A stretch of 59,805 nucleotides of DNA, filler included, from Sphacelaria rigidula (Eukaryota): NCBI GenBank assembly GCA_964200075.2. It is 9 parts of 9 records of this genome, joined end to end, with 100 filler letters (N's around TTAATTAATTAA, not from the genome) between each part and the next. Parts side by side here need not be neighbours in the genome. Positions count along the whole stretch, not along the records: positions 6,658 to 13,214 come from CAXNAA020019363.1; 8 more parts are not named here. One strand, given 5' to 3'. A program made the position numbers and the translations under genes. How positions within the stretch are numbered: position 1 is the first letter of the stretch; every line of letters starts with the position of its first letter. Below, in pieces: positions 1 through 59,805 of this stretch. The notes below the pieces were generated by a model. The model did not search any database. It saw nothing but the letters and a program-made list of their open reading frames with translations, and was not told the DNA's origin.

Positions 1-38
1 TTTTCTGGAACAAAATTGCGAATAACTCCAAGGGCAGC

Positions 39-224
39 TCGAGTAGAGTATACTCAATTGCGGGGTATTTTGAAAGACGTACTTGAGGTACTCAAATTAG
101 GGTAGATTGTTTAGAGTCGTACCCAAAATATAACTGGAAAGCGATCCCTGAAACCCTACCCCCAGTTTGTGTACTTCAAGTACGACTTTCAAAATACCCC
201 GCGATTGAGTATACTCTACTCGAC
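39..224. mobile_element. MITE-like foldback element
   Basis: ~65-bp inverted arms (TCGAGTAGAGTATACTCAATTGCGGGGTATTTTGAAAG... / ...CTTTCAAAATACCCCGCGATTGAGTATACTCTACTCGA); related sequence near 52370-52430. Confidence 0.7.
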
Positions 225-239
225 CTACCAAAAAAAGCA

Positions 240-476
240 GGAAAGGTTGGGTATTCGCACATACGTCCTGTACATCGTGTCAAAATTTCATCGAAAACGG
301 CTTGAAATTGAACAGCAAGAATGCGTCGGAACTATTCGTAAATCGTCCACCTCCATGTTACACGAACCGATTTTCGACGGAATGACGCAAATTTCTCGCT
401 CAATTTTGGATCGCTTTCGACGAAATTTTGACACGATGTACAGGACAGGACGTATGTGCGAATACCCAACCTTTCC
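240..476. mobile_element. MITE-like element; a third arm copy lies at ~592-680
   Basis: Inverted arms GGAAAGGTTGGGTATTCGCACATACGTCCTGTACATCGTGTCAAAATTTC / GAAATTTTGACACGATGTACAGG...CGTATGTGCGAATACCCAACCTTTCC. Confidence 0.7.
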
Positions 477-724
477 CCCTACGTTTTTTTTTTTTTTCCC
501 ACGTGAGTTATTGGCGACGGAACATTTCAGAACAGTTTTTTCGGAACAAATTTGCCAATAACTCACGAAGAGAAGGAAAATAACACGGAGGGAAAAGGTC
601 GAGTAATTCGCACATACGTGCTGTACATCGTGTCAAAATTTCATCGAAATCGATCCAAAATTGAGCGAAGAATATGCGTTTTAACATTCCCGGCGGCTTC
701 TGGGGCGGCCCAGCTCGTACTGCC

Positions 725-921
725 AAGAGATCGGGCTGATGGGCGGACATGATGAAAATTGCGGCAACTCCGCGAAGAAAAGTTGACATGTTAGGCATTG
801 CGCGGTCGAATAGGCTTGTTATCTGAGTTTTTGGAGTGCGGGTGCTGCCGTGTGCCAGCCGTCGAGAGCCGTTTACCAAACTGTTGTTGTTACTGTTGTC
901 CTCACATTCAAGAACCGTTCT
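725..921 (-). repeat. ~200-bp dispersed repeat, inverted partner of 2826-3022
   Basis: Reverse complement aligns over its length with 2826-3022. Confidence 0.85.
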
Positions 922-2241
922 TATGCGGACGCCTTCCGTGGTCAAGGGCTAACTACCCCTAAGCTAGGGTAGAGGAAAAATCATCAAATGAAATCAGACG
1001 CGAAACGATTCACACAGACGCGGTATAAATTAAGGAATAAAAAATAAAGAATGGTTGACACGAAAAATTAGGCTGCTGTGACCGCAGACCTCGGTAAACA
1101 CAACCCCTCTTCACCCATTTGTTTCTGTGTTAGGGTTAGGGTTAGCGTTAGTGTCACGGTTAGTTTGTTCGAAAAAAATCAAGCTTAGATTTTGGCGGCC
1201 GAAGGTTTCCCTTTCGTCTGTTCTTGCACGTATTTTACACGTATGAACGTATCGTATGACATCAAGTATGAACGTATTGCGAGTCCATGAGCGCACGGCG
1301 TACCGTCTGCAGCGACAAGGCATACGTCCAAGTTACTGTACGGTTGTCCTCACGTGCATGCATATATTTGGTGTCGAAGCGGGCGATTTCCTCCAACGCT
1401 GCTACGAGCAAGCTCTGCAGTGAACAAAAACAACTTGCGGAATTGTTCGAAGTAAGGTACAGTATTACTCAGCAGCCGCAGAGACGAATGCAAACTTGTG
1501 AAAACAACAGCACCGAACGTTTCTGTGAACAGGACCAGTGAGAGGTTCTTTGAAAGAACTATAATGTATGTTGGACTCTCACAAGGGGGATTCACACAAC
1601 AACAGGGAAAAATGGGCGCGAAGAGGGGTTGCGTATACCGAGGTCTGCGGTCACAGCAGCCTAATTTTTCGTGTCAACAAAGGTCTGTCAAAAGTATATT
1701 TCGGGACACGTAGGCGAAGATCGAAAATTCGAGTTTTTGAGGGGCGAGGGGACACCCAGCCATGTGTCCCCTGGTTTTTTGCCGAAGCGTTGGCAGATGC
1801 GATCAGCTGCCGTAGAGAGAAGAGATTCTTACACATTATATCACGGTCAGGACAAATAATGATTCGTCAGGAAATTACTTGGTTTTAGTATAATAAGTTG
1901 ACTCGTGATGAANNNNNNNNNNCCCTTTCAGGCAATCAGGCAAAAGAAATCGTGAATTTGGTGATTTTGAGTCGTGATGATTTGTCCTAACCGTGCATTA
2001 TATGATAGAAGTATATGATATTTTATATATTTTATATATTTTGTACCATACAATACAGGTCTATGTTTCACAAATGCTTATTCTCCTTAATATATACAAT
2101 GCTGTATATAATTATATACATGAAAATTCATCAAGGGGCAGCATATACTGTATTATATAAATATATATAGATGCTACATAATGTATAGCATATGATCCTT
2201 TTATTCTATATATTATAAGTACATGAATAAATATGTAGAGG

Positions 2242-2495
2242 AGCAGAAGCAAACATGTACCCCGCAAGGCCCACCAAACTCTTCGGATTTTGTCAATGTT
2301 CACTGATCAATTTCTTGCAACAAAGTTATTAAAAAAAAAAAAAACAGGATAATTCTCATTGTCGGAAAAATGCCCTTCGGCATCTGAGGTCATCGGGACA
2401 GAACAGGCAAGAAGCAGAAGCAGATACGATCCCCACAAAGCCCACCAGACTGTTCGGTTTTTGTCAGCGTTTATTGATCAATTTCTTGTAACAAA
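2242..2495 (+). repeat. Local ~85-bp direct duplication
   Basis: GCAGAAGCA...GCCCACCA...TTCGG...TTTGTCA...TGATCAATTTCTTG..ACAAA occurs at ~2242 and ~2414. Confidence 0.75.
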
Positions 2496-2825
2496 ATGAA
2501 CCGAAATAATCGGAACAGCGTTTATCGATCAATTCCTTGCGAGAAACTTGACAAAGAAAATCGAAAAAATCATGACAATTTTCGAAAAAATGCCCCCCGG
2601 GAGGCGTGGGGAGGGGCGACGTGTCCGAAAATTTCGCTCGACAGACCCTTGGTGTCAACTATTTTGTATTTTGTATTTTTTTATGTTGTATCGCGTCTGT
2701 GTGACTCGTTTCTGGGCCCCATTTTATTTCATGATTCTTCCTTTACCCTAACTTGGGCTAGTTAGCCTGTGACCACGGAAGGCGTCCGCATCAGATGCCC
2801 AGTAAATAGTACTGCGCAGATATCG

Positions 2826-3022
2826 GAACGGTTCTTGAATGTGAGGACAACAACAACACCAACAGTTTGGTAAACGGCTCTCGACGGCTGGCACATGACA
2901 GCACCCGCACTCCAAAAACTCAGATGACGAGCCTGTTTGACCGCGCAATGTTCAACATTTCAATTTTTCTTCGTAGACTTGCCGTAATTTTCATCATGTC
3001 CGCACATCAGCCCGATCTCTCG
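2826..3022 (+). repeat. ~200-bp dispersed repeat, inverted partner of 725-921
   Basis: See 725-921. Confidence 0.85.
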
Positions 3023-3104
3023 GCCGGAGGTGACTTTGCCACTCAGTAGTTGACAGATATTTCTCGGAAATTTGTGGTTTGTGCAGGTGCTAATGCATTT
3101 CGAA

Positions 3105-3550
3105 TAACACCAACCCTAACCCTAACCCTAACCCCAACCCCAACGAAGACATACTGAAAACCCTCGGGCAAGGGGGGTGCAACGTGCTCCCTGGGCGAAG
3201 TGTGTGTTGCCAGACCTCAAATCGGCGCCCCAGGCGCCGATTTAGACAAAAGCGCATTCTGCGCACGCTAGCAGCACGGCAGGAGCATAGCCCCCTCCAA
3301 AGATCCGGATTTCGGTGTTCACACTCAAATCCAATACTGCACCTGTTCACAAGCCGGAAATTTCCGAGAACTCTTTGTCAACTACCGAGTGGTGGAGTCT
3401 ACTGCTCGGCCGTGGACCTGAAGAAATGTACGTGAACAATGGTTGGTACAACGCATACTTTGCCTAACGAACACTTTGCATCCCCTTGCCCGAGGGTTCT
3501 CGGTGTGCCTGCGTTGGGGTTAGGGTTAGCGTTAGCGTTAGGGCCGTTCT
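3105..3550. mobile_element. MITE-like element with telomeric-type (CCCTAA)n/(TTAGGG)n inverted ends
   Basis: Arms ~3112-3190 and ~3469-3543 are inverted and begin with telomere-like hexamers; internal hairpin AAATCGGCGCC-CCA-GGCGCCGATTT; diverged second copy from ~38235. Confidence 0.7.
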
Positions 3551-3555
3551 TAACT

Positions 3556-4357
3556 CAGGGGATAATCCCCGTTGTCAAAATCCCCTTCTTGAAAAACAAC
3601 CGCTGATTGGTCGCTGCAATACCCCCCCACCAAAAATAAAAAAAGACTCAACGCGCGCAGAAATCCTCTTGGTTGGATTTTAGGAAGTATAAAAAACACT
3701 TGCTGAAATCCACTCTCTGCATCTCGAAGGGAACATTTTTGTCGCGTTGACAGGGGCACATGCAAAGGCGTACCACACAACCCGACACAATCAGAGCTGA
3801 CCCTAAGGAACTTGGTGATCCTGCAAACCAAAAACACGCTGCTCGAGCCGTAGCAAATCATCAGCTGTGCACGTTGTGCGTGACCTTGCTCAAATCTGTT
3901 TAGAAGTCACTTGAGGATGATGATTCGTTTGAGACTCGCGCACACCCCACGCATACAAAACGGGTCAGCAAGGATACGTTTTCGGTTGTTTTTGATACCC
4001 ACGCGGCCGCCATTCGTCCAATACAAGTCGAATTTCGGTCAAACAAAGACTGACGTGTGTAGATTAGCAAGGACTAGCAGTGAAACTGATGCGCGTGAGT
4101 GGTGGGTGTCTGTGCGTGTTTTTTCAGGGCTGGGTGTGTATGTGTTGTGTTGCCTTGTTGCGTGATGTCTGCAGCATTACGCAGACCTTGGACCTGCTCG
4201 GACTAACGACCAGTTCCAGACCCGCCGCATTTCTGAACCTGCGTGTAGATATGGGATCCAATCTGTACAAAACTGCTTGTGGATGGGACTCGGGACTGGT
4301 CGTCATGGGGCCCATCCCCTGTCTAAAAGGGATTGTGAAAAAGGGGATAATCCCCTG
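3556..4357 (+). mobile_element. Non-autonomous TIR DNA transposon, ~800 bp (hAT-like CAGGGG termini)
   Basis: Termini CAGGGGATAATCCCC / GGGGATAATCCCCTG; other copies at 14413-15162 (inverted) and 50635-51671; no clear TSD. Confidence 0.7.
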
Positions 4358-5754
4358 TGTTCTAGACGGCGAGAGTAAGCCGTGTCTTGAAACGGTATCA
4401 ATTCGACTTGAAGGAAGTATGCATGATTCAGATGGACTACCCTCGCGGTCTAAGGATTAAGAAGGGCCCTGAGGTTATAGTTTGTTCGAAATGATCAATT
4501 CTCGAGAAATTTCTCACCCTCCCAAGTGGTGAGCTAACCTCAAAGCTCTACTAAACCCTGGGCGTACTCGAGTGTTTTTCATGCATTTTCGTCAATTATT
4601 GGGAAAACGTTGATTTCAACTTTTGAGGAGCAGTGTACCGTCGGGGTTCGAATTCGTGACCTTCATAACTGGAGTCTCCTGTATTACTTGAATTAAAGGA
4701 GCGCAGCGGTGTCACACAAAAAGTGCCCTGCTGCGCCCAAATTGAGGTATTTTTGGCCGAAATTGCACCAGGATCTCCTGCACACAAGTACGCACAAAAA
4801 CCCGAGGGATGTTGACTCCGACGTATTTCTTTATTTTCACGGAGTTATAGCATTTTTCCAGTTTATGCAGAAAGTTTGAATCGCTCTTTTATAGCTTCAT
4901 GTTTCTTTTTTCGTTGCATCCCCCGGAAGGTTGTGCGTATTGACAATGAAGATGTGTCGAAATTTCAGCGCCCAACTTCTCGAGTTACCCACAGCCGGGC
5001 CTGGAAACATTAATAGACCACTGTCAGCTGGCCCAGCTCGTACTCGGGAATGAAAAATCGAGCTTCAAGGTTAACAGGCAATCGAGTTTACTCGAACACA
5101 CCAGCGCGAGTACCTACAGCATCCAAAACTCGAAACTTGGAGTGGAGTACAGTGCAGTTGTCTCGTGAAGTTTCCTCGCACTTGTCCGTGTTCAAACTTA
5201 AATTGTCGGCCTTTTCACGCAAGAGCATGTTGGGCGAGACGCTAATTCGACCTCGGTTCGACTTTTATTCCAAGTAGACAAGAAGAATCTTTGTGTTCCC
5301 CACAGTGCACTTGCCCCTCGCTTTTTCGCTCAACTCGTCTTCATCTACGTCCGAGAACATGTCGGGAAGAGTGTACAGACTGCTTCGCGCTCATCACCGA
5401 GATTGTGTCATCAGCAAATGCCTGCGCAGTATCTACCCAATAGTCGCATACATAACATCATACTGACCGCCATGGACAGCTGAAGAGCGTGACATAGCCG
5501 GATCTATGTTTAAGGCCATAGTGGTCGCGCTAAGTGCGAAAAAGTACCTTGGCCAATCAGCTCCACCCAGTCTTCTGAAATCAAAGATACGAATTCCAAC
5601 CCCAATTTTCATTCAATCTCCACATGCATCAAATCGTGGTATCCGCCATTGGCTCGGGAATCTAATGAAAAAAACAGATTTGAAAACGGTTACTAAGGCC
5701 GGATGTTATGGCACACAGATTTTTGGCCCGCGGATTGTTCACTTTTGAGACGTT

Positions 5755-5940
5755 TGACTCCCTCTTTGACCCCCAAACAGAGAAAATCGCCAACACCCGT
5801 CTCGGACACTTTGCATCACCCCACAGGGAGGAGCCTAGTCTGCTTTTCAGATTCGCTCGGCTCCTCTCTGTGGGGTGATGCAAAGTGTCCGATACGTGTG
5901 TTGACGAGTTTCACTGGTCGGGGGTCACAAAGTGGCTCAA
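5755..5940. mobile_element. Foldback MITE-like hairpin
   Basis: Arms ...CGGACACTTTGCATCACCCCACAG... / ...CTGTGGGGTGATGCAAAGTGTCCG... with imperfect outer extension. Confidence 0.7.
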
Positions 5941-6557
5941 CAGTGTTGTTCCTTTTCAATATTATGGAGGCATTTTACTGAAATTATAATTCATTATCCG
6001 CGGCGTCAATCGAAGACGGTCATACTCGAAGGCCTAATATATGCTGAGACTAAAGAGGGCGGACGTCCTTGGAAGAGAGGTCTCCACACCAGCACAGATA
6101 CCTGGCGCTACAGACCAGCTTTCGCACGTTTGACAGCCGGATGGGAAAGGATGCCCATCACTACGAATGCAGAAAGCGTTTATTGCACGATATGTATCCG
6201 CGCAATTGTAAGTTGACACTGTGTGTTCCCAGTGCCAGTAAAACGAGTACTGTAGAACTGACTACGATGCGAGCCACGCCTCGACAGGGCTAGGATACCC
6301 GCGATCCATTCGTGCAAAAAAAACAAATTGCAACTCGCACTCTGTTCTATTATGGAACCAAGTGAAAACTCTGCACAAGGGTGATCATGCGCCTGCCAGA
6401 GAAAGGTAAATATCTTCACGTTGGAGCACACTACGGAAGAATATCTGATTGATTCTGATAGAAGAAAACTACAGCAACTGCCCCTGTCATTTTCAGACCG
6501 TCGTTGTAACGCCCAAGCTAGGTCTGACACTGTGAGGGAGGAGATGTTGTCCCCTGC
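5941..6557 (+). repeat. Unclassified interspersed repeat (copy 1)
   Basis: Colinear with 25583-26206 over ~620 bp. Confidence 0.85.
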
Positions 6558-6657
6558 NNNNNNNNNNNNNNNNNNNNNNNNNNNNNNNNNNNNNNNNNNN
6601 NTTAATTAATTAANNNNNNNNNNNNNNNNNNNNNNNNNNNNNNNNNNNNNNNNNNNN
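6558..6657. other. Artificial contig linker (44N-TTAATTAATTAA-44N)
   Basis: 100-bp spacer with stops in all six frames; identical at 8 positions. Confidence 0.98.
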
Positions 6658-6725
6658 AAAGGGATGCGTGGTCAATGGTCAAATGACTAAGGCAAGCAAC
6701 AAATGAGTACGCCTCCCCCCCCCGT
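6658..6725 (+). repeat. High-copy short repeat (GGGATGCGTGGTCAATGGTCAAA.GACTAAGGCAAGC family)
   Basis: Also at 13147-13214(-), 33683-33755(-), 38620-38700(+), 39770-39838(-); lies at three contig ends. Confidence 0.85.
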
Positions 6726-7477
6726 TTGATTGTCTACGCCCGGGATGGATGACAAAAAGGATATGGACGAGCCATGCGTGTTAGAAAAGCTTCGGGGCTA
6801 TGTGACCTTTGCTCCGGTTGTGAAGATATCAATTTCAACCATGTACTCATAGTTATTTAAAATTATTGATATATGAGTGATCGTTTGCATGTACAACTTC
6901 TGGATGTATCATACTTTGATTACTACACCCGCAGTGGTGGATCAACAGCCAGTGGGCTGCATGCGGCCAACATCAGTCGTTGATAATATCAAAAAGGGAC
7001 CGTCTACCAATTTCCCAGTTGTCACCCATGAATGGGATAATCAACTCAACTCCACAACGATTGGGCGGCTACGAAGGAAACCGTGAGCCGAGAGGTCTGC
7101 ACGAGGCTGCCAGACGAATGCTCCGTGAGCTCCCGTTGAGGGTCTACTGTGCGCGCCCCGACAATCAATTCAAAGTTGACGGTCTATCCGTATGTGCTAT
7201 GACCGTCGCCGGGACAGGGCTATATTCTTCTGGTCTTGAGAATCCACGGGTTCTACACATTCTTTGCCGAGATGTACACCGGAAAGAAACCGACGAGGGT
7301 TGTTGGCTGGTACTGAACGACTAATGTAATTATCGTGGATACTATGCACATTACTAGTATGTAAGCCAGCCATTGGGTGGATAAACGAAAAAGTTGTATG
7401 GACCAATAATATGCTTGCACCACACAGTAAGCAGGCAGGAAATCATCGCATACAGGGAAATGGGCGAGAACGAAGGC

Positions 7478-7730
7478 TCAACATGTCGAGACCGTGTGTA
7501 ATGCATGAGAGGACCGCGTGCTTAGAGGACCGCATCGGAATTCGAACACTCCTATGGTTAGGGTTAGGGTTAGGGCTAGGGTTAGGGTTAGGGTCGGGGG
7601 CGTGGTACCTGCAGGGACTGACCCAATTGGATTTGAAAAACGTCGATCCTGAGATATTTTTAACTACGGCGCGGTCCTCTAAGCACGCGATCCTCTCACG
7701 TATTACACCGTGCTTGTCCGAACATGTTGA
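7478..7730. mobile_element. MITE-like element with internal (TTAGGG)n tract
   Basis: 37-bp inverted arms 7497-7533 / 7671-7707 plus outer TCAACATGT/ACATGTTGA; about six telomeric hexamers at 7556-7593. Confidence 0.7.
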
Positions 7731-8299
7731 CAAGAGCCAGAGTTCCCATGCGTGCCCGAACAGGTTGACAGGGATCGAAGTCCAGGAAATTATCCTCGGC
7801 TGTCCCCGACATGGGAAACCATGGCCAAATGCAGACGCATGAATCTGTCTTGTCCGGTCAGGTTGCTGTTCCCTTCGTTCTCCTTTCCCTTTCTTGTATC
7901 CGCTTTCCTTTTATGCTGGAGGAGCGCTGCCGTCCATTCTACTTGCTCCATCGTTTCTCACGCCCGTTGATGATTCGGGAATGTTTCCAACCACGTCCCG
8001 CCCTCTGAGCTCACAGAGGATGCAATATACTGTTATTGATAACCCGGGGTGCGTTTAATCGGTGTTGTTACATCCATGTGGTACGTGCGTGCAGGTTTAT
8101 CGTTCCGAGTACCGCATAGCCAACTCAAAATCGACGAAATATGAGTGGAAACCCCTTGAATCCTCAAGCTCAGCCCTTCGACCCGCCGGGGTCAGCCCAA
8201 CAACCTCCTGTGCAAGCTCCTCAGCAGCAGTAGGTCGTCGTACCTTTTCAGCAGCAGCAGGTTGTCGCGCCCCCTCATCAGCAGGTTGTTGCACCTGTC

Positions 8300-10030
8300 T
8301 TGCAGCAGCAGGCTGCCGCGCAGCAGCAGATTCTTCATCAGCAACAGCAGGTCCACCTTGCCCCCAGGCACCAGAACGTCCCGCCGTCTGTCCCTGCGCC
8401 TCCTCAGCAGGTCAGTGGGCCCCGCAAGCGCCGGCTGCCGGGAATTTCGCTATTTCCTAGCTGCCGCCTCCGCCGCCGTTGCCCCCGCAGCGCCGCTCTC
8501 GGTATACGGTTGCGCCCGACCCGGTCAGTCTCTACTGCAACCCATTCTATGGGTCGCTGAATCCGTCCGGTACAACCCTAGCTGCTCAATCCAGGTCGGA
8601 TGGATTGACACCGTACGGAGCCACGTACCCTCGCATTCCCGCACCTCCTGCCCAGCCGTTCGATCGGAATTGGTCTGCGATACTGAGACACCAGGAAGTG
8701 GTAGCACGCCAGACCTCAAACGTAGCCAAGCTCTTGATAGCTAAGGATGCGGACACTGTAGTGTATAAGGGACGGTCCGTAGACTGGACTGGAGATTTAA
8801 CTTGCCGTAATCCCGCGGTTTTGTTCGTAACCATTTTCGTACTGCATGAGCGGCGTATGAAGGGGTAAGTTGCAGGGTACCCACAGACCTTCGCTTGACT
8901 GCCAAGCCGCTGAAACCACAAGCGGACCGATACACGGGCGGGCGTAGGGATCTACTCATGCGTGTTGTGCTACCCACCTCAGCCACCTGTACCGAAATGA
9001 CGAATTGGAGAGGGGCTACTACCGAGGTGCCCGGCGTAGCAGGCGACATAATGCGAGTACCGTTTGGAGATGTCACCGCCCTGGAATGGCTCAGGAAGTT
9101 AGTAGCCAAGCAGACCAAGATGGGTATAGGCCATGCAGAAATAGCTCTTAAAATCGTAGAGCTACTAAAGAATGAGAGCGACGTAGGGGCCGCTCACCGC
9201 CCCGTACGGTTGGTCATGGTAGCCACGATTTCCCCGTCCTTCCCGCACCATGCTGAAGAGGAATAATTCTGGAGAGCGGCCTCGGAGACTCTAATCTTGC
9301 GGTTGTGCGGAAGCTTTCACCGACTGGTGATGCCCAACACGACAGCACAGTTGGTAGCAAACACGCTGCTTCAAATCCCCAACAAATCTTTGGAGGATGA
9401 CGCCCGTATGCTGCCAGTCAACTACGGCGATCCGATCAGCCCCACGATGAAGAGGAGAGGGCAAACCACTCATCGCATCTATAACGACTACGTGTCGGCC
9501 CTTCAGCGCCACTGCGAGCGGGCCAACACTACGGGCGACGTTATGAACCACGCAGCTGCAGCGTTGACGCGCTCTACTAAAGTCACGCAGGGCACCAATA
9601 TCCGCGGGGTTGGTGGCGACCAAGGAGCGACTGCTGCGTGAAAACGCGGAAGAACAAGCCATCGAAGATAAGTTTAACTCCGTCGCCGCTTTTATTAACC
9701 AGAAGACATCAACGCCACGCGGTGGCACACCGTTCGGAGCTTCCCCTCCCGCTAGGGATACGCAGAAGCGCTCACGGGAAGGGTCGGCCAAACCGACCAT
9801 GCGTGTCAAGTTTGATACGCAGGGCGACGCACCGACGACCGGTTTCATCCCCGCATGTAACGCACCCCAAGGGGGCGCGACGTCGCCGTACGATTGTTGG
9901 TTGTGTGCTTCAATCACGCATACGGGCGTGATTGTAGCCGCCGTGAAAATGGGAGTCGCAACTACTCCCACATCATCCCTCTCGGCAATTATAAGCAGCC
10001 CGACAAGCCCCAAGCCAGGGAAAAGCCGAA
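8300..10030 (+). pseudogene. gag: Gypsy gag remnant with Q/P-rich N-terminus and frameshifted CX2CX4HX4C zinc knuckle
   Basis: CWLCASITHT(G)RDC at 9895-9935, broken by a 1-nt deletion; homologous to the ORF at 44684-46494. Confidence 0.75.
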
Positions 10031-10289
10031 AACAAGGAGGGATAGGCTGATGAGCTTGCAGCTGGGGAACTTGTTCAGCTTGATCGACAATGAGCACAAC
10101 GATCGGGGGTTGTCCCACAGCCTGAACAGTCAGGAAATCTTGTGTGAAAAGGAAGGAGCCGAGATCGTTGACTCGCTCAGCAAGCGTTTCGACGCCGCGA
10201 ACGATGGACGAGGGTGCGCCCTGGGGCCGCGATCTCCGGAGGACCGCGTGTATACAAACTTTTTAGCCGGGGTGAGTAGTAAGGACGCA

Positions 10290-10680
10290 CAGCAGCTGTG
10301 GGTACAAGCTAGAGTTTGGCACCACAGTAGGAGTAGCCACGACTTACCAGTAACGGTGTTACTGGACACCGGGGCAGGGGGGGAGAATTATGCATCAGTA
10401 CAGTGGTGTAAGTCGTTGGTAACATCGGGTAAATTAGCAAGCAAGTTACAACGACAGGGAGCAGTGTTTTTGAGGGCTGCGAACCCTAATAACAGTAGGA
10501 CACCGCCGATGAAGATCCTAGGGTCAGCGGTAATTCCAATTCGTTTCCACCCAGAAGACAGAATAAGGGAGGTATGAGCTCGGGTGGTCGATGGGTTACC
10601 GTACGGATTCATTTTGGGAGCAAGTTTCTTCAGAAGAAACAAGAGCACGTTATCTTTTGATGGTCGATCGGGATTTCGGC
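10290..10680 (+). pseudogene. pol: Retroviral-type aspartic protease remnant
   Basis: VTVLLDTGAGGENY (DTG at 10365) and downstream VVDGLPYGFILGASFF; in-frame stop at 10575. Confidence 0.88.
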
Positions 10681-11539
10681 CTTCGCCGGAGGCACCATGG
10701 GTAAGGCTCGTGTCTAACGGTTCACCAAAAGTCGGAGCTGTTGACACCGGCCACCTCACCAGCCAAGGAGATTCGGCAGGGTGGGATCTATTCTGTGCGG
10801 TCAAGCCAAGCGCGCCCAGTGACGATCCGACGGGGATGTTGTATGGTGAGAGCGACCTGGCAGCATGGGACGAGGTATGGAAAAGCTTCGGAGCGGCGTG
10901 GGAGGACGATGCTACGCTTCAGTGGCCACTGCACCTGACGGAGGACGTGCGTTTAGAAGGTTTCGTTAGCGAGCTAGTCCTAGGCTACGTACGAGGGCCT
11001 CTACCGCAGGAGCGGCAACTCGTGTTGATCGAACCTTGGAAGGCGTTCGATTTAGATGAGGAGTCAGAGGTAGGGGTAGCCAGAGGAGTCCAGTGGTGGA
11101 GCCCACAGTTACCATTAGTATGTAAGGTGGGCAACATCGCCAAGAGTGCTCGCCTTGTGAGAAAGGGTATGGTAGTGGCAAAGGTCCTGGCCGTGAATGT
11201 TCGAGATCGCGAGCGAATGCAAAGTCTGTACGTTTCCGACTCCGGCACAACGCTTAAGTCGAAGGTGGAGGATAGAGGGACTGCGTCAGTCCCTTCCAAA
11301 CAGCTGCCGGAATCGGCGGAAGTGAAGGAGAGTGACACGACCGAGTCCATAGGAGTAAATCTCACGGAGGTAAACATGGGCCAGTTGGGTCCAAAGCAGA
11401 AGGTCCAGCTGCTATCTTTGTCGAGCGACTTTAACGAAGCAGGCCTTTTTGCGGTGGATCCTAAGCGAGTGAAGGCCGCCCGTGGAGAACCGTTACGTCT
11501 ACAGCTAAAACACTCCAGATGTCAAAAAAATTCTACCGG

Positions 11540-12040
11540 CACTAGGCGGTACTCGCCAGAACAGGAAAAGGCTATTCAAGACGAGATCAACAAGCTCGTG
11601 AAGCGGGGGATCATCGAGCCGTCGACGTCAGCACAGGCAGCTGCTTGCGTCACGATGCGGAAAAAAGACTGTAGTTTACGGTTGTGTCTAGATTATCGTG
11701 GACTGAACAAACTTCCCGAGTCATACACCGGCGGTTTGAGGGATATGCAGACCATGTATAGTGGGCTAGCAGAATATAAGTACTTCACGAGTGTTGATTT
11801 AGCGAGTGGGTTTTTTCCAGTTGGCGGTGGCACAAGAGGACCGACACCTAACAGCCTTTCGCGATGCGCAGGGTCACTCATGGCAATACCAACGTTGTGG
11901 ATTCGGACTCAAGGTATTGCCTACAACGTTTCACCGAACAGTGTCAGAAGCGTTGTTGCCGGCGAGGGATGTCAAGAACTGGTTGGATGGCATCTTGTGG
12001 CCTAGTGCGACATTCGCCAGTTACATGACGGGGTGGAGAG
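11540..12040 (+). pseudogene. pol: Gypsy reverse transcriptase remnant, 3' truncated
   Basis: GIIEPSTS...RLCLDYRGLN...SVDLASGF(fs)FQL...TAF...CGFGLK...WLDG (YxDD decayed); RT thumb and RNase H missing. Confidence 0.93.
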
Positions 12041-12112
12041 TCGTATCCACCGGAAACGGGGGACGCGGTTACCGTTGGCTTTGAGCATCCCATGCCGGGA
12101 CCGGTGGAGGAA

Positions 12113-12972
12113 CGACCCTCCGCTTTGATTGTCCATTGTGGAGGCGGAAGGAGTATTCTGGCTGCTGAGGAGTTCTTGGAGGTGGTAGCGGCCACTGATG
12201 CAGACTAGAAAGCGTTGGATTGTCTTCGAGAGAACAAAATCGGAAAGGGAGTCAGGCTGGTACGTACGAGTCCGGGGCGCAGTTCTCTCCACAACCTTGT
12301 GGAGGAGGTGCAACCAGAAGCTTTGGTAAGAAATACAAGTAGGATTGCCTCCATTGAGCGGGGTGCGGCGGAGTCGGAGTCCGCCGACGTTGCCAGAGAG
12401 TTGGTCGAGACATTCCTCTCCTCAACTTCGGTGACAACTCTGATATTGGAGAGTACTACTGTAATGGTGAACTCTCCTGGTTGGAAGGAGCGCGTTGCTC
12501 CGTTGTTGAGCGGAGCTGGTTGCCTCACCGAGCAGGCCCCGAATCGGAAGAGACGGACTATGTGGTCGCTTTGAAAGCTGATCGTCAGAGGGAAGGGCCA
12601 CTGCGAGTGTGGAAGCAGCGAGTGGAAGCGCACGCCATTGCCTGCCCCACGTTGAGTCAGCTATTGGGGCGGATTGGCACCCACTTTCTGTAGCCGACGG
12701 GACAAGGCAAGGCTATTCACGATTCCGAGGATCCGATGCCCACGTTATCTCGCCCCCGGCTGACGAAAGGAAAACCAAGGTGCGAGGAATTCAAACTCCA
12801 CTGGGCGAACGCAGGGAGATGGGAGGAAGAAGTCGAGCTGGAAAGAGTCGATCTCGTGAGAGTCGCGACCACCCTTGACCGTTACGAGACTCCACCCACG
12901 GTGAATAACGACGCCATGCCAGAGATTCTGGCTAGTTTCGTTCACCCGTGGATGATGATGGCGGTTCTATGA
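12113..12972 (+). pseudogene. C5 cytosine DNA methyltransferase-like domain inside Gypsy pol, lacking the catalytic PC
   Basis: Manual translation gives motif-like blocks I, II, VI, VIII, IX and X in canonical order (see findings); stops at 12206, 12691, 12970; frameshift ~12558. Confidence 0.62.
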
Positions 12973-13214
12973 AGCTTGGAAGCGGGAGGTTTGTTGAACC
13001 TGACTCAGATTCAGAACGAGGATGAGGATCTAAGCGCGCTCGCAGCGATATGGCCGTGTGATAAAGCAGAGTCACTGGAAACTTGGGGAGCCGCCGTAAC
13101 TGGCTCGTCGGTTCACGAGCCAGAACATAAGTCAAACCAAGACGATGGTAGGGGCGTACTCATTTTTTGCTTGCCTTGGTCGTTTGACCATTGACCACGC
13201 ATCCCTTGCGAGAC

Positions 13215-13314
13215 NNNNNNNNNNNNNNNNNNNNNNNNNNNNNNNNNNNNNNNNNNNNTTAATTAATTAANNNNNNNNNNNNNNNNNNNNNNNNNNNNNN
13301 NNNNNNNNNNNNNN
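13215..13314. other. Artificial contig linker
   Basis: Same 100-bp spacer. Confidence 0.98.
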
Positions 13315-13385
13315 TGGCCATTTTTTTCGTGACACTTTTAGCTGGTATTGGGGGGGGGGCTATCATATGTGTCCGTAGTGAAGCT

Positions 13386-13720
13386 CTACTCGGGGGCATT
13401 AGTGGAGCAGCGACCCATGGTAAACCGCATATGGAATGGGAGAAGTGATGTACGGGACGTCTCAATGTGTGGGTAATACTTCGTGTTCAGCAAGCCGCCC
13501 TCGAACCTAACACGGTAAAAATGACCTCCCTGGAAGAACGTCACCAGTATAGGAGTGGGGCAGGAAGACAGAAGATTCAATCGCCGGACGCTTGAATGGT
13601 GTCCATGCAGATTTCCTGACACAAACGTGAGGTAGTTGTGTCAAGGGTGTCTAACTTCGCTTCAGGCTACAAGCCCGTGTTGGAGGCATCATCTGGTGTC
13701 GGTGAGCCAGCATTAGATTT
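13386..13720 (+). repeat. Unclassified interspersed repeat, inverted partner of ~27210-27545
   Basis: Reverse complement aligns with 27210-27545. Confidence 0.8.
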
Positions 13721-14412
13721 ACGTCACACCAGACACCTAACAAACACTAGGATTGGTATATTCGAGTACCTTGAACATGATCCATCGCACAACTGCAAAC
13801 AAACAAGTTGGAGACTTTCTCGAAAGAGATCGAGAGTGCGACAGTAATGCGGGGTGAATTATGCGCCACAGGGTGGACCGGTAAAGTACTAGTAGCGCTA
13901 GTATATGGAGTCCTTAGCGATATGACGAGAATAGAGTTCAAGAGGACATATGATGAAGTAGTACTGTACTGTTTGGCGATAGTAAAGATAGGAAAGGGAG
14001 GCGAATACTTCCAAGTCACGCTATAAACGAGAGCGAGCAAGGAGTGGTGGTGGGAGAGGCAAAGGCAGGTAAAGTGTCGGCATGAGGTAGAAGTGTAGCA
14101 TGGAGAGGACGTACAGACTGAATAATAGTGGAGGCTTCTTGACTGTGTAGTTGTAAAATATGGAAGTTGTCAGGAAAACGGGACTACATGCACGCGAAGC
14201 ATACGTGGAAAACACGGATCTTTGCCTGATATGGACAGAGCCAACAGACGAGAGTTATAAACAATATAGGCATGGTAGGAAGCTGTACAAATGGAGAATA
14301 ATATCCCTCAGAAAAATAAAGAACAGCTCGAGTTTCAAGGAGATGAACAAAAATACAGGGAAATTTTCCGAGCTGTTGAAAAGCGTAGTCACAGCTAAGG
14401 CGGGTTTTAACG

Positions 14413-15162
14413 CAGGGGATTTCCCCCTTTTCGAAAATCTTTTCTTGAAAGGGGATTACCCCCATCACGACCAGTTTGAGTCTTATCGAGAAGCAGTTTT
14501 GTCAAGAGCGAAGCCCAGATATGCACACAGGTTCAGAAATTCAGTGGTTTTGGAAGTGGTTGTTAGTCCAACGTCTCTGCAATGCTGCAGATAAGGCGCA
14601 ATAAGGCCAACACAACACCTACACACCCAGCCCCTAAAACACACGCACAGACACCAATCACTCACGCGCATGAGTTCCGGCGCTAGCCCTTGCTATTCTA
14701 CACACGGCAGTCCTTACTTGATGGAAATTCATTCTGTATTGGACGAATGGCGGCCGTATGCGTGTCAAAATTAGTCGAAAATGTGTCGTTGCTGACTGTT
14801 CGTGTGCGTGTGCGTGTGCTGTGCGCGCGTCCCACACTAATCACCCTTTCTTATCGACTTCTAAACAGATTTGGGCAAGTCGTGCACAGCGTGCTCAGCT
14901 GATGAGCAACTGTGGCTCAAGCTGTGTGTTTTTGGTTTCCGGTAGCACCAAGTTCCTTAGGTTTACCTCTGATTATGTTGGGTTGTTTGGCAAGCCTTCG
15001 CATGCGCCCCTGTCAACGGGACATGTATGTTCCCCTTCTCGGTGTCCGGAAATCCCCTTTTGACCGTTTTTCCGGGCACGGTTCTCGGGGGGTGGTATCG
15101 CAGCGATAAATCAAACCGTCGTTTTTGAGAAAGAGGAATTCCAAAAAGGGGTCAATCTCCTT
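14413..15162 (-). mobile_element. Second copy of the 3556-4357 TIR element, inserted in the LINE
   Basis: Inverted homology to 3556-4357; CAGGGGATTTCCCC terminus; LINE-like coding sequence on both sides. Confidence 0.8.
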
Positions 15163-15780
15163 TGATGAGAGCCCCCCGAATACCGAAATAGGAAGGGATC
15201 GGGTAGGATTGTAGAAGGATGGAAGCAAGTGATCGTACGTAACAGAGCAGTAAAATGATGGGATGAAGAAGTAAAGGAGGACACTGTATAAAAGTAACTA
15301 GGAAGGCCCACGCAAGACATACATAATAGAGTAAAGCTACGGCAGGGTAGGAACAGTATGCCACGGCTAGAAAAGAGGCATAAAGATGAAGCGGCAATAG
15401 AGAGGAATATGAAAATATGTAGTGAATAAAACAAATGAGAGATTTCGATTGTGAAATGAAGCAGATGTGGGTAGGGATAAAAGGGATAATGGGCAAACAG
15501 GCAAGAGAGACAGACAAGGGGATAGATACACCGACAGCACAAGGCGGTAAAATGGGTAGTAGTTCAAAGGGGTAGAGGGAAGTACAGTAGACACTACCGA
15601 AACCTAGGAACACTGACAACTAACAAGACGTCCAACGCGGAATTCGAGAAAGGAAACAACGCGTTGGTGGAAGTAAATGTAGAGGTATCAAAACGGCAAG
15701 ACATTGGGTCCAAAAAATTGAAGAGAGAGTTCATAAGAGAGGTAGTGAAGGAGTGTGTAGCCAAAATCAAGAGCAGAAAG

Positions 15781-15868
15781 CAGCGCTGACTTGTCAGTAG
15801 TCTAGTTGGTTGTCTCTTACACCGTCACAAAAGTTAGTGGCTGGTTCGATTCCCGTCGGACCCACTTT
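15781..15868 (+). mobile_element. tRNA-derived SINE head (Asp-GTC-like)
   Basis: A-box-like TAGTCTAGTTGG, CCGTCAC anticodon-like loop, B-box GGTTCGATTCCC; no convincing cloverleaf. Confidence 0.65.
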
Positions 15869-15869
15869 C

Positions 15870-16218
15870 TTTGAAGAAAAAGGAGGAGAGAAAACCTCTG
15901 TAAAAAATTGGCCCCAAGGAGAGAAAATCTCGGTAAAAAAATGGCCAAAAAGGAAACGGGTGGGGTATAGCCAGGTGACTATCTTTGGAGTGTACTACTA
16001 AAGACCCCAGTGCACACACTCTGGAAATGAATGGGGGAGACGAGTAACTCTAGGGTACGGTGAGAGTGCCAACATTAGGGGTTCTGATTGCAGTCGATAG
16101 AGCGCTGGCAAGGGGAGTCGCCCTCCTCGGAGTGAAAGTCACGGGGATCGAACCCCCACGACTAACTTTTGTGACGGTTTAAGAGACAACTAACTAGACT
16201 ACTGACAAGTCAGCGCTG
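15870..16218 (-). mobile_element. tRNA-derived SINE (head, body and short tandem tail)
   Basis: Same head on the minus strand (GGTTCGATCCCC); body matches 32940-33182(+). Confidence 0.75.
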
Positions 16219-18478
16219 ACTGGTCAGTAGTCTAGTTGGGTGTCTCTTAAACCGTCACAGTACACACGCAAGAGGTGGAGAGGAGGAGCAGCAGTGAACT
16301 TGTTCAAGAAAGGAAACAAGGCTGCTCCCAGGGAATTATTGAGAGATAACGCTACTGAGCACCGTAACAGCACCATAGCAGCACCATAGGGACAACATTC
16401 TCCAAGATTCTGAACGAAAACGTGGGAATGATAGTGGAGAAGGAATAAAACATCAGCGGGGGGCAAGCAGGTTTCAGACCGAAACGTCATTGCGCAGACC
16501 ATGTGTACACATTAGGTAAGGCTATATAAGGTGGGAAAGACGCGCAGCTAACTACGTGCTGTTTTTTCTGGACGTACAGAAGGTCTACGGCACAATATGG
16601 AACAGTGGGCTGTGGGAAAATATGTGGGAAAATGCTATCATAGGGAAAACGTGGAAAAAGGTGGAAAATATGACAAAGTGCGAGAAGCGCCAACATGCTA
16701 AATGGGGAAATATCGAAATATTTTTATATTTTAAAAGAGTTGCAAATCACTCCTCACTTGTGCAACCAAAGAGTCCTGAAATTGTGAAAAGGATGTACGT
16801 TATCACCCACTTTGTTCACGCCATTTCAAAACGACGTGGTATATAGATAGCAGCAAAGCAAGGAGTCCGGGTGGGGGAAGATACGGTATCAGGATTGATG
16901 TTCGCGGATGATTTTGTGGGGATATCAGAAACGCCAGAAGGATTACAGAGGCAGATAGAGAAAGCGCTAGTATTCGCAAGGAAATGGAGAATGACAGCGA
17001 ACGTAAACAATGCGCAGTAGTTGAAAGGAAGATGAGGAAAACGCGATATAGTCCAGATGTAAGAGGGGAGAAGAAGACTTGTCTACCGTAGACCAGTATG
17101 CATTCCTCGGCGTGAAGATCTAGAAATACTTTCATCAGGGTTCACACATAAATGAACTCATGGGAAATGGAAGGCAAAGATAGGCAAGATGGACGTGATC
17201 CTAAGAGACTCGCACCTAGATACTAGGATCCAGGGACGTATTCTGATGAATGTGATTGTACCAAAGCTGAAATATGCAGAAGAAGTAGGGGAGGTGAACG
17301 CGAAGTTGGTGAAGCAGCGGGAAACAGTCCAGATGGCAGTGGCTAAGAAAATACTTGGATGCTCAAAAACGACGAGTAATAATGTCGGAATCGAGAATAT
17401 ACTCACTTGAAACAGAGATATGAGGAAATTGAAGTGGCGCGATAACGCAAGGAACAAGCCAAGAGAGAGATTGCCATCCATGGTTGATATGGCTGTATGG
17501 AAGAAAGTAACGGGAGGTCAGACTGGAACAAGGTGGGATAGCGAAGTCGAGAATGTATGGAATGACATTGGAGGAAACCAAGACGAAATACTATCCATAG
17601 GTGACGGCGCGGGGCACAAAACAAAAGTAAGGGACATGACAGAGTAAGGGGGAAATAAGCACTCAGACGCAAAGTAGACGAGAAGGAGAACCGAGAGATA
17701 TACGGAGGGCTAAGAGAAGGGGCACGGGTGAAAACCTATCTGCACAGCCCACTGCGCGAAAAAGTTGAAAGTGCAATTTACGGTGGGGATCTCGATCTGC
17801 CAGAAAGAAGAAAGAGGAATACCAGAAGTCGGATGTAGGGAGTAGATGCACAGAACTGCCCTCGTAACAAATCAACAGGGGGTAGAACTCGTATAGTGGC
17901 AGAATGTGAACTATACAAGGCCGAACGGAACATGTTAGGGAAGTATGGGGCGTAAACGAAGGTGGCATGACATCGTTTGGTGCATTAGATCATTAGACAG
18001 TAGCCACAAAACGATGGTTATACTACGGGATAGATGGCGACTATAAACTGCGAAACAGGAAGGAAACCTATACTCTAATATCTCCATAAAAGCACAATCG
18101 ATTGTTCACGTGCTACAAAGGCATACAAGTAGGACCCATACGTGCCCCCTTTTTGAAAACGAAACAGCATATATTCTTTGGTGGTCGTGCGCAGGGACCA
18201 AAACCTAATGGCTAATGACAGCAACACGATCCAAATCAGGAGGGCATGGGTTCTCACGCACGTGACATATTATGACACGAGTGCAGGGAAACAGATAGAC
18301 CACAACAAGATATTTGAAGCATATTTCAACGGACCATTGCTCCACGCTCGGGCATCGAATGCTGCTCGATTCCATAGTGACTTCTGACAACAACACCGGC
18401 AGTGAAGATCTTGTTCACAATCTCGTACCACCTTTCGCCAGCCCATTCCCCCTCCGCCCTCACGGCGCCTTTGTGTAC

Positions 18479-18606
18479 CTGATGTTCTCGTTGACGAACG
18501 CCAAGCAAAACGCGCCGATCACGGCGAAGGCATATTTGACCCAAGTATCCACCACCGCATTTCCGAATAGGAATATCACGCACGACGTACTACTCGGCGG
18601 CGCCGC
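18479..18606 (-). CDS. Internal exon of a probable Ctr/SLC31 copper transporter
   Basis: TATCAG|GCG...ATCAG|GTAC boundaries; encodes AAPPSSTSCVIFLFGNAVVDTWVKYAFAVIGAFCLAFVNENIR, resembling the Ctr pre-TM1/TM1 segment; other exons not located. Confidence 0.6.
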
Positions 18607-19870
18607 CTGATATCCGCGATAATCAAAATCAAGCAGGGCGGGTAGCAAAGAAGCGTCAAGATTGCAAACACACCTGTCATAAGAAGAGGCAGACTGAAAG
18701 GCTTGCAGGTGCGGCTTTGCGAGAAGGTTCTACATGCCCTCTCTCGTTTCCCGGACGGGCGCAAAACGATCAGATACTCCGACGTAACCCTGCCCGGAGT
18801 TCCGAGAAAGGTGCAGCAAATCTACATACAGCATGCACTCTGGGAGCCAAGGAGGTACGTTTACGCGAGTTGTTTGCCAATATCCACTCTTGACCATACC
18901 TTGTTTCTGCCATAACCTGAGGTTGATCTTAATGATCCCGAGCCTAACCCAAGGTATGACGAGAACCCTCAGGCAAAGAGGGGAATATGCGCAGCGTCCT
19001 CGCTGATGACCAACTCTTGTAAGCACCACTGCTGCGAAATGAATGAAAAAATGGTACAAGTAGATTCGGTATCATTTGCACGCGGAGGGTGATCCCGACG
19101 TCGGATGAACTGACTGTCAAGGGTGCACTAAAGGGGTGAATCCATTGATCACCATGCTGGGTGGGTTATCTGGGACTTCCGATCGTTTTGAAATTGAAGA
19201 AACGCACCCATATGACCCACCCTGGCGCAAGGGGTTGAGGAAAAGCACAATCTGAAACTCATCATTATTGTATTTCTAGTCTCGAGTATGCTACAAACGG
19301 GCGAATTAAGAATAATTTCCACATAAGTACCCATATCATACACGTACTTGGCGGCTCAACCAAACTGGGGTGTGCTGTCCGCACCCTGCGGACATGCACA
19401 GGACCACCAAGGACTGTCGTTGTCCAAATCGTCGGGTTGGACAGGAGACATTTCCCGCGCGCACGATTGGAACATGTTGTGTTTCATAATAGTCGATCTG
19501 TGAAAACAGCAATTGGGAGGGTCTCCTTGAAAATGAGGTTGAACGTCAAAGTTGAGGTTCAACACAAAACAGTGCTTTCCCTTACTCGCAATTATGAGTG
19601 GCTTTCATATGGACGACCTCATGCCCCTTAATCTCCCCAACACTATTTTCGGGATTTTCCCGTCTTCTGTTCCCCCAAAGTATATGTACGAAAGCACCCT
19701 TTCGCCTCGATTTCGGACTGGAAAAAAAGGGGCGCTCTTCACCCTTTCGGCACCGGCTATGGAAAAGTGTGGACTTCGAGGCGCTGTTTTTTTAACGGCA
19801 TACTTCCTCTGTCCCATAAGCAAAGTCCGTTGTGTTTATACGAGCCCTTCACGGTGTCCGATTTGATTTT

Positions 19871-19970
19871 NNNNNNNNNNNNNNNNNNNNNNNNNNNNNN
19901 NNNNNNNNNNNNNNTTAATTAATTAANNNNNNNNNNNNNNNNNNNNNNNNNNNNNNNNNNNNNNNNNNNN
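19871..19970. other. Artificial contig linker
   Basis: Same 100-bp spacer. Confidence 0.98.
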
Positions 19971-20140
19971 CCATGGGGCCGCGTTAGGAGCACGCCCGTT
20001 TTGTTGTGGGGTGGGGGGGGGGGTATCTCGGCAGCAATCTTGGTGTGAAATCAGCCGTGACACCCTCTACTTTGCATTGAGCAGCATGCACAAAGCAAGG
20101 GAGAGGGATGTTACGGCGGGTATCAGTTGCATATGTAGGC

Positions 20141-20300
20141 CGCGCCCCGGTGGTGTAATGGTCCAATTTTCGCCATTTCGGTGGAGAGAACGGAGGTTCG
20201 ATTCTCGATGCGTTGGGTTTTTTCTTCGTAATGTATGATTTCCACCGTGGAAAGCGTGAGGACGTGAGTAAGCAAAGTCATCGACCGAGTTTGTGTGACG
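20141..20300 (+). mobile_element. tRNA-derived SINE-like 5' part, split by the LTR element; probably resumes at 24951-~25230
   Basis: TGGTGTAATGGT A-box-like and GGTTCGATTC B-box at tRNA-like spacing. Confidence 0.5.
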
Positions 20301-20562
20301 TATAGACTTCTGTCGATCAAGATCAGATCGTCATGTGGACTCCTCCCATCATGGGCACATGGACTTCAGTAGCTTTAGTTATTCATATATATTAACCCTC
20401 AGCATAGTACAGGAGAACAGGACCATAGCCTCTCTCCACCAGAGTAGCAAAACCAGGCCATTTCGTCATGGAGGTCACCTATCACAGAGCCCGGCAATCA
20501 GGCCCGCAACTCCACCTGCATATGTCCCCAACCTTGGGTAAAAATAGTGGGTACAGTCTACA
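20301..20562 (-). repeat. LTR (3' LTR if the element is on the minus strand)
   Basis: Direct repeat of 24691-24950. Confidence 0.9.
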
Positions 20563-23334
20563 GCACCCCCCAAGCTCTCTACTACCAACAAGTAGTTACA
20601 TCAGAGCTTGGCAAACTCTAACATCATTGGTGCCTGATAGTGCCGTCGTTTTCCGCAAAGAATAGCAATCTATTCCGCTGCTTTCGACAACAGCTCCTTA
20701 CAAGCGTGCCCCACTTCCGAACAACTCGCAAGGGATCCCAAGAAAATATCGCTCATCATGAACATGCAATCACGCTACTTGCACCACTTCGAGTTACAAA
20801 GCGATAGCTAGCGCCAAATTCTCAAACCTTCGCCCAAAACAAGTCTCTTGACTCTTCATCGGCACGAAACTGGAAATGTCAGCGAACGTCAAATTCCAGA
20901 GCATTCGTGACTCATCGTCCCGCTCATCCAAGACAAGGTTCTTCTCAACATACAAAGTGTACTCTTTGTACGTTCAACACCTGCGCAACGGAGTGCAGCA
21001 GCCAAACGGTACATCATCCTCACGCTAGAAGGAAATAAGCACCCAACACGTGTACAACGCACCTGGCCTCTTGTTCTGCAACACCGTAAAAAACGTATGC
21101 ATCCTATGCCTCCCCGCCGTCCAAGCTTCACTGCTTCAACTTGCCATCATTTCATTAAGACAATCAAAGGAAAGCCATGACTCAAACCGCTGTTCAAGTC
21201 ATGCATGCTAAGCGAACGACGGCGCACGGACCTCGACCTCCGCCATCATTGATCACCCCTCGTGATCTCGTTTTCGAACTCTTGTTTTCAAGCGAATCCT
21301 AGATATTCTATATCTCGTTTGAATCTCGGCCGTTCATATCCCATTCGTGTATCAGTCAAAATGTAGAGATGATGAATTCCCCGACACTCTTGCAGTCCAC
21401 CTGCACCAGTTATTCGAACAAATGGACGCATCATCCACATGCTTCTTATGACATGAACCAAAAACCAACCACGTGCTCGTTCAAACACGTGACATTCCAT
21501 ACAAAACGTGCCACGGTCAAAGATCATTGGTGCATGAGCGCATGATGTCTTTATCTTCAACCACCGAAAACACTCGCGTCATACCTGCTCACATACGACG
21601 AGCCTGCGCATTTCGTACCTTTCAGCTCATCTTCACGCTAACAGTGGGTGTCACCGACTCCTAAAGTCAGTACGAGCCTACGCAATTCGTAGTGTTTGCT
21701 CATTTTCACGCAAACAGCAGCAATCCATACATCCTGCAGTCAGTACGTGCAAACCGCACAAGTATGATTCGACTGTGTTCCTGCGCGAAATTATACGAGC
21801 TTCACTTCATTTAGCATACAGCAGTGTATTGCAAACTGGCCCACCCTAGGTCGTCACTAGATACCATTCATATCAGTACCATTTGAGCAAAAATTCGCAC
21901 ATGCCTGCCAAAATTTCACTCAGCATATGAGAACCCACACATGCATGCCAATATTTCACTCAGCACGTGCAATGCCACCTTCCTCGCAGTAAACAACATG
22001 CATCATCCGTGCCAACCAGATCAGCGCAACACACAGATGCCAAATACCCACGTGTACGCCAGAGTTTTACCCTGCACACGCGATACGATCATACTCGCTC
22101 AACAACCATGTTTCATGCGCGAACATGACCATATACCACACAATAACAAGCTGCAACCAGTATCAAAATGATTCGCGAATACCGGTCATAACATGTTTCC
22201 TCATTCTCAACAAGCACTCAATCACAACAGCACTTGCTCCTCAACATCAGTACCAACTCGGCGCTCACTATAACAGCAAACACCTCACCTAATGCTTCCT
22301 TTGTAGTCCTCGAGCCCGCTCCTGAGAAACAGCAGCACTCGAACCACAACCCAGTGCACAGCGTGGGGCAGCCTTTCCTCTCGGACGCTCCCTCCTTGCA
22401 CCTTCAGTCTAGCTACACCTGGCACCCCCATGGTGTAGCTCAACACGCCTCTAAAAGGTATATTCGCACCGCCAAACCAATGCGACAGATCATATGCCTC
22501 CACAGATACTTCGGCAGTACTGAACACCTGTGCTTCAGTCAGTTCTACAGAGGAAACCAGAGGCGAAACGGGAACAGCTACACTGTCCCGAACAGCAACA
22601 CCTCCTGATGGCACACTATCCTCCTCAAACAACCCGCGGCGAAACAGTGGAGACACCTCCGCCATCGCCGCCAAAAACGCCAAAGCTGTCCATGTGAGCA
22701 GCAGTGCACACGACCACCCCAACACCACGCGACGCTCGTCGTCGCCGTCAGAATTGTGATCGCTAACAGCATCACGAGCTTACAGCTCGCTCTGCGTACC
22801 CGCTTCACGCGGGTCACACGCCCTTGTTGTATCGATCATGCAAGGCGTGTCCACAGCTACGCGCTGCTCCGGCGGCAATTCCGCCAACCCGGCATCCACC
22901 TGTCCCTCAAGCAGACACCCCTGCGAATCATCTGAATGATCTCCCGCCATGTCACTGGAGCAGATAGATTCACCCTGAGAATCGCAAGCTCCAAGCTTAC
23001 TCTGCTCACTCTCATCACGAAGATAACACCCCGTCGCAGCGATGAGCATGCAAAAGGTGTGTCCCTAATCACGCTCTGGTCCGGCGGCCGCAAGCAACCT
23101 GGACCTTTGCCCCTCAGCGCTAGCTCATCGGAGATAACTGGTTTCGCGCTTCCAACAGCAGCGGCAGCAGCGGCTGGATCAAATACTCCCGCTTCAGCCA
23201 CCACCTCCTGCTCAGCGCACTCCTGAACGGCAGCAGCGGCGGCTGAGCTGCCTGCAGTCCGCTCGAGCAGCGTGGCATGTTCGCCCTCTCCAACAGCAAT
23301 ACCAGCAGCATCCAAACCAATGCTTACCGTGGTA

Positions 23335-23865
23335 CTGTCAGCGGGCGCGCTCTCATGCCTACCCGTTTTGACAGACACGTGCTGCGTCTCCTTCCCGCTC
23401 TGCACAGTGGAAACAGCTGCCCTGTATCGTGGTTTGAGGCACACCCTACCGACTGCACGTTCGGCGGGTGCACGATCGTACCTATCCCCTCGGGCAGACA
23501 CATGCTTCTCGGCTTTCACAGTGCAAGCATCTGCCCTGTATCGTTGTTTCAAACGCGCAGCACCTACTGCACGTTCGGCGGGTGCACTATCGTGCCTATC
23601 CCCTCGGGCAGACACATGCTTCTCGGCTTTCATAGTACAAGCATCTGCCCTGTATCGTTGTTTCAAACCTGCAGCATCTACTGCACGTTCGGCGGGTGCA
23701 CTATCGTGCCTATCCCCTCGGGCAGACATATGCTTCTCGGCTTTCATAGTGAAAGCATCTGCCCTGTATCGTTGTTTCAAACGCGCAGCACCTACTGCAC
23801 GTTCGGCGGGTGCACTATCGTGCCTGTGTCCCCTCAGGCAGACACATGCTTCTCTACTTTCACAG
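23335..23865. repeat. 114-bp tandem repeat, ~4.5 copies
   Basis: GCACGTTCGGCGGGTGCAC recurs at 23455, 23569, 23683 and 23797. Confidence 0.95.
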
Positions 23866-24690
23866 TGCGATGCGCCCCACCGGACGGCGCATGCCTGCCC
23901 AACGGGAAAAGCAACTGCTTGTCCTCAACATCATTATCATGTTTCAAGAACGTGTCACACAGGCATTTCGCAATATGTTTCGGCATGAGCTCATAATCTG
24001 CGGCCACCTCAAAGAGGTTTGTTCACCGCGCGTTCACCTGATCTACATCTCGCCAATATTGCTCGTATTTGCGTAAACCTCGACCAATTTCTCGCTCGAA
24101 AACTTGCGTCCGTAGTACCGCATCTCCAGCGCCAGTACAGGAACAACACGACCATCGACGATGACATATTCCTGCGCCTCATTCATTTCGGTCAGCAGTA
24201 CAGCCCTCCACACCGCTGTTTTGAAAAACGAAGTCGCCTCCCACTCACAGGAACAACAACTCTCTCCTTACACCGAGACGCGCTGTACCACCTTACAACG
24301 ACAATGGCCACAGCGCCTCTTTCCCACGCAGGTCTCACCACGTGTTTGAAGTCCTTAGACTCCTCTTCCTGGTCGTACCTGGCAAAGCGTGGAATAAGCA
24401 ACTCTCCCTGGCTCCACCAGGCAGTGATTTCGCCGCTTTTTCTGGAACGGTCTTGGGCTCGCCAGCTGTCGATCGACCGCCCGCACCCCACGCACGAGCG
24501 ATACCACAGCCCACCCTAGCACTGCCTCAGAACCTCCTCGGCTCTACTACTCCAACTCTTCGCGACGTTAACACGCCTTGAGCTGGTCTTGTTTGCTGCA
24601 AACTGATCAGGCCCGCAGACTTCCCTATCTTGAAGTGTCAGCTGCTTTCAGCGGACCTAACGCCTTTCAGCGGACTTAATGGAGCTTCAT

Positions 24691-24950
24691 TACAGACTCC
24701 TGTCAATCAAGATCAGATCGCCATGTGGACTCCTCCCATTATGGGCACATGGACTCCAGCAGCTTTAGCCATTCATACGTTTACCCTCAGCATAGTACAG
24801 GAGAACAGGACCATAGCCTCTCTGCACCAGAGTAGCAAAACCAGGCCATTTCGTCATGGAGGTCACCTATCACAGAGCCCGGCAATCAGACCCGCAACTC
24901 CACCTACATATGTCCCCAACCTTAGGTAACAATGGTGGCTAGAGTCTACA
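24691..24950 (-). repeat. LTR (5' LTR if the element is on the minus strand)
   Basis: Direct repeat of 20301-20562. Confidence 0.9.
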
Positions 24951-25582
24951 GACGTGAGTTGACGCGGTGCAGGAGTGCTGACCCAATCCGCGAGACCAAA
25001 ATGAAAGGCGCGCACCGAAGGAGAGATTGATTGATCCTTTGAGACCACGGACTCATCCCGAGGAAGGGCACGGGTTCGAAGTGTGAGGGAAAAAAGAAAT
25101 GTAGAAGACGTACTCGATGTGCGTGATATGTGCGATAGGTCGTATTCCAGCTGTAGACGTTATTCGTGTTATATTCCAGTCGGGTTTCGCAGAACGGTAG
25201 TACCACCCGGCCGTTCAGTCGTTTAGCTACCTAGCAAGCCTAATAACAAAGCTATCAGCCACCACTTAGAGACATCTCGCTTGCAAGCAAGTCAAGAGCA
25301 CTTCTCTGCACGTGAAAGTGGGCCTATGTTTTGGCTCATGATGCAGTGCTGGTTCGGACTCAAGGGACTGTTAGCCACAAGCTGGAGAATCACTCCACTC
25401 GACTGCAATTATTCATTGCAGCCAGCTACTTGCCTCGTGCAACCCCTGGCCTGGTATGTTCCGTGAGAGTGGCACCCTTTTCACCTCGTGGCCAGACCAC
25501 GACAGGTCTCTACAAGTGTTTGATCTCTCTCTCTCACACACCCCAACTAGCCTGTGGCAGGCTCTTGTGGTCGGGCGCCATG

Positions 25583-26206
25583 CAGTGTTGTTCCTTTTCA
25601 CTATCATGGAGGCATTGTACTACAAATATAATTTATTATCCGCGGCGTCAATTGGAGACGGTCATACTCCAAGGCCTAGAATATGGTGATACTAAAGGGG
25701 CAGACGTCCTTAGGAGAGAGGTCTCCACATCGGCACGGATACCTGGCGCTACAGATCAGCTTTCGCGCGTTTGGCAGCCGGATGGGAAATTATGCACATC
25801 ACTACGAATGTAGAAAGCGTTTATTGCACGATATGTATCCGCGCAATACAATACTCGACGAAGTTGACACCGTGTGTCCCTAGTGCCAGTACAACGAGTA
25901 CTCAAGAACTGACTGTGCGATGCGAGCCATGCCTCTACAGGGCTACAATACCCGCGAAAAATTCGTGAAAACAAAATGCAACTCATACTCTGTCCTATTC
26001 TGGAACCAAGTGAAAACTCTGCACACAAGGGTCATCACGCGCCTGCCAAAGAAGGGTAAAAATCTTCACGTGGGAGCACACCACGGAAGAATATTGGATT
26101 GAGTAATAGAAGAAAACTACAGCAACTGCCCCTGTTATTTTCAGACCGTCGTGGTAACGCCCACGCCAAGTCTGGCACTGTGAGGGAGATGACGTTGCCC
26201 CCTGCC
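25583..26206 (+). repeat. Unclassified interspersed repeat (copy 2)
   Basis: Colinear with 5941-6557. Confidence 0.85.
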
Positions 26207-26526
26207 CAAGCAGCTTCGCAGTGGTCCTTGACAGAGGACACTCATCTCCTTGACTGCGTTGTGCGGCCGCGTCTTGCTCGGCACGACGTATAAAAGTCAG
26301 GGGCATCTGCCTTTAACATATGGACAACCCTATTAAGTGGTTATTTCCGGCCTTGGTGTCAACCTCGACCAAGAAGGGTCCGATGTAAACAACAAGGATG
26401 GCAACATCTACTCCTGCCTCCGCGCGGATTTCATATCGTTACCCTGTAGAGTTGTCATCAGAAAGTAACAGCCGACCCTAATTTTTGGGGTTGAAACATA
26501 AAATGAGGTTGAAGTCACATCCCTCC

Positions 26527-26626
26527 NNNNNNNNNNNNNNNNNNNNNNNNNNNNNNNNNNNNNNNNNNNNTTAATTAATTAANNNNNNNNNNNNNNNNNN
26601 NNNNNNNNNNNNNNNNNNNNNNNNNN
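26527..26626. other. Artificial contig linker
   Basis: Same 100-bp spacer. Confidence 0.98.
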
Positions 26627-27209
26627 GTTGCTAGCGTCGTGCAGAGGGGTGCGTCAGCTGCGATCTGGAGCTTTCGTTGATCTACTCTACTCACTGCCTG
26701 CCGTCTGCAGAGCGTCTGCCTAGAGGCCACACTGGGTACTGTTGTAACATGTTGTAATGTACCCAAATTAGGAATATCTTTGGAAACGAAAGAGTTCGTT
26801 TTTTCAAAGTTCGTCGACATGGTTGAAAGGACTCTCCTTAGTCGAGGGACTGCGGCTTCCCCGTCCGCCCGCCAGGTATGAAAGAAGGACAGCAGAGGTT
26901 TTGGGACCGCATGTAACGCCCACGGGGGAACACAGAGTTTCTCGTCTACGAAAATGCCCGTCTTCCTACCTGCAAACAGTTTGATGCCCGTTGGTTTCTA
27001 ACAAGAACGTCAAATTGTCGATTTGTGATGGTACTGTACTGATTGGCAGATGCCAATGCCAGGAAAGATTCATAGTGCTGTTCGACACTATCTTCGAACG
27101 TTTGAACGGACCCAAAGCAGACACTTTCCCTCGGTGGGATGTACTGTAGTCGATGTACGGGGATATCCATATCCAAGTACTTGTTCGGGGTCTGGTGCCT
27201 TTCAGTTCT

Positions 27210-27545
27210 TTTGCTCGCTCACCGACACTAAATGATGCCTCCAACACGGGCTCGTAGCCTGAAACCAAGATAAACACCCTTGACACAAGTACCCCACGTC
27301 TGTGCCAGGCGATCTGTATGGTAAACTATCCAGGCGTCCCGCGATCGTATCCTATGTCATCTTGCCTGACTGCTGTACTGGTTACTTCCCTCCAGGGAGG
27401 TCATTTTCACCGTGTAAGGTTCAAGGACGGCTTGCGTAACACAAGGTATTACTCACACATCGGGATGTCCGGTACATCATCACTGCCTCCCACTCCGTGT
27501 ACGGTTCACCATGGGTCGCTAATCCACAAATGCTCACGAGAAGAC
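27210..27545 (-). repeat. Unclassified interspersed repeat, partner of 13386-13720
   Basis: Inverted homology. Confidence 0.8.
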
Positions 27546-28007
27546 CTTCGCTGCCGAAAGCTTGGCCAACGATTCCCCCACACTTTGTACCAACTTCTGG
27601 TCATGTGGTCGGTCATTGTAAAGTGTTTGTTTCATGAGTGCAGTAGGTCTTAACGTTTATGTCATGCAGTATCCACCCTTCCCTTCATCTTACGCTTGTG
27701 CACCAAATGTCGGGAATTTCAGGAAAATGTCTGACCAGATTTCCACTCCCTGGTAGACACGGAAAAGATTTACGGGTATCTCTCCAAGAGACTCAACCTC
27801 CATGTGAATTCAACATGTTGGGGTGTCCATATCTGTATTGTAATATATTTTGTATTTTCGATTGGCATGTAAGGTGGTCAACCTTCACGCTACTTCTGAC
27901 CGGTCTGGGCTTTGATTTATTTGTTGTCTTACCTTGGTATGATATGAGGGGAAGAATCTCGATTGTTTTCCGTTTTGATGAGGGGAAATAGAGTTGTTTT
28001 TTCTCCC

Positions 28008-28540
28008 TATTTCATGTCTATATCCGGGCTGTGTTATGGTCAATGCAAAAAAAACGGTCAGCTTCATGATTCCGTGTCTATGTCCGGGCTGTGCTCTGGT
28101 AGGTTAAAAAAAAGTGGATTGCTTCGAAATTTCATGTCTATGTCCGGGTTGTGTTATAGTAGGCTGAAGGAAAAGGATGGCTAGCCTAGTTATTTCATGT
28201 CCATGTGCGGGCTATGTTATGGTCAATGCAAAAAAAAACGGTTAGCTTCATGATTCCCTGTCTATGTCCGGCCTGTGCTCTGGTAGGTTAAAAAAAAAGT
28301 GGTTTGCTCCGAAATTTCATGTCCATATCCGGGTTTTGTTACAGTAGGCTGAAGGGAAAGGATGGCTAGCCTAGTTATTTCATGTCCATGTGCGGGCTGT
28401 GTTATGGTGGGTTCAGGAAAGAAATGGCTAGCTTTGTAATATCATGGTCCATGTCCAGGCTTTGCTATGGTATGTTAAAGAAAGGATGATTAGGTTCGTA
28501 ACTTCATGTTCATGACCGGGTTGTGTTCTGGTCGCTGAAA
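28008..28540 (+). repeat. ~61-bp minisatellite, 9 units, with a duplicated three-unit higher-order block
   Basis: ATTTCATGTC.ATGTCCGGGCTGTGTTATGG core about every 61 bp; order A-B-C-A-B-C-D-E-F. Confidence 0.9.
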
Positions 28541-30399
28541 AAACACCAAACCAAGCAGGAACACATAATAGTGAAGAAGAAAGGAAAAAGGTAAGGATGA
28601 AGAAGAAAATGAAAAAAGAAAAAAAAATGGGGGAAGGGGGAAGGAGAAGGAAGGCGTAAAAGTTAGAAACTAGAAAAAAACTAGAAAAAAATGAAAATAA
28701 AGGTCAGCTTTGTTATCTCCTGTCTACATCCAGTTTGTGTTTTACTGTGGAGAAATAAAACTGCTTCTTTCGGTTGTTGTATGTCTTGTGTGCCTGTTGA
28801 TCCGGGGAATTGATTTTGCCTAATGGCGGGCCCTGGTATATGGACGGTAAAGGTCTGTACCTTTTATGGCTAGGTTCTGGTGGCTTGTTCTACAGCGCCG
28901 TTGCCACTCGACGCCAAGGTATGCAGTACCGGGGGAGCCTTTCGGGGGGAGGCGGGGGACTCAGCCTGACTCTTTTACTGGCCTGTACCTTATAGGGTGC
29001 CGTATACTGCACACTGCACCCCAAGACCTCCGAAGACCACATGGAGTCCAGGACTAAACGCACCATCAGCTTTCGCGATCATTCTGAGATTCTGATGTGC
29101 AAGTTTGACAGCACAATTGAAACATCGAGCGTCAATAATGCGCCGCAAGGGCAAAAAAAGTACGGTACTATGGAGGAACTCTCAGCCTTGATCCACAAGG
29201 GTCGCTTGGGCGGCAGCGCTCTCCCCTAGCTAGCTACAGGTTCTTTACGGGCAATACCGTAAGCGCCGCCGCGCGTGTGGGTCATGGTTGTATGTGTAGC
29301 TGAAGTTCTACACCTCATTTGCGGGTGCTTGTTCTTACTGGCACCTCGGAACTGAGCACGTGCTCTTATGACCGCGCGCTTATATTTCGATATCTCCTAG
29401 GCTCTAGTTCTCAAGTACCAATTTCCCAAGTGGTGGCGCCATCTACCCCCCCGTCCCCCGTCCCCCTCCCCAGGTCCGGCGAAAATCCGGCGTTCTCCGT
29501 CCCGGCTTTGTAGCGATGGACCTCCTATGGGGTTGGTGTCGATTGGCAATCACGCTGTAAAACACACCGTTCACTGCGTTGGCTAGGTAGCCAGGTTACC
29601 GGGGATTTTCGCGCGCTTGCTTGATTTTTTCGGTAACCATGATGGTGGTCGAGCTAGATTATATTGTGCGCAGTGGAAGAACCTCGATTCCGCACAAAGG
29701 AGATGATCGTACTGCGTAGGTTTTGGTGAGACAGCCATGAGGTAATGTGTAGTACGTGGCTATCTCTGGAAGTGGCGACACCAGAAAATGAAGCAACTAA
29801 TTGGAGGCTGTTATCCAAACGCAAGATAGTCAGTACGCTTCGAGCCGAGAAATCTTAGCAGGATGCAGCTCACCCTTCATGCGATTCGCCGAACACGTCA
29901 CCGCGCTTCGCGCTCGGTGATTGACTGCGAGCTTGTTCCGGCGAAAACCCGGCGTGCTCCGCACCGGCTTTGTAGGGATACGATATCAATGGTCATTTGA
30001 CTACGGCATGCGAGATCATGAGTACACGCCCCCCCCGTCTGAAGCCACGGAAATCGGTTGCTGCATCTTCAGGCATTGTCATTTTCCTCCATCAATGTCC
30101 CTCAAGATGTGATTCTTGCAGCCGGGGGGGGTTATGCTCACGCGCCAGTCACGGTCCACCCAAAAGTCAGGCCGAACATCCATAGGACAAACAATTTTGG
30201 GAATGTCGCCTCACAGGGAAGTGGGGCTCGACAGGGGTCATGGGGAGTGCACAGGGCCAGGAACGTACCAGCCTTCATATGTCTCAACAGTCATTAATAT
30301 TTAATTTCACAAACCGTTACATTTCAATTTCATTCCCATATAGTTTCCACAGATCGTCATGTCTCAACAGTTATCAGTGTACGATATTATCATGCAATA

Positions 30400-30705
30400 A
30401 TCAGATTTGATTTCATTATTTAGCATGCCGTACGTGGCACGCCTCATACCGCACCTTAAATTCGTCTGTCAATCACAATCCGACCGACAATCAGGAACCG
30501 GCAATGATTTGCACTCTTATTTTAGCATGCCGCGCTTGCATTCCCGTACACCGCTTGTGTAATCATTTTTGTCCGCTTACAACTCGACCAACAAGTAGGG
30601 GCAGTAATGATTTGCACTGCTATCATACCATACCGCGCTCGCATGCCTGTACACCGCATGTGGTTTCATTTCTGTAAGCTTACAACTCGATCAACAACTA
30701 AACCG
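30400..30705 (+). repeat. ~103-bp diverged tandem repeat, 3 copies
   Basis: GATTTG...TAGCATGCCG...ACCGC...ACAA.TCGA.C.ACAA pattern recurs three times. Confidence 0.8.
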
Positions 30706-32939
30706 GGTGATGCCAGATACAGTCTTGCTTAGACATGTCGTGTGCAACATGCTTGCACGACAGTGCGCACACGGGATTTCAGTCAACTTTCATCGCTACT
30801 CCTTTTCAAGTACCGCCCCCCACACACCTTTTGAACTTCTTCAGGTGTCAATATCACAAGTCGTGGCCAACCATTCTTCGGCACCTCTCCTGCTTCCTCT
30901 CGTTAGGAACCGAGATTAAGGAGCAGTTCAACAAGTCTACAAGGAAAGGTGCCCCTCTCGACTGCGTAAGAACGAATGACCAAGCGCTATCATCAGACCA
31001 GAAAAAGGACTATTCCTAGTAAAGTTTTGGGACAACACTAGTCGTTATCAATCACATAGTCACAGTCTGCACTGCTCCGCAGCATCCTGTACCCTACTGA
31101 GGCCACTTGAAACCGCTGTCCTCTTTGCAATTAAGTCAGCTGGTGGCGTCTCACACTTACACTGTACCTGTCGAGACGATGTAGTTCATCAACGACCATT
31201 CCAGTTGGGAAACGGTGCTCCGCAACCCACGCTTATCTGATGACAAAAAATGTGGCATACGAGAACTGACTCGGCTTGCCATGCGCACATGACCTCAACA
31301 CCGAGAAACAAGTGTATCCCCAGATAACTTCAAATACCGACATCATCATTCGATCAAATCAGGCAATATCTACTCGTGAACATCTACCTGCACACATCGT
31401 TACGACAGGCACACTTCATCGCAACCAACCCAGCTAGGGAACAGTGCCCTGTGACCTACAATTGTTGGGAAGATGAACGGTACACTGCACCAGCGTCAAG
31501 AATGGTGAATCTATTCACACATGGTCTTAACACCGGGTAAAATGGATCATCCACATTCTTTAGCGTAACATTATCCCACTTTTACCGCACACGTGAGGTT
31601 ATATGGGCCATCACCATATAGATTTATATGGGCCATCACCATATTTATATCATCGTACAGTACACCGTCTGGATTTTCGCGTTGGCTCAAATACTTTCTT
31701 ACATACACCGTATCTCATAGGTCGGGATTTCACAGCTTCCCTTTCGGGAAACTTCTTCCCGTCGAGACCGGGAAACATATATACCAAGCGCTTTTTCAGT
31801 CCCCATTATGGCTTCTGACTAAATCTTCCGACAGTCTCGGCCTGCTGTTGAAACATGAATGGAGAGTGCATTACATTGCCACAAGACGCACCCCCATACT
31901 CACTTAGAACACACTTGTGCAGATTATGTATTGGACATAGATCTCATACGTAGATTCTCGGGCATATAGTCAACCAGCCTGGTAGGAGCCAGTGCGGTTC
32001 AGTACAAAGTACCGACAGGAACCGTCCGGGAACCAGTGCTGTAGCCAGTGTTTAGTCGAGCCAGAACGGCTCCACGGCTCTATATTGTAAGCTCTATAGT
32101 TGGGGTTTAGGGCTGAGATTCAGAGAGCGAAGGTTCAGATAGAGCTGTACACCAGCGGGTGACGTCTGAATGAATAACGAAAAGCACGGCGATGCAGCGC
32201 CCCACTCGGGTACGTCGTCTGCTCAACCCATCAAGATCTCTCGTGACAATTGTCTTGCTCCGCTATAAAACGGTGCACTGCGAGGGAGCGCGCCACGGCC
32301 ACACCAAACAACACCTCACAAGTGCACAGTCCTCAACTACAGATACTTCAGCCAAATCGCGTAAAAACGTCCCTCCGGCACGGCGCCTCCGACGGAGCCC
32401 CCTCAGCCGGGGGGGGGGGCTTTTGGCTCATGGCTGCGCCGCTCAAAGCATCATGTACCATTTAAGTGGGTAATGGTTGAACAAACCATTTCCGCCGAGC
32501 TCCATAAAAAAATGGAGAATGTTCTTGCGTAATGTTCGAAAAGCTCAAACCGTGCTTTCGTGAGATTGAGAGTAGAGGATACGATTGAGAGTGAGAAACG
32601 GTCGTCAAATAGTGAGTGAAACGTTGCAGTTCCGAAATGCCCCTCCCCGAAGCCCAATAATATGCTTCCCGTCGTAGTAGCTTGCCGCTGAGACCCTTGA
32701 TGTCCCTGAGTGGGATATCGACGTGTAGCTGTAAGCACACGCCAGTGATGGAGGCAAAGAAAAGCACACAGATAATGAAAAATTAGCTGAGTTACAGCGA
32801 ATTATCAAAGCCACTCTCAATCAGCGCTCACTCACACAAAGGCTGTTCTTGTTGTTACGCTGTTGACCCCATGACCTCCGGAGGTGGTCCCTTTGTCGAA
32901 ACGGCATCACGTTACCTTGAAAAAGGACCGCAAGTGATG

Positions 32940-33182
32940 CCGACCGTCACATAACTTATTCGTGGGGGTTTATTTCCCGTCACTTTCACTCCGAGGAGCG
33001 CGACTCCCCTTGCCAGCGCTCTATCGGCTGCCATCAGGATCTTCAATGTTTTCACTTTCACCGTACCCTCGAGATACTCGTCTCCCCCCCTCGTTCCCAG
33101 AGTGTGTGCACTGGGGTCCCTAGCAGTCAACTCCAAACATAAGCACCAGGCTATACCCCACCCTTTTTCTTTTGGGCCATTT
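32940..33182 (+). mobile_element. Second copy of the SINE at 15870-16218, truncated at the contig end
   Basis: Inverted homology to 15940-16180. Confidence 0.8.
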
Positions 33183-33282
33183 NNNNNNNNNNNNNNNNNN
33201 NNNNNNNNNNNNNNNNNNNNNNNNNNTTAATTAATTAANNNNNNNNNNNNNNNNNNNNNNNNNNNNNNNNNNNNNNNNNNNN
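33183..33282. other. Artificial contig linker
   Basis: Same 100-bp spacer. Confidence 0.98.
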
Positions 33283-34286
33283 TGGTTCGGCCCGAAGCCT
33301 ACTGATTATCTTGCATTTGGATAACAGCCAACAATGAGTTACTTTTTTTTTGTGGTATCGCCACTTCCAGAGACAGCCACGGCTTATACACTGCCTTATG
33401 GGTGCCTCACCATTCAAACACTACGTGGAACGATCATCCCCATTGTGCGGATTTGAGGTTCTCTCACGCCGCACAACATGATCTAGCGCGACTACCACCA
33501 TGGTTACCGCCAAAAAAAACGCAAGCGCGCAAAAGAAAACGGTAACCTGATGGCCTACCTCACGCAGTGAGTGGCACGTTTTATAGCGTCAGCGCCAACC
33601 GACGCAAACACAATCGGGGGTCCGCCCCTACATAGCCGGGACGGAACACGCCGGGTTCTCGCCGGACCAGGCTAATGGAAGGGGGGGGCGTATTCCGTTC
33701 TTGCTGGCCTTAGTCGTTTGACCATTGACCACACATCTCTTCGAGACGGAGCACCGTTCCTACTCCTAATAGAGACACCACCAACATTTCGGTGCTCATT
33801 ACATATTTTCCATACGTTGTCTAAAAACCGTTTGCATGTCTTATCCGCGCCCTGTTTCGTCGTCTGTGTGTAGGGGGGACATTATGTGTGTCATGACCTG
33901 GTAAGCGCGGGAGGGGGTAACATTTGTCGTATCGTCCGCGAGAGTCGATGGCGGGGAAATAACAGCAAGCATCCTGATATCATTAGCGGGGAAGGTGGTG
34001 ACGGGAGGGTGGCATGTGTCATTATCAAGTTGAGATCTGAGCGGGCGGCGTCTTTTACATTCTCCATGCATGGGTACGTTTCAGTAGTTGAACACTTCGT
34101 CGGGAGTCCATTCTTTTTCGGCAAAGAAGTCACACCGCATGCGAATGGCGCTAGGTGGGGGAAGGCTATAGGTAGCCAGAGTAGCGGTGTACCGTTCAGC
34201 GACACTGTCGAAGAGAGTTAGTCGAAAAACATCCCTGCCCCCCTCTCCCCCTCCCCCTCTCGCGAAAAACATCGACACCTCCTGAC

Positions 34287-34522
34287 CTGTCCACCGGCCT
34301 TGGTGCTCAAGAAGAACAGGAATATTTCTTGTTTCTCGTCCGCGTTCACATTCACGTCATCCTCCTTCTCGTCTTCACCCGCGGCTGCTGCTGGCATCTT
34401 TCCCTTTACATCGGTTCCACGATCATTCTTACCCGTCGCCTCGCCGTCGTTGCCGTCGTCTTCTTTGCCCCCGTCTTTGTGCTCGTGGCCTTGTTTCTGG
34501 TCGCTCTCTTCTTCTTTATCGT
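34287..34522 (-). CDS. SNF2-family ATPase exon (helicase C domain, motif V region)
   Basis: GTCAG|AC...GGACAG|GTCAGG; ends EIFLFFLSTKAGGQ (cf. FLLSTRAGGxG); phase matches exon 35611-35794. Confidence 0.88.
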
Positions 34523-35354
34523 CTGACAAGCCACCCAGATGGAATGATCATCCCCCCAAAAAAACACACACACAAACAGAACAGAGGGATCAAACAAGAA
34601 AATAAAACCAGCATCAATGCCCCAGATTTCTTCTCGAAAAAGAAAAGCAAAAAATGAAATATAGGGTCGATGCAAAATATCAGAATACATACATGTGCTT
34701 CTTTTTTTCTTTTGATTTTTTTTTGTTGAAATGCATTTTTTTTCTTACAGTTCATATTTCCACCATGCGCCCGAATTGCCTAAACACACAGTCGGGCCCA
34801 AAATGATCATATTTCTCCCCATCTTCGGGAGCAAAAGATATGGAGAACCTAGCAAAAGTAACTAAAAAGGCTTAACACTCGCCGTTTCAGCTCATTTCTT
34901 GTACAGCGGCTAACTACGCCTCGTCCGAAATCACTTTGTTACGTCATCACTTCCATCATCACGGAAATGGTTGAGAAAATTGGCTGAGTTAGGCAAAACC
35001 GGATTTGAAGAGGTCAAAAACTGGCCAAAATGGGGTCATTTATTACTCAAGACTGTGCATACATATAAATCGGGGAAGGTTTCAATTGCAACCCCATGGC
35101 TATATATTTGTTCAACAAAGCTAACTAGAGAATCGTCAGCACCTCCGTTGGGGAGGTACGATCTGTACCCCACAACGGACTTTGATTACGGCGCATCACA
35201 TTCTCTAGTTTTTTTGCAGTCTTGTTCATTTCTTGGGTATGGATGGCTGAACGTTGTTGCGGCCTAAATAGCCACGCGGCTTGATTTGTCAGACAGTACA
35301 GTAGATGGTGGAACATTCGATCCAAGAGTATACACAATTACAGTCAATTAATAA

Positions 35355-35572
35355 TTCAGTCAACGGAATCAACGGAATCCACAGAATTGATGAAATCAAA
35401 CCAAATCAGATTCACGAAATGAGGCCAAATCAGGTCAACGAAATAAAACCAAACCAGATGAGTGAAACCTAACCAAACCAAACCAAACCAAACCAAACGG
35501 TTTATTCAATTCAATAAAAATCAAATGCAGTAACTGCATTAAATCCAGATCCAAATCCAAATCCAAATCCAG
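35355..35572. repeat. Intronic simple repeats (AAACC)n and (AAATCC)n
   Basis: Visible tandem units between the two SNF2 exons. Confidence 0.85.
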
Positions 35573-35610
35573 TCGAACTTGATGCGCTCAACATATTTTG
35601 GCTCTCTCAC

Positions 35611-35794
35611 CTTTTTTGGCATCACCGTCGTCTTCTTTCTTGTGAGCGTCTTCATGCCCCCCACTTTTGTCCTCAGATGACGTTGCCACCTGTCTGTGGC
35701 TGTTGTTGAAGTCATCGATGTATCTCTGACGGTCAGCCGCCGGAGTAGTTCCGTCAATACGTCGATTGCCCCAGTCGCGGAAGGAGGCGTAGTC
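35611..35794 (-). CDS. SNF2-family ATPase exon (helicase C domain)
   Basis: TACAG|GAC...AAAG|GTGAGA; encodes DYASFRDWGNRRIDGTTPAADRQRYIDDFNNS..., matching the SNF2 DY..R....RIDG....RQ..ID.FN signature. Confidence 0.9.
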
Positions 35795-36650
35795 CTGTAC
35801 ATCGTATCAACAAAAAGAGAAGAAGGAGGAACTGAAACACGATATGGAACAGATCCCCCCCAGACTAGGGCCGTCCACTGGCGAGTGTGGCCACTTGAGA
35901 GTAACTGGCCAAGCCAACGGGTCGGAGACCCTCTGACAAGGAGTGAACGATAAGAGCAAGTAAGCCAAGGCTGGCAGCCCATGAGGATAACAGTGCGAAG
36001 TTATCTACGCCCGCACCGAAAAACACGCATGTAGTTGAACACCACGCCATGGTGTGCTTTCCATTTTGTGGTTGCGGGTTACCGTTTAATTTCTGTGTTT
36101 TCGGGTGTCGTGGAATGGAATCAGAAATCCTACTTGCATGTGTCCGCTCTTTCCACTTCGAGATGTGGCGAGCATGCTCTGCATCGTGTTAAAAACGTTT
36201 TTTACCATGCAAATTGGCAATCAGCAATTGAGTGTTTGGACATTTGGCAGTTCCGCATCAAGAGCTCCACCGTATGTATATAAGTCATGCTTTCTTATCC
36301 TTTCTTCCTTCTTCATTTTTTTCTTTAATTCGACTGACCAGTCACCGGCCTACACGCTATGGCGGAAAGACGGGAAAACTTCAGAGCCACGGGGGAGCAG
36401 CGAAGCAGACGGGACAAGAAGAAAGAAGAAGCACGAAGCACCTGACCTGTCAGTTCATGACTGGCCCCCCGGGCACACCCGTTCATGATGAACTAATGTA
36501 CCCAGGACTGAACACTCTAGATCTCTATTCAACACATCGACGACAGCGCATCGAGACGGAGAGTGAAGCGATGCGCGGCTGTTTCATGAGTCATCAGCGC
36601 AGACAATGTCCGTCGAGGTCTTCGAAGCGTCTTCCGTCTCAATTCGACCG

Positions 36651-37012
36651 ATGTGCTGTGCGTTCTCATATTATCTAATCTGGACGCCAGTCTACACTTT
36701 TTTGGTATTCGCTTGCGCATCAGCCGGGGGCCACACGGGAAGAAGGCCAACACAGGACGGGTTTTTCCCTCTTGTTTGTATAGTTCCACCTTCCTCCTGC
36801 GGTGTTTGCCTTACCTCTATCGCGGAAGGGGTTCGGCAGTCCCTTTCCCTCGTCGACCGTGAAGTCGATTTTTTCTGTACCCACGACATGATCGCTCCCA
36901 ACTGTTGGGCATGGCGTGAAAAAGTATCCCAGATCGTGTGACTGCACCGACATTCGAACCCACGACCCAACCGTCAGAAGGTCTCGAGGTGAACAAACTG
37001 AGCCACCGGGAG
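36651..37012 (-). mobile_element. tRNA-derived SINE, tandem copy 1
   Basis: Minus-strand head CCGGTGGCTCAGTTTG...GGGTTCGAATG; duplicated at 37028-37380. Confidence 0.8.
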
Positions 37013-37027
37013 GACCGTCTCGGTTGA

Positions 37028-37380
37028 TGTGTGCTGTCGTCCCATTTATTCTGGGCGCCAGTCTACACCTTTCGGTACTGTGGGCGCACCAGCCGGGGTC
37101 ACACAGGAGGAAGGTCAACACAGGGTTTTTTATTTTTTTATTTGTTTTTAGTACTTCACCTTCCTTCTGCGGTGCTTGCCTATATTTTCTATCACGAGAG
37201 GGGTTCAGCACTCCCTCTCCGTCGTCGACCATTGAGCCAAATTTTTGTATACCCACGACATAGTCGCTCTCCACTGTTGGGCATGGTGTCGGAAAAAATC
37301 CCAGATAGCTCCAGGAATTGAACCCCACTACTCAACCGTCAGAGGATTTCGAGGTTACCAACTGAGCCACCGGGGCGACC
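37028..37380 (-). mobile_element. tRNA-derived SINE, tandem copy 2
   Basis: Minus-strand head CCGGTGGCTCAGTTGG...GGGTTCAATTCC. Confidence 0.8.
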
Positions 37381-38004
37381 GGATACACCCCACATTTCCC
37401 CGCCACTCGTCACGTGTAACCCAAGAAAACCAACACTTGCATACGACGGACGGATCATGATCCGTCTGAAAAATTAGTTTTTCTCAGTAAGCTTATCCGG
37501 ATCGGTTGGTCACCCTTTCTCATGTCTGCTCCTTACAGCGCCGGACGCCGAGCACGCCGAGTAGCGCAGGGGTTGCGTTTTGGCTTTTCTGACTCCGCGG
37601 TCACATGTTGTGTCTCTTTGGGCTAACACAGTAAAGAGCCTTCTTTGATTGCTTGTTTCAGACAGATCACCATTATGTCCTCTGTGTGAAGACTTGCGAT
37701 GTGCTCGGGACTCCGCGAGTTGCCTATTTTTGTCATCGCATTTTCCCCCTGGGCATAAAAACAGGCGCTCGGAGCGGATCTGTGTTACCGTGACGATGAT
37801 GAGCACGCGGCGGGCTCACTGGGCAAGAGCAAGGGGATCACCGGCACTTTCTTGAAACATGACGAATGGTCAATCACTCAATCGCTCAATAAACCAAACC
37901 AACCGAAACCAATCAATCAACCAATTAATCAATCAACCAGGAACAATCAATCACCGACCAATCAAGTGGAGGCAAAACCTAGCTCCGCCCAGAAACATCG
38001 GCCA

Positions 38005-38148
38005 CCTGCCACCGCCGTCCCGGTGGGCTACATTAAAACGGTACAAATCCCAACATGTATACAGTCATAGTGAGGCCCTGCCACCGCCGTCCCGGTGGAC
38101 TAAATGAAAACGGTACAAATCCCACCATGTATACAGTCACAGTGAGGC
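38005..38148 (+). repeat. 72-bp tandem duplication
   Basis: CCTGCCACCGCCGTCCCGGTGG...GTATACAGTCA.AGTGAGGC occurs twice. Confidence 0.9.
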
Positions 38149-38452
38149 GAAAATCAGAGGCGGGCTAACCCCAGCTTGTTCGGCACCATTAAGCAACAGT
38201 CGAACCATATTTGTTTTCGTCAAACTATAACATTAAACCGTAACCCCCACCCCGACCCAAGGCGGGACCGAGGACCCTCGCGCAAAGGGGGTGACTATGC
38301 ATATGTTCCCCAACCAATGTACGCTTCGTTTCGACTCGAATCGGCGCCCCAGGCGCCGACTTGAGCCGAAATTCGTGCTGCACACGCTGGAGGCGAGCGC
38401 TTGGGATTGTGAGCCCATGAAAATATCCGAATACCGTGGTCAATACTACAAC

Positions 38453-39483
38453 TAGAGTTGTGAACTGGGTTGACCAGCTAGTTAACTGGTTGCAAAACAT
38501 TACATCCAGTTACAGTTATCAGTTGAAACTGGATAACTGATGGCGGAACCGCCCCGCGACTCCACCAGCGTTGCCTGGTAAGGCAACCCGACAGAGGTGA
38601 ACGCCCCCCCCCCCCCTCCCGGCTGCTCCGTCTCGGAAGGGATGCGTGGTCAACGGTCACACGACTAAGGTAACAAATGGGTACGTCCTCCCCCCCTCCC
38701 CACGGCTGGTGAGGGGGCCCCGCCAGAGGAAAGAAAAGTACGCCATTTGGCTTCAAATCTCTTCAAAGTTGCGGGAAATCCTAGCCATTCAGCGCCAGCA
38801 ATTCGAACACGTCATCAGTGCACAAATGTATAGTGTACGAGGGAAAAACAAAAACCACTGAACATTCCGACGTGAAATAAAAAACCGAAGCGGTGGAACA
38901 CTAGTGCAGCAGACATAGTGTTCCGCGTGTACCACCCAAGCACCAGGCACGACTAGTAGCACGACAACTTGGTGGCGTTATTGAGTGTGACTTCATTAGC
39001 CAGGGAAAATTAACGAAATTCTCGACTCTTCCTCATGCTTCGGCATCAAATTGGTCAGCCACCACTGAACAATTATAACGCTTGAAGCCGGCAGAATAAA
39101 GCAAAGAACACACAACAACGCTACGAAACGCCGCCTTGCTTCACATTTCAGATCCGCTCAATCGAAGACTGTCCGTGCCCAATCTCTGTTTTTTTCTTGT
39201 GTATTAGAATATATTGTCTGCGATACTTGTGTTTCATCTAGGTGTGTGCGCCGTGCGGTCATATATTCGTCTCTGTAACGGCGTCCCCACGGCCATTGTA
39301 GAACGAAAACCCTTCAGAAATGTTGACTTGAGTATGACACATATGTACACAGAAAACGTTGGAGAATGGCACATACGTCAGGTGAAATAACTGGTTCAAC
39401 TGGTGACAAAACCGAGCAGTTGACCAATTGCACCAGTATAATCGTAACTGGTCAGTTAAACTGGCAGCCAGTTCACAACTCTA
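38453..39483. mobile_element. Non-autonomous hAT-like element, 1031 bp
   Basis: Perfect 16-bp TIR TAGAGTTGTGAACTGG / CCAGTTCACAACTCTA; flanks ACTACAAC / ACTGAAAC (6/8, possible 8-bp TSD); subterminal AACTGG/CCAGTT clusters. Confidence 0.8.
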
Positions 39484-39838
39484 ACTGAAACCAAGTATAA
39501 AATCAACCATCGCATGCACGGCGCCCGACTGAGGTACCGTAGGTTACTCTACTGCAGAATCTAGTTTCCGCCGTAGACGGAAAGTAGGGCCTCAAGTAGT
39601 AGGGGAAGTTCCACGAGAGTTGACAGGGTGCGGAAAGTGCTGACTTACTATAGTCCTCCAAAGCAAAAATTCAGTCATGTACAGTGGAAGAGATGGGTTG
39701 ATCCCTTGAAATAAACTACGGACTCGTCCCGAGGAGAGGGAGATGGTGAAAAGGATGGCCGAACCATGGGGGGGGGGGGGGGGGGGTTCTCCTGTGTTTT
39801 TTTCCTTTGTCTGTTGACCATTGACCACGCCTCCCTTT

Positions 39839-39938
39839 NNNNNNNNNNNNNNNNNNNNNNNNNNNNNNNNNNNNNNNNNNNNTTAATTAATTAANNNNNN
39901 NNNNNNNNNNNNNNNNNNNNNNNNNNNNNNNNNNNNNN
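39839..39938. other. Artificial contig linker
   Basis: Same 100-bp spacer. Confidence 0.98.
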
Positions 39939-40101
39939 TGAGTGATTTTAGAAATAAAAAAAAAAAAAAAAACAGCTGCTGTGTACGATTTTCGTGAAGG
40001 TAAGCTGCCTGGTATGAAAGAAAAATGTTTTTTTTTTTTTGTATTTTTCTACACTTTGTTTTTCGACTTTTTTTTCTGCTCGAACCGCAACATTTCAATT
40101 T

Positions 40102-41000
40102 CACGGCCCACAATCTGAAATCATGAAAAAGTATCCGGCTTGACCATTTTTTCGGAGTTCTTCGTGCGGTCGACGATTTCGGTGAAAAAGTCGTCCCGCC
40201 CGGAAGTCACGTTCCACCCGGAAAATCATGCATACGCCTCGCCCGGAAGTCGCGGCCCGCCCGGCAGATCCCGTACACGTCCCGCCCGGAAGTCACGTCC
40301 CTCCCGGAGGACCCCGTACACGCCCCGCTCGGGAGTAACGTCCCGCCCGGAGGTGACGTCACGCCCGTCAGACCCTGTACATGCCCCGCCCGAAAGTCAT
40401 GTCCCGCCCGGAAGACCTGGTACACGCCCCGCCCGGCAGTCACGTCCTGCCCGGTAGACCGCGTACACGTCCCGTCCGGAAGTCACGTCCCGCCCGGCAG
40501 ACCCCGTACACGTCCCGCCCGGAAGTCGCATCTCCCCCGGAGGACCCCGTACCGTTCATTCTCACGGCCCACAGTCTGAAATCATGAAAAAATATCCAGC
40601 TCGACTGTTTTCGGAGTTTTTCGTGCGGTCGACGACTTCGATGAAAAAGTTGTCCCGCCCGGAAGTCATGTCCCGCCCGAGGGACCCCGTACACGCCCCG
40701 CCCGGAAGCGACGTCCCGCCCAGGAGATCCTGCATACGCCCCGCCCAGAAGTCACGTCCCGCCCGTAGGGCCCCGCACACGCCCCGCCCGGAAGATCCTG
40801 CACACGCCCCGCCCAGAAGTTACCCGTCAGACCCCGTACATGCCCCGCCCAGAAGTTACCCGTCAGACCCCGTACATGCCCCGCCCGGAAGTCAGATCCC
40901 GCCCGGAAGTCACGTCTCACCCGGGAAATCCCGTATACACCCCGCCCGTAACTCATACCCCGCCCGTAAGATCCAGTACACGCTCCGACAAGAACTGACG
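40102..41000 (+). repeat. GC-rich ~40-bp minisatellite within two ~460-bp direct repeat units
   Basis: CGCCCGGAAGTCACGTCCCGCCCGG..GACCCCGTACA units; ~95-bp leader repeated at 40102 and 40563. Confidence 0.9.
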
Positions 41001-41469
41001 TCCCAACCGGATGTGCTGGACATCTTGGGTGAAAAAGAAAAAAGCGCTCGAGGCAGAGTTCGAACGCCGTACGTCCTTTTGCAAGCCAGGAGACATGGAG
41101 TGATACAGTGAAAGTGAGACGATAAAATGAAGTGATGGCATGAACGTTCTCTAGAAGGCCTACAACACGCCTGCACAATGTGCATCCTTCAATTCCCAAT
41201 GGCGGCGAGAGAACCTCCCGAAAAGCGGAACTTCGTATTATACGCACGGTACATGTAGGTGAAGTCAATGCTACTAACTGTAACAGATATGGCACACATC
41301 ATTCCCATCGTCCATCAATCCAGAAATAAACCATTTACAATATCGCCATCGAGGCCAATGGTAGCGATCTAGTCCGTCTTACCAGTAACCGCCTACAACT
41401 TTACGTCATATGTACACGTCCGTACGATACATCCCCCCGATCCTGCGTCGATCAATAAAATCTTCCACA

Positions 41470-42223
41470 CCCTGGACAATACAATATGTAATATACATTG
41501 CCCGCTCAATATATCGACGCGTCGGGCGGTCAATATATATTGGGCAAGCAATATGATGACACGAGAGAGGGTCAATATATATTGTGCCATCAATATATCA
41601 AGGCTCGCGACATGCAATATATATCGACCGAACAATATATCACGACACGCGCCACCTCAATATATATTGGCCGAGTAATATGTTGGTGCGAGAAGGCAAC
41701 AGTATATATTTGTCGTGTTATATATTTGCTGCCACCCGAGGTCAATATATATCGACGATTCAATATACTCGACACCTGAAGCGCCAATATATATCGCCGG
41801 CCCAATATGTCGTGCGTCAATGCGTCCAATATATGTTGGGCGGACAATACACGAGGAAACCGACGGTCACAATACATGTTGGTGTAGCAAAAGATATTAA
41901 TTTTCAACATAGATTGGAAAGTGTATTGGAATTAGTATCGTGCGCAGTTCTTTGTTCGCGGGCACCATTCAAAGACGTATGTTACATGCCGAAAATGCTC
42001 AATGTATTCCTCCGCAAGCGTGTTCGATATATGTTGGCTGCACAATAGCTATCCGATCAACGTGCGCAATATATATCGGAAAAACAACACTTCTGCATGG
42101 TTTGCGTTCAATATATATTATGGTAACAATATGCCACGCATCGCCTCGGCTCGATATATATTGACACTTCAATACATACACGGCCGGCATGCGCAATATA
42201 CATTGAATGTTTTATTCTCGGGG
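41470..42223. repeat. Phased 42-43 bp array of CAATATATATTG palindromes with variable spacers; possible TIR element
   Basis: Motif at 41489, 41531, 41573, 41615, 41658, 41700, 41743, 41785, 41827, 41870 and 42025, 42067, 42109, 42152, 42194. Confidence 0.85.
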
Positions 42224-43304
42224 CAACTGCATGTCTGTTCCGGATTTATCGGTTATGGTCCAGTCGAGTAGATTCCGTGTGTCGTACTCTTGCGTTGTCT
42301 AGCCCGACAGGTCATGGGCCATTCTGAGTTTGATTGATTTCGAGGGTGCCCCCTACTCGGGCACAGTCTTTTGAGAACTTATCTCAACGCGCGATTAGCA
42401 GCTACCAGCCGGTTGCCAATAGTACAAGAAGCATCAACACGATCACGGACTGCTATCTCAGAGGAGTCTTTGGTCTTCACAAATGTAAGCCCGCATTGCG
42501 CGCATCATATGGGTCTTGTCTACGGCGTAAACCATGGACAGGCGCCTGGTCATTAATGTGTGGGTTGACTCCCCACCTGGCAAATCGAGCTCAATAGCTT
42601 CGATACTAATGATTGTGTTTGAGCCTGCTAGCCTGGTGCCCACTGGACTGGCACCATTCCCACTTCGAGTATCGAACCATGACATGGTGTCCATCCGTGC
42701 TTGTGTAGAGTCAACTCCGGCATGACCCCCAAAGGAGTAACATGCGCCTCCGTAAACTTTTTTTGTGGGGAGGCTCGAGATTTCATTTTGTCGCGTCACT
42801 AGACTTATATATGGTAAATAGTGTGCCTTGCACAAATGGGAGAAAATCCACACAGCAACAGACGCCCTTCTTTCCACGAGTACGAAACAACACAACCGCG
42901 CTGCTTCACAGTTGCGTGCACTGATTGTTTTCAATAGCAAAAACAACTGCACCAGGATATGCTTGTACTGCAATTACGCGGAACAGTACAGAGTGAGCAT
43001 GGACTAGGTAGGCTTTGTCCTCCTGTCTGTTCGTGGTATTGCGTTGTTGCCCGCCGCATTGCACTGCGTTACATACAACTCAAGCAGAGCGCCACCAATG
43101 GCTTTATGCACGAGTTCATCAAGGATGGTGCATTAGCACGCCACGGCAGACGTTCAAAGCAAAAGTGAAATAACCTAGCCAAAACAATTGATAAACGGCA
43201 TAAAGGTCGAACGAGATTGCACGAGTCAACGAACCAGAGGGCCTACAATTACATCGGGGTGTTTTGGGACATCAAGTTCCAGACAGCTCCGGAAGCTGCA
43301 CAGC

Positions 43305-43765
43305 CGCGTTGTTGTTATCCGTTGTTGTGGCTGTTCGTTGTTTGTTTGCTGCGGTTCGTTGTTGTCCTTTTTGTTTGTTATTGTGCTGCTGCTACCATCT
43401 GTGGCTGTTTGTTGTTTGTTTGCTGCGGTTCGTTGTTGTCCTTTGTTTTTGTTATTGTGTTGCTGCTACCGTCTGTCGCTCTTGTTGTCGGCCGTTGTTG
43501 TTGTTGGTAGTGGTGGCGTTGCTTCTGCCTGTTATCGTTTGCTGTTGTTACGGCCGCTGCGGTCGCTGCTGCTTTGCTGTGTTGCTGTCGCTTTTGTGGC
43601 TACTATAAACTTTCATGTTGCAGTTGCTGCGGCTGTTTCCGCTGTGCTGTCAGTTACCCTGCTGTGTGGTTACTATTCCGCCTAAAGAACAATGCAATTT
43701 TGTTCTGCTGCTCGGCGGCTACTGTCCCGATTTTGTTTTGCTGCTCTGCGGTTACTGCCCCGCCT
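43305..43765 (+). repeat. (GTT/GCT)-rich low-complexity tract with an internal ~75-bp duplication
   Basis: Visible degenerate triplet repeats. Confidence 0.85.
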
Positions 43766-44589
43766 GAGGCTAGGCGTTGCGATGTTTGACTTTACCGCCC
43801 ATGGGTAGTTGTACCCTGTTGGCTATCGCACTGCCTGTTCAGCCCTCATGTGCGCGTAATGCCTCTTACACCGGCATGTAAAGTCACGAGTAGTTTCCCA
43901 CTCGCGTAGTTTCCCACTCTGCTGCTTGTACGGTGCCCCACTTTGACCGCATGAGCTTTTACCGATGAACGATTGTCATCACCATATGTGCCTAAATTGT
44001 TACACCGAGGTCCCCACGCATCTGTTCCCCTGAAATGCACCTCCTCGTGATGATGAGACGTTGTTCGCCGTTGTGGCCTACCCACACACTATAGTAGCTT
44101 TCCCTGCATCGCGTCACCATTATCCCTTTTGGTCGGGATCACACATGTCACTAATTGTGTGTACGGGTTGGCCGGGAATTTTGAAATTCGTTCTGAACCC
44201 GCTGCTGCCCGTACTGTTCATCACTGCGGTTGCTTTGATTGACGACAATCCTTTGATGACCAACCTTTGAGGACCGATCCTTCTCGACTGATCAGTTTCA
44301 AAAATGGAAAAGCATCATGAGTGAGTCCTTGCAAAAGATGATCAGTCCTTCAACGCTGACCACGCTAATTGTCATTGAAAACATTTACTAATCCACGTGA
44401 TGCCTCCGTTCTCCCCCCTTCTGTCCTGTCGGCGTCCTTTTCCCTTTCTCGGCCGTTGTTATCGGTTTCCGTTCCCTTGCCTCATACTGGTATGGGGCAA
44501 ACAAAAACTGTGTCGCTGCGCATCTCTGCTTTCTTCGATCACATCTCATTTTGACCATGGGAGTTGACGAAACACACGCGCCCCGCCGA

Positions 44590-44657
44590 TGTTTGATGCT
44601 GTACTGTTTGATGCTGTACTGTTTGATGCTGTACTGTTTGATGCTGTACTAGTTGAT
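44590..44657 (+). repeat. 15-bp tandem repeat (TGTTTGATGCTGTAC) x4.5
   Basis: Four exact copies just upstream of the gag-like ATG. Confidence 0.95.
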
Positions 44658-44683
44658 AAGTAAAGCAAAAAATAGAAAAAAAG

Positions 44684-46494
44684 ATGTCTGGCAGAGGCGC
44701 AGAAGGTGGTGACGGACGGGGAAGGAGGAACGGCAGACGCCGCTCAGACTTCAGGTTCTCCTCAGCACGCGGCAGTCGTTCCGATTCCCGGGACTCTCGC
44801 TCCCGCTCTCGCTTTCACCGCCGTGGTCGTAGCCGTTCCGATTCACGAGACTCCCGTGGCCCTCGCCGTAGCTCCCTCCGCCCCTCGCGCTCTCGTTCTA
44901 CCTTTCCTCGCCGCAACTTGTCCCGCGTGACTTACCGCTCCACGAGCCGTCCCAGAACGAACCGTGACAATCGGTCATCCAGGGACAGACACGAGACGGA
45001 GGGAAGCGTAAACAGGGAGGAAGGGGTGGAAGGGGCCGAAGCCAATCAACTGGCTAAGGTAAACAAACGGGTGCTGGATCGCATTGCGAACACCTCAAGG
45101 ATGCCAGTGTACACGGGCACTTTCCCAGGTAAGCTAACCATAGCGAACAGTGCAGTACTTCTTCAAGAAAAGATTTGGAGCACGTCGCGTCACGTGGAAC
45201 GTGCCGCGCTGAAGCTCCCCGAAGATGTACCGCTGGGTGGAGGAAGGTGGGGCACTAAAGTCGACAAGTACTCGCCCCGTCGCCGTGACTTACCCTTAGA
45301 CTTGCTTGCAAAGGGTAGCACTACTGCCACAGCCTTGCTATCGGGCACTGACGTTCGGGTGTACCTAATCTCAGGAGGATCGGAAATTGTCCGCCATGAG
45401 CAGGTAACGGCTGCCGATTGGTTGCGTCTGTTGGTGCGTGAAAAAGCTCTTAACAGTAACTCCGCCGAAAATGCACGAGAGGCGTTGAAGGAGATTACAC
45501 TGAAAAGCGGTGAATCTTGGGAGCATGTGGCTGAGCGAGTTTTGTTGGCTTATAAAGCCACCCTAGCTTGCGCAAGCCGTCCGCATGCCACTGAGACTGA
45601 CGTTTTCTGGACTCATCACGGAAGAGCAACTGAACGAACTATGTGAATGCATCGTCCGAGCCGTCTTGCCCGATGAAGCGCGCAGGGAGGGCATGCAATC
45701 AATGCTCCACGAGAAAATGAGCGTAGCAGACACCAAGCTCGCCGACATAGCAGAGGAGCTGCAAAACCCCCTGGGGGGACCTATGCGCTGCCGTGGTGAA
45801 GTGGCAAAAGGGTTGTACGAAGAGTTTATCAAAGTTCTCACTGCGCGCTCCTCGTCACATTACAGGAAGCCCGTCCAGAAAAAAACAAGTCGCACGGTAG
45901 GGCCAGATCGTCTTTTTTCCCTAGAGGATATTCAACAAATGTTCCCCGCGCAATTCGCTGCGCTCCGCGGTGGAAATGAAAGATTGATGCCCCGTCTTGC
46001 CGCAGACCCTGCGTCCGCTTCCAGAATCTTACCACAGATAGAGTACGCGCAACCACAACCGCAGTCGAGCAAGTGTGCTCAGCAGCAGACACTGGCCCTG
46101 GCGGCAGCATTCAACAACACACCAGGGGCCATCCCAGGACAGCACGGTGTACCTTTCGTGGAGCAGAAGCAACGGTCGGCCAGAGAAGTTCAGAATCAAG
46201 GTTGGGCAGCGGCCGCGAAAAAAGTGTCTTCGTCGCATGCTGCAACACCCCGGCCTTCAAGTTCATCCTCGGCTGGGAGCACCCGTGACGATCAAGCCGC
46301 CCTCTCCCCGACTGGCGACCGAGACGAGGTCATCGATTACCTCCGCACGAACAAGATCTGCTTCGGTCACGCTTTCACAGGTACCTGCCGCCGCCGTGAC
46401 GGCACTCCCTGTCCGTACACGCACGGCATTATCTCGCCTGCTCACTACAGGAACGTCCGGGCCCGCCGAAGAGCCGCTGTCCCCCGAAAGCGCC
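44684..46494 (+). pseudogene. gag: Retrotransposon gag-like ORF with RS-rich N-terminus and CCCH zinc finger; one frameshift at ~45610; truncated by the contig end
   Basis: Two overlapping long ORFs (44684-45646 and 45585-46494); homologous blocks to the gag at 8700-9520; C-x8-C-x7-C-x3-H at 46359-46424. Confidence 0.72.
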
Positions 46495-46594
46495 NNNNNN
46501 NNNNNNNNNNNNNNNNNNNNNNNNNNNNNNNNNNNNNNTTAATTAATTAANNNNNNNNNNNNNNNNNNNNNNNNNNNNNNNNNNNNNNNNNNNN
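46495..46594. other. Artificial contig linker
   Basis: Same 100-bp spacer. Confidence 0.98.
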
Positions 46595-46662
46595 AAGTAG
46601 TCGGCCCCAAAAATGGCCGTTCTTTTCCCCGAAAAAAACGGCCATTTTGGGGCCGACTACTT
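46595..46662. repeat. Hairpin at contig start
   Basis: AAGTAGTCGGCCCCAAAAATGGCCGTT...AACGGCCATTTTGGGGCCGACTACTT. Confidence 0.8.
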
Positions 46663-46754
46663 TTTTTGCAGCCGTTCGGCGGCATGGTTCAAGCACGAGC
46701 TGCGAATTTCAAACACATTTTCTTGACCCAAAAAACATGTAGAGTTAATTAAAA

Positions 46755-46825
46755 AAAAACAATCGGACATCGTTAAGGGCCCGTACAAATTTAGGTACCT
46801 TTACTTATGGGACAGAGGAAGTCGT
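46755..46825 (-). repeat. Interspersed repeat shared with 19795-19870
   Basis: CTTATGGGACAGAGGAAGT is the reverse complement of ACTTCCTCTGTCCCATAAG; flanks also align. Confidence 0.7.
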
Positions 46826-49066
46826 GTTCAGTCCATCGCTCCATGGGCACATTGACGATATCCGGAGCCCCGGGCCTTCGCAACCCTGTCAGCTTAAGGT
46901 TCAAATCCTGCTGATGATGTATCATGCCATGAATCGAACGCCCAAATGTCTTGTTCCTGAAGCGGATATTCCACCTTTGAACCACTGAACGTTCATGAAG
47001 CTGACATGTGACCCCATAAAGCGCTCACTGTTTCGAAGGTCAAATACCCGCTTCATAAACAAGCCGGGCTGAACCTTTGCACCTCAGGTTCACTATAATC
47101 GACGCTGCTTCCCCGGAGGTATCAGCAATTTTCAGACTTTTTGGATTCTGCGTTCAGACTTACTTCTCTGAAACGAAACGGCTTGATTTTCCCTCCGAAG
47201 CTTCGTTTTTGGAGAAATCCGAAAAATTCGGGCTGCAACGCAGCACTTCGACTAGGTGCGCTCTGTGTGTACGCCGTGATGGTCGCAAGCGTTCGAGGGT
47301 CACCAGGTGCCTCGCCAGTCCCGAGAAATTTGGAAACACCCGGAAAAAAGCAGTGTCGATAACAAAAGGCTCATACTCTGTTGAAAGTTCATTCCGCACA
47401 TATCCTAATTTCACGTGACAATAACCCCCTCTGTGTGGCGTGATTTGCCTTTGTTTTCGTTTGTTTTTTCCAGGGCGATGGGTGATTGCAACACTGCCAG
47501 CGGCCTATCTCTACCCGCAGGAACGACGACCAACGATGGGCAAGTTCTCGCGATTGCCGACGCTTTGTCTCTGCACGAGGGCGTCGACCAAGCATCCGGG
47601 TGCACGATTCCCTGCGCGCTGTCCCCCAGCAGTTGCTCCGATGGCAGGAACGGCTTGCCGTAGGGTGCCGCACTTGATGCTCCCGTTTCTTCACAGTAGG
47701 GACCGCACGGACCGGGAAGCTAGTCGACGTTTGTTCAACAATGGAAGAGTTTTTTTCTCACACCTGATGCACAGTCTGAACGGTGTGGCGAAAAAGACTA
47801 ACTGTAAATCGTTGGTTGAGGGTTCTAGTTTGAATCGTTATTGATGAACGTGCGTTTTGTTTCGAAAATACGGGTTCGCTTGAATCGCAAGCCTGGTTTG
47901 TCGACACTCACGAGAGCGGGACCGCGTGGTTTAGCTTTTACAAACGAGTACGCATTGAATGTGCTATGCCCTTGGTGGTGAACGTTGACCGTTTTAGCGC
48001 CCCCGGCCTGGTGCGGCTCTCGACAGTCCCGTCGAGGGGGACGATGTTGTAGACGAGGATAAGCTCAGCATGACGCCCGGGCGCCACAATGATTTTTCGT
48101 ATTTTATTTCTCGACTACTAGGAGCTAAGCAACCTCCATGACCTACTTGCTATCTTTGAAAAAAAAGCTGGAATCGTAGTAGGTCAGGAGGCGCTGGACG
48201 AGATGAGAAACGTCACAAATCTTGTAGTGCCCAGCACATGGATTTAGATTTACTTCTCGGTGGAACGGATTGTGTACGGAAGGACCCATCGACATCACTG
48301 GATGACCCCTGCATTTTTATTTTAATGAGTTACGTGACTGCGTAAAAAGTTTCCCTTGTATGTTACTTTCTCTTGAGGCCCTGGACTAGCGGCGGTGGAG
48401 TATATTTAGTTGAACCTTTTCGGCAGAAAAAGGAGGCGTTCATAAACGCCGCAGAGCCCTGCCCGTGTGTTGAGGATTGCATGAGGTGAAAATTTAATTT
48501 TTTGCAGGGGTGACGAGCTCTCCCGGGAATGTTCGGCTGCCTTGGGACTGACTATGTTAATGCATTGTACAGAGTGGCGGTCAATGTTGTCCAGATTATT
48601 TGATTGGTGAATGAGTGGTGCGGTGCCCCGACGCAGGCCTTGCGGAGAGTATGCTTAGGATTCATGGTATAGCCAGAGCTGTGGGTGGAGTGGAAGTATT
48701 TCGTATTTTTCGTGCAGTTGCCAAACTCTGTTTCAGCGGTCTTGCTCATGCGTGCTAACTAGCGGGAGTATATGTGCTGTGATGTATATGTGGGGAGTAG
48801 AACTTGAGAGCTGCCTGCTCAGACGCGTTATATAAACATAACCGAGTACTAGACCAGGATCCTATAGTAGGAATTGATCTGCACCGATCCTTGACTTGTG
48901 CTGTACAGGCCATCCACGAACACGTCGTGTGTTGTCATCTGAGACTACGTGGTACACGATGAGCATTTCTGGTGTGTAATTTTATCGCGGGTGTTACAGG
49001 TTTAGGCGGGAAACGTACCCATAAGCATAGGCATATTCATGGGGTGAATGATTTGTTGGGAGGGCT

Positions 49067-49109
<43 letters not shown>

Positions 49110-50634
49110 GGTGGGGGGTCCGGCCCCCCGACGAACACCGCCCCCCGGCGGGGGCGGGGGAGGTTGGGGGNNNNNNNNNNGGTAGCTGCGTGCTGGGGGG
49201 GGGGGGGGGGGGGGGAGGGGGTGCCTTAAATTGGGGGGGTTGAATTGCTGAGTATCCGCTGACTCCACAGCAGTATCACCCCCGGTGAAGCACAGGTAGC
49301 TTGCAGGTTCGGAACATAGGTGAAGTGTTCGTGTGATGTAATTTTTTGGTACGTGAACGCGCAGCTCGATCAATGAACCCCATGCCTGAAGAGAGAGCAC
49401 ACGAGGTGGCACATTTGCGTCCGTGAAGGATGCGTGGTGGGGAGCGAGGGCTGAAGACATGCCTTGATTTCGGTGATGTGTTGTGCGTGTGAGATGAATG
49501 TGAGTTGCGTGTAGGTTGGTCCCGATAGTGGTGATTTCCATTTGCTTCTGGCGTCACGACGTGGGACCTCCGAGATCTGGGCGATGATTGGCGATCGAAG
49601 AACACAAACATTTCACGAAAGCCCTTGGTGACGCCAACCTTGGTGGCGAATCAGCATCTTTCTGCTATGGCGGTCGCATGGCTACGGCGTCGCAGGTAGC
49701 CCTCACTCACCAACTTGCGACCCAGGAAATGAACGTATTGTTTCCGGCCTGTCACGGCTTTAACGAGCAAGGTACGCACCCGAAGACATGTTTTCAGCAC
49801 CAATTTACCTTCTGGGCGTCTATGCGCTAGTAGGGTGCCATTATTTGTTATTTTTGATGGGGTGAAAACACCTGCGTGACAGAGAGCTGCTGCCACGCAT
49901 TTGCCGCGGATCATGGATATAACATGACAAGGAGGCTTGTGCAGCCGTCGTGGTCATTCATTGATGATTTCGTTTTTTCGTCGATGGTCAGAATGAAACA
50001 TTGATGCAAAAGGGGTTACTTGAGCAAGCACGCGGGGTGTCTGAAGTTCCGATAAAAGACGACAACGACAAAAAGACGGCGTCTTCCTACCCCCACATAA
50101 TTCGAACGGAACGCCCGTTTGAGCACTTTTGAACAATGGGTGCGGTCCAGTTAACCCAAGACAGAAGGTGTGTAGGTTATAGCTTCTCCCTCGGCGTAGG
50201 GTGTAAAGAGCGCATGGGGACGCGACGTGAACTTGGAGTTAAGAAGTCTGCAGATTCAGGACTTGGGACAGGAAATAGACTGACGGACTGTGGGCGTTCG
50301 GTGCTAACGCCCAGGGTGAAAAGAATGACAAAAGCTTAGACCGGGGATTGGAGGATAAGAATCCCGGTGTTGAAAGGGCCGGCTCGACCGGCCCGCCTTA
50401 CTAGTAAGCGGGTCAAAGTAGATGGCAATCAGAAGAGCAAGGAAAATAAATCTGCCGCACAGGAAATGGAGCACGCGTTTCCGCGAAAAATAGTGGCGAA
50501 GGAGCAAAATCCCGGGATTGGTTTGGTCTTCCGGCCGCTTCTCATGTTGAAGACATATCAGCCTGAAACAAGAACATTTTTGGTCACTTTTCTTCGCCCA
50601 AAAAACGCGAGTCATCTTATTTCACCACGTCGGA

Positions 50635-51671
50635 GGTGGGTTCTTGTCGGAGACGATTAATCATTGTTAGAAGAACGGCCTGTGGTTGGTGGCTGTGATA
50701 CGACCCTCCCCAAAAAGTGCCTCAAAATCGATGTTGCGAAAACGATTTTGTTTTCAGCCCGAAGAGTAACAGTCCTACCGTGGCACCACTGAATGATAAA
50801 TTGCGCGATACGCGCGCACAGCGCACGCACACAAAGGGTCAGCAACGGTAAGTGATCGGTTGTACAGTAATCTGACACCCACGCGACCGCCTTTACCACG
50901 GGATCTTACAAATTGGGGATGAGAAATCCGGAGAATTAAAATTTTCGTATCCGCACCAAATCTTCAAAATATGTTTCCATGTCTTCACCTACTAATGGCT
51001 ATTGACAACTACTACACGCCATAGAAATTTGGATTTCAATAACCGAAATGTTGGGGTCTTAGGTGAAAAACCAATTTCGGTCGCATTGTGGCGTCCGTTC
51101 GGACACCTGAAATTCTTCAAAGTTGGCTTTTCACCTAGGACCCCAACGTTCCGGTGATCGAAATCCAAATTTCTATGGCGTGTAGCAGTTGTCGACGGCT
51201 ATCAGTGGGTGAAGAAATGGAACCGTATTTTGAAGATTTGGTGTGGATACTGTACGACGATGTTAATTCTCCGGGTTTCTCATCCCCAATAAAAGATCCA
51301 TCCCCAATTTGTAAGATCCCGTGTTCTTTACTCCAACACGGAATTTCGTCAAACAAAGAATGCAGAGTGTAGGTGAGCAAAGGTCAGCGCTAGAGCCGAT
51401 GCGCGTGAACGGTGGGTTGGTGACCGTATTTTTTCAGGGCTCAGTGTGCAGGTGTTGTGTTGCCTTGTTGCAACTTGTCTGCAGCAGTCAGAGATGTTAT
51501 ACCAACAACCACTTCATAAACCGTCGCAGTTCTGAACCTTGGTGCAGATCTGGGTTTCGATTTGGACAAACACTACTTCTCAAAAGGAAGGACTCAGTAA
51601 CAGGTCGTTGTGGAGACATCATTTTCCTGAAACCGATTCGAGAACTGTCGTCTCCGACAAGAACCCGCCTT
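50635..51671 (+). mobile_element. Diverged third copy of the 3556-4357 element body, with different TIRs
   Basis: Internal homology to 3580-4320; termini AGGTGGGTTCTTGTCGGAGACGA / TCGTCTCCGACAAGAACCCGCCT. Confidence 0.7.
50897..51323. mobile_element. Foldback MITE (427 bp) nested in the element above
   Basis: 25-bp perfect TIR CACGGGATCTTACAAATTGGGGATG with ~180-bp imperfect arms; flanks GCCTTTAC / TTCTTTAC; empty site visible at ~4005-4025. Confidence 0.88.
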
Positions 51672-53150
51672 AGGGCAATTTCGCCAGAAAAAGTGAACGG
51701 TGAGGCGTGTGAAGTCTTGAACAAGATACCTGTCCAGTTTTTAAATGTGAACCCTGTCAACCGTCCACAATCGCCGCAGCCAATGCGCGGAAAAAACAAC
51801 ATATCCAATCTAATGACGACGTGTTGTTGGATTGTCCGGAATTCCGAGTAGAGCATGTATGCATATGGTATACACGCAAGGAAGGGAGCGGACGTGCGAA
51901 ACTACACCAACCGTTCATGTATGCATGAATAATGGTGTAGGAAATACTGCAGTGCTTGGGATGCAAAGGTCCACGGGTATGGCGACCAGGACAGTGCACT
52001 ACGAGATCAGTTACTGCGGCACAGGCATCATAGTGAGTACGATACAGGGCAAAAATGAACTTCGGTCGAGTAGCTTTCTCGGCCGTAACGGCCTCAGAGG
52101 AATTCGGGGATTAACCGCAGAGGCAGCAGCAGCTTTGCCGTCTCATCATCAGGACAGTAAAGACGCGAAATATACACGACAGTAACTGCGATCGCGCTAA
52201 CTACAGTACATGCAGATATGCGTGCATGCGGTCAACACACACAGCTGTTGCTGAGCAGCTATACGGCGTAGCGTGTCAGGTAGAGATGTACGTGCTGTAT
52301 GTGGCGCGTGCGGGTGTAGTTATGTGGTACAGTATTGCAAGAATTTATTAGGTGGGGTATTCCGTACATCCTGGGTATTTTGAAAAATGGTACTCTGAGC
52401 ACCCAAAACTTGGGTAGATTATTGAGATTGTACGTAACAACACCCACGTATTGGGAAGAGTATAGCCATCGTGACTAATGTTACCCAATATTCAGGTAGA
52501 GGTTGGAGATCGGACCACCACAACACAAAAATCGGGAGAGTAAATACCCGGGCATTTTCCTTACCCAACACACCCTGCAGTATTGTGACTTTTGTGCCTG
52601 AGATTTTCGAAATTTGCCCCTCACCTCTCTAAATCAAGTGAGTAAGAAGAGCAACAGTTGACACACGCACAAGCTCCACGCATGGAACAGCAGCACTGCG
52701 CGTTTTCCCCTAACCCCTGCTGCCGAGGCGGGAGCTCGTGGCGTTCATGGTTGAAGAAGGGAGGGCGGTCTCAATCGGCTTTTTCGTTTCAAGCATGCAG
52801 ACGAGAAGTGCCTCATATTCCCACCCGTTCAACGATGTTGGGCTGCTGCAATCCAACTGCTCGAAATGGAATTCTCGTGATTCTGTGTTAGCACCAATCC
52901 GGCTCACTAGGGAGCATTTACATCTGCCGGCTGGAAATCCTGTAAACACTGGCGAGATTGTCAGAGGCCGAGCTCTCAGAACAAAACGCCGTGGGTGCTC
53001 GAAGCATTCAAATTGTCATGCCATTTTTTTCCATCCACTGGAAAACTACGTTTCTCCACCACTCCACCATCCGCCCCCCCCCCCCCCTCCCCCACCCCCC
53101 CCCCCACCCCCCCACCCCCCAGAACCTGCCCCGACACGCCACCCTCCCCC

Positions 53151-53250
53151 NNNNNNNNNNNNNNNNNNNNNNNNNNNNNNNNNNNNNNNNNNNNTTAATT
53201 AATTAANNNNNNNNNNNNNNNNNNNNNNNNNNNNNNNNNNNNNNNNNNNN
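53151..53250. other. Artificial contig linker
   Basis: Same 100-bp spacer. Confidence 0.98.
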
Positions 53251-56200
53251 CGCCAACGGCAACACCGGGGCGCGCCCACGGTGGCACAACCCCCCCCCAC
53301 ACCCTCCGCCGTGTGCGCCATCACCCCCCCCCCCCCCCCCCCCCTCGCAACAGAATTTCACCTCCCATTTTCTCGTACATGACGCAGCGTCTGTCATTCA
53401 CTTTACTGTAAAGTACAGCAGCAACCAAATCCAGACAGCAGCCATTTTACCGAGTATCCAATGAATCGAAAGCGAGACAAGGGTCGACGCCGTCCGGCAA
53501 TGCTAGTCCTCTCCGCAATAACAAAAGAGGTCAAGCCACTACCAGGGGAGAGATGGACTGATTCCTTGAGAATACGGACTTGCCCCCAGGATTTGGGCGG
53601 GGTGTAAGCACAATAACGAATATACATACTGCTATTATATAGTGCCCGTTCATAGTATTTGGTTGTTCAATTTCAGCATGTAACGTGTTCAAGCAACGAC
53701 AACTGACTTCTTGGCCACGACGTTGAGATCTTCCGAGTACTCGACTACACATGGCTGCTTCTCATCACCCTCCCCATACATTAGCTTGAGCGGACTTTGA
53801 ATACCACAGGAAACAGTCTTGTTTGCTCTGCGTTCCCGCTCCTCGATAATTCCTCAACTACTTGCCGTGAATCTGCAACTGTCGGACGGCCAAGCTCACG
53901 CGCCCCCGACCCTTCCTCGAGTTCAAAGCAAAGGCGCGCAGACACGTGTTTCGGAGAAAAATGCAGTCGATGACGATAATACCGCACGCCGATGGACACC
54001 TTCACCTCACCCACAAGACGCTCAATCGAACGCATTAGCTTGCAAGGTTCTTGCACAGCCCTACAGAATTGTACGGTCTGAGCCCACATACTCTACAAAG
54101 TATCGGGGCGTTCTGAATGAGGTATACGGTCGCCTATGTGAGGGTATTGAACGCGATAATAAAAATGAGTCTCCGCACTGCTATATACTTACACGGGGTC
54201 GAGGCACTGTAAGTGGGGGCTTCAGCTGTGGCGAGCGGAGCGATCTGCACGGGCACCTCACACATAGTCCGTCTCATTGTCTACTACAATTGAGTCCTAC
54301 CGAAGATGCCTTTGGGAAGGAGCGAAATACACTTCTGGGCCGGACGTTTTCTTGGTCGTTCTTGAGTCGGACGTACTACGGTAGTCGTTTGGAGTTTTAT
54401 GCAGCCAATGCGTTCACATCTATGAGTTACCCTCAATCTGCGATTACTCCTGCAGCAAACATCTCCGTATCTCCGTATTGAAATGAACTCAACCCCTTCA
54501 GCATCAGACCTCGTCTCGGAACAATACCATCGGCTGACCTTCAACGCCGGTAGCCCTACTATGCTAAAACTGACTCATCCTTTCAGTCTACGAGAACCAT
54601 ACCACCCCCTAGAACAAAACGCCTTGTCTTCCGAGGTTCCCAACCCTTGCCTCATGTACGCGGTAATACCAAAGCAGCTGCACAGTTTTCACGTATTTCC
54701 AGCGTTCGCTCAGCCTTGGGTCCACCTGAAGGCGTTTGCCGTCCAAGGATTGAGCGCAGGCGTTCGGACGTTTGCCATTCCACTTACTATTTCCAAAAGG
54801 TGGTCAGGACACCACAAGGTCCGGGTACGACTGAGTGTCTCGAGTACTGAGGAATACTCGCATTCCTTCTTCGTGCCATGCTAGAGGGACCTGGAAATGC
54901 TCCGTATGTCGGCTACTCGATCCCCCTCGTACCCTGGGGTGCTCGGTACTACAAACACAATGAATACCCGGGCTACCGCTGCGGCATGGTACGCTACCCT
55001 AAGCAGTCTTGGGAAGGTTGCTTCACGCACTTCAGAGTACACCAGTCAACCTCGAGAGGGCTCCGCAAGGCACTGATTTGAAGGCATAGTTTTTGTCTTT
55101 CCAGAAGCGGCACCAAAAATTCAAGAGAAAACAAGAAACAAGGCTCACTTGGGAGCGCCCGCCCGCTGTAACAGTTCCTCGACAATTTGATGGGAAAGAT
55201 TAGACAGTTCAGCATCTCGATGAGTTGGGACGTGTTGCCTTCGTCCAGTTTCGTGTTTCTCATTCGACAGCTGCGTCTGTAGCACTACACGCACTCGTCG
55301 TAACAAAATTGCGCCATTCGTTCATCGAGACAATCAATCGCGTTTTATTGAACAGGCAGCCACCACCCTACTGAGTCCCGAAAAGGATAGCGCGGAACAT
55401 GACTGTCCCTCCGGATACCCCGCTAGCCCGACCTGGAGCGATCACCGGCCGCTTGGGACTGCATGGAGTGGGGGAAACGGGGGCAGTAGGTAGCGGATAC
55501 CTTCTTACGCATCTGTTCATGCACAAACAGCAGAAGAACGATTACTGTGGGGGAGACATATCGCCTGAAAGACATTTAAGGAATGATTTGATGGCATCCT
55601 CCCCCCCCCCCTCCCCCCCCGGGTGCAAATGCCTCCCTGCGTTTTAGCCGCTCTTGCTCATTATAGAGAGCAAGAGGTCATGACCAAGGTAGCTGCGGTG
55701 GTACAGGTGCAACCAGCCCCCTGGGCTTCATCAAAATTATATTCTTTTCTACTCTTACTGGGAGCAACGCGCGGTACGCTGTGGTGGTGGGGTGCAGGAG
55801 TCAGCCTCGCGTACGCAAGTCAATACGCTGCGCGTTTCCTTCGCTTTCCGCGGTGGGAACTCACGTAGGGCTTGATAAAACGGTGGATGCGCCCCGCCCT
55901 TGGCGGAGTGCTATACCGCTATGTACGGTATGATGGTGCATAACGGTCACGGTGTGACACATCAGGGTGTTGTCCCTCAGGCTGCTCTCAGTACAGCATG
56001 GGAACTGCGGTGCCAATAGTATCATGGAGAGTAGCACCCGTACGTGCCTTTGCATAACCTCAGGACGCTAGTGTAGACAACAGTAATACAGTCAGTACGC
56101 TGCGGTGCTTCCTACACTCTCGCCCGCTGAAAAGACTTTGATCGGTTTGGGTTGTACAGTGAGGTGGTGATCGACGGTTCTGTTTCAACCACCGCTGCTG

Positions 56201-59107
56201 TTTTGTACGGCCGTCCAGCACTAGAGAACAGTAGTCGAGTACAACAGTGGAGGTGCATGCGGTGGAGTGCCGTACCATAGTGTACGAGATACAGTAGCGA
56301 TTGGCTTTCCACTCTTGTGTATCTGCAGTGCGTACATGTTGAGCTTTCAAACGAATCACCGCGTGCCGGTTAGGGCATGATAGCCTGCTATGCTAGACCT
56401 GTCTGTGAAGTCTCAGGCAGTGTATTCTACTGTGACGTTGAGGGACGGAACAAAAAGGGCTATATACAAGTACCACTTGTAGAAACAATTCAGTGCAGGC
56501 TCTGGGTTGGGACAGATCAGGTAAATGGTACGGCTGCAAAAAGCTTATACGGTTTGCTTGCCGAACGCTAGATTGCAGCGAAGCCTAGCTAATGAAGCAC
56601 ATGAGCCTGGGGGCGTCAACGCATCACACCACCTGGGGATGCCGGCATAGACGGTACTCCAAAACAGATGGGAGAATCGACCGCCAACAATCACCAACTG
56701 GGCGGCACACAAATACTACACAACAACTGTAGAACAAGAGACAGTACGCTACAGATGCCTGCCACTCAGGAGACTCGCTCGTCACATGCCTATCCAAGTG
56801 CTGTACCAAACAAGAAATTTGTGCGTGCAGACGACTTCACGAAAGAGTGCACGGGCATCAAGAATATGTACCGTACAACAGTGCTGCACAGTACTTGCGT
56901 TTAAAAAAACTAGCCCACGGGGTCAGCCCACACGCCACACTCCCGTTCGTACAAGCACCGTCGGGAACAGACGTGCGTACATAAAACTTGTGTTTCGGAG
57001 ACGGTACGCTTTGCTGCCTTCCACGGTGAACTACGCTAGAAAAAGCAACACGCGGGGGACAAAGGATAAACTATGTACGCGAGAGTGACGAGAACAGCGG
57101 CCCCAGACATACCTGGTGTGCAGCTGTTCCAGTCCCGAACACAGAACGTTGTACAAACGACCAGAACCCAGTTCCAATATTCCTCGGAGTATTCTCCTCT
57201 ATGTTTTTTTTCCATCACTTTGGTGCGGTTCCTCAGGCCCACGGTCGCCTGGATTTTTACGCGATTTCATTATAAGGGTTTGCAGCACAGCAAACAAAAC
57301 TCGAAGAGTATCTGTTTCTACCCATCGAGGTTAATTGATTTTTCGTGTGTCACTTGTCTCAGAGAGGAGGCTGCTATATGGAAAATCTTGCAATTGAAAA
57401 AGGGTTGCATGATGAACGATATACGGAGAAGAGTTTGGCCAAGCTGTCGAAACCCCGTACAGGCGTGTTTGATCCTTTTCATGATATTGTCATTATTTAA
57501 TCTTCTCCGCATTGCTTGCTGGTCGTGCTCTTCCACTTATTATTGCACCAATTTTGATCTTCCTCGCGTGAACGTACATAACATATGTCACCTCCTACCT
57601 GTACCGGAAATTGATCTTCAGTCAAGAGCCACAGGCACCTAAGGTTTCATCCGCTTTTTCCAGCGCCGAGGAACAGCCACATATTGAATCGAAGATTCAT
57701 GTATCGTTGCCGTTGCGATGACAGCAGTATATCGTCCGAAATTAACATGTGTTCACACAAGGCATCCAGCAGATGGACACCACAACAAGCACTGGTTGTT
57801 ATCTTGTTTAATTATGTCGTACCCTCCCGAGGAGAAGCAGTTATTGTCATATTTACTTCCCGACCGCGCACGCCCCAACTCATATTTTACACAAGTCTCG
57901 CCAACCGTACTCGTTGACCCCCCATTTGCGCCCCCCCTCACCCGCTTCCCCCAAGCCAACCATAGCTCCCGCACAAGCGACACAATGCTCAATTTCCTTT
58001 CAATATCCCTAGAGCTTCCGAAGAAGCCAACGCAACTTTACGACGAAATTAGAAATTCCCAACCAAACAGGAGCAATGACAGTAAAACTTGTAGCAAAAC
58101 AATTTGCTCCAGTAGTCTCGAGTGAGCTTGTGTACCTTCAAGGAACACGTACGTGGGAAGAAACAAAAACAGTGCCTCTCAAACAGGGAACAGTTTTGTA
58201 GCCACCTACATCACGTCTGCGTTTCTCTTCATATGTCCGCCCATGCTGTCGTTACTGTTGTGCAAAGCTATTCCGATTATCAAAACTAAGTGGGCCCCAG
58301 AGCTCATATCTTGGCATCAACATTCCCGTCATTCCTCCCTCCTCATTCAAAAACTACGCTGCTCTTCCTTTCCTCATTTTTGATCCCAGGCGTCAAACTT
58401 GCTGAACATATCCGGCGAACGGAAGCGCAGTGAAACAGTCTACATACATCAGCTGCTACCGTACCCACGGCTTGGATACGCCATTTTGTGTTTCAACCAT
58501 TTTCCCCCATACTTGTACATGAACCAGTACAAAACACCAATACAAAAGACACCCCATTCATTCCTCCCCGGGAGCACCAGTGTGCTTGCTATGCTGCATA
58601 ATACCCATGATAAAAAAGCATGCCGGGGTCGGAAGCCCCACCCCTACAACACCGGGACGGAGCAACGCGCTCGCATGCCCAAGGCAGGCAGAAATGAGGA
58701 TTAGGGGTCGGTGTTCACCGGAAAACCAAACGATTTTCGATTTTTGGACCATGACTGATGACAAAAGGGGAACATAATTGAGAAGGGGCTCTACAGGACT
58801 GTGGAGGCTACTCCAGGGTCACCAGAACAAACAACCCACAACCCACCATGTTTTGATGAGGGCAGGGCTATATCTTGATTGTCTATCCTTGAAAAGCTGA
58901 TACAACTCCATCCGCTCCCCCCCCCTTCAAGTATCCCTCTCGCCACGTGTCTCACACCAGTTACCAAACGCTGCTACTACACGTATTCCCTGTAGCAGAT
59001 CCATCATCAAAACTCCTCCCAGAGGCAACAACCAACGGAATATTTTTCGGAATATTTACTGTGCCGCGCAGACGAAGAAGAAACAGGATACACACACACC
59101 GCATAAT

Positions 59108-59242
59108 CTACCCCGCAGCACCATCAGTTGCCGGAGCCCCCGGGTTTGTCTGCCACAGGCGAATGGTTCCGTCCTCCGACCCCGTAGCATACGTCTTCCC
59201 ATCAGGGGCATACCTCAAGCATCGCACCGGTCCGTGGTGCCC
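59108..59242 (-). CDS. STRAP: Last coding exon of a WD40 protein, STRAP/UNRIP-like
   Basis: TTCAG|GGG acceptor; encodes [44 protein letters not shown], matching the STRAP last repeat GHxGPxxCxRxxPDGxxYAxGSEDGTxRLWQT. Confidence 0.85.
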
Positions 59243-59805
59243 CTGAACGGACGGAGGTGCGTCAAACGGGTTGGGGGAGGTAGGAGGGAAGGGGGTTCAA
59301 AAGCGGGCACGTGTAACCAGTATAGTTCAAACCTCTGGCCGCCAGGGTGGTTTACCTGTGTTGTCGGCACCATTTTCACTCAGAAAAGGACTGAAAGATC
59401 CGAATGACCTACCGTAGCGGTAAAAAAGGGTAAAAAAACGTTGGCTGCGGAGTACAGTCGACCCAAGGAGTGTACGCCGGTGTGAACGTTTGTGTCCCAC
59501 TTATCATGTACGAGCGTTCATGCACTAAATATCCAAATTATCTATGCAGTGAAAGACTTCAACACTCTTTTGATAATCATGTTAGCGAGTGTATGTGTGG
59601 GACAGGGCAGGGAAAGTAAGCCACACAACGGCAAAGTGTTCGTGATCGTAAGGATGATCTTGAGAGCTCGGAAATGCTTCGTCTAACCGTTCAACTGGTT
59701 GATGGTTACGCGCGCAACCATCAACCAGTTAAATGGTACATGATGGTTTGGTTATCTATTGCCCGGACCCCCGATGGGGTTGGCGTCGCTTGGCGATGAC
59801 GCTGT

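Follow-up and report, generated by a model that had tools for sequence, protein, structure and literature searches.

The window, by which we mean the whole stretch of Sphacelaria rigidula DNA that was analyzed (59,805 nucleotides), is composed of nine unrelated pieces of ~6556 bases each with N spacers between them. The methyltransferase-like stretch sits in piece 2 (6658-13214), and its features are listed in Table 1. A Gypsy-type pol fragment had been recognized here in the preliminary description, and the tblastn results bear this out, since protease (PR) and reverse transcriptase (RT) align to a 1592-aa polyprotein (P0003) at 37-46% identity. Residues 1-483 of P0003 correspond to 10302-11822 (37% identity) and residues 479-552 to 11809-12030 (46%), with a joint E value of 9e-99, and no further P0003 match was found by tblastn downstream of 12030. 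The pol reading frame shifts near 11810, and the RT ends shortly past WLDGILW, the equivalent of the YXDD box; the Pfam RVT_1 match of the window RT is weak (E 0.056). Upstream, a putative gag region gave a 26% tblastn match to another polyprotein, P0040, and none of the nine upstream ORFs (6920-10577) matched a Pfam family. Rfam gave no match in the window.

Behind the RT lies an internal deletion. Residues 437-510 of P0040 correspond to 11812-12024 and residues 790-912 to 12113-12490, and 88 nt of the window stand where P0040 has 279 residues without counterpart; this junction has removed the RT thumb and RNase H along with most of the linker. From 12044 onwards, the window aligns with the pre-domain leader of the relative P0021. 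RT and the methyltransferase-like domain are adjacent on one strand. No Pfam match to RNase H was obtained in any frame or strand of the window. A reading of the stretch as a decayed RT thumb plus RNase H was rejected, given that neither was detected by Pfam or by tblastn with P0003 and that the relatives show a separate domain. The tail at 13000-13150 may be a linker towards the integrase; it matched no Pfam family, and no integrase was found before the end of the piece. Since the element is cut off at or before 13214 within piece 2, the integrase cannot be seen.

Table 1 Features of piece 2 in window coordinates
Feature	Position	Strand	Basis or remark
Protease and N-terminal two thirds of RT, Gypsy-type pol	10302..12030	+	tblastn with P0003
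Internal deletion junction, RT fused to leader of methyltransferase-like domain	12024..12113	+	P0040 alignment
N-terminal (Rossmann) half of C5-methyltransferase-like domain, frame 2	12050..12559	+	family HMM, 169.8 bits
Motif I-like CGGGRS	12125-12160	+	frame-2 translation
Motif II/III-like TDAD(stop)KALDCLREN	12182-12235	+	frame-2 translation
TAG stop replacing conserved Trp of D-x-D-W	12206..12208	+	relatives P0017, P0018 and P0021 read TDADWKA
Motif IV-equivalent PEALVRNTS	12314-12346	+	frame-2 translation
AGT Ser codon where motif IV has the catalytic Cys	12338..12340	+	alignment to P0056
Motif VI-like LILES	12437-12463	+	Glu codon 12449-12451
Motif VIII-like PNRKRRT/YVVALK, split by one-base deletion after 12557	12539..12577	+	translations
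C-terminal half of domain, frame 1	12560..12999	+	alignment to P0047 and P0016
Proposed motif IX-like block	~12835-12903	+	inside frame-1 half, alongside proposed TRD
Proposed motif X-like block	12922-12969	+	inside frame-1 half, alongside proposed TRD
Tail beyond domain (QIQNEDEDLSALAAIW...)	13000..13150	+	P0016 alignment reaches AAMW
64-nt repeat closing the piece, outside the element	13151..13214	.	very abundant

The peptides and lesions that had been read from the DNA were all recovered. Frame 2 from 12029 gives ...RPSALIVHCGGGRSILAAEEFLEVVAATDAD(TAG)KALDCLREN...QPEALVRNTSRI...TLILEST...LLSGAGC...PNRKRRT, and the frame-1 translation gives YVVALK...IHDSEDPMPTL...ELERVDLVRVATTLDRYETP...EILASFVHPWMMMAVL(TGA)...QIQNEDEDL. 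Besides the TAG of Table 1, stops are present at 12691-12693 (TAG) and 12970-12972 (TGA), and the frame switches after 12557. In addition, nine codons are deleted just ahead of the motif VIII-like block relative to subfamily members, with P0020, P0028 and P0048 carrying nine extra residues (SVSAVQVGT-like) preceding YRKRR. Public sequencing runs show how other copies differ at these sites. An extra C behind 12557 is found in most of them (972.6 of 1116.4 depth in run X1 and 3214.9 of 3235 in run X3), and therefore the RKRRTYVVALK frame is restored; a C at 12971 makes TGA read TCA in most copies. Two of the four lesions of the window are thus absent from most other genomic copies, and the relative P0016, which is 58% identical to the window frame-1 half, is open across both frame-1 stops. 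The window copy itself is dead and without function, a pseudogene shortened by an internal deletion and by truncation: besides lacking the RT thumb and RNase H, it carries three stops, a single frameshift and the 9-codon deletion, and it is cut before the integrase. We advise that 12050-12999 be annotated as a pol pseudogene fragment rather than a gene. No other copy of the stretch was found within the 59.8-kb window at the DNA or translated level.

Searches with the window copy returned no family. At E <= 10, Pfam gave no PF00145 match for the window ORFs (eight on the plus and eight on the minus strand) or for two read-throughs; a PDB sequence search with the read-throughs P0001 (the frame-2 read-through of the stretch) and P0002 gave no match; the 121-aa window ORF scored 0.87 in the ESM Atlas without a family; and a word-based protein search started from P0001 found no relatives of greater length. 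The case therefore rests on transitive homology. A full phmmer search of P0001 against 1.84 billion representative proteins detected 51 relatives (E <= 1e-3), of which 11 reach E <= 1e-10; with the whole library as the reference, P0056 was found at E 1.4e-5 and P0037 at E 2e-7. By BLASTP, the window N-terminal half matches P0056 at E 4e-13. An HMM built from the family matched the 59.8 kb over the N-terminal half (Table 1), with a weak frame-1 extension (12472-12654, 4.1 bits) and no other match anywhere; this match is partly circular because the relatives came from the window query. On the C-terminal side, 12601-12999 aligns gaplessly to residues 604-736 of a Cladosiphon polyprotein (P0047; E 8e-15), with which both halves of the stretch are colinear, and P0016 and P0020 are likewise homologous to the window over this half. 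Three relatives were named among the 20 looked up, all of them from brown algae (Cladosiphon and Nemacystus), which fits the lineage suggested in the preliminary description. Scans of metagenome contigs with P0020 and with family alignment A3 found no locus.

A position between RNase H and integrase in other copies had been suggested as a check, and six longer relatives (P0037, P0038, P0040, P0046, P0047 and P0066) have RT or RNase H, or both, upstream of the domain in one predicted protein. In P0047, the order is RT (124-254), RNase H (314-385), the domain from 419, an integrase-core-like stretch and a Tudor match; the integrase-like core is a weak rve match in this one member (E 0.063). In P0040, RT is followed by RNase H (555-640) and the domain (784-914), and in P0037 and P0038 RNase H is followed by the domain. 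The PR-RT-RNase H-integrase order is largely present in P0047 and P0040, and the window keeps PR and partial RT. The full order is found in P0003, with no methyltransferase-like domain between RNase H and integrase. A match to PTM_DIR17_Tudor, under the Pfam cut-off in both cases, was obtained for P0003 (E 0.0034) and P0047 (E 0.0085).

The proposed likeness to C5 methyltransferases found support in PF00145 matches of relatives rather than of the window: P0056 scored 23.2 bits against a cut-off of 22 (E 5e-5) over profile positions 95-178, and P0037 scored 17.6 bits. PF00145 was matched by two of 50 relatives, and because only one of the 50 passes the Pfam cut-off, ordinary domain searches miss the domain. 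In the AlphaFold model of P0056, the core (residues 90-270) has block-mean pLDDT values that lie mostly at 82-97 and fall to 76 and 63 in places. The fold comparison suggested for the domain was run with this model, and Foldseek placed DNMT2, DNMT1, M.HaeIII, M.HhaI, DNMT5, MET1 and DIM2 on top, with matches from E 2e-10 and a single non-C5 chain at rank 31. VIA-align, an aligner independent of Foldseek, ranked C5 methyltransferases in all top 13 places among 48,161 chains (Z 16.0-12.6, 163-187 residues aligned); other Rossmann methyltransferases begin at Z 12.2 with ~132-157 aligned residues, a moderate margin for the predicted structure. Identity of P0056 to C5 enzymes in the structural alignments is 11-19%.

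Profile comparisons pointed in the same direction. With hhalign, the family aligned to eight true C5 methyltransferases at E 2e-4 over motifs VI-VIII, and weaker outcomes were obtained with alignment A4 (46.6% probability), with A1 (E 0.0041) and against Dcm alone (E 0.83). PF00145 clusters make up 29 of the 30 ESM-Atlas neighbours of the family, and phmmer aligned MENPGGF...GIPTTKRRVF of a relative with LENVKGF...GIPNSRLRYF of DNMT2. A search of PDB sequences with family profile A1 found no methyltransferase. For the C-terminal half, no Pfam match was obtained, and in a model of P0047 residues 392-822 the pLDDT is below 50 over residues 235-335 and low over most of the remaining fragment, which left most of the C-terminal half unusable. 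Taken through its relatives, the family is supported as C5-methyltransferase-like, and the window copy alone is without a match.

Conservation was assessed by column over 50 relatives; these are mostly short predicted proteins, some of which may be decayed copies, which makes the counts noisier. The most conserved columns are an N (44/45), an R (42/44), a D (41/44) and a W (39/43), across sublineages that are 17-39% identical overall. In C5 methyltransferases, a glycine-rich cofactor loop forms motif I and an acidic residue marks motif II. The family has Gly in 32 of 37 and 32 of 38 members at the motif I columns (CGGGRS in the window) and D/E in 41 of 44 within D-x-D-W at motif II (TDAD in the window), with the register of both set by strand order in the P0056 model. 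The motif blocks had been described as ordered, and for motifs I, II, IV, VI and VIII the same order was found in the family.

At motif IV, P176 and C177 are invariant in the eight true C5 enzymes aligned, and the loss of Pro-Cys noted for the window (Thr-Ser at 12335-12340) extends to the family, with Pro in none of 43 members. PELLIANAC of P0056 aligns against PEALVRNTS of the window. Cys occupies the catalytic column in 17 of 43 relatives, where it is preceded by Ala or Gly, and Ser in 11 of 43; the residues found in place of Cys are S, T, F, Y, E, G, V or R (S, T or R in the subfamily closest to the window). No other motif column is as poorly conserved as this one, and the motifs neighbouring motif IV are conserved at 85-98%. 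The Gln that follows the catalytic Cys is replaced as well, by Arg in 26 of 39. The erosion reported for ENV at motif VI applies to its Asn, which is present in 1 of 34 members and mostly exchanged for Cys or Ser, but not to its Glu, which is kept in 29 of 34 and in the window. Motif VIII reads VG(I/V)P..KRR.FVVA.K in the relatives and PNRKRRT/YVVALK in the window, with the Gln lost, and aligns with PQxRER of true enzymes and with GIPNSRLRYF of DNMT2; the motif VI-VIII register agrees across three independent alignments.

We consider it probable that 12050-12999 is the decayed remnant of a C5-methyltransferase-like domain of Ty3/Gypsy Pol, and that the family has retained this domain as a non-catalytic module. 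The domain is encoded in frame within Pol, downstream of RNase H, in a lineage whose named members are from brown algae. Its methyltransferase fold is kept, as are the glycine-rich loop for the cofactor, the acidic residue of motif II, the Glu of motif VI and the basic residues of motif VIII. The Pro-Cys dipeptide is gone: no member has the Pro, and most lineages, that of the window included, also lack the Cys. Catalysis has presumably been lost in the family domain. Selection on the element may retain the module, as the conservation pattern suggests; its role may lie in binding nucleic acid or cofactor while the element is reverse transcribed or integrated. Capture from a true methyltransferase probably took place before, or independently of, the loss of DNA methylation by the host.

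A more far-reaching version can be offered tentatively, and we would not rate it as the likelier course. The domain could be a maintained C5-fold pseudo-enzyme in Gypsies of brown algae, perhaps also of other ochrophytes such as diatoms, that acts with the Tudor-like reader to steer integration via DNA or chromatin binding; it could then be a fossil of a methylated genome predating the loss of DNMT1. In its boldest form, Ala-Cys sublineages would still methylate nucleic acid.

This last point leads to the alternative that the Ala-Cys sublineages, at the least, have kept a working cytosine methyltransferase, with element cDNA or host DNA/RNA as its target. Since Cys is kept at the catalytic position in 17 of 43 members, activity somewhere in the family is possible, and "non-catalytic" may not cover all of it. 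The motif VI Glu, the motif I glycines, the motif VIII arginines and the confident prediction of a C5 fold are all in agreement with an enzyme, known retrotransposon DNMTs are reported to methylate CG de novo in yeast (PMC5890265), and ~1.4% of cytosines are reported as methylated in Saccharina (PMC6916402). An active domain of this kind would mean cryptic transposon-borne methylation in some brown algae. However, Pro is missing from every member, Gln has mostly become Arg, the Asn of ENV has nearly disappeared, and the Cys column is the very one that is least conserved. Moreover, brown algae are reported to lack DNMT1/3/5 and to keep only DNMT2, with negligible 5mC in Ectocarpus (PMC13076208, PMC12477816), and CpG observed/expected is close to 1 (0.97 in piece 2), and therefore gives no sign of long-term CpG methylation. 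Given these points, we regard lasting activity as unlikely.

We assign a similarly low likelihood to the possibility that a once-active captured methyltransferase has drifted neutrally and survives as a functionless in-frame segment of Pol. The variety of residues at the catalytic position agrees with drift, and the sister polyprotein P0003 is without the domain yet has an otherwise complete Pol, so the domain is dispensable for the P0003 architecture. The N, R, D and W columns, in contrast, are kept across highly divergent sublineages, a confidently predicted fold is unexpected under neutral drift, and a useless segment of ~380 residues should soon vanish through in-frame deletions. The retained, non-catalytic module is preferred. 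It is very improbable that the likeness is only a general one, to another SAM-dependent Rossmann methyltransferase (an RNA-acting one, for instance) or to an unrelated Rossmann fold: although rRNA and tRNA methyltransferases follow closely from Z 12.2 downwards, Methyltransf_11, Methyltransf_25, MTS and Methyltransf_34 gave weak Pfam matches, the family profile retrieved no PDB methyltransferase by sequence and the top Foldseek match, DNMT2, is a tRNA enzyme, PF00145 is the sole methyltransferase family above its curated cut-off, C5 enzymes fill the first 13 VIA-align rows and nearly all of the top 50 Foldseek rows in longer alignments that extend beyond the Rossmann core, and the consistent motif VI-VIII register and the Atlas neighbours agree with them.

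Among known systems, SymbioLINE-Dnmt and SymbioDIRS-Dnmt3 of Symbiodinium and KnitGypsy-Dnmt3 of Klebsormidium likewise carry a C5-methyltransferase-derived domain in a retrotransposon frame, the last also inside Pol of a Gypsy element (PMC5890265). According to de Mendoza et al. 2018, purifying selection acts on these DNMTs, their key residues are conserved and they methylate CG de novo in yeast; the hosts of these elements have methylated genomes. In contrast, the family described here is without Pro-Cys, and its named members come from brown algae, for which an absence of DNMT1/3/5 and 5mC is reported. Brown alga, Ectocarpus and stramenopile are never mentioned in PMC5890265. The EpiLTRs described from Cymbomonas and Euglena (bioRxiv 10.64898/2026.05.21.726589) combine a DNMT with a chromatin-reader domain in Pol of an LTR retrotransposon, as the DNMT-like domain and the putative C-terminal Tudor-like domain of P0047 would. 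They additionally carry a Dam-like adenine methyltransferase, which the present family lacks, and a chromodomain, and their DNMT is reported to lie at the 3' end of pol and to group beside DNMT4, whereas the domain in P0047 lies between RNase H and the integrase-like core and the reader there is a weak, Tudor-like one.

Gypsy-10_Ec32 of Ectocarpus (Genome Biol 2025, PMC12477816) is a stramenopile Gypsy with a C-terminal Tudor, comparable to the weak PTM/DIR17-like Tudor match of P0003 and P0047; for none of the Gypsy lineages does the running text of that paper describe a domain resembling cytosine methyltransferases, and "DNMT" occurs there 0 times. In the running text of the literature searched, no C5 methyltransferase was found to be reported from a Gypsy of brown algae or stramenopiles. 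With M.HhaI, M.HaeIII, Dcm, DNMT1 and DNMT2 (PF00145), the family shares the predicted fold and the motif order I, II, IV, VI, VIII, and it has preserved the Glu of motif VI as well as the basic residues of motif VIII; it differs from these enzymes in that Pro-Cys is gone, ENV has become E-C/S and the domain is embedded in a retroelement polyprotein.

A methyltransferase-derived domain in an abundant Gypsy family would alter the inventory of brown algae, complex multicellular organisms reported to have lost cytosine methylation and all DNMTs but DNMT2 (PMC13076208). It offers a natural experiment: a transposon carries an "epigenetic" domain although its host lacks the corresponding mark, and this domain has given up its Pro-Cys center but conserved its fold and its cofactor-side motifs. 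The domain may provide the history of methylation loss in stramenopiles with a dated marker and, together with the Tudor-like domain, is a candidate integration-targeting module; if the Ala-Cys sublineages were active, it would be a transposon-borne source of 5mC in "methylation-free" brown algae.

The 64-nt repeat that closes piece 2 has an inverted copy at 6659-6713 and more copies in piece 6, and its summed depth reaches 1.8 million in run X1, compared with ~54-79 for exactly matching contigs.

The preliminary description had placed, at 12113-12972, a Gypsy pol carrying an apparently catalytically dead C5 DNA-methyltransferase domain. At first, only a chance resemblance was expected. Searched alone, the window stretch matched no Pfam family at E <= 10 and no PDB sequence (its frame-2 read-through, P0001, gave chance-level rows only, with E 0.8 or more), a word-based search found no longer protein related to it, and its own ORF was unrecognised by the ESM Atlas. 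Chance resemblance was overturned by repeated contig coverage, a 151-aa protein and a set of HMMER relatives. When Logan contigs from four public runs were placed on the window, the PR-RT-X region was found to be repeated throughout, with a summed depth of 5,000-18,000 in run X1, where contigs with an exact match reach ~54-79. In most other copies among these contigs, one more C follows 12557 and position 12971 is C, not G, so both the frameshift and the TGA of the window copy are removed in them. The protein P0016 (151 aa) shares 58% identity with the half read in frame 1, and its reading frame runs on through both stop positions. In a full HMMER search, the half read in frame 2 had 51 relatives with E of 1e-3 or lower; for 11, E was 1e-10 or lower.

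The stretch lies in piece 2 (6658-13214) of the window, which is not one locus: nine pieces of ~6556 bases are joined by N44-ttaattaatta-N44 spacers (e.g. 13215-13314), pieces side by side need not be genomic neighbours, and other copies are known here from protein libraries and from the contigs placed on the window. Translation of frame 2 from 12029 gives ...RPSALIVHCGGGRSILAAEEFLEVVAATDAD, TAG, then KALDCLREN...QPEALVRNTSRI...TLILEST...LLSGAGC...PNRKRRT, and frame 1 gives YVVALK...IHDSEDPMPTL...ELERVDLVRVATTLDRYETP...EILASFVHPWMMMAVL, TGA, then ...QIQNEDEDL; every peptide quoted in the preliminary description was recovered in these two frames. Besides the stops and frame change listed in the table, the window copy has a 9-codon deletion before motif VIII, has only 88 nt (12024-12113) where the Nemacystus polyprotein P0040 has 279 further residues, which cover the RT thumb, RNase H and most of the linker, and at 13151 enters an unrelated, very abundant 64-nt repeat and then the piece end. 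Thus, this copy is dead, a pseudogene fragment.

Lesions of the window copy and position of the domain in related proteins
Sequence	Feature	Position	Strand	Remark
Window	Stop 1 (TAG)	12206-12208	+	replaces conserved Trp
Window	Stop 2	12691-12693	+	frame 1
Window	Stop 3 (TGA)	12970-12972	+	frame 1
Window	Frame change	after 12557	+	one-base deletion
P0047 (1169 aa)	RT; RNase H; domain	124-254; 314-385; from 419		integrase-core-like stretch and weak Tudor match after domain
P0040 (921 aa)	RT; RNase H; domain	RNase H 555-640; domain 784-914		
P0037, P0038	RNase H, domain next			
P0046, P0021	RNase H tail motif and linker ahead of domain			

Among long proteins, the upstream ORF is closest to P0003, a Gypsy polyprotein (1592 aa, 37% identity) in which Pfam recognises RT, RNase H, the zinc finger and core of an integrase separated from RNase H by ~270 linker residues, and, weakly, a Tudor domain at the C-terminus. 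By tblastn, its residues 1-483 fall on 10302-11822 and residues 479-552 on 11809-12030, with no further match beyond 12030; the RT therefore ends just after the YXDD-equivalent box WLDGILW. Neither RNase H nor integrase was detectable in 11944-13194 in any frame or strand. The two halves of the stretch are each colinear with the Cladosiphon polyprotein P0047 (residues 430-568 at 12113-12538, and 604-736 at 12601-12999), and a match to rve was obtained in one family member only (E 0.063). P0003 has no methyltransferase-like domain, sharing there only the linker motif PQGPxLDGVxL, and thus the domain marks a sublineage. Of the 20 relatives looked up, 17 lie on ENA or Logan contigs, and the three with a named host are from brown algae: Cladosiphon okamuranus accounts for two, both gene models, and Nemacystus decipiens for the third.

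Evidence for the C5 class includes P0056, a relative that scored 23.2 bits against PF00145 (E 5e-5, profile positions 95-178; cut-off 22 bits); P0037 reached 17.6 bits, and PF00145 was touched by only two of the 50 relatives. Alignment A1 (50 sequences) was used to model P0056 with AlphaFold; the core (residues 90-270) is predicted confidently, with block-mean pLDDT mostly of 82-97, dipping to 76 and 63. Foldseek ranked DNMT2, DNMT1, M.HaeIII, M.HhaI, DNMT5, MET1 and DIM2 from E 2e-10, with one non-C5 chain in the list, at rank 31. Independently of Foldseek, VIA-align over 48,161 chains placed C5 enzymes in the top 13 (Z 16.0-12.6, 163-187 aligned residues) and, next below, generic Rossmann methyltransferases (Z 12.2 and below, ~132-157 aligned residues), so that the predicted structure favours C5 enzymes over other methyltransferases by a moderate margin. 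In phmmer, MENPGGF...GIPTTKRRVF paired with LENVKGF...GIPNSRLRYF of DNMT2 (E 0.19). Eight true enzymes, Dcm of E. coli and seven methyltransferases of phages, were combined into a profile that aligned in register with the family profile over motifs VI-VIII (E 2e-4); the hhalign probability was only 46.6% with alignment A4, E was 0.0041 when A1 was used, and Dcm by itself gave E 0.83. PF00145 clusters made up 29 of the 30 ESM-Atlas neighbours of P0056, and no methyltransferase was found when the family profile was run against PDB sequences. On balance, we assign the N-terminal half to the C5 methyltransferase class. Conservation among the window copy, P0016, P0020 and P0047 extends to the C-terminal half, whose model has pLDDT below 50 over fragment residues 235-335 and low values across most of the rest; the TRD and motifs IX and X mapped there earlier appear to be a resemblance only.

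Motif conservation was counted in the 50 relatives, with n varying by column as many are fragments. The motif I glycines are kept in 32/37 and 32/38, D-x-D-W has its D in 41/44 and W in 39/43, the motif II/III block its R in 42/44 and N in 44/45, and the strand before motif IV a Pro in 38/45. Motif VI retains Glu in 29/34, and the Asn of ENV in 1/34. As had been claimed, motif IV is without Pro-Cys: the window reads Thr-Ser at 12335-12340, Pro precedes the catalytic position in none of 43 relatives (Ala is commonest there), and the Cys itself occurs in 17 of 43, including one row, P0059, that may be misaligned. The closest relatives of the window (P0017, P0019, P0020, P0023, P0027 and P0028) have S, T or R at its Ser position. 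Each of the eight true enzymes in the alignment has Pro-Cys, Glu-Asn-Val and Gln-x-Arg-Glu-Arg. This unevenness argues that the fold and cofactor-side motifs would be under constraint and the catalytic centre not, with the caveat that some of the fragments counted may stem from decayed copies.

Taken through its relatives, the earlier interpretation is supported at the level of the family, although not for the window copy alone, which has no Pfam or PDB-sequence match. What is supported is a domain derived from C5 methyltransferases, lacking Pro-Cys and carried by Gypsy retrotransposons of a lineage in which the named members come from brown algae. Judging by its sequences, the family would be non-catalytic; a role in binding or targeting may be proposed.

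Symbiodinium LINE and DIRS elements and a Klebsormidium Gypsy carry DNMTs with conserved key residues and activity shown in yeast (de Mendoza et al. 2018, PMC5890265), whereas the family here lacks Pro-Cys; that paper uses none of the terms brown alga, Ectocarpus or stramenopile. DNMT-bearing "EpiLTRs" are described in Cymbomonas and Euglena, with no brown-algal case listed in the accessible part of a 2026 preprint (bioRxiv 10.64898/2026.05.21.726589). None of the article texts searched reports a Gypsy element of brown algae or other stramenopiles with a C5-methyltransferase-like domain. Brown algae are described in PMC13076208 as having no DNA methyltransferase other than DNMT2. According to PMC12477816, in whose text "DNMT" does not occur, 5mC is negligible in Ectocarpus, where one Gypsy lineage, Gypsy-10_Ec32, carries a Tudor domain. 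Weak PTM/DIR17-like Tudor matches end both P0003 (E 0.0034) and P0047 (E 0.0085), and would loosely tie the family to that lineage. CpG observed/expected is 0.97 in piece 2 and 0.87-1.10 across all nine pieces, which show no sign of long-term CpG methylation in this ratio.

Several other repeats were observed. The 64-nt repeat flanks piece 2 at both ends, inverted (13151-13214 versus 6659-6723), with more copies in piece 6 (33685-33747, 38630-38688 and 39781-39837). Its summed depth in public runs is up to 1.8-3.5 million, with ~54-79 for exactly matching contigs, and contigs leave it for tracts of poly-C or poly-G. Candidate explanations are a short interspersed element of very high abundance, the unit of a satellite, and an artefact of the assembly or the library. 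Upstream of the element, 7315-7752 has a very high summed depth (~540,000-590,000 in X1), many contigs break inside it at 7496/7497, and it is probably another high-copy repeat. The gag-like N-terminal part of P0040 (residues 75-232) weakly matches 9132-9617 (+), also upstream (26% identity), and its residues 6-125 weakly match 45248-45622 (+) in piece 7 (27% identity), the latter suggesting that the window contains another fragment, from a related element. Proline-rich, low-complexity, coding-like stretches at 49057-49271 (-) and 53035-53368 (+) match the PPPP tract of P0003, most likely through composition.

Follow-up and report, generated by a model that had tools for sequence, protein, structure and literature searches.

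A regular palindrome array in the Sphacelaria rigidula genome belongs to a non-coding DNA transposon, likely a hAT element mobilized in trans

Introduction

What is a CRISPR-like array, with a conserved 12-bp palindrome every 42–43 bp and variable stretches in between, doing in the genome of a brown alga? Such an array was noticed at positions 41,470 to 42,223 of a 59,805-nucleotide stretch of Sphacelaria rigidula DNA (assembly GCA_964200075.2; nine parts of nine records joined end to end with filler), referred to here as the window. Filler recurs every 6656 bases, and the parts appear to be unrelated contigs of equal length (about 6557 bp), so that the wider surroundings of the array are uninformative. 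The genome searched (G000) contains a protein identical to one labelled Sphacelaria rigidula at NCBI, and sequencing runs indicate an algal source. The original prediction, made from the sequence alone, read it as a selected protein-binding array and offered as explanations the transposase sites of a non-autonomous element with terminal inverted repeats (TIRs), an iteron-like origin or a chromatin-positioning signal, with spacer acquisition as a less likely alternative. We find that the array is the left part of a dispersed, non-coding DNA transposon of ~1.65 kb with TIRs and an 8-bp target-site duplication (TSD). This is likely a non-autonomous brown-algal element of the hAT superfamily, mobilized in trans, with the units of the array as putative transposase sites.

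Results

The predicted 10 + 5 units at 42–43 bp are borne out by the start positions of the palindromes. Those of the first array start at 41489, 41531, 41573, 41615, 41658, 41700, 41743, 41785, 41827 and 41870, and those of the second, as far as it is present in the window, at 42025, 42067, 42109, 42152 and 42194. Allowing up to two mismatches, CAATATATATTG has 19 matches in the window, 16 of them within 41489–42205, where 15 are in phase and one, at 41905, is off phase. The number expected in the whole window is 1.69 ± 1.37, and 19 matches were reached in none of 100 shuffles; likewise, the lag-42 autocorrelation of 4-mers amounts to 0.162 versus a shuffle maximum of 0.041. Comparing the 25 units of the family consensus (see below) with one another gives an identity of 0.94 for the palindrome, 0.72 for the half-site and 0.29 for both the 6-nt linker and the spacer (57% GC), in keeping with the claim that the motif is kept while the spacers of different units are unlike. 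The features of the locus are, all on the + strand:

41458..41465, +: left copy of the 8-bp target site, AAATCTTC, read from the sequence (family consensus RAATATTY)
41466..42235, +: left 772 bp of the ~1648-bp non-autonomous element, 95.5% identical to the family consensus
41466..41489, +: left TIR of 24 bp, CACACCCTGGACAATACAATATGT, matching the reverse complement of the consensus right end at 24 of 24 bases
41489..41895, +: array 1; each of its 10 units comprises a 12-bp palindrome, 6 nt, a CAATAT half-site and a spacer, with a period of 42–43 bp
41896..42024, +: non-coding stretch between the arrays; from palindrome start to palindrome start 155 bp here and 157 bp in the consensus
42025..42235, +: array 2, first 5 of 8 units, from palindrome matches and alignment to the consensus
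42236..42684, +: LTR of 449 bp, TG...CA, belonging to a retrotransposon that entered the element at consensus position 772 and is itself foreign to it
42685..42699, +: stretch beginning TGGTGTCC, directly 3' of the LTR, a putative primer-binding site

The period had also been said to set this array apart from the ordinary tandem repeats elsewhere in the window. This contrast fails for the GC-rich repeat at 40.1–41.0 kb, which likewise has a 43-bp period with an 18 + 25 sub-spacing. The repeat (40094–41010), in which CCCGCCCG sites follow one another at 18 and 25 bp, falls into two blocks that are 73% alike, so that its geometry is that of the CAATATATATTG array with another motif. A genome search with it returned the self-match only.

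A search for copies, TIRs and TSDs had been proposed along with the original prediction, and all three were found. Queried with the window stretch, the genome gave at least 41 matches at 85–100% identity (40 scored of 542 candidates), and a 19-nt terminal motif has 227 exact matches in the genome, compared to 0 for a control motif. Most copies share a left boundary 4 bp outside the proposed start of the array; the inverted ends originally suggested therefore had to be revised, the true left end being the CACAC at 41466. The suggested right end at 42223 turned out to be an internal array unit, beyond which other copies continue. Alignment of 18 full copies (1552–1695 bp) yielded a 1648-bp consensus with a perfect TIR (24 of 24 bases, left end versus reverse complement of the right end) that begins CACACCCTGGAC. 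In the full element, 25 units are distributed over three arrays (10, 8 and 7) that run in the same direction and make up about two thirds of its length. Subterminal repeats lie at both ends, with 10 units behind the left TIR and, ahead of the right TIR, 7 units and a terminal palindrome. The consensus also holds a TA tract and, at position 945, a near-copy of the right end; the latter was considered as a true end and rejected, its right flank being identical in the copies examined. The longest ATG frame of the element measures 88 aa, and the frame of the window copy has no Pfam hit. MITEs are by convention miniature, under about 800 bp; the 1648-bp consensus exceeds this size, and we hence speak of a non-autonomous element rather than of a MITE in the strict sense.

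The length of the duplication is sharply defined. Among 26 distinct end pairs, some of them from rearranged copies, the flanking 8 bp are identical in 10, agree at 7 or more positions in 17 and at 6 or more in 21. Mean identity at this length is 0.82, whereas lengths of 2–7 and 9–12 give at most 0.40 with at most 1 of 26 exact, and non-cognate end pairs give an 8-bp identity of 0.53 with 1.1% exact. The target sites follow the AT-rich consensus RAATATTY, with a central TA (T at position 4 and A at position 5) in 33 of 52 strand-symmetrised sites. A contig from sequencing run X3 displays an empty site, skipping 1647 bases that correspond to the element (1639) and one target copy (8); the flank is itself repeated, and the site may thus be paralogous. 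One copy (L050:1352-3199) is nested in the array of another copy, with the duplication TTCAATAT, and the resemblance of RAATATTY to the array motif suggests that the family may favor its own arrays. Pieces of the element were also seen in runs X10 and X11 from two other organisms, at ~90–95% identity to L005:1497-3135 and covering all 30 bins of that stretch (X10) or 23 of them (X11); they may stem from relatives, mixed samples or transfer.

An LTR retrotransposon has split the window copy, which is dead. Three units of array 2, the internal pseudo-end, the TA microsatellite, array 3 and the right TIR are missing from the contig that carries it. A search with the LTR gave 42 matches, many of them ending at query position 449–450, with a pair on C35 and another on C2597, each separated by about 6.7 kb; 7 other copies begin at the same TG in different flanks. 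The far LTR junction with the remainder of the window copy was searched for and not found. The retrotransposon, at 42236–46494, has a long leader behind its 449-bp LTR and frames at 44660–46550 with a C-C-H cluster, for which there was no Pfam hit. Elsewhere in the window, at 9291–12660, broken protease and reverse-transcriptase-like frames were recognized by eye as those of a Gypsy-type element.

A comparison of the copies allows the CRISPR framing to be judged. Its appeal lies in the look of one copy only, where a conserved repeat alternates with unlike spacers of fixed length. Across 49 aligned loci, the spacers are orthologous in place and thus inherited; these loci diverge from the consensus by a median of 5.2% (range 3.3–17.8%), a figure biased low by the choice of 29 of the 49 as best matches to the window. 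The mismatch to the consensus is lowest in palindromes (5.2%), followed by spacers (6.1%) and half-sites (6.4%), and reaches 7.2% in the rest of the element. A gain of spacers at one end had been suggested as a check, and inspection of 27 insertions of at least 15 bp revealed no new unit but TA expansions, foreign insertions and copies of the element's own sequence. The proposed comparison with viral sequence gave no match in 50,697 phage records, and none of 4227 Rfam families matched at E values up to 1, including any known CRISPR repeat family. As neighboring spacers are moreover related to each other in array 3, an array that acquires foreign spacers has, in our judgment, a negligible probability.

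How the arrays arose can be approached from the same copies. The variable parts of neighboring units are 0.49 identical in array 3, 0.33–0.39 in array 1 and 0.30–0.32 in array 2, compared to 0.32 in shuffles. The likeness present in array 3, faint in array 1 and absent in array 2 points to duplication followed by spacer drift. Of 29 deletions of at least 15 bp, 14 measure 42–44 or 84–86 bp, one of the 14 lying outside the arrays. Hence, the arrays grew by tandem duplication, after which the spacers drifted to chance identity, with units being lost whole.

A different possibility is that the arrays are kept for a host function, by positioning nucleosomes or chromatin proteins or by serving as a replication origin. 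AT-rich tracts phased at intervals of about four helical turns would suit such a role. The near-even decay of motif and spacer, the loss of units, the TA expansions and the interruption by other elements all speak against it, as do motifs that differ between families and are in some of them GC-rich. The origin and chromatin-signal readings of the original prediction thus found no support, and we regard a host function as very improbable.

We then consider the transposase by which the non-autonomous element could have been moved. Matches to the hAT dimerisation domain number at least 150 in the genome (150 scored of 248 candidates). Flanks were fetched for most of them, and a quick tree of 123 domains over 78 columns and a careful tree of 33 rows were built. 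Most hAT clades of the genome end in TAGGG or TAGAG; one clade, with support of 98/93 and 15 of the 33 rows, has ends of the form CA(C/T)(A/G)...GGAC where these were read. A 42–44-bp array inside the element's own ends was scored by hand, on the 123-domain tree, for 10 of 27 rows of this clade versus 2 of 96 others, a contrast that its Fisher value overstates, the rows being copies of a few families. Clear arrays within the clade have the motifs GAGCTA, GACTCG, ATGAAT and AACACA (5' side), and L104 displays a weak peak at 43; arrays are faint or lacking in the c7 family and in L110, L114 and L117.

Within the 98/93 clade, a protein search surfaced a group of loci, here termed family T (C4965, C12255, C1921 and C6133 of G000), with ends very similar to those of the element. 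Four copies in different flanks match the element TIR at 13, 15, 15 and 14 of 16 bases. Domain and 3' end occur together on about 14 contigs, with the 3' end 1.25–1.7 kb downstream of the hAT C-terminal domain. Scored on the unit profile of the element, family T ends contain 13–15 sites above zero versus 2.5–4.3 in shuffles, several of them spaced by 41–43 bp, and the units read C(A/G)ATATRYRTGG, 7 nt and CAATRG at 41–43 bp. On the 5' side of family T, matches at C4965:6227 and C9129:7437 suggest arrays that run in the same direction. The C-terminal frame of family T has no Pfam hit, and its hAT status derives from similarity to Pfam-positive loci. Family T and the element have no alignable interior DNA, and a tblastn search of the element against 6 hAT frames gave nothing under an E value of 0.26. 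As to the autonomous partner with the same termini that was to be looked for, near-identical termini (13–15 of 16) sit on family T; the exact partner, a hAT gene with CAATATATATTG arrays, was not found in the fetched flanks of hAT loci, which are mostly 3' sides in an assembly of 27,214 contigs.

The failure to find a direct hAT partner in the fetched loci would be compatible with the element being moved by another superfamily with 8-bp duplications and repeat-rich ends, such as KDZ/Zisupton, P/Galileo, Merlin or Mutator-Foldback, and the KDZ families described from Ectocarpus indeed combine 8-bp TSDs with tandem-repeat complex termini (PMC12477816). The Ectocarpus KDZ termini given there begin with GGG or CAGTA, not CACAC, and in the present genome near-identical termini sit on hAT genes. 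Genome searches with KDZ PF18758 and P-element PF21787 returned 0 matches, a weak result given that the controls were also silent. Altogether, we consider another superfamily improbable.

The hAT assignment has to accommodate the terminal bases. The usual terminal motif of hAT elements is (C/T)A(G/A)NG, which the CACAC termini of the element do not follow. CACAC is on record for Ectocarpus hAT-2, indicating that the usual motif is typical rather than defining.

The clade also contains the GAGCTA family. Its transposase matches PF05699 and Hermes (E 9.4e-8), three independent 3' ends read CACACGTCGGAC, and its GAGCTA arrays have periods of 42 and 85 bp with an 18 + 24 sub-spacing. An ~8-kb hAT at L122:1224-9255 (G000 C3058) has CACACGTCGGAC ends and GAGCTA arrays at both ends; its transposase is broken and probably spliced. 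This sole complete autonomous copy of the family has no matching TSD. A C/H-rich frame noticed in it by eye, a candidate BED domain, gave no match in Pfam, the Atlas or PDB. At L033:3318-4320 lies a ~1-kb non-coding derivative of an L122-type hAT with a 7/8 duplication.

Several candidates did not withstand closer inspection. The CACACCCTGGACAA ends in L104 and L106, and a similar end in L105, were considered as ends of hAT genes, and these genes end elsewhere. The arrays near hAT genes in L107, L124, L131, L153, L182, L184 and L215 lie beyond the shared ends of the genes and were taken to be unrelated insertions. Distant relatives of the clade from metagenomes carry these termini or arrays in none of 7 loci, no relatives of the clade were found in viral contigs, and the 15 hits of the 16-nt terminus pattern in viral contigs are due to chance, with the palindrome present in none of them.

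The period extends beyond the window family. A complete sister element of 1812 bp at L045:2485-4296 has CACAC ends and a perfect 8-bp TSD, TAACTTTC, on both sides. Its layout is that of the window family, with three arrays, the second followed by a pseudo-end, and a TA tract. Each of the arrays peaks at a lag of 43, the sub-spacing being 19 + 24. The two align over 25–28 bp at the ends only, and the interior is unalignable. Several families of one hAT clade have a 42–44-bp period with different motifs, and a sub-spacing of 18–19 + 24–25 is seen in three cases. Conservation of motif and period with changing spacers, as proposed for a check, is seen between families rather than between copies of one family, where the motifs are hardly better preserved than the spacers (5.2% versus 6.1% mismatch to the consensus). 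Arrays with a 41–43-bp period also occur in elements that could not be linked to a transposase.

Further arrays of 40–43 bp were seen in L131, L191, L153, L039, L184, L124, L166, L196 and L118, with motifs including TTGAGTA, TTCTGTA/ACCCGA, ATGAATCATG and ATCCGC and, in several, with CA(C/T)AC ends. Elements of ~130–140 bp in L120:6831-6964, L144 and L146 have CACACCCTGGAC-like ends on both sides and are candidates for a true MITE of the same transposase group.

Two explanations of this regularity have to be weighed, both of which leave the element and its sites as described. The period may merely be inherited from an ancestral minisatellite and have stayed in register by slippage or unequal exchange. 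The frequency of unit-sized deletions (14 of 29) and the residual likeness of neighbors in array 3 (0.49 versus 0.32 shuffled) agree with this, the GAGCTA and GACTCG arrays resemble ordinary tandem repeats, and all well-tied families come from one clade. Yet the period holds across families that cannot be aligned, and in array 2 the spacers are at chance identity while all 22 within-array spacings of the element are 42 or 43. The latter combination suggests that indels were not tolerated while substitutions became saturated. We regard an inherited period as a serious possibility, somewhat short of an even chance. The other explanation is geometric. The original prediction noted that 42 bp corresponds to four helical turns, placing the sites on one DNA face. 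This idea survives in so far as families that differ in motif share the period, with selection on the geometry itself as a conjecture.

Discussion

Of the explanations originally offered, the first, namely sites for the transposase of a non-autonomous TIR element, is the one that agrees with the TIR, the TSD, the dispersed copies and the related hAT families, the binding itself being predicted from the arrangement of the sites. Mobilization in trans would be due to a hAT transposase from the clade with CA(C/T)AC-NNN-GGAC ends, closest to family T. Each unit can be read as three C(A/G)ATA half-sites, namely a palindromic pair and a single site at +18, which would be recognized by the N-terminal BED-type DNA-binding domains of the transposase, as is the palindrome-plus-third-site in Hermes. 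This shared shape of the unit points to transposase binding sites, and we hold it probable that the units serve as such. Spacers, not being read by the transposase, would be free to drift.

More tentatively, the 42–43-bp period could be held by the geometry of a bound transposase oligomer, a role of the oligomer that we think less likely than not. Again tentatively, an asymmetry of the two ends may result from the arrays all pointing the same way. The Hermes octamer uses three BED domains, each from a different dimer, to contact a quasi-palindrome and a third site (PMC10368747). In the cryo-EM model described there, a 47-bp end spans the ring, and bp 47 occupies the place that TIR bp 3 has in the opposite dimer; 47 bp is also the length of the oligonucleotide, and the figure can be taken as a rough span only. 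According to the same source, Hermes needs asymmetric ends and about 200 bp of each end, for a reason left open there, as is the role of the DNA beyond the first 50 bp. By analogy, the 42–44-bp period of the clade might be a ruler, the footprint of one Hermes-like ring whose three DNA-binding domains sit on a palindrome and a single site, with several rings loaded in phase along the end and the motif co-evolving with the binding domain of each family at a constant spacing. We put this forward as a doubtful but specific suggestion.

Taken by itself, the element is ordinary and has many counterparts in the genome; the unusual part is the regularity across families. Our literature search, thin on subscription journals and Repbase Reports, found no published account of phased subterminal arrays in hAT elements. 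If the ruler is real, the families that share it would form a natural series for studying the dependence of hAT elements on hundreds of base pairs in addition to the TIR, and they offer a way to ask whether end length is read by phased loading of oligomers. The pairs of motif and binding domain would provide material for the study of specificity drift. They also supply a simple annotation rule for unclassified repeat-ended elements in brown algae.

Among known systems, CRISPR arrays share with the present arrays a partly palindromic conserved repeat, unlike spacers and a fixed period, but here the spacers are inherited rather than acquired and the array is flanked by TIRs and TSDs. A closer counterpart is Ectocarpus hAT-2_Ec32 (Repbase hAT-2_ESi), listed with CACAC-GTGTG termini, a 21-bp TIR and an assumed 8-bp TSD (PMC12477816 supplement 1). 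It is a hAT of a brown alga with a short TIR, 21 bp versus 24 bp here. In contrast to the present element, it is 8945 bp long and autonomous, its table row lists no subterminal arrays, and the likeness of the termini covers the 5 bases compared. Mar and further hAT MITEs whose target sites are of Buster type are, like the present element, non-coding, present in many copies and flanked by 8-bp TSDs with a central TA, the Buster-type consensus being given as nnnTAnnn (PMC3517528). The present element differs in being longer (1.65 kb) and composite, and its likeness to Buster concerns the target site.

The nearest functional parallel is with Hermes and Tol2, in which subterminal repeats are bound by BED domains; a transposase of the clade found here matches Hermes. 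Described subterminal repeats of hAT elements are short and scattered, and those of Hermes itself are scattered 4-bp sites, a palindrome-plus-third-site block occurring once, close to the left tip (PMC10368747). In the present element, a 12-bp palindrome and a half-site, putatively bound in the same manner, recur 25 times at a fixed period.
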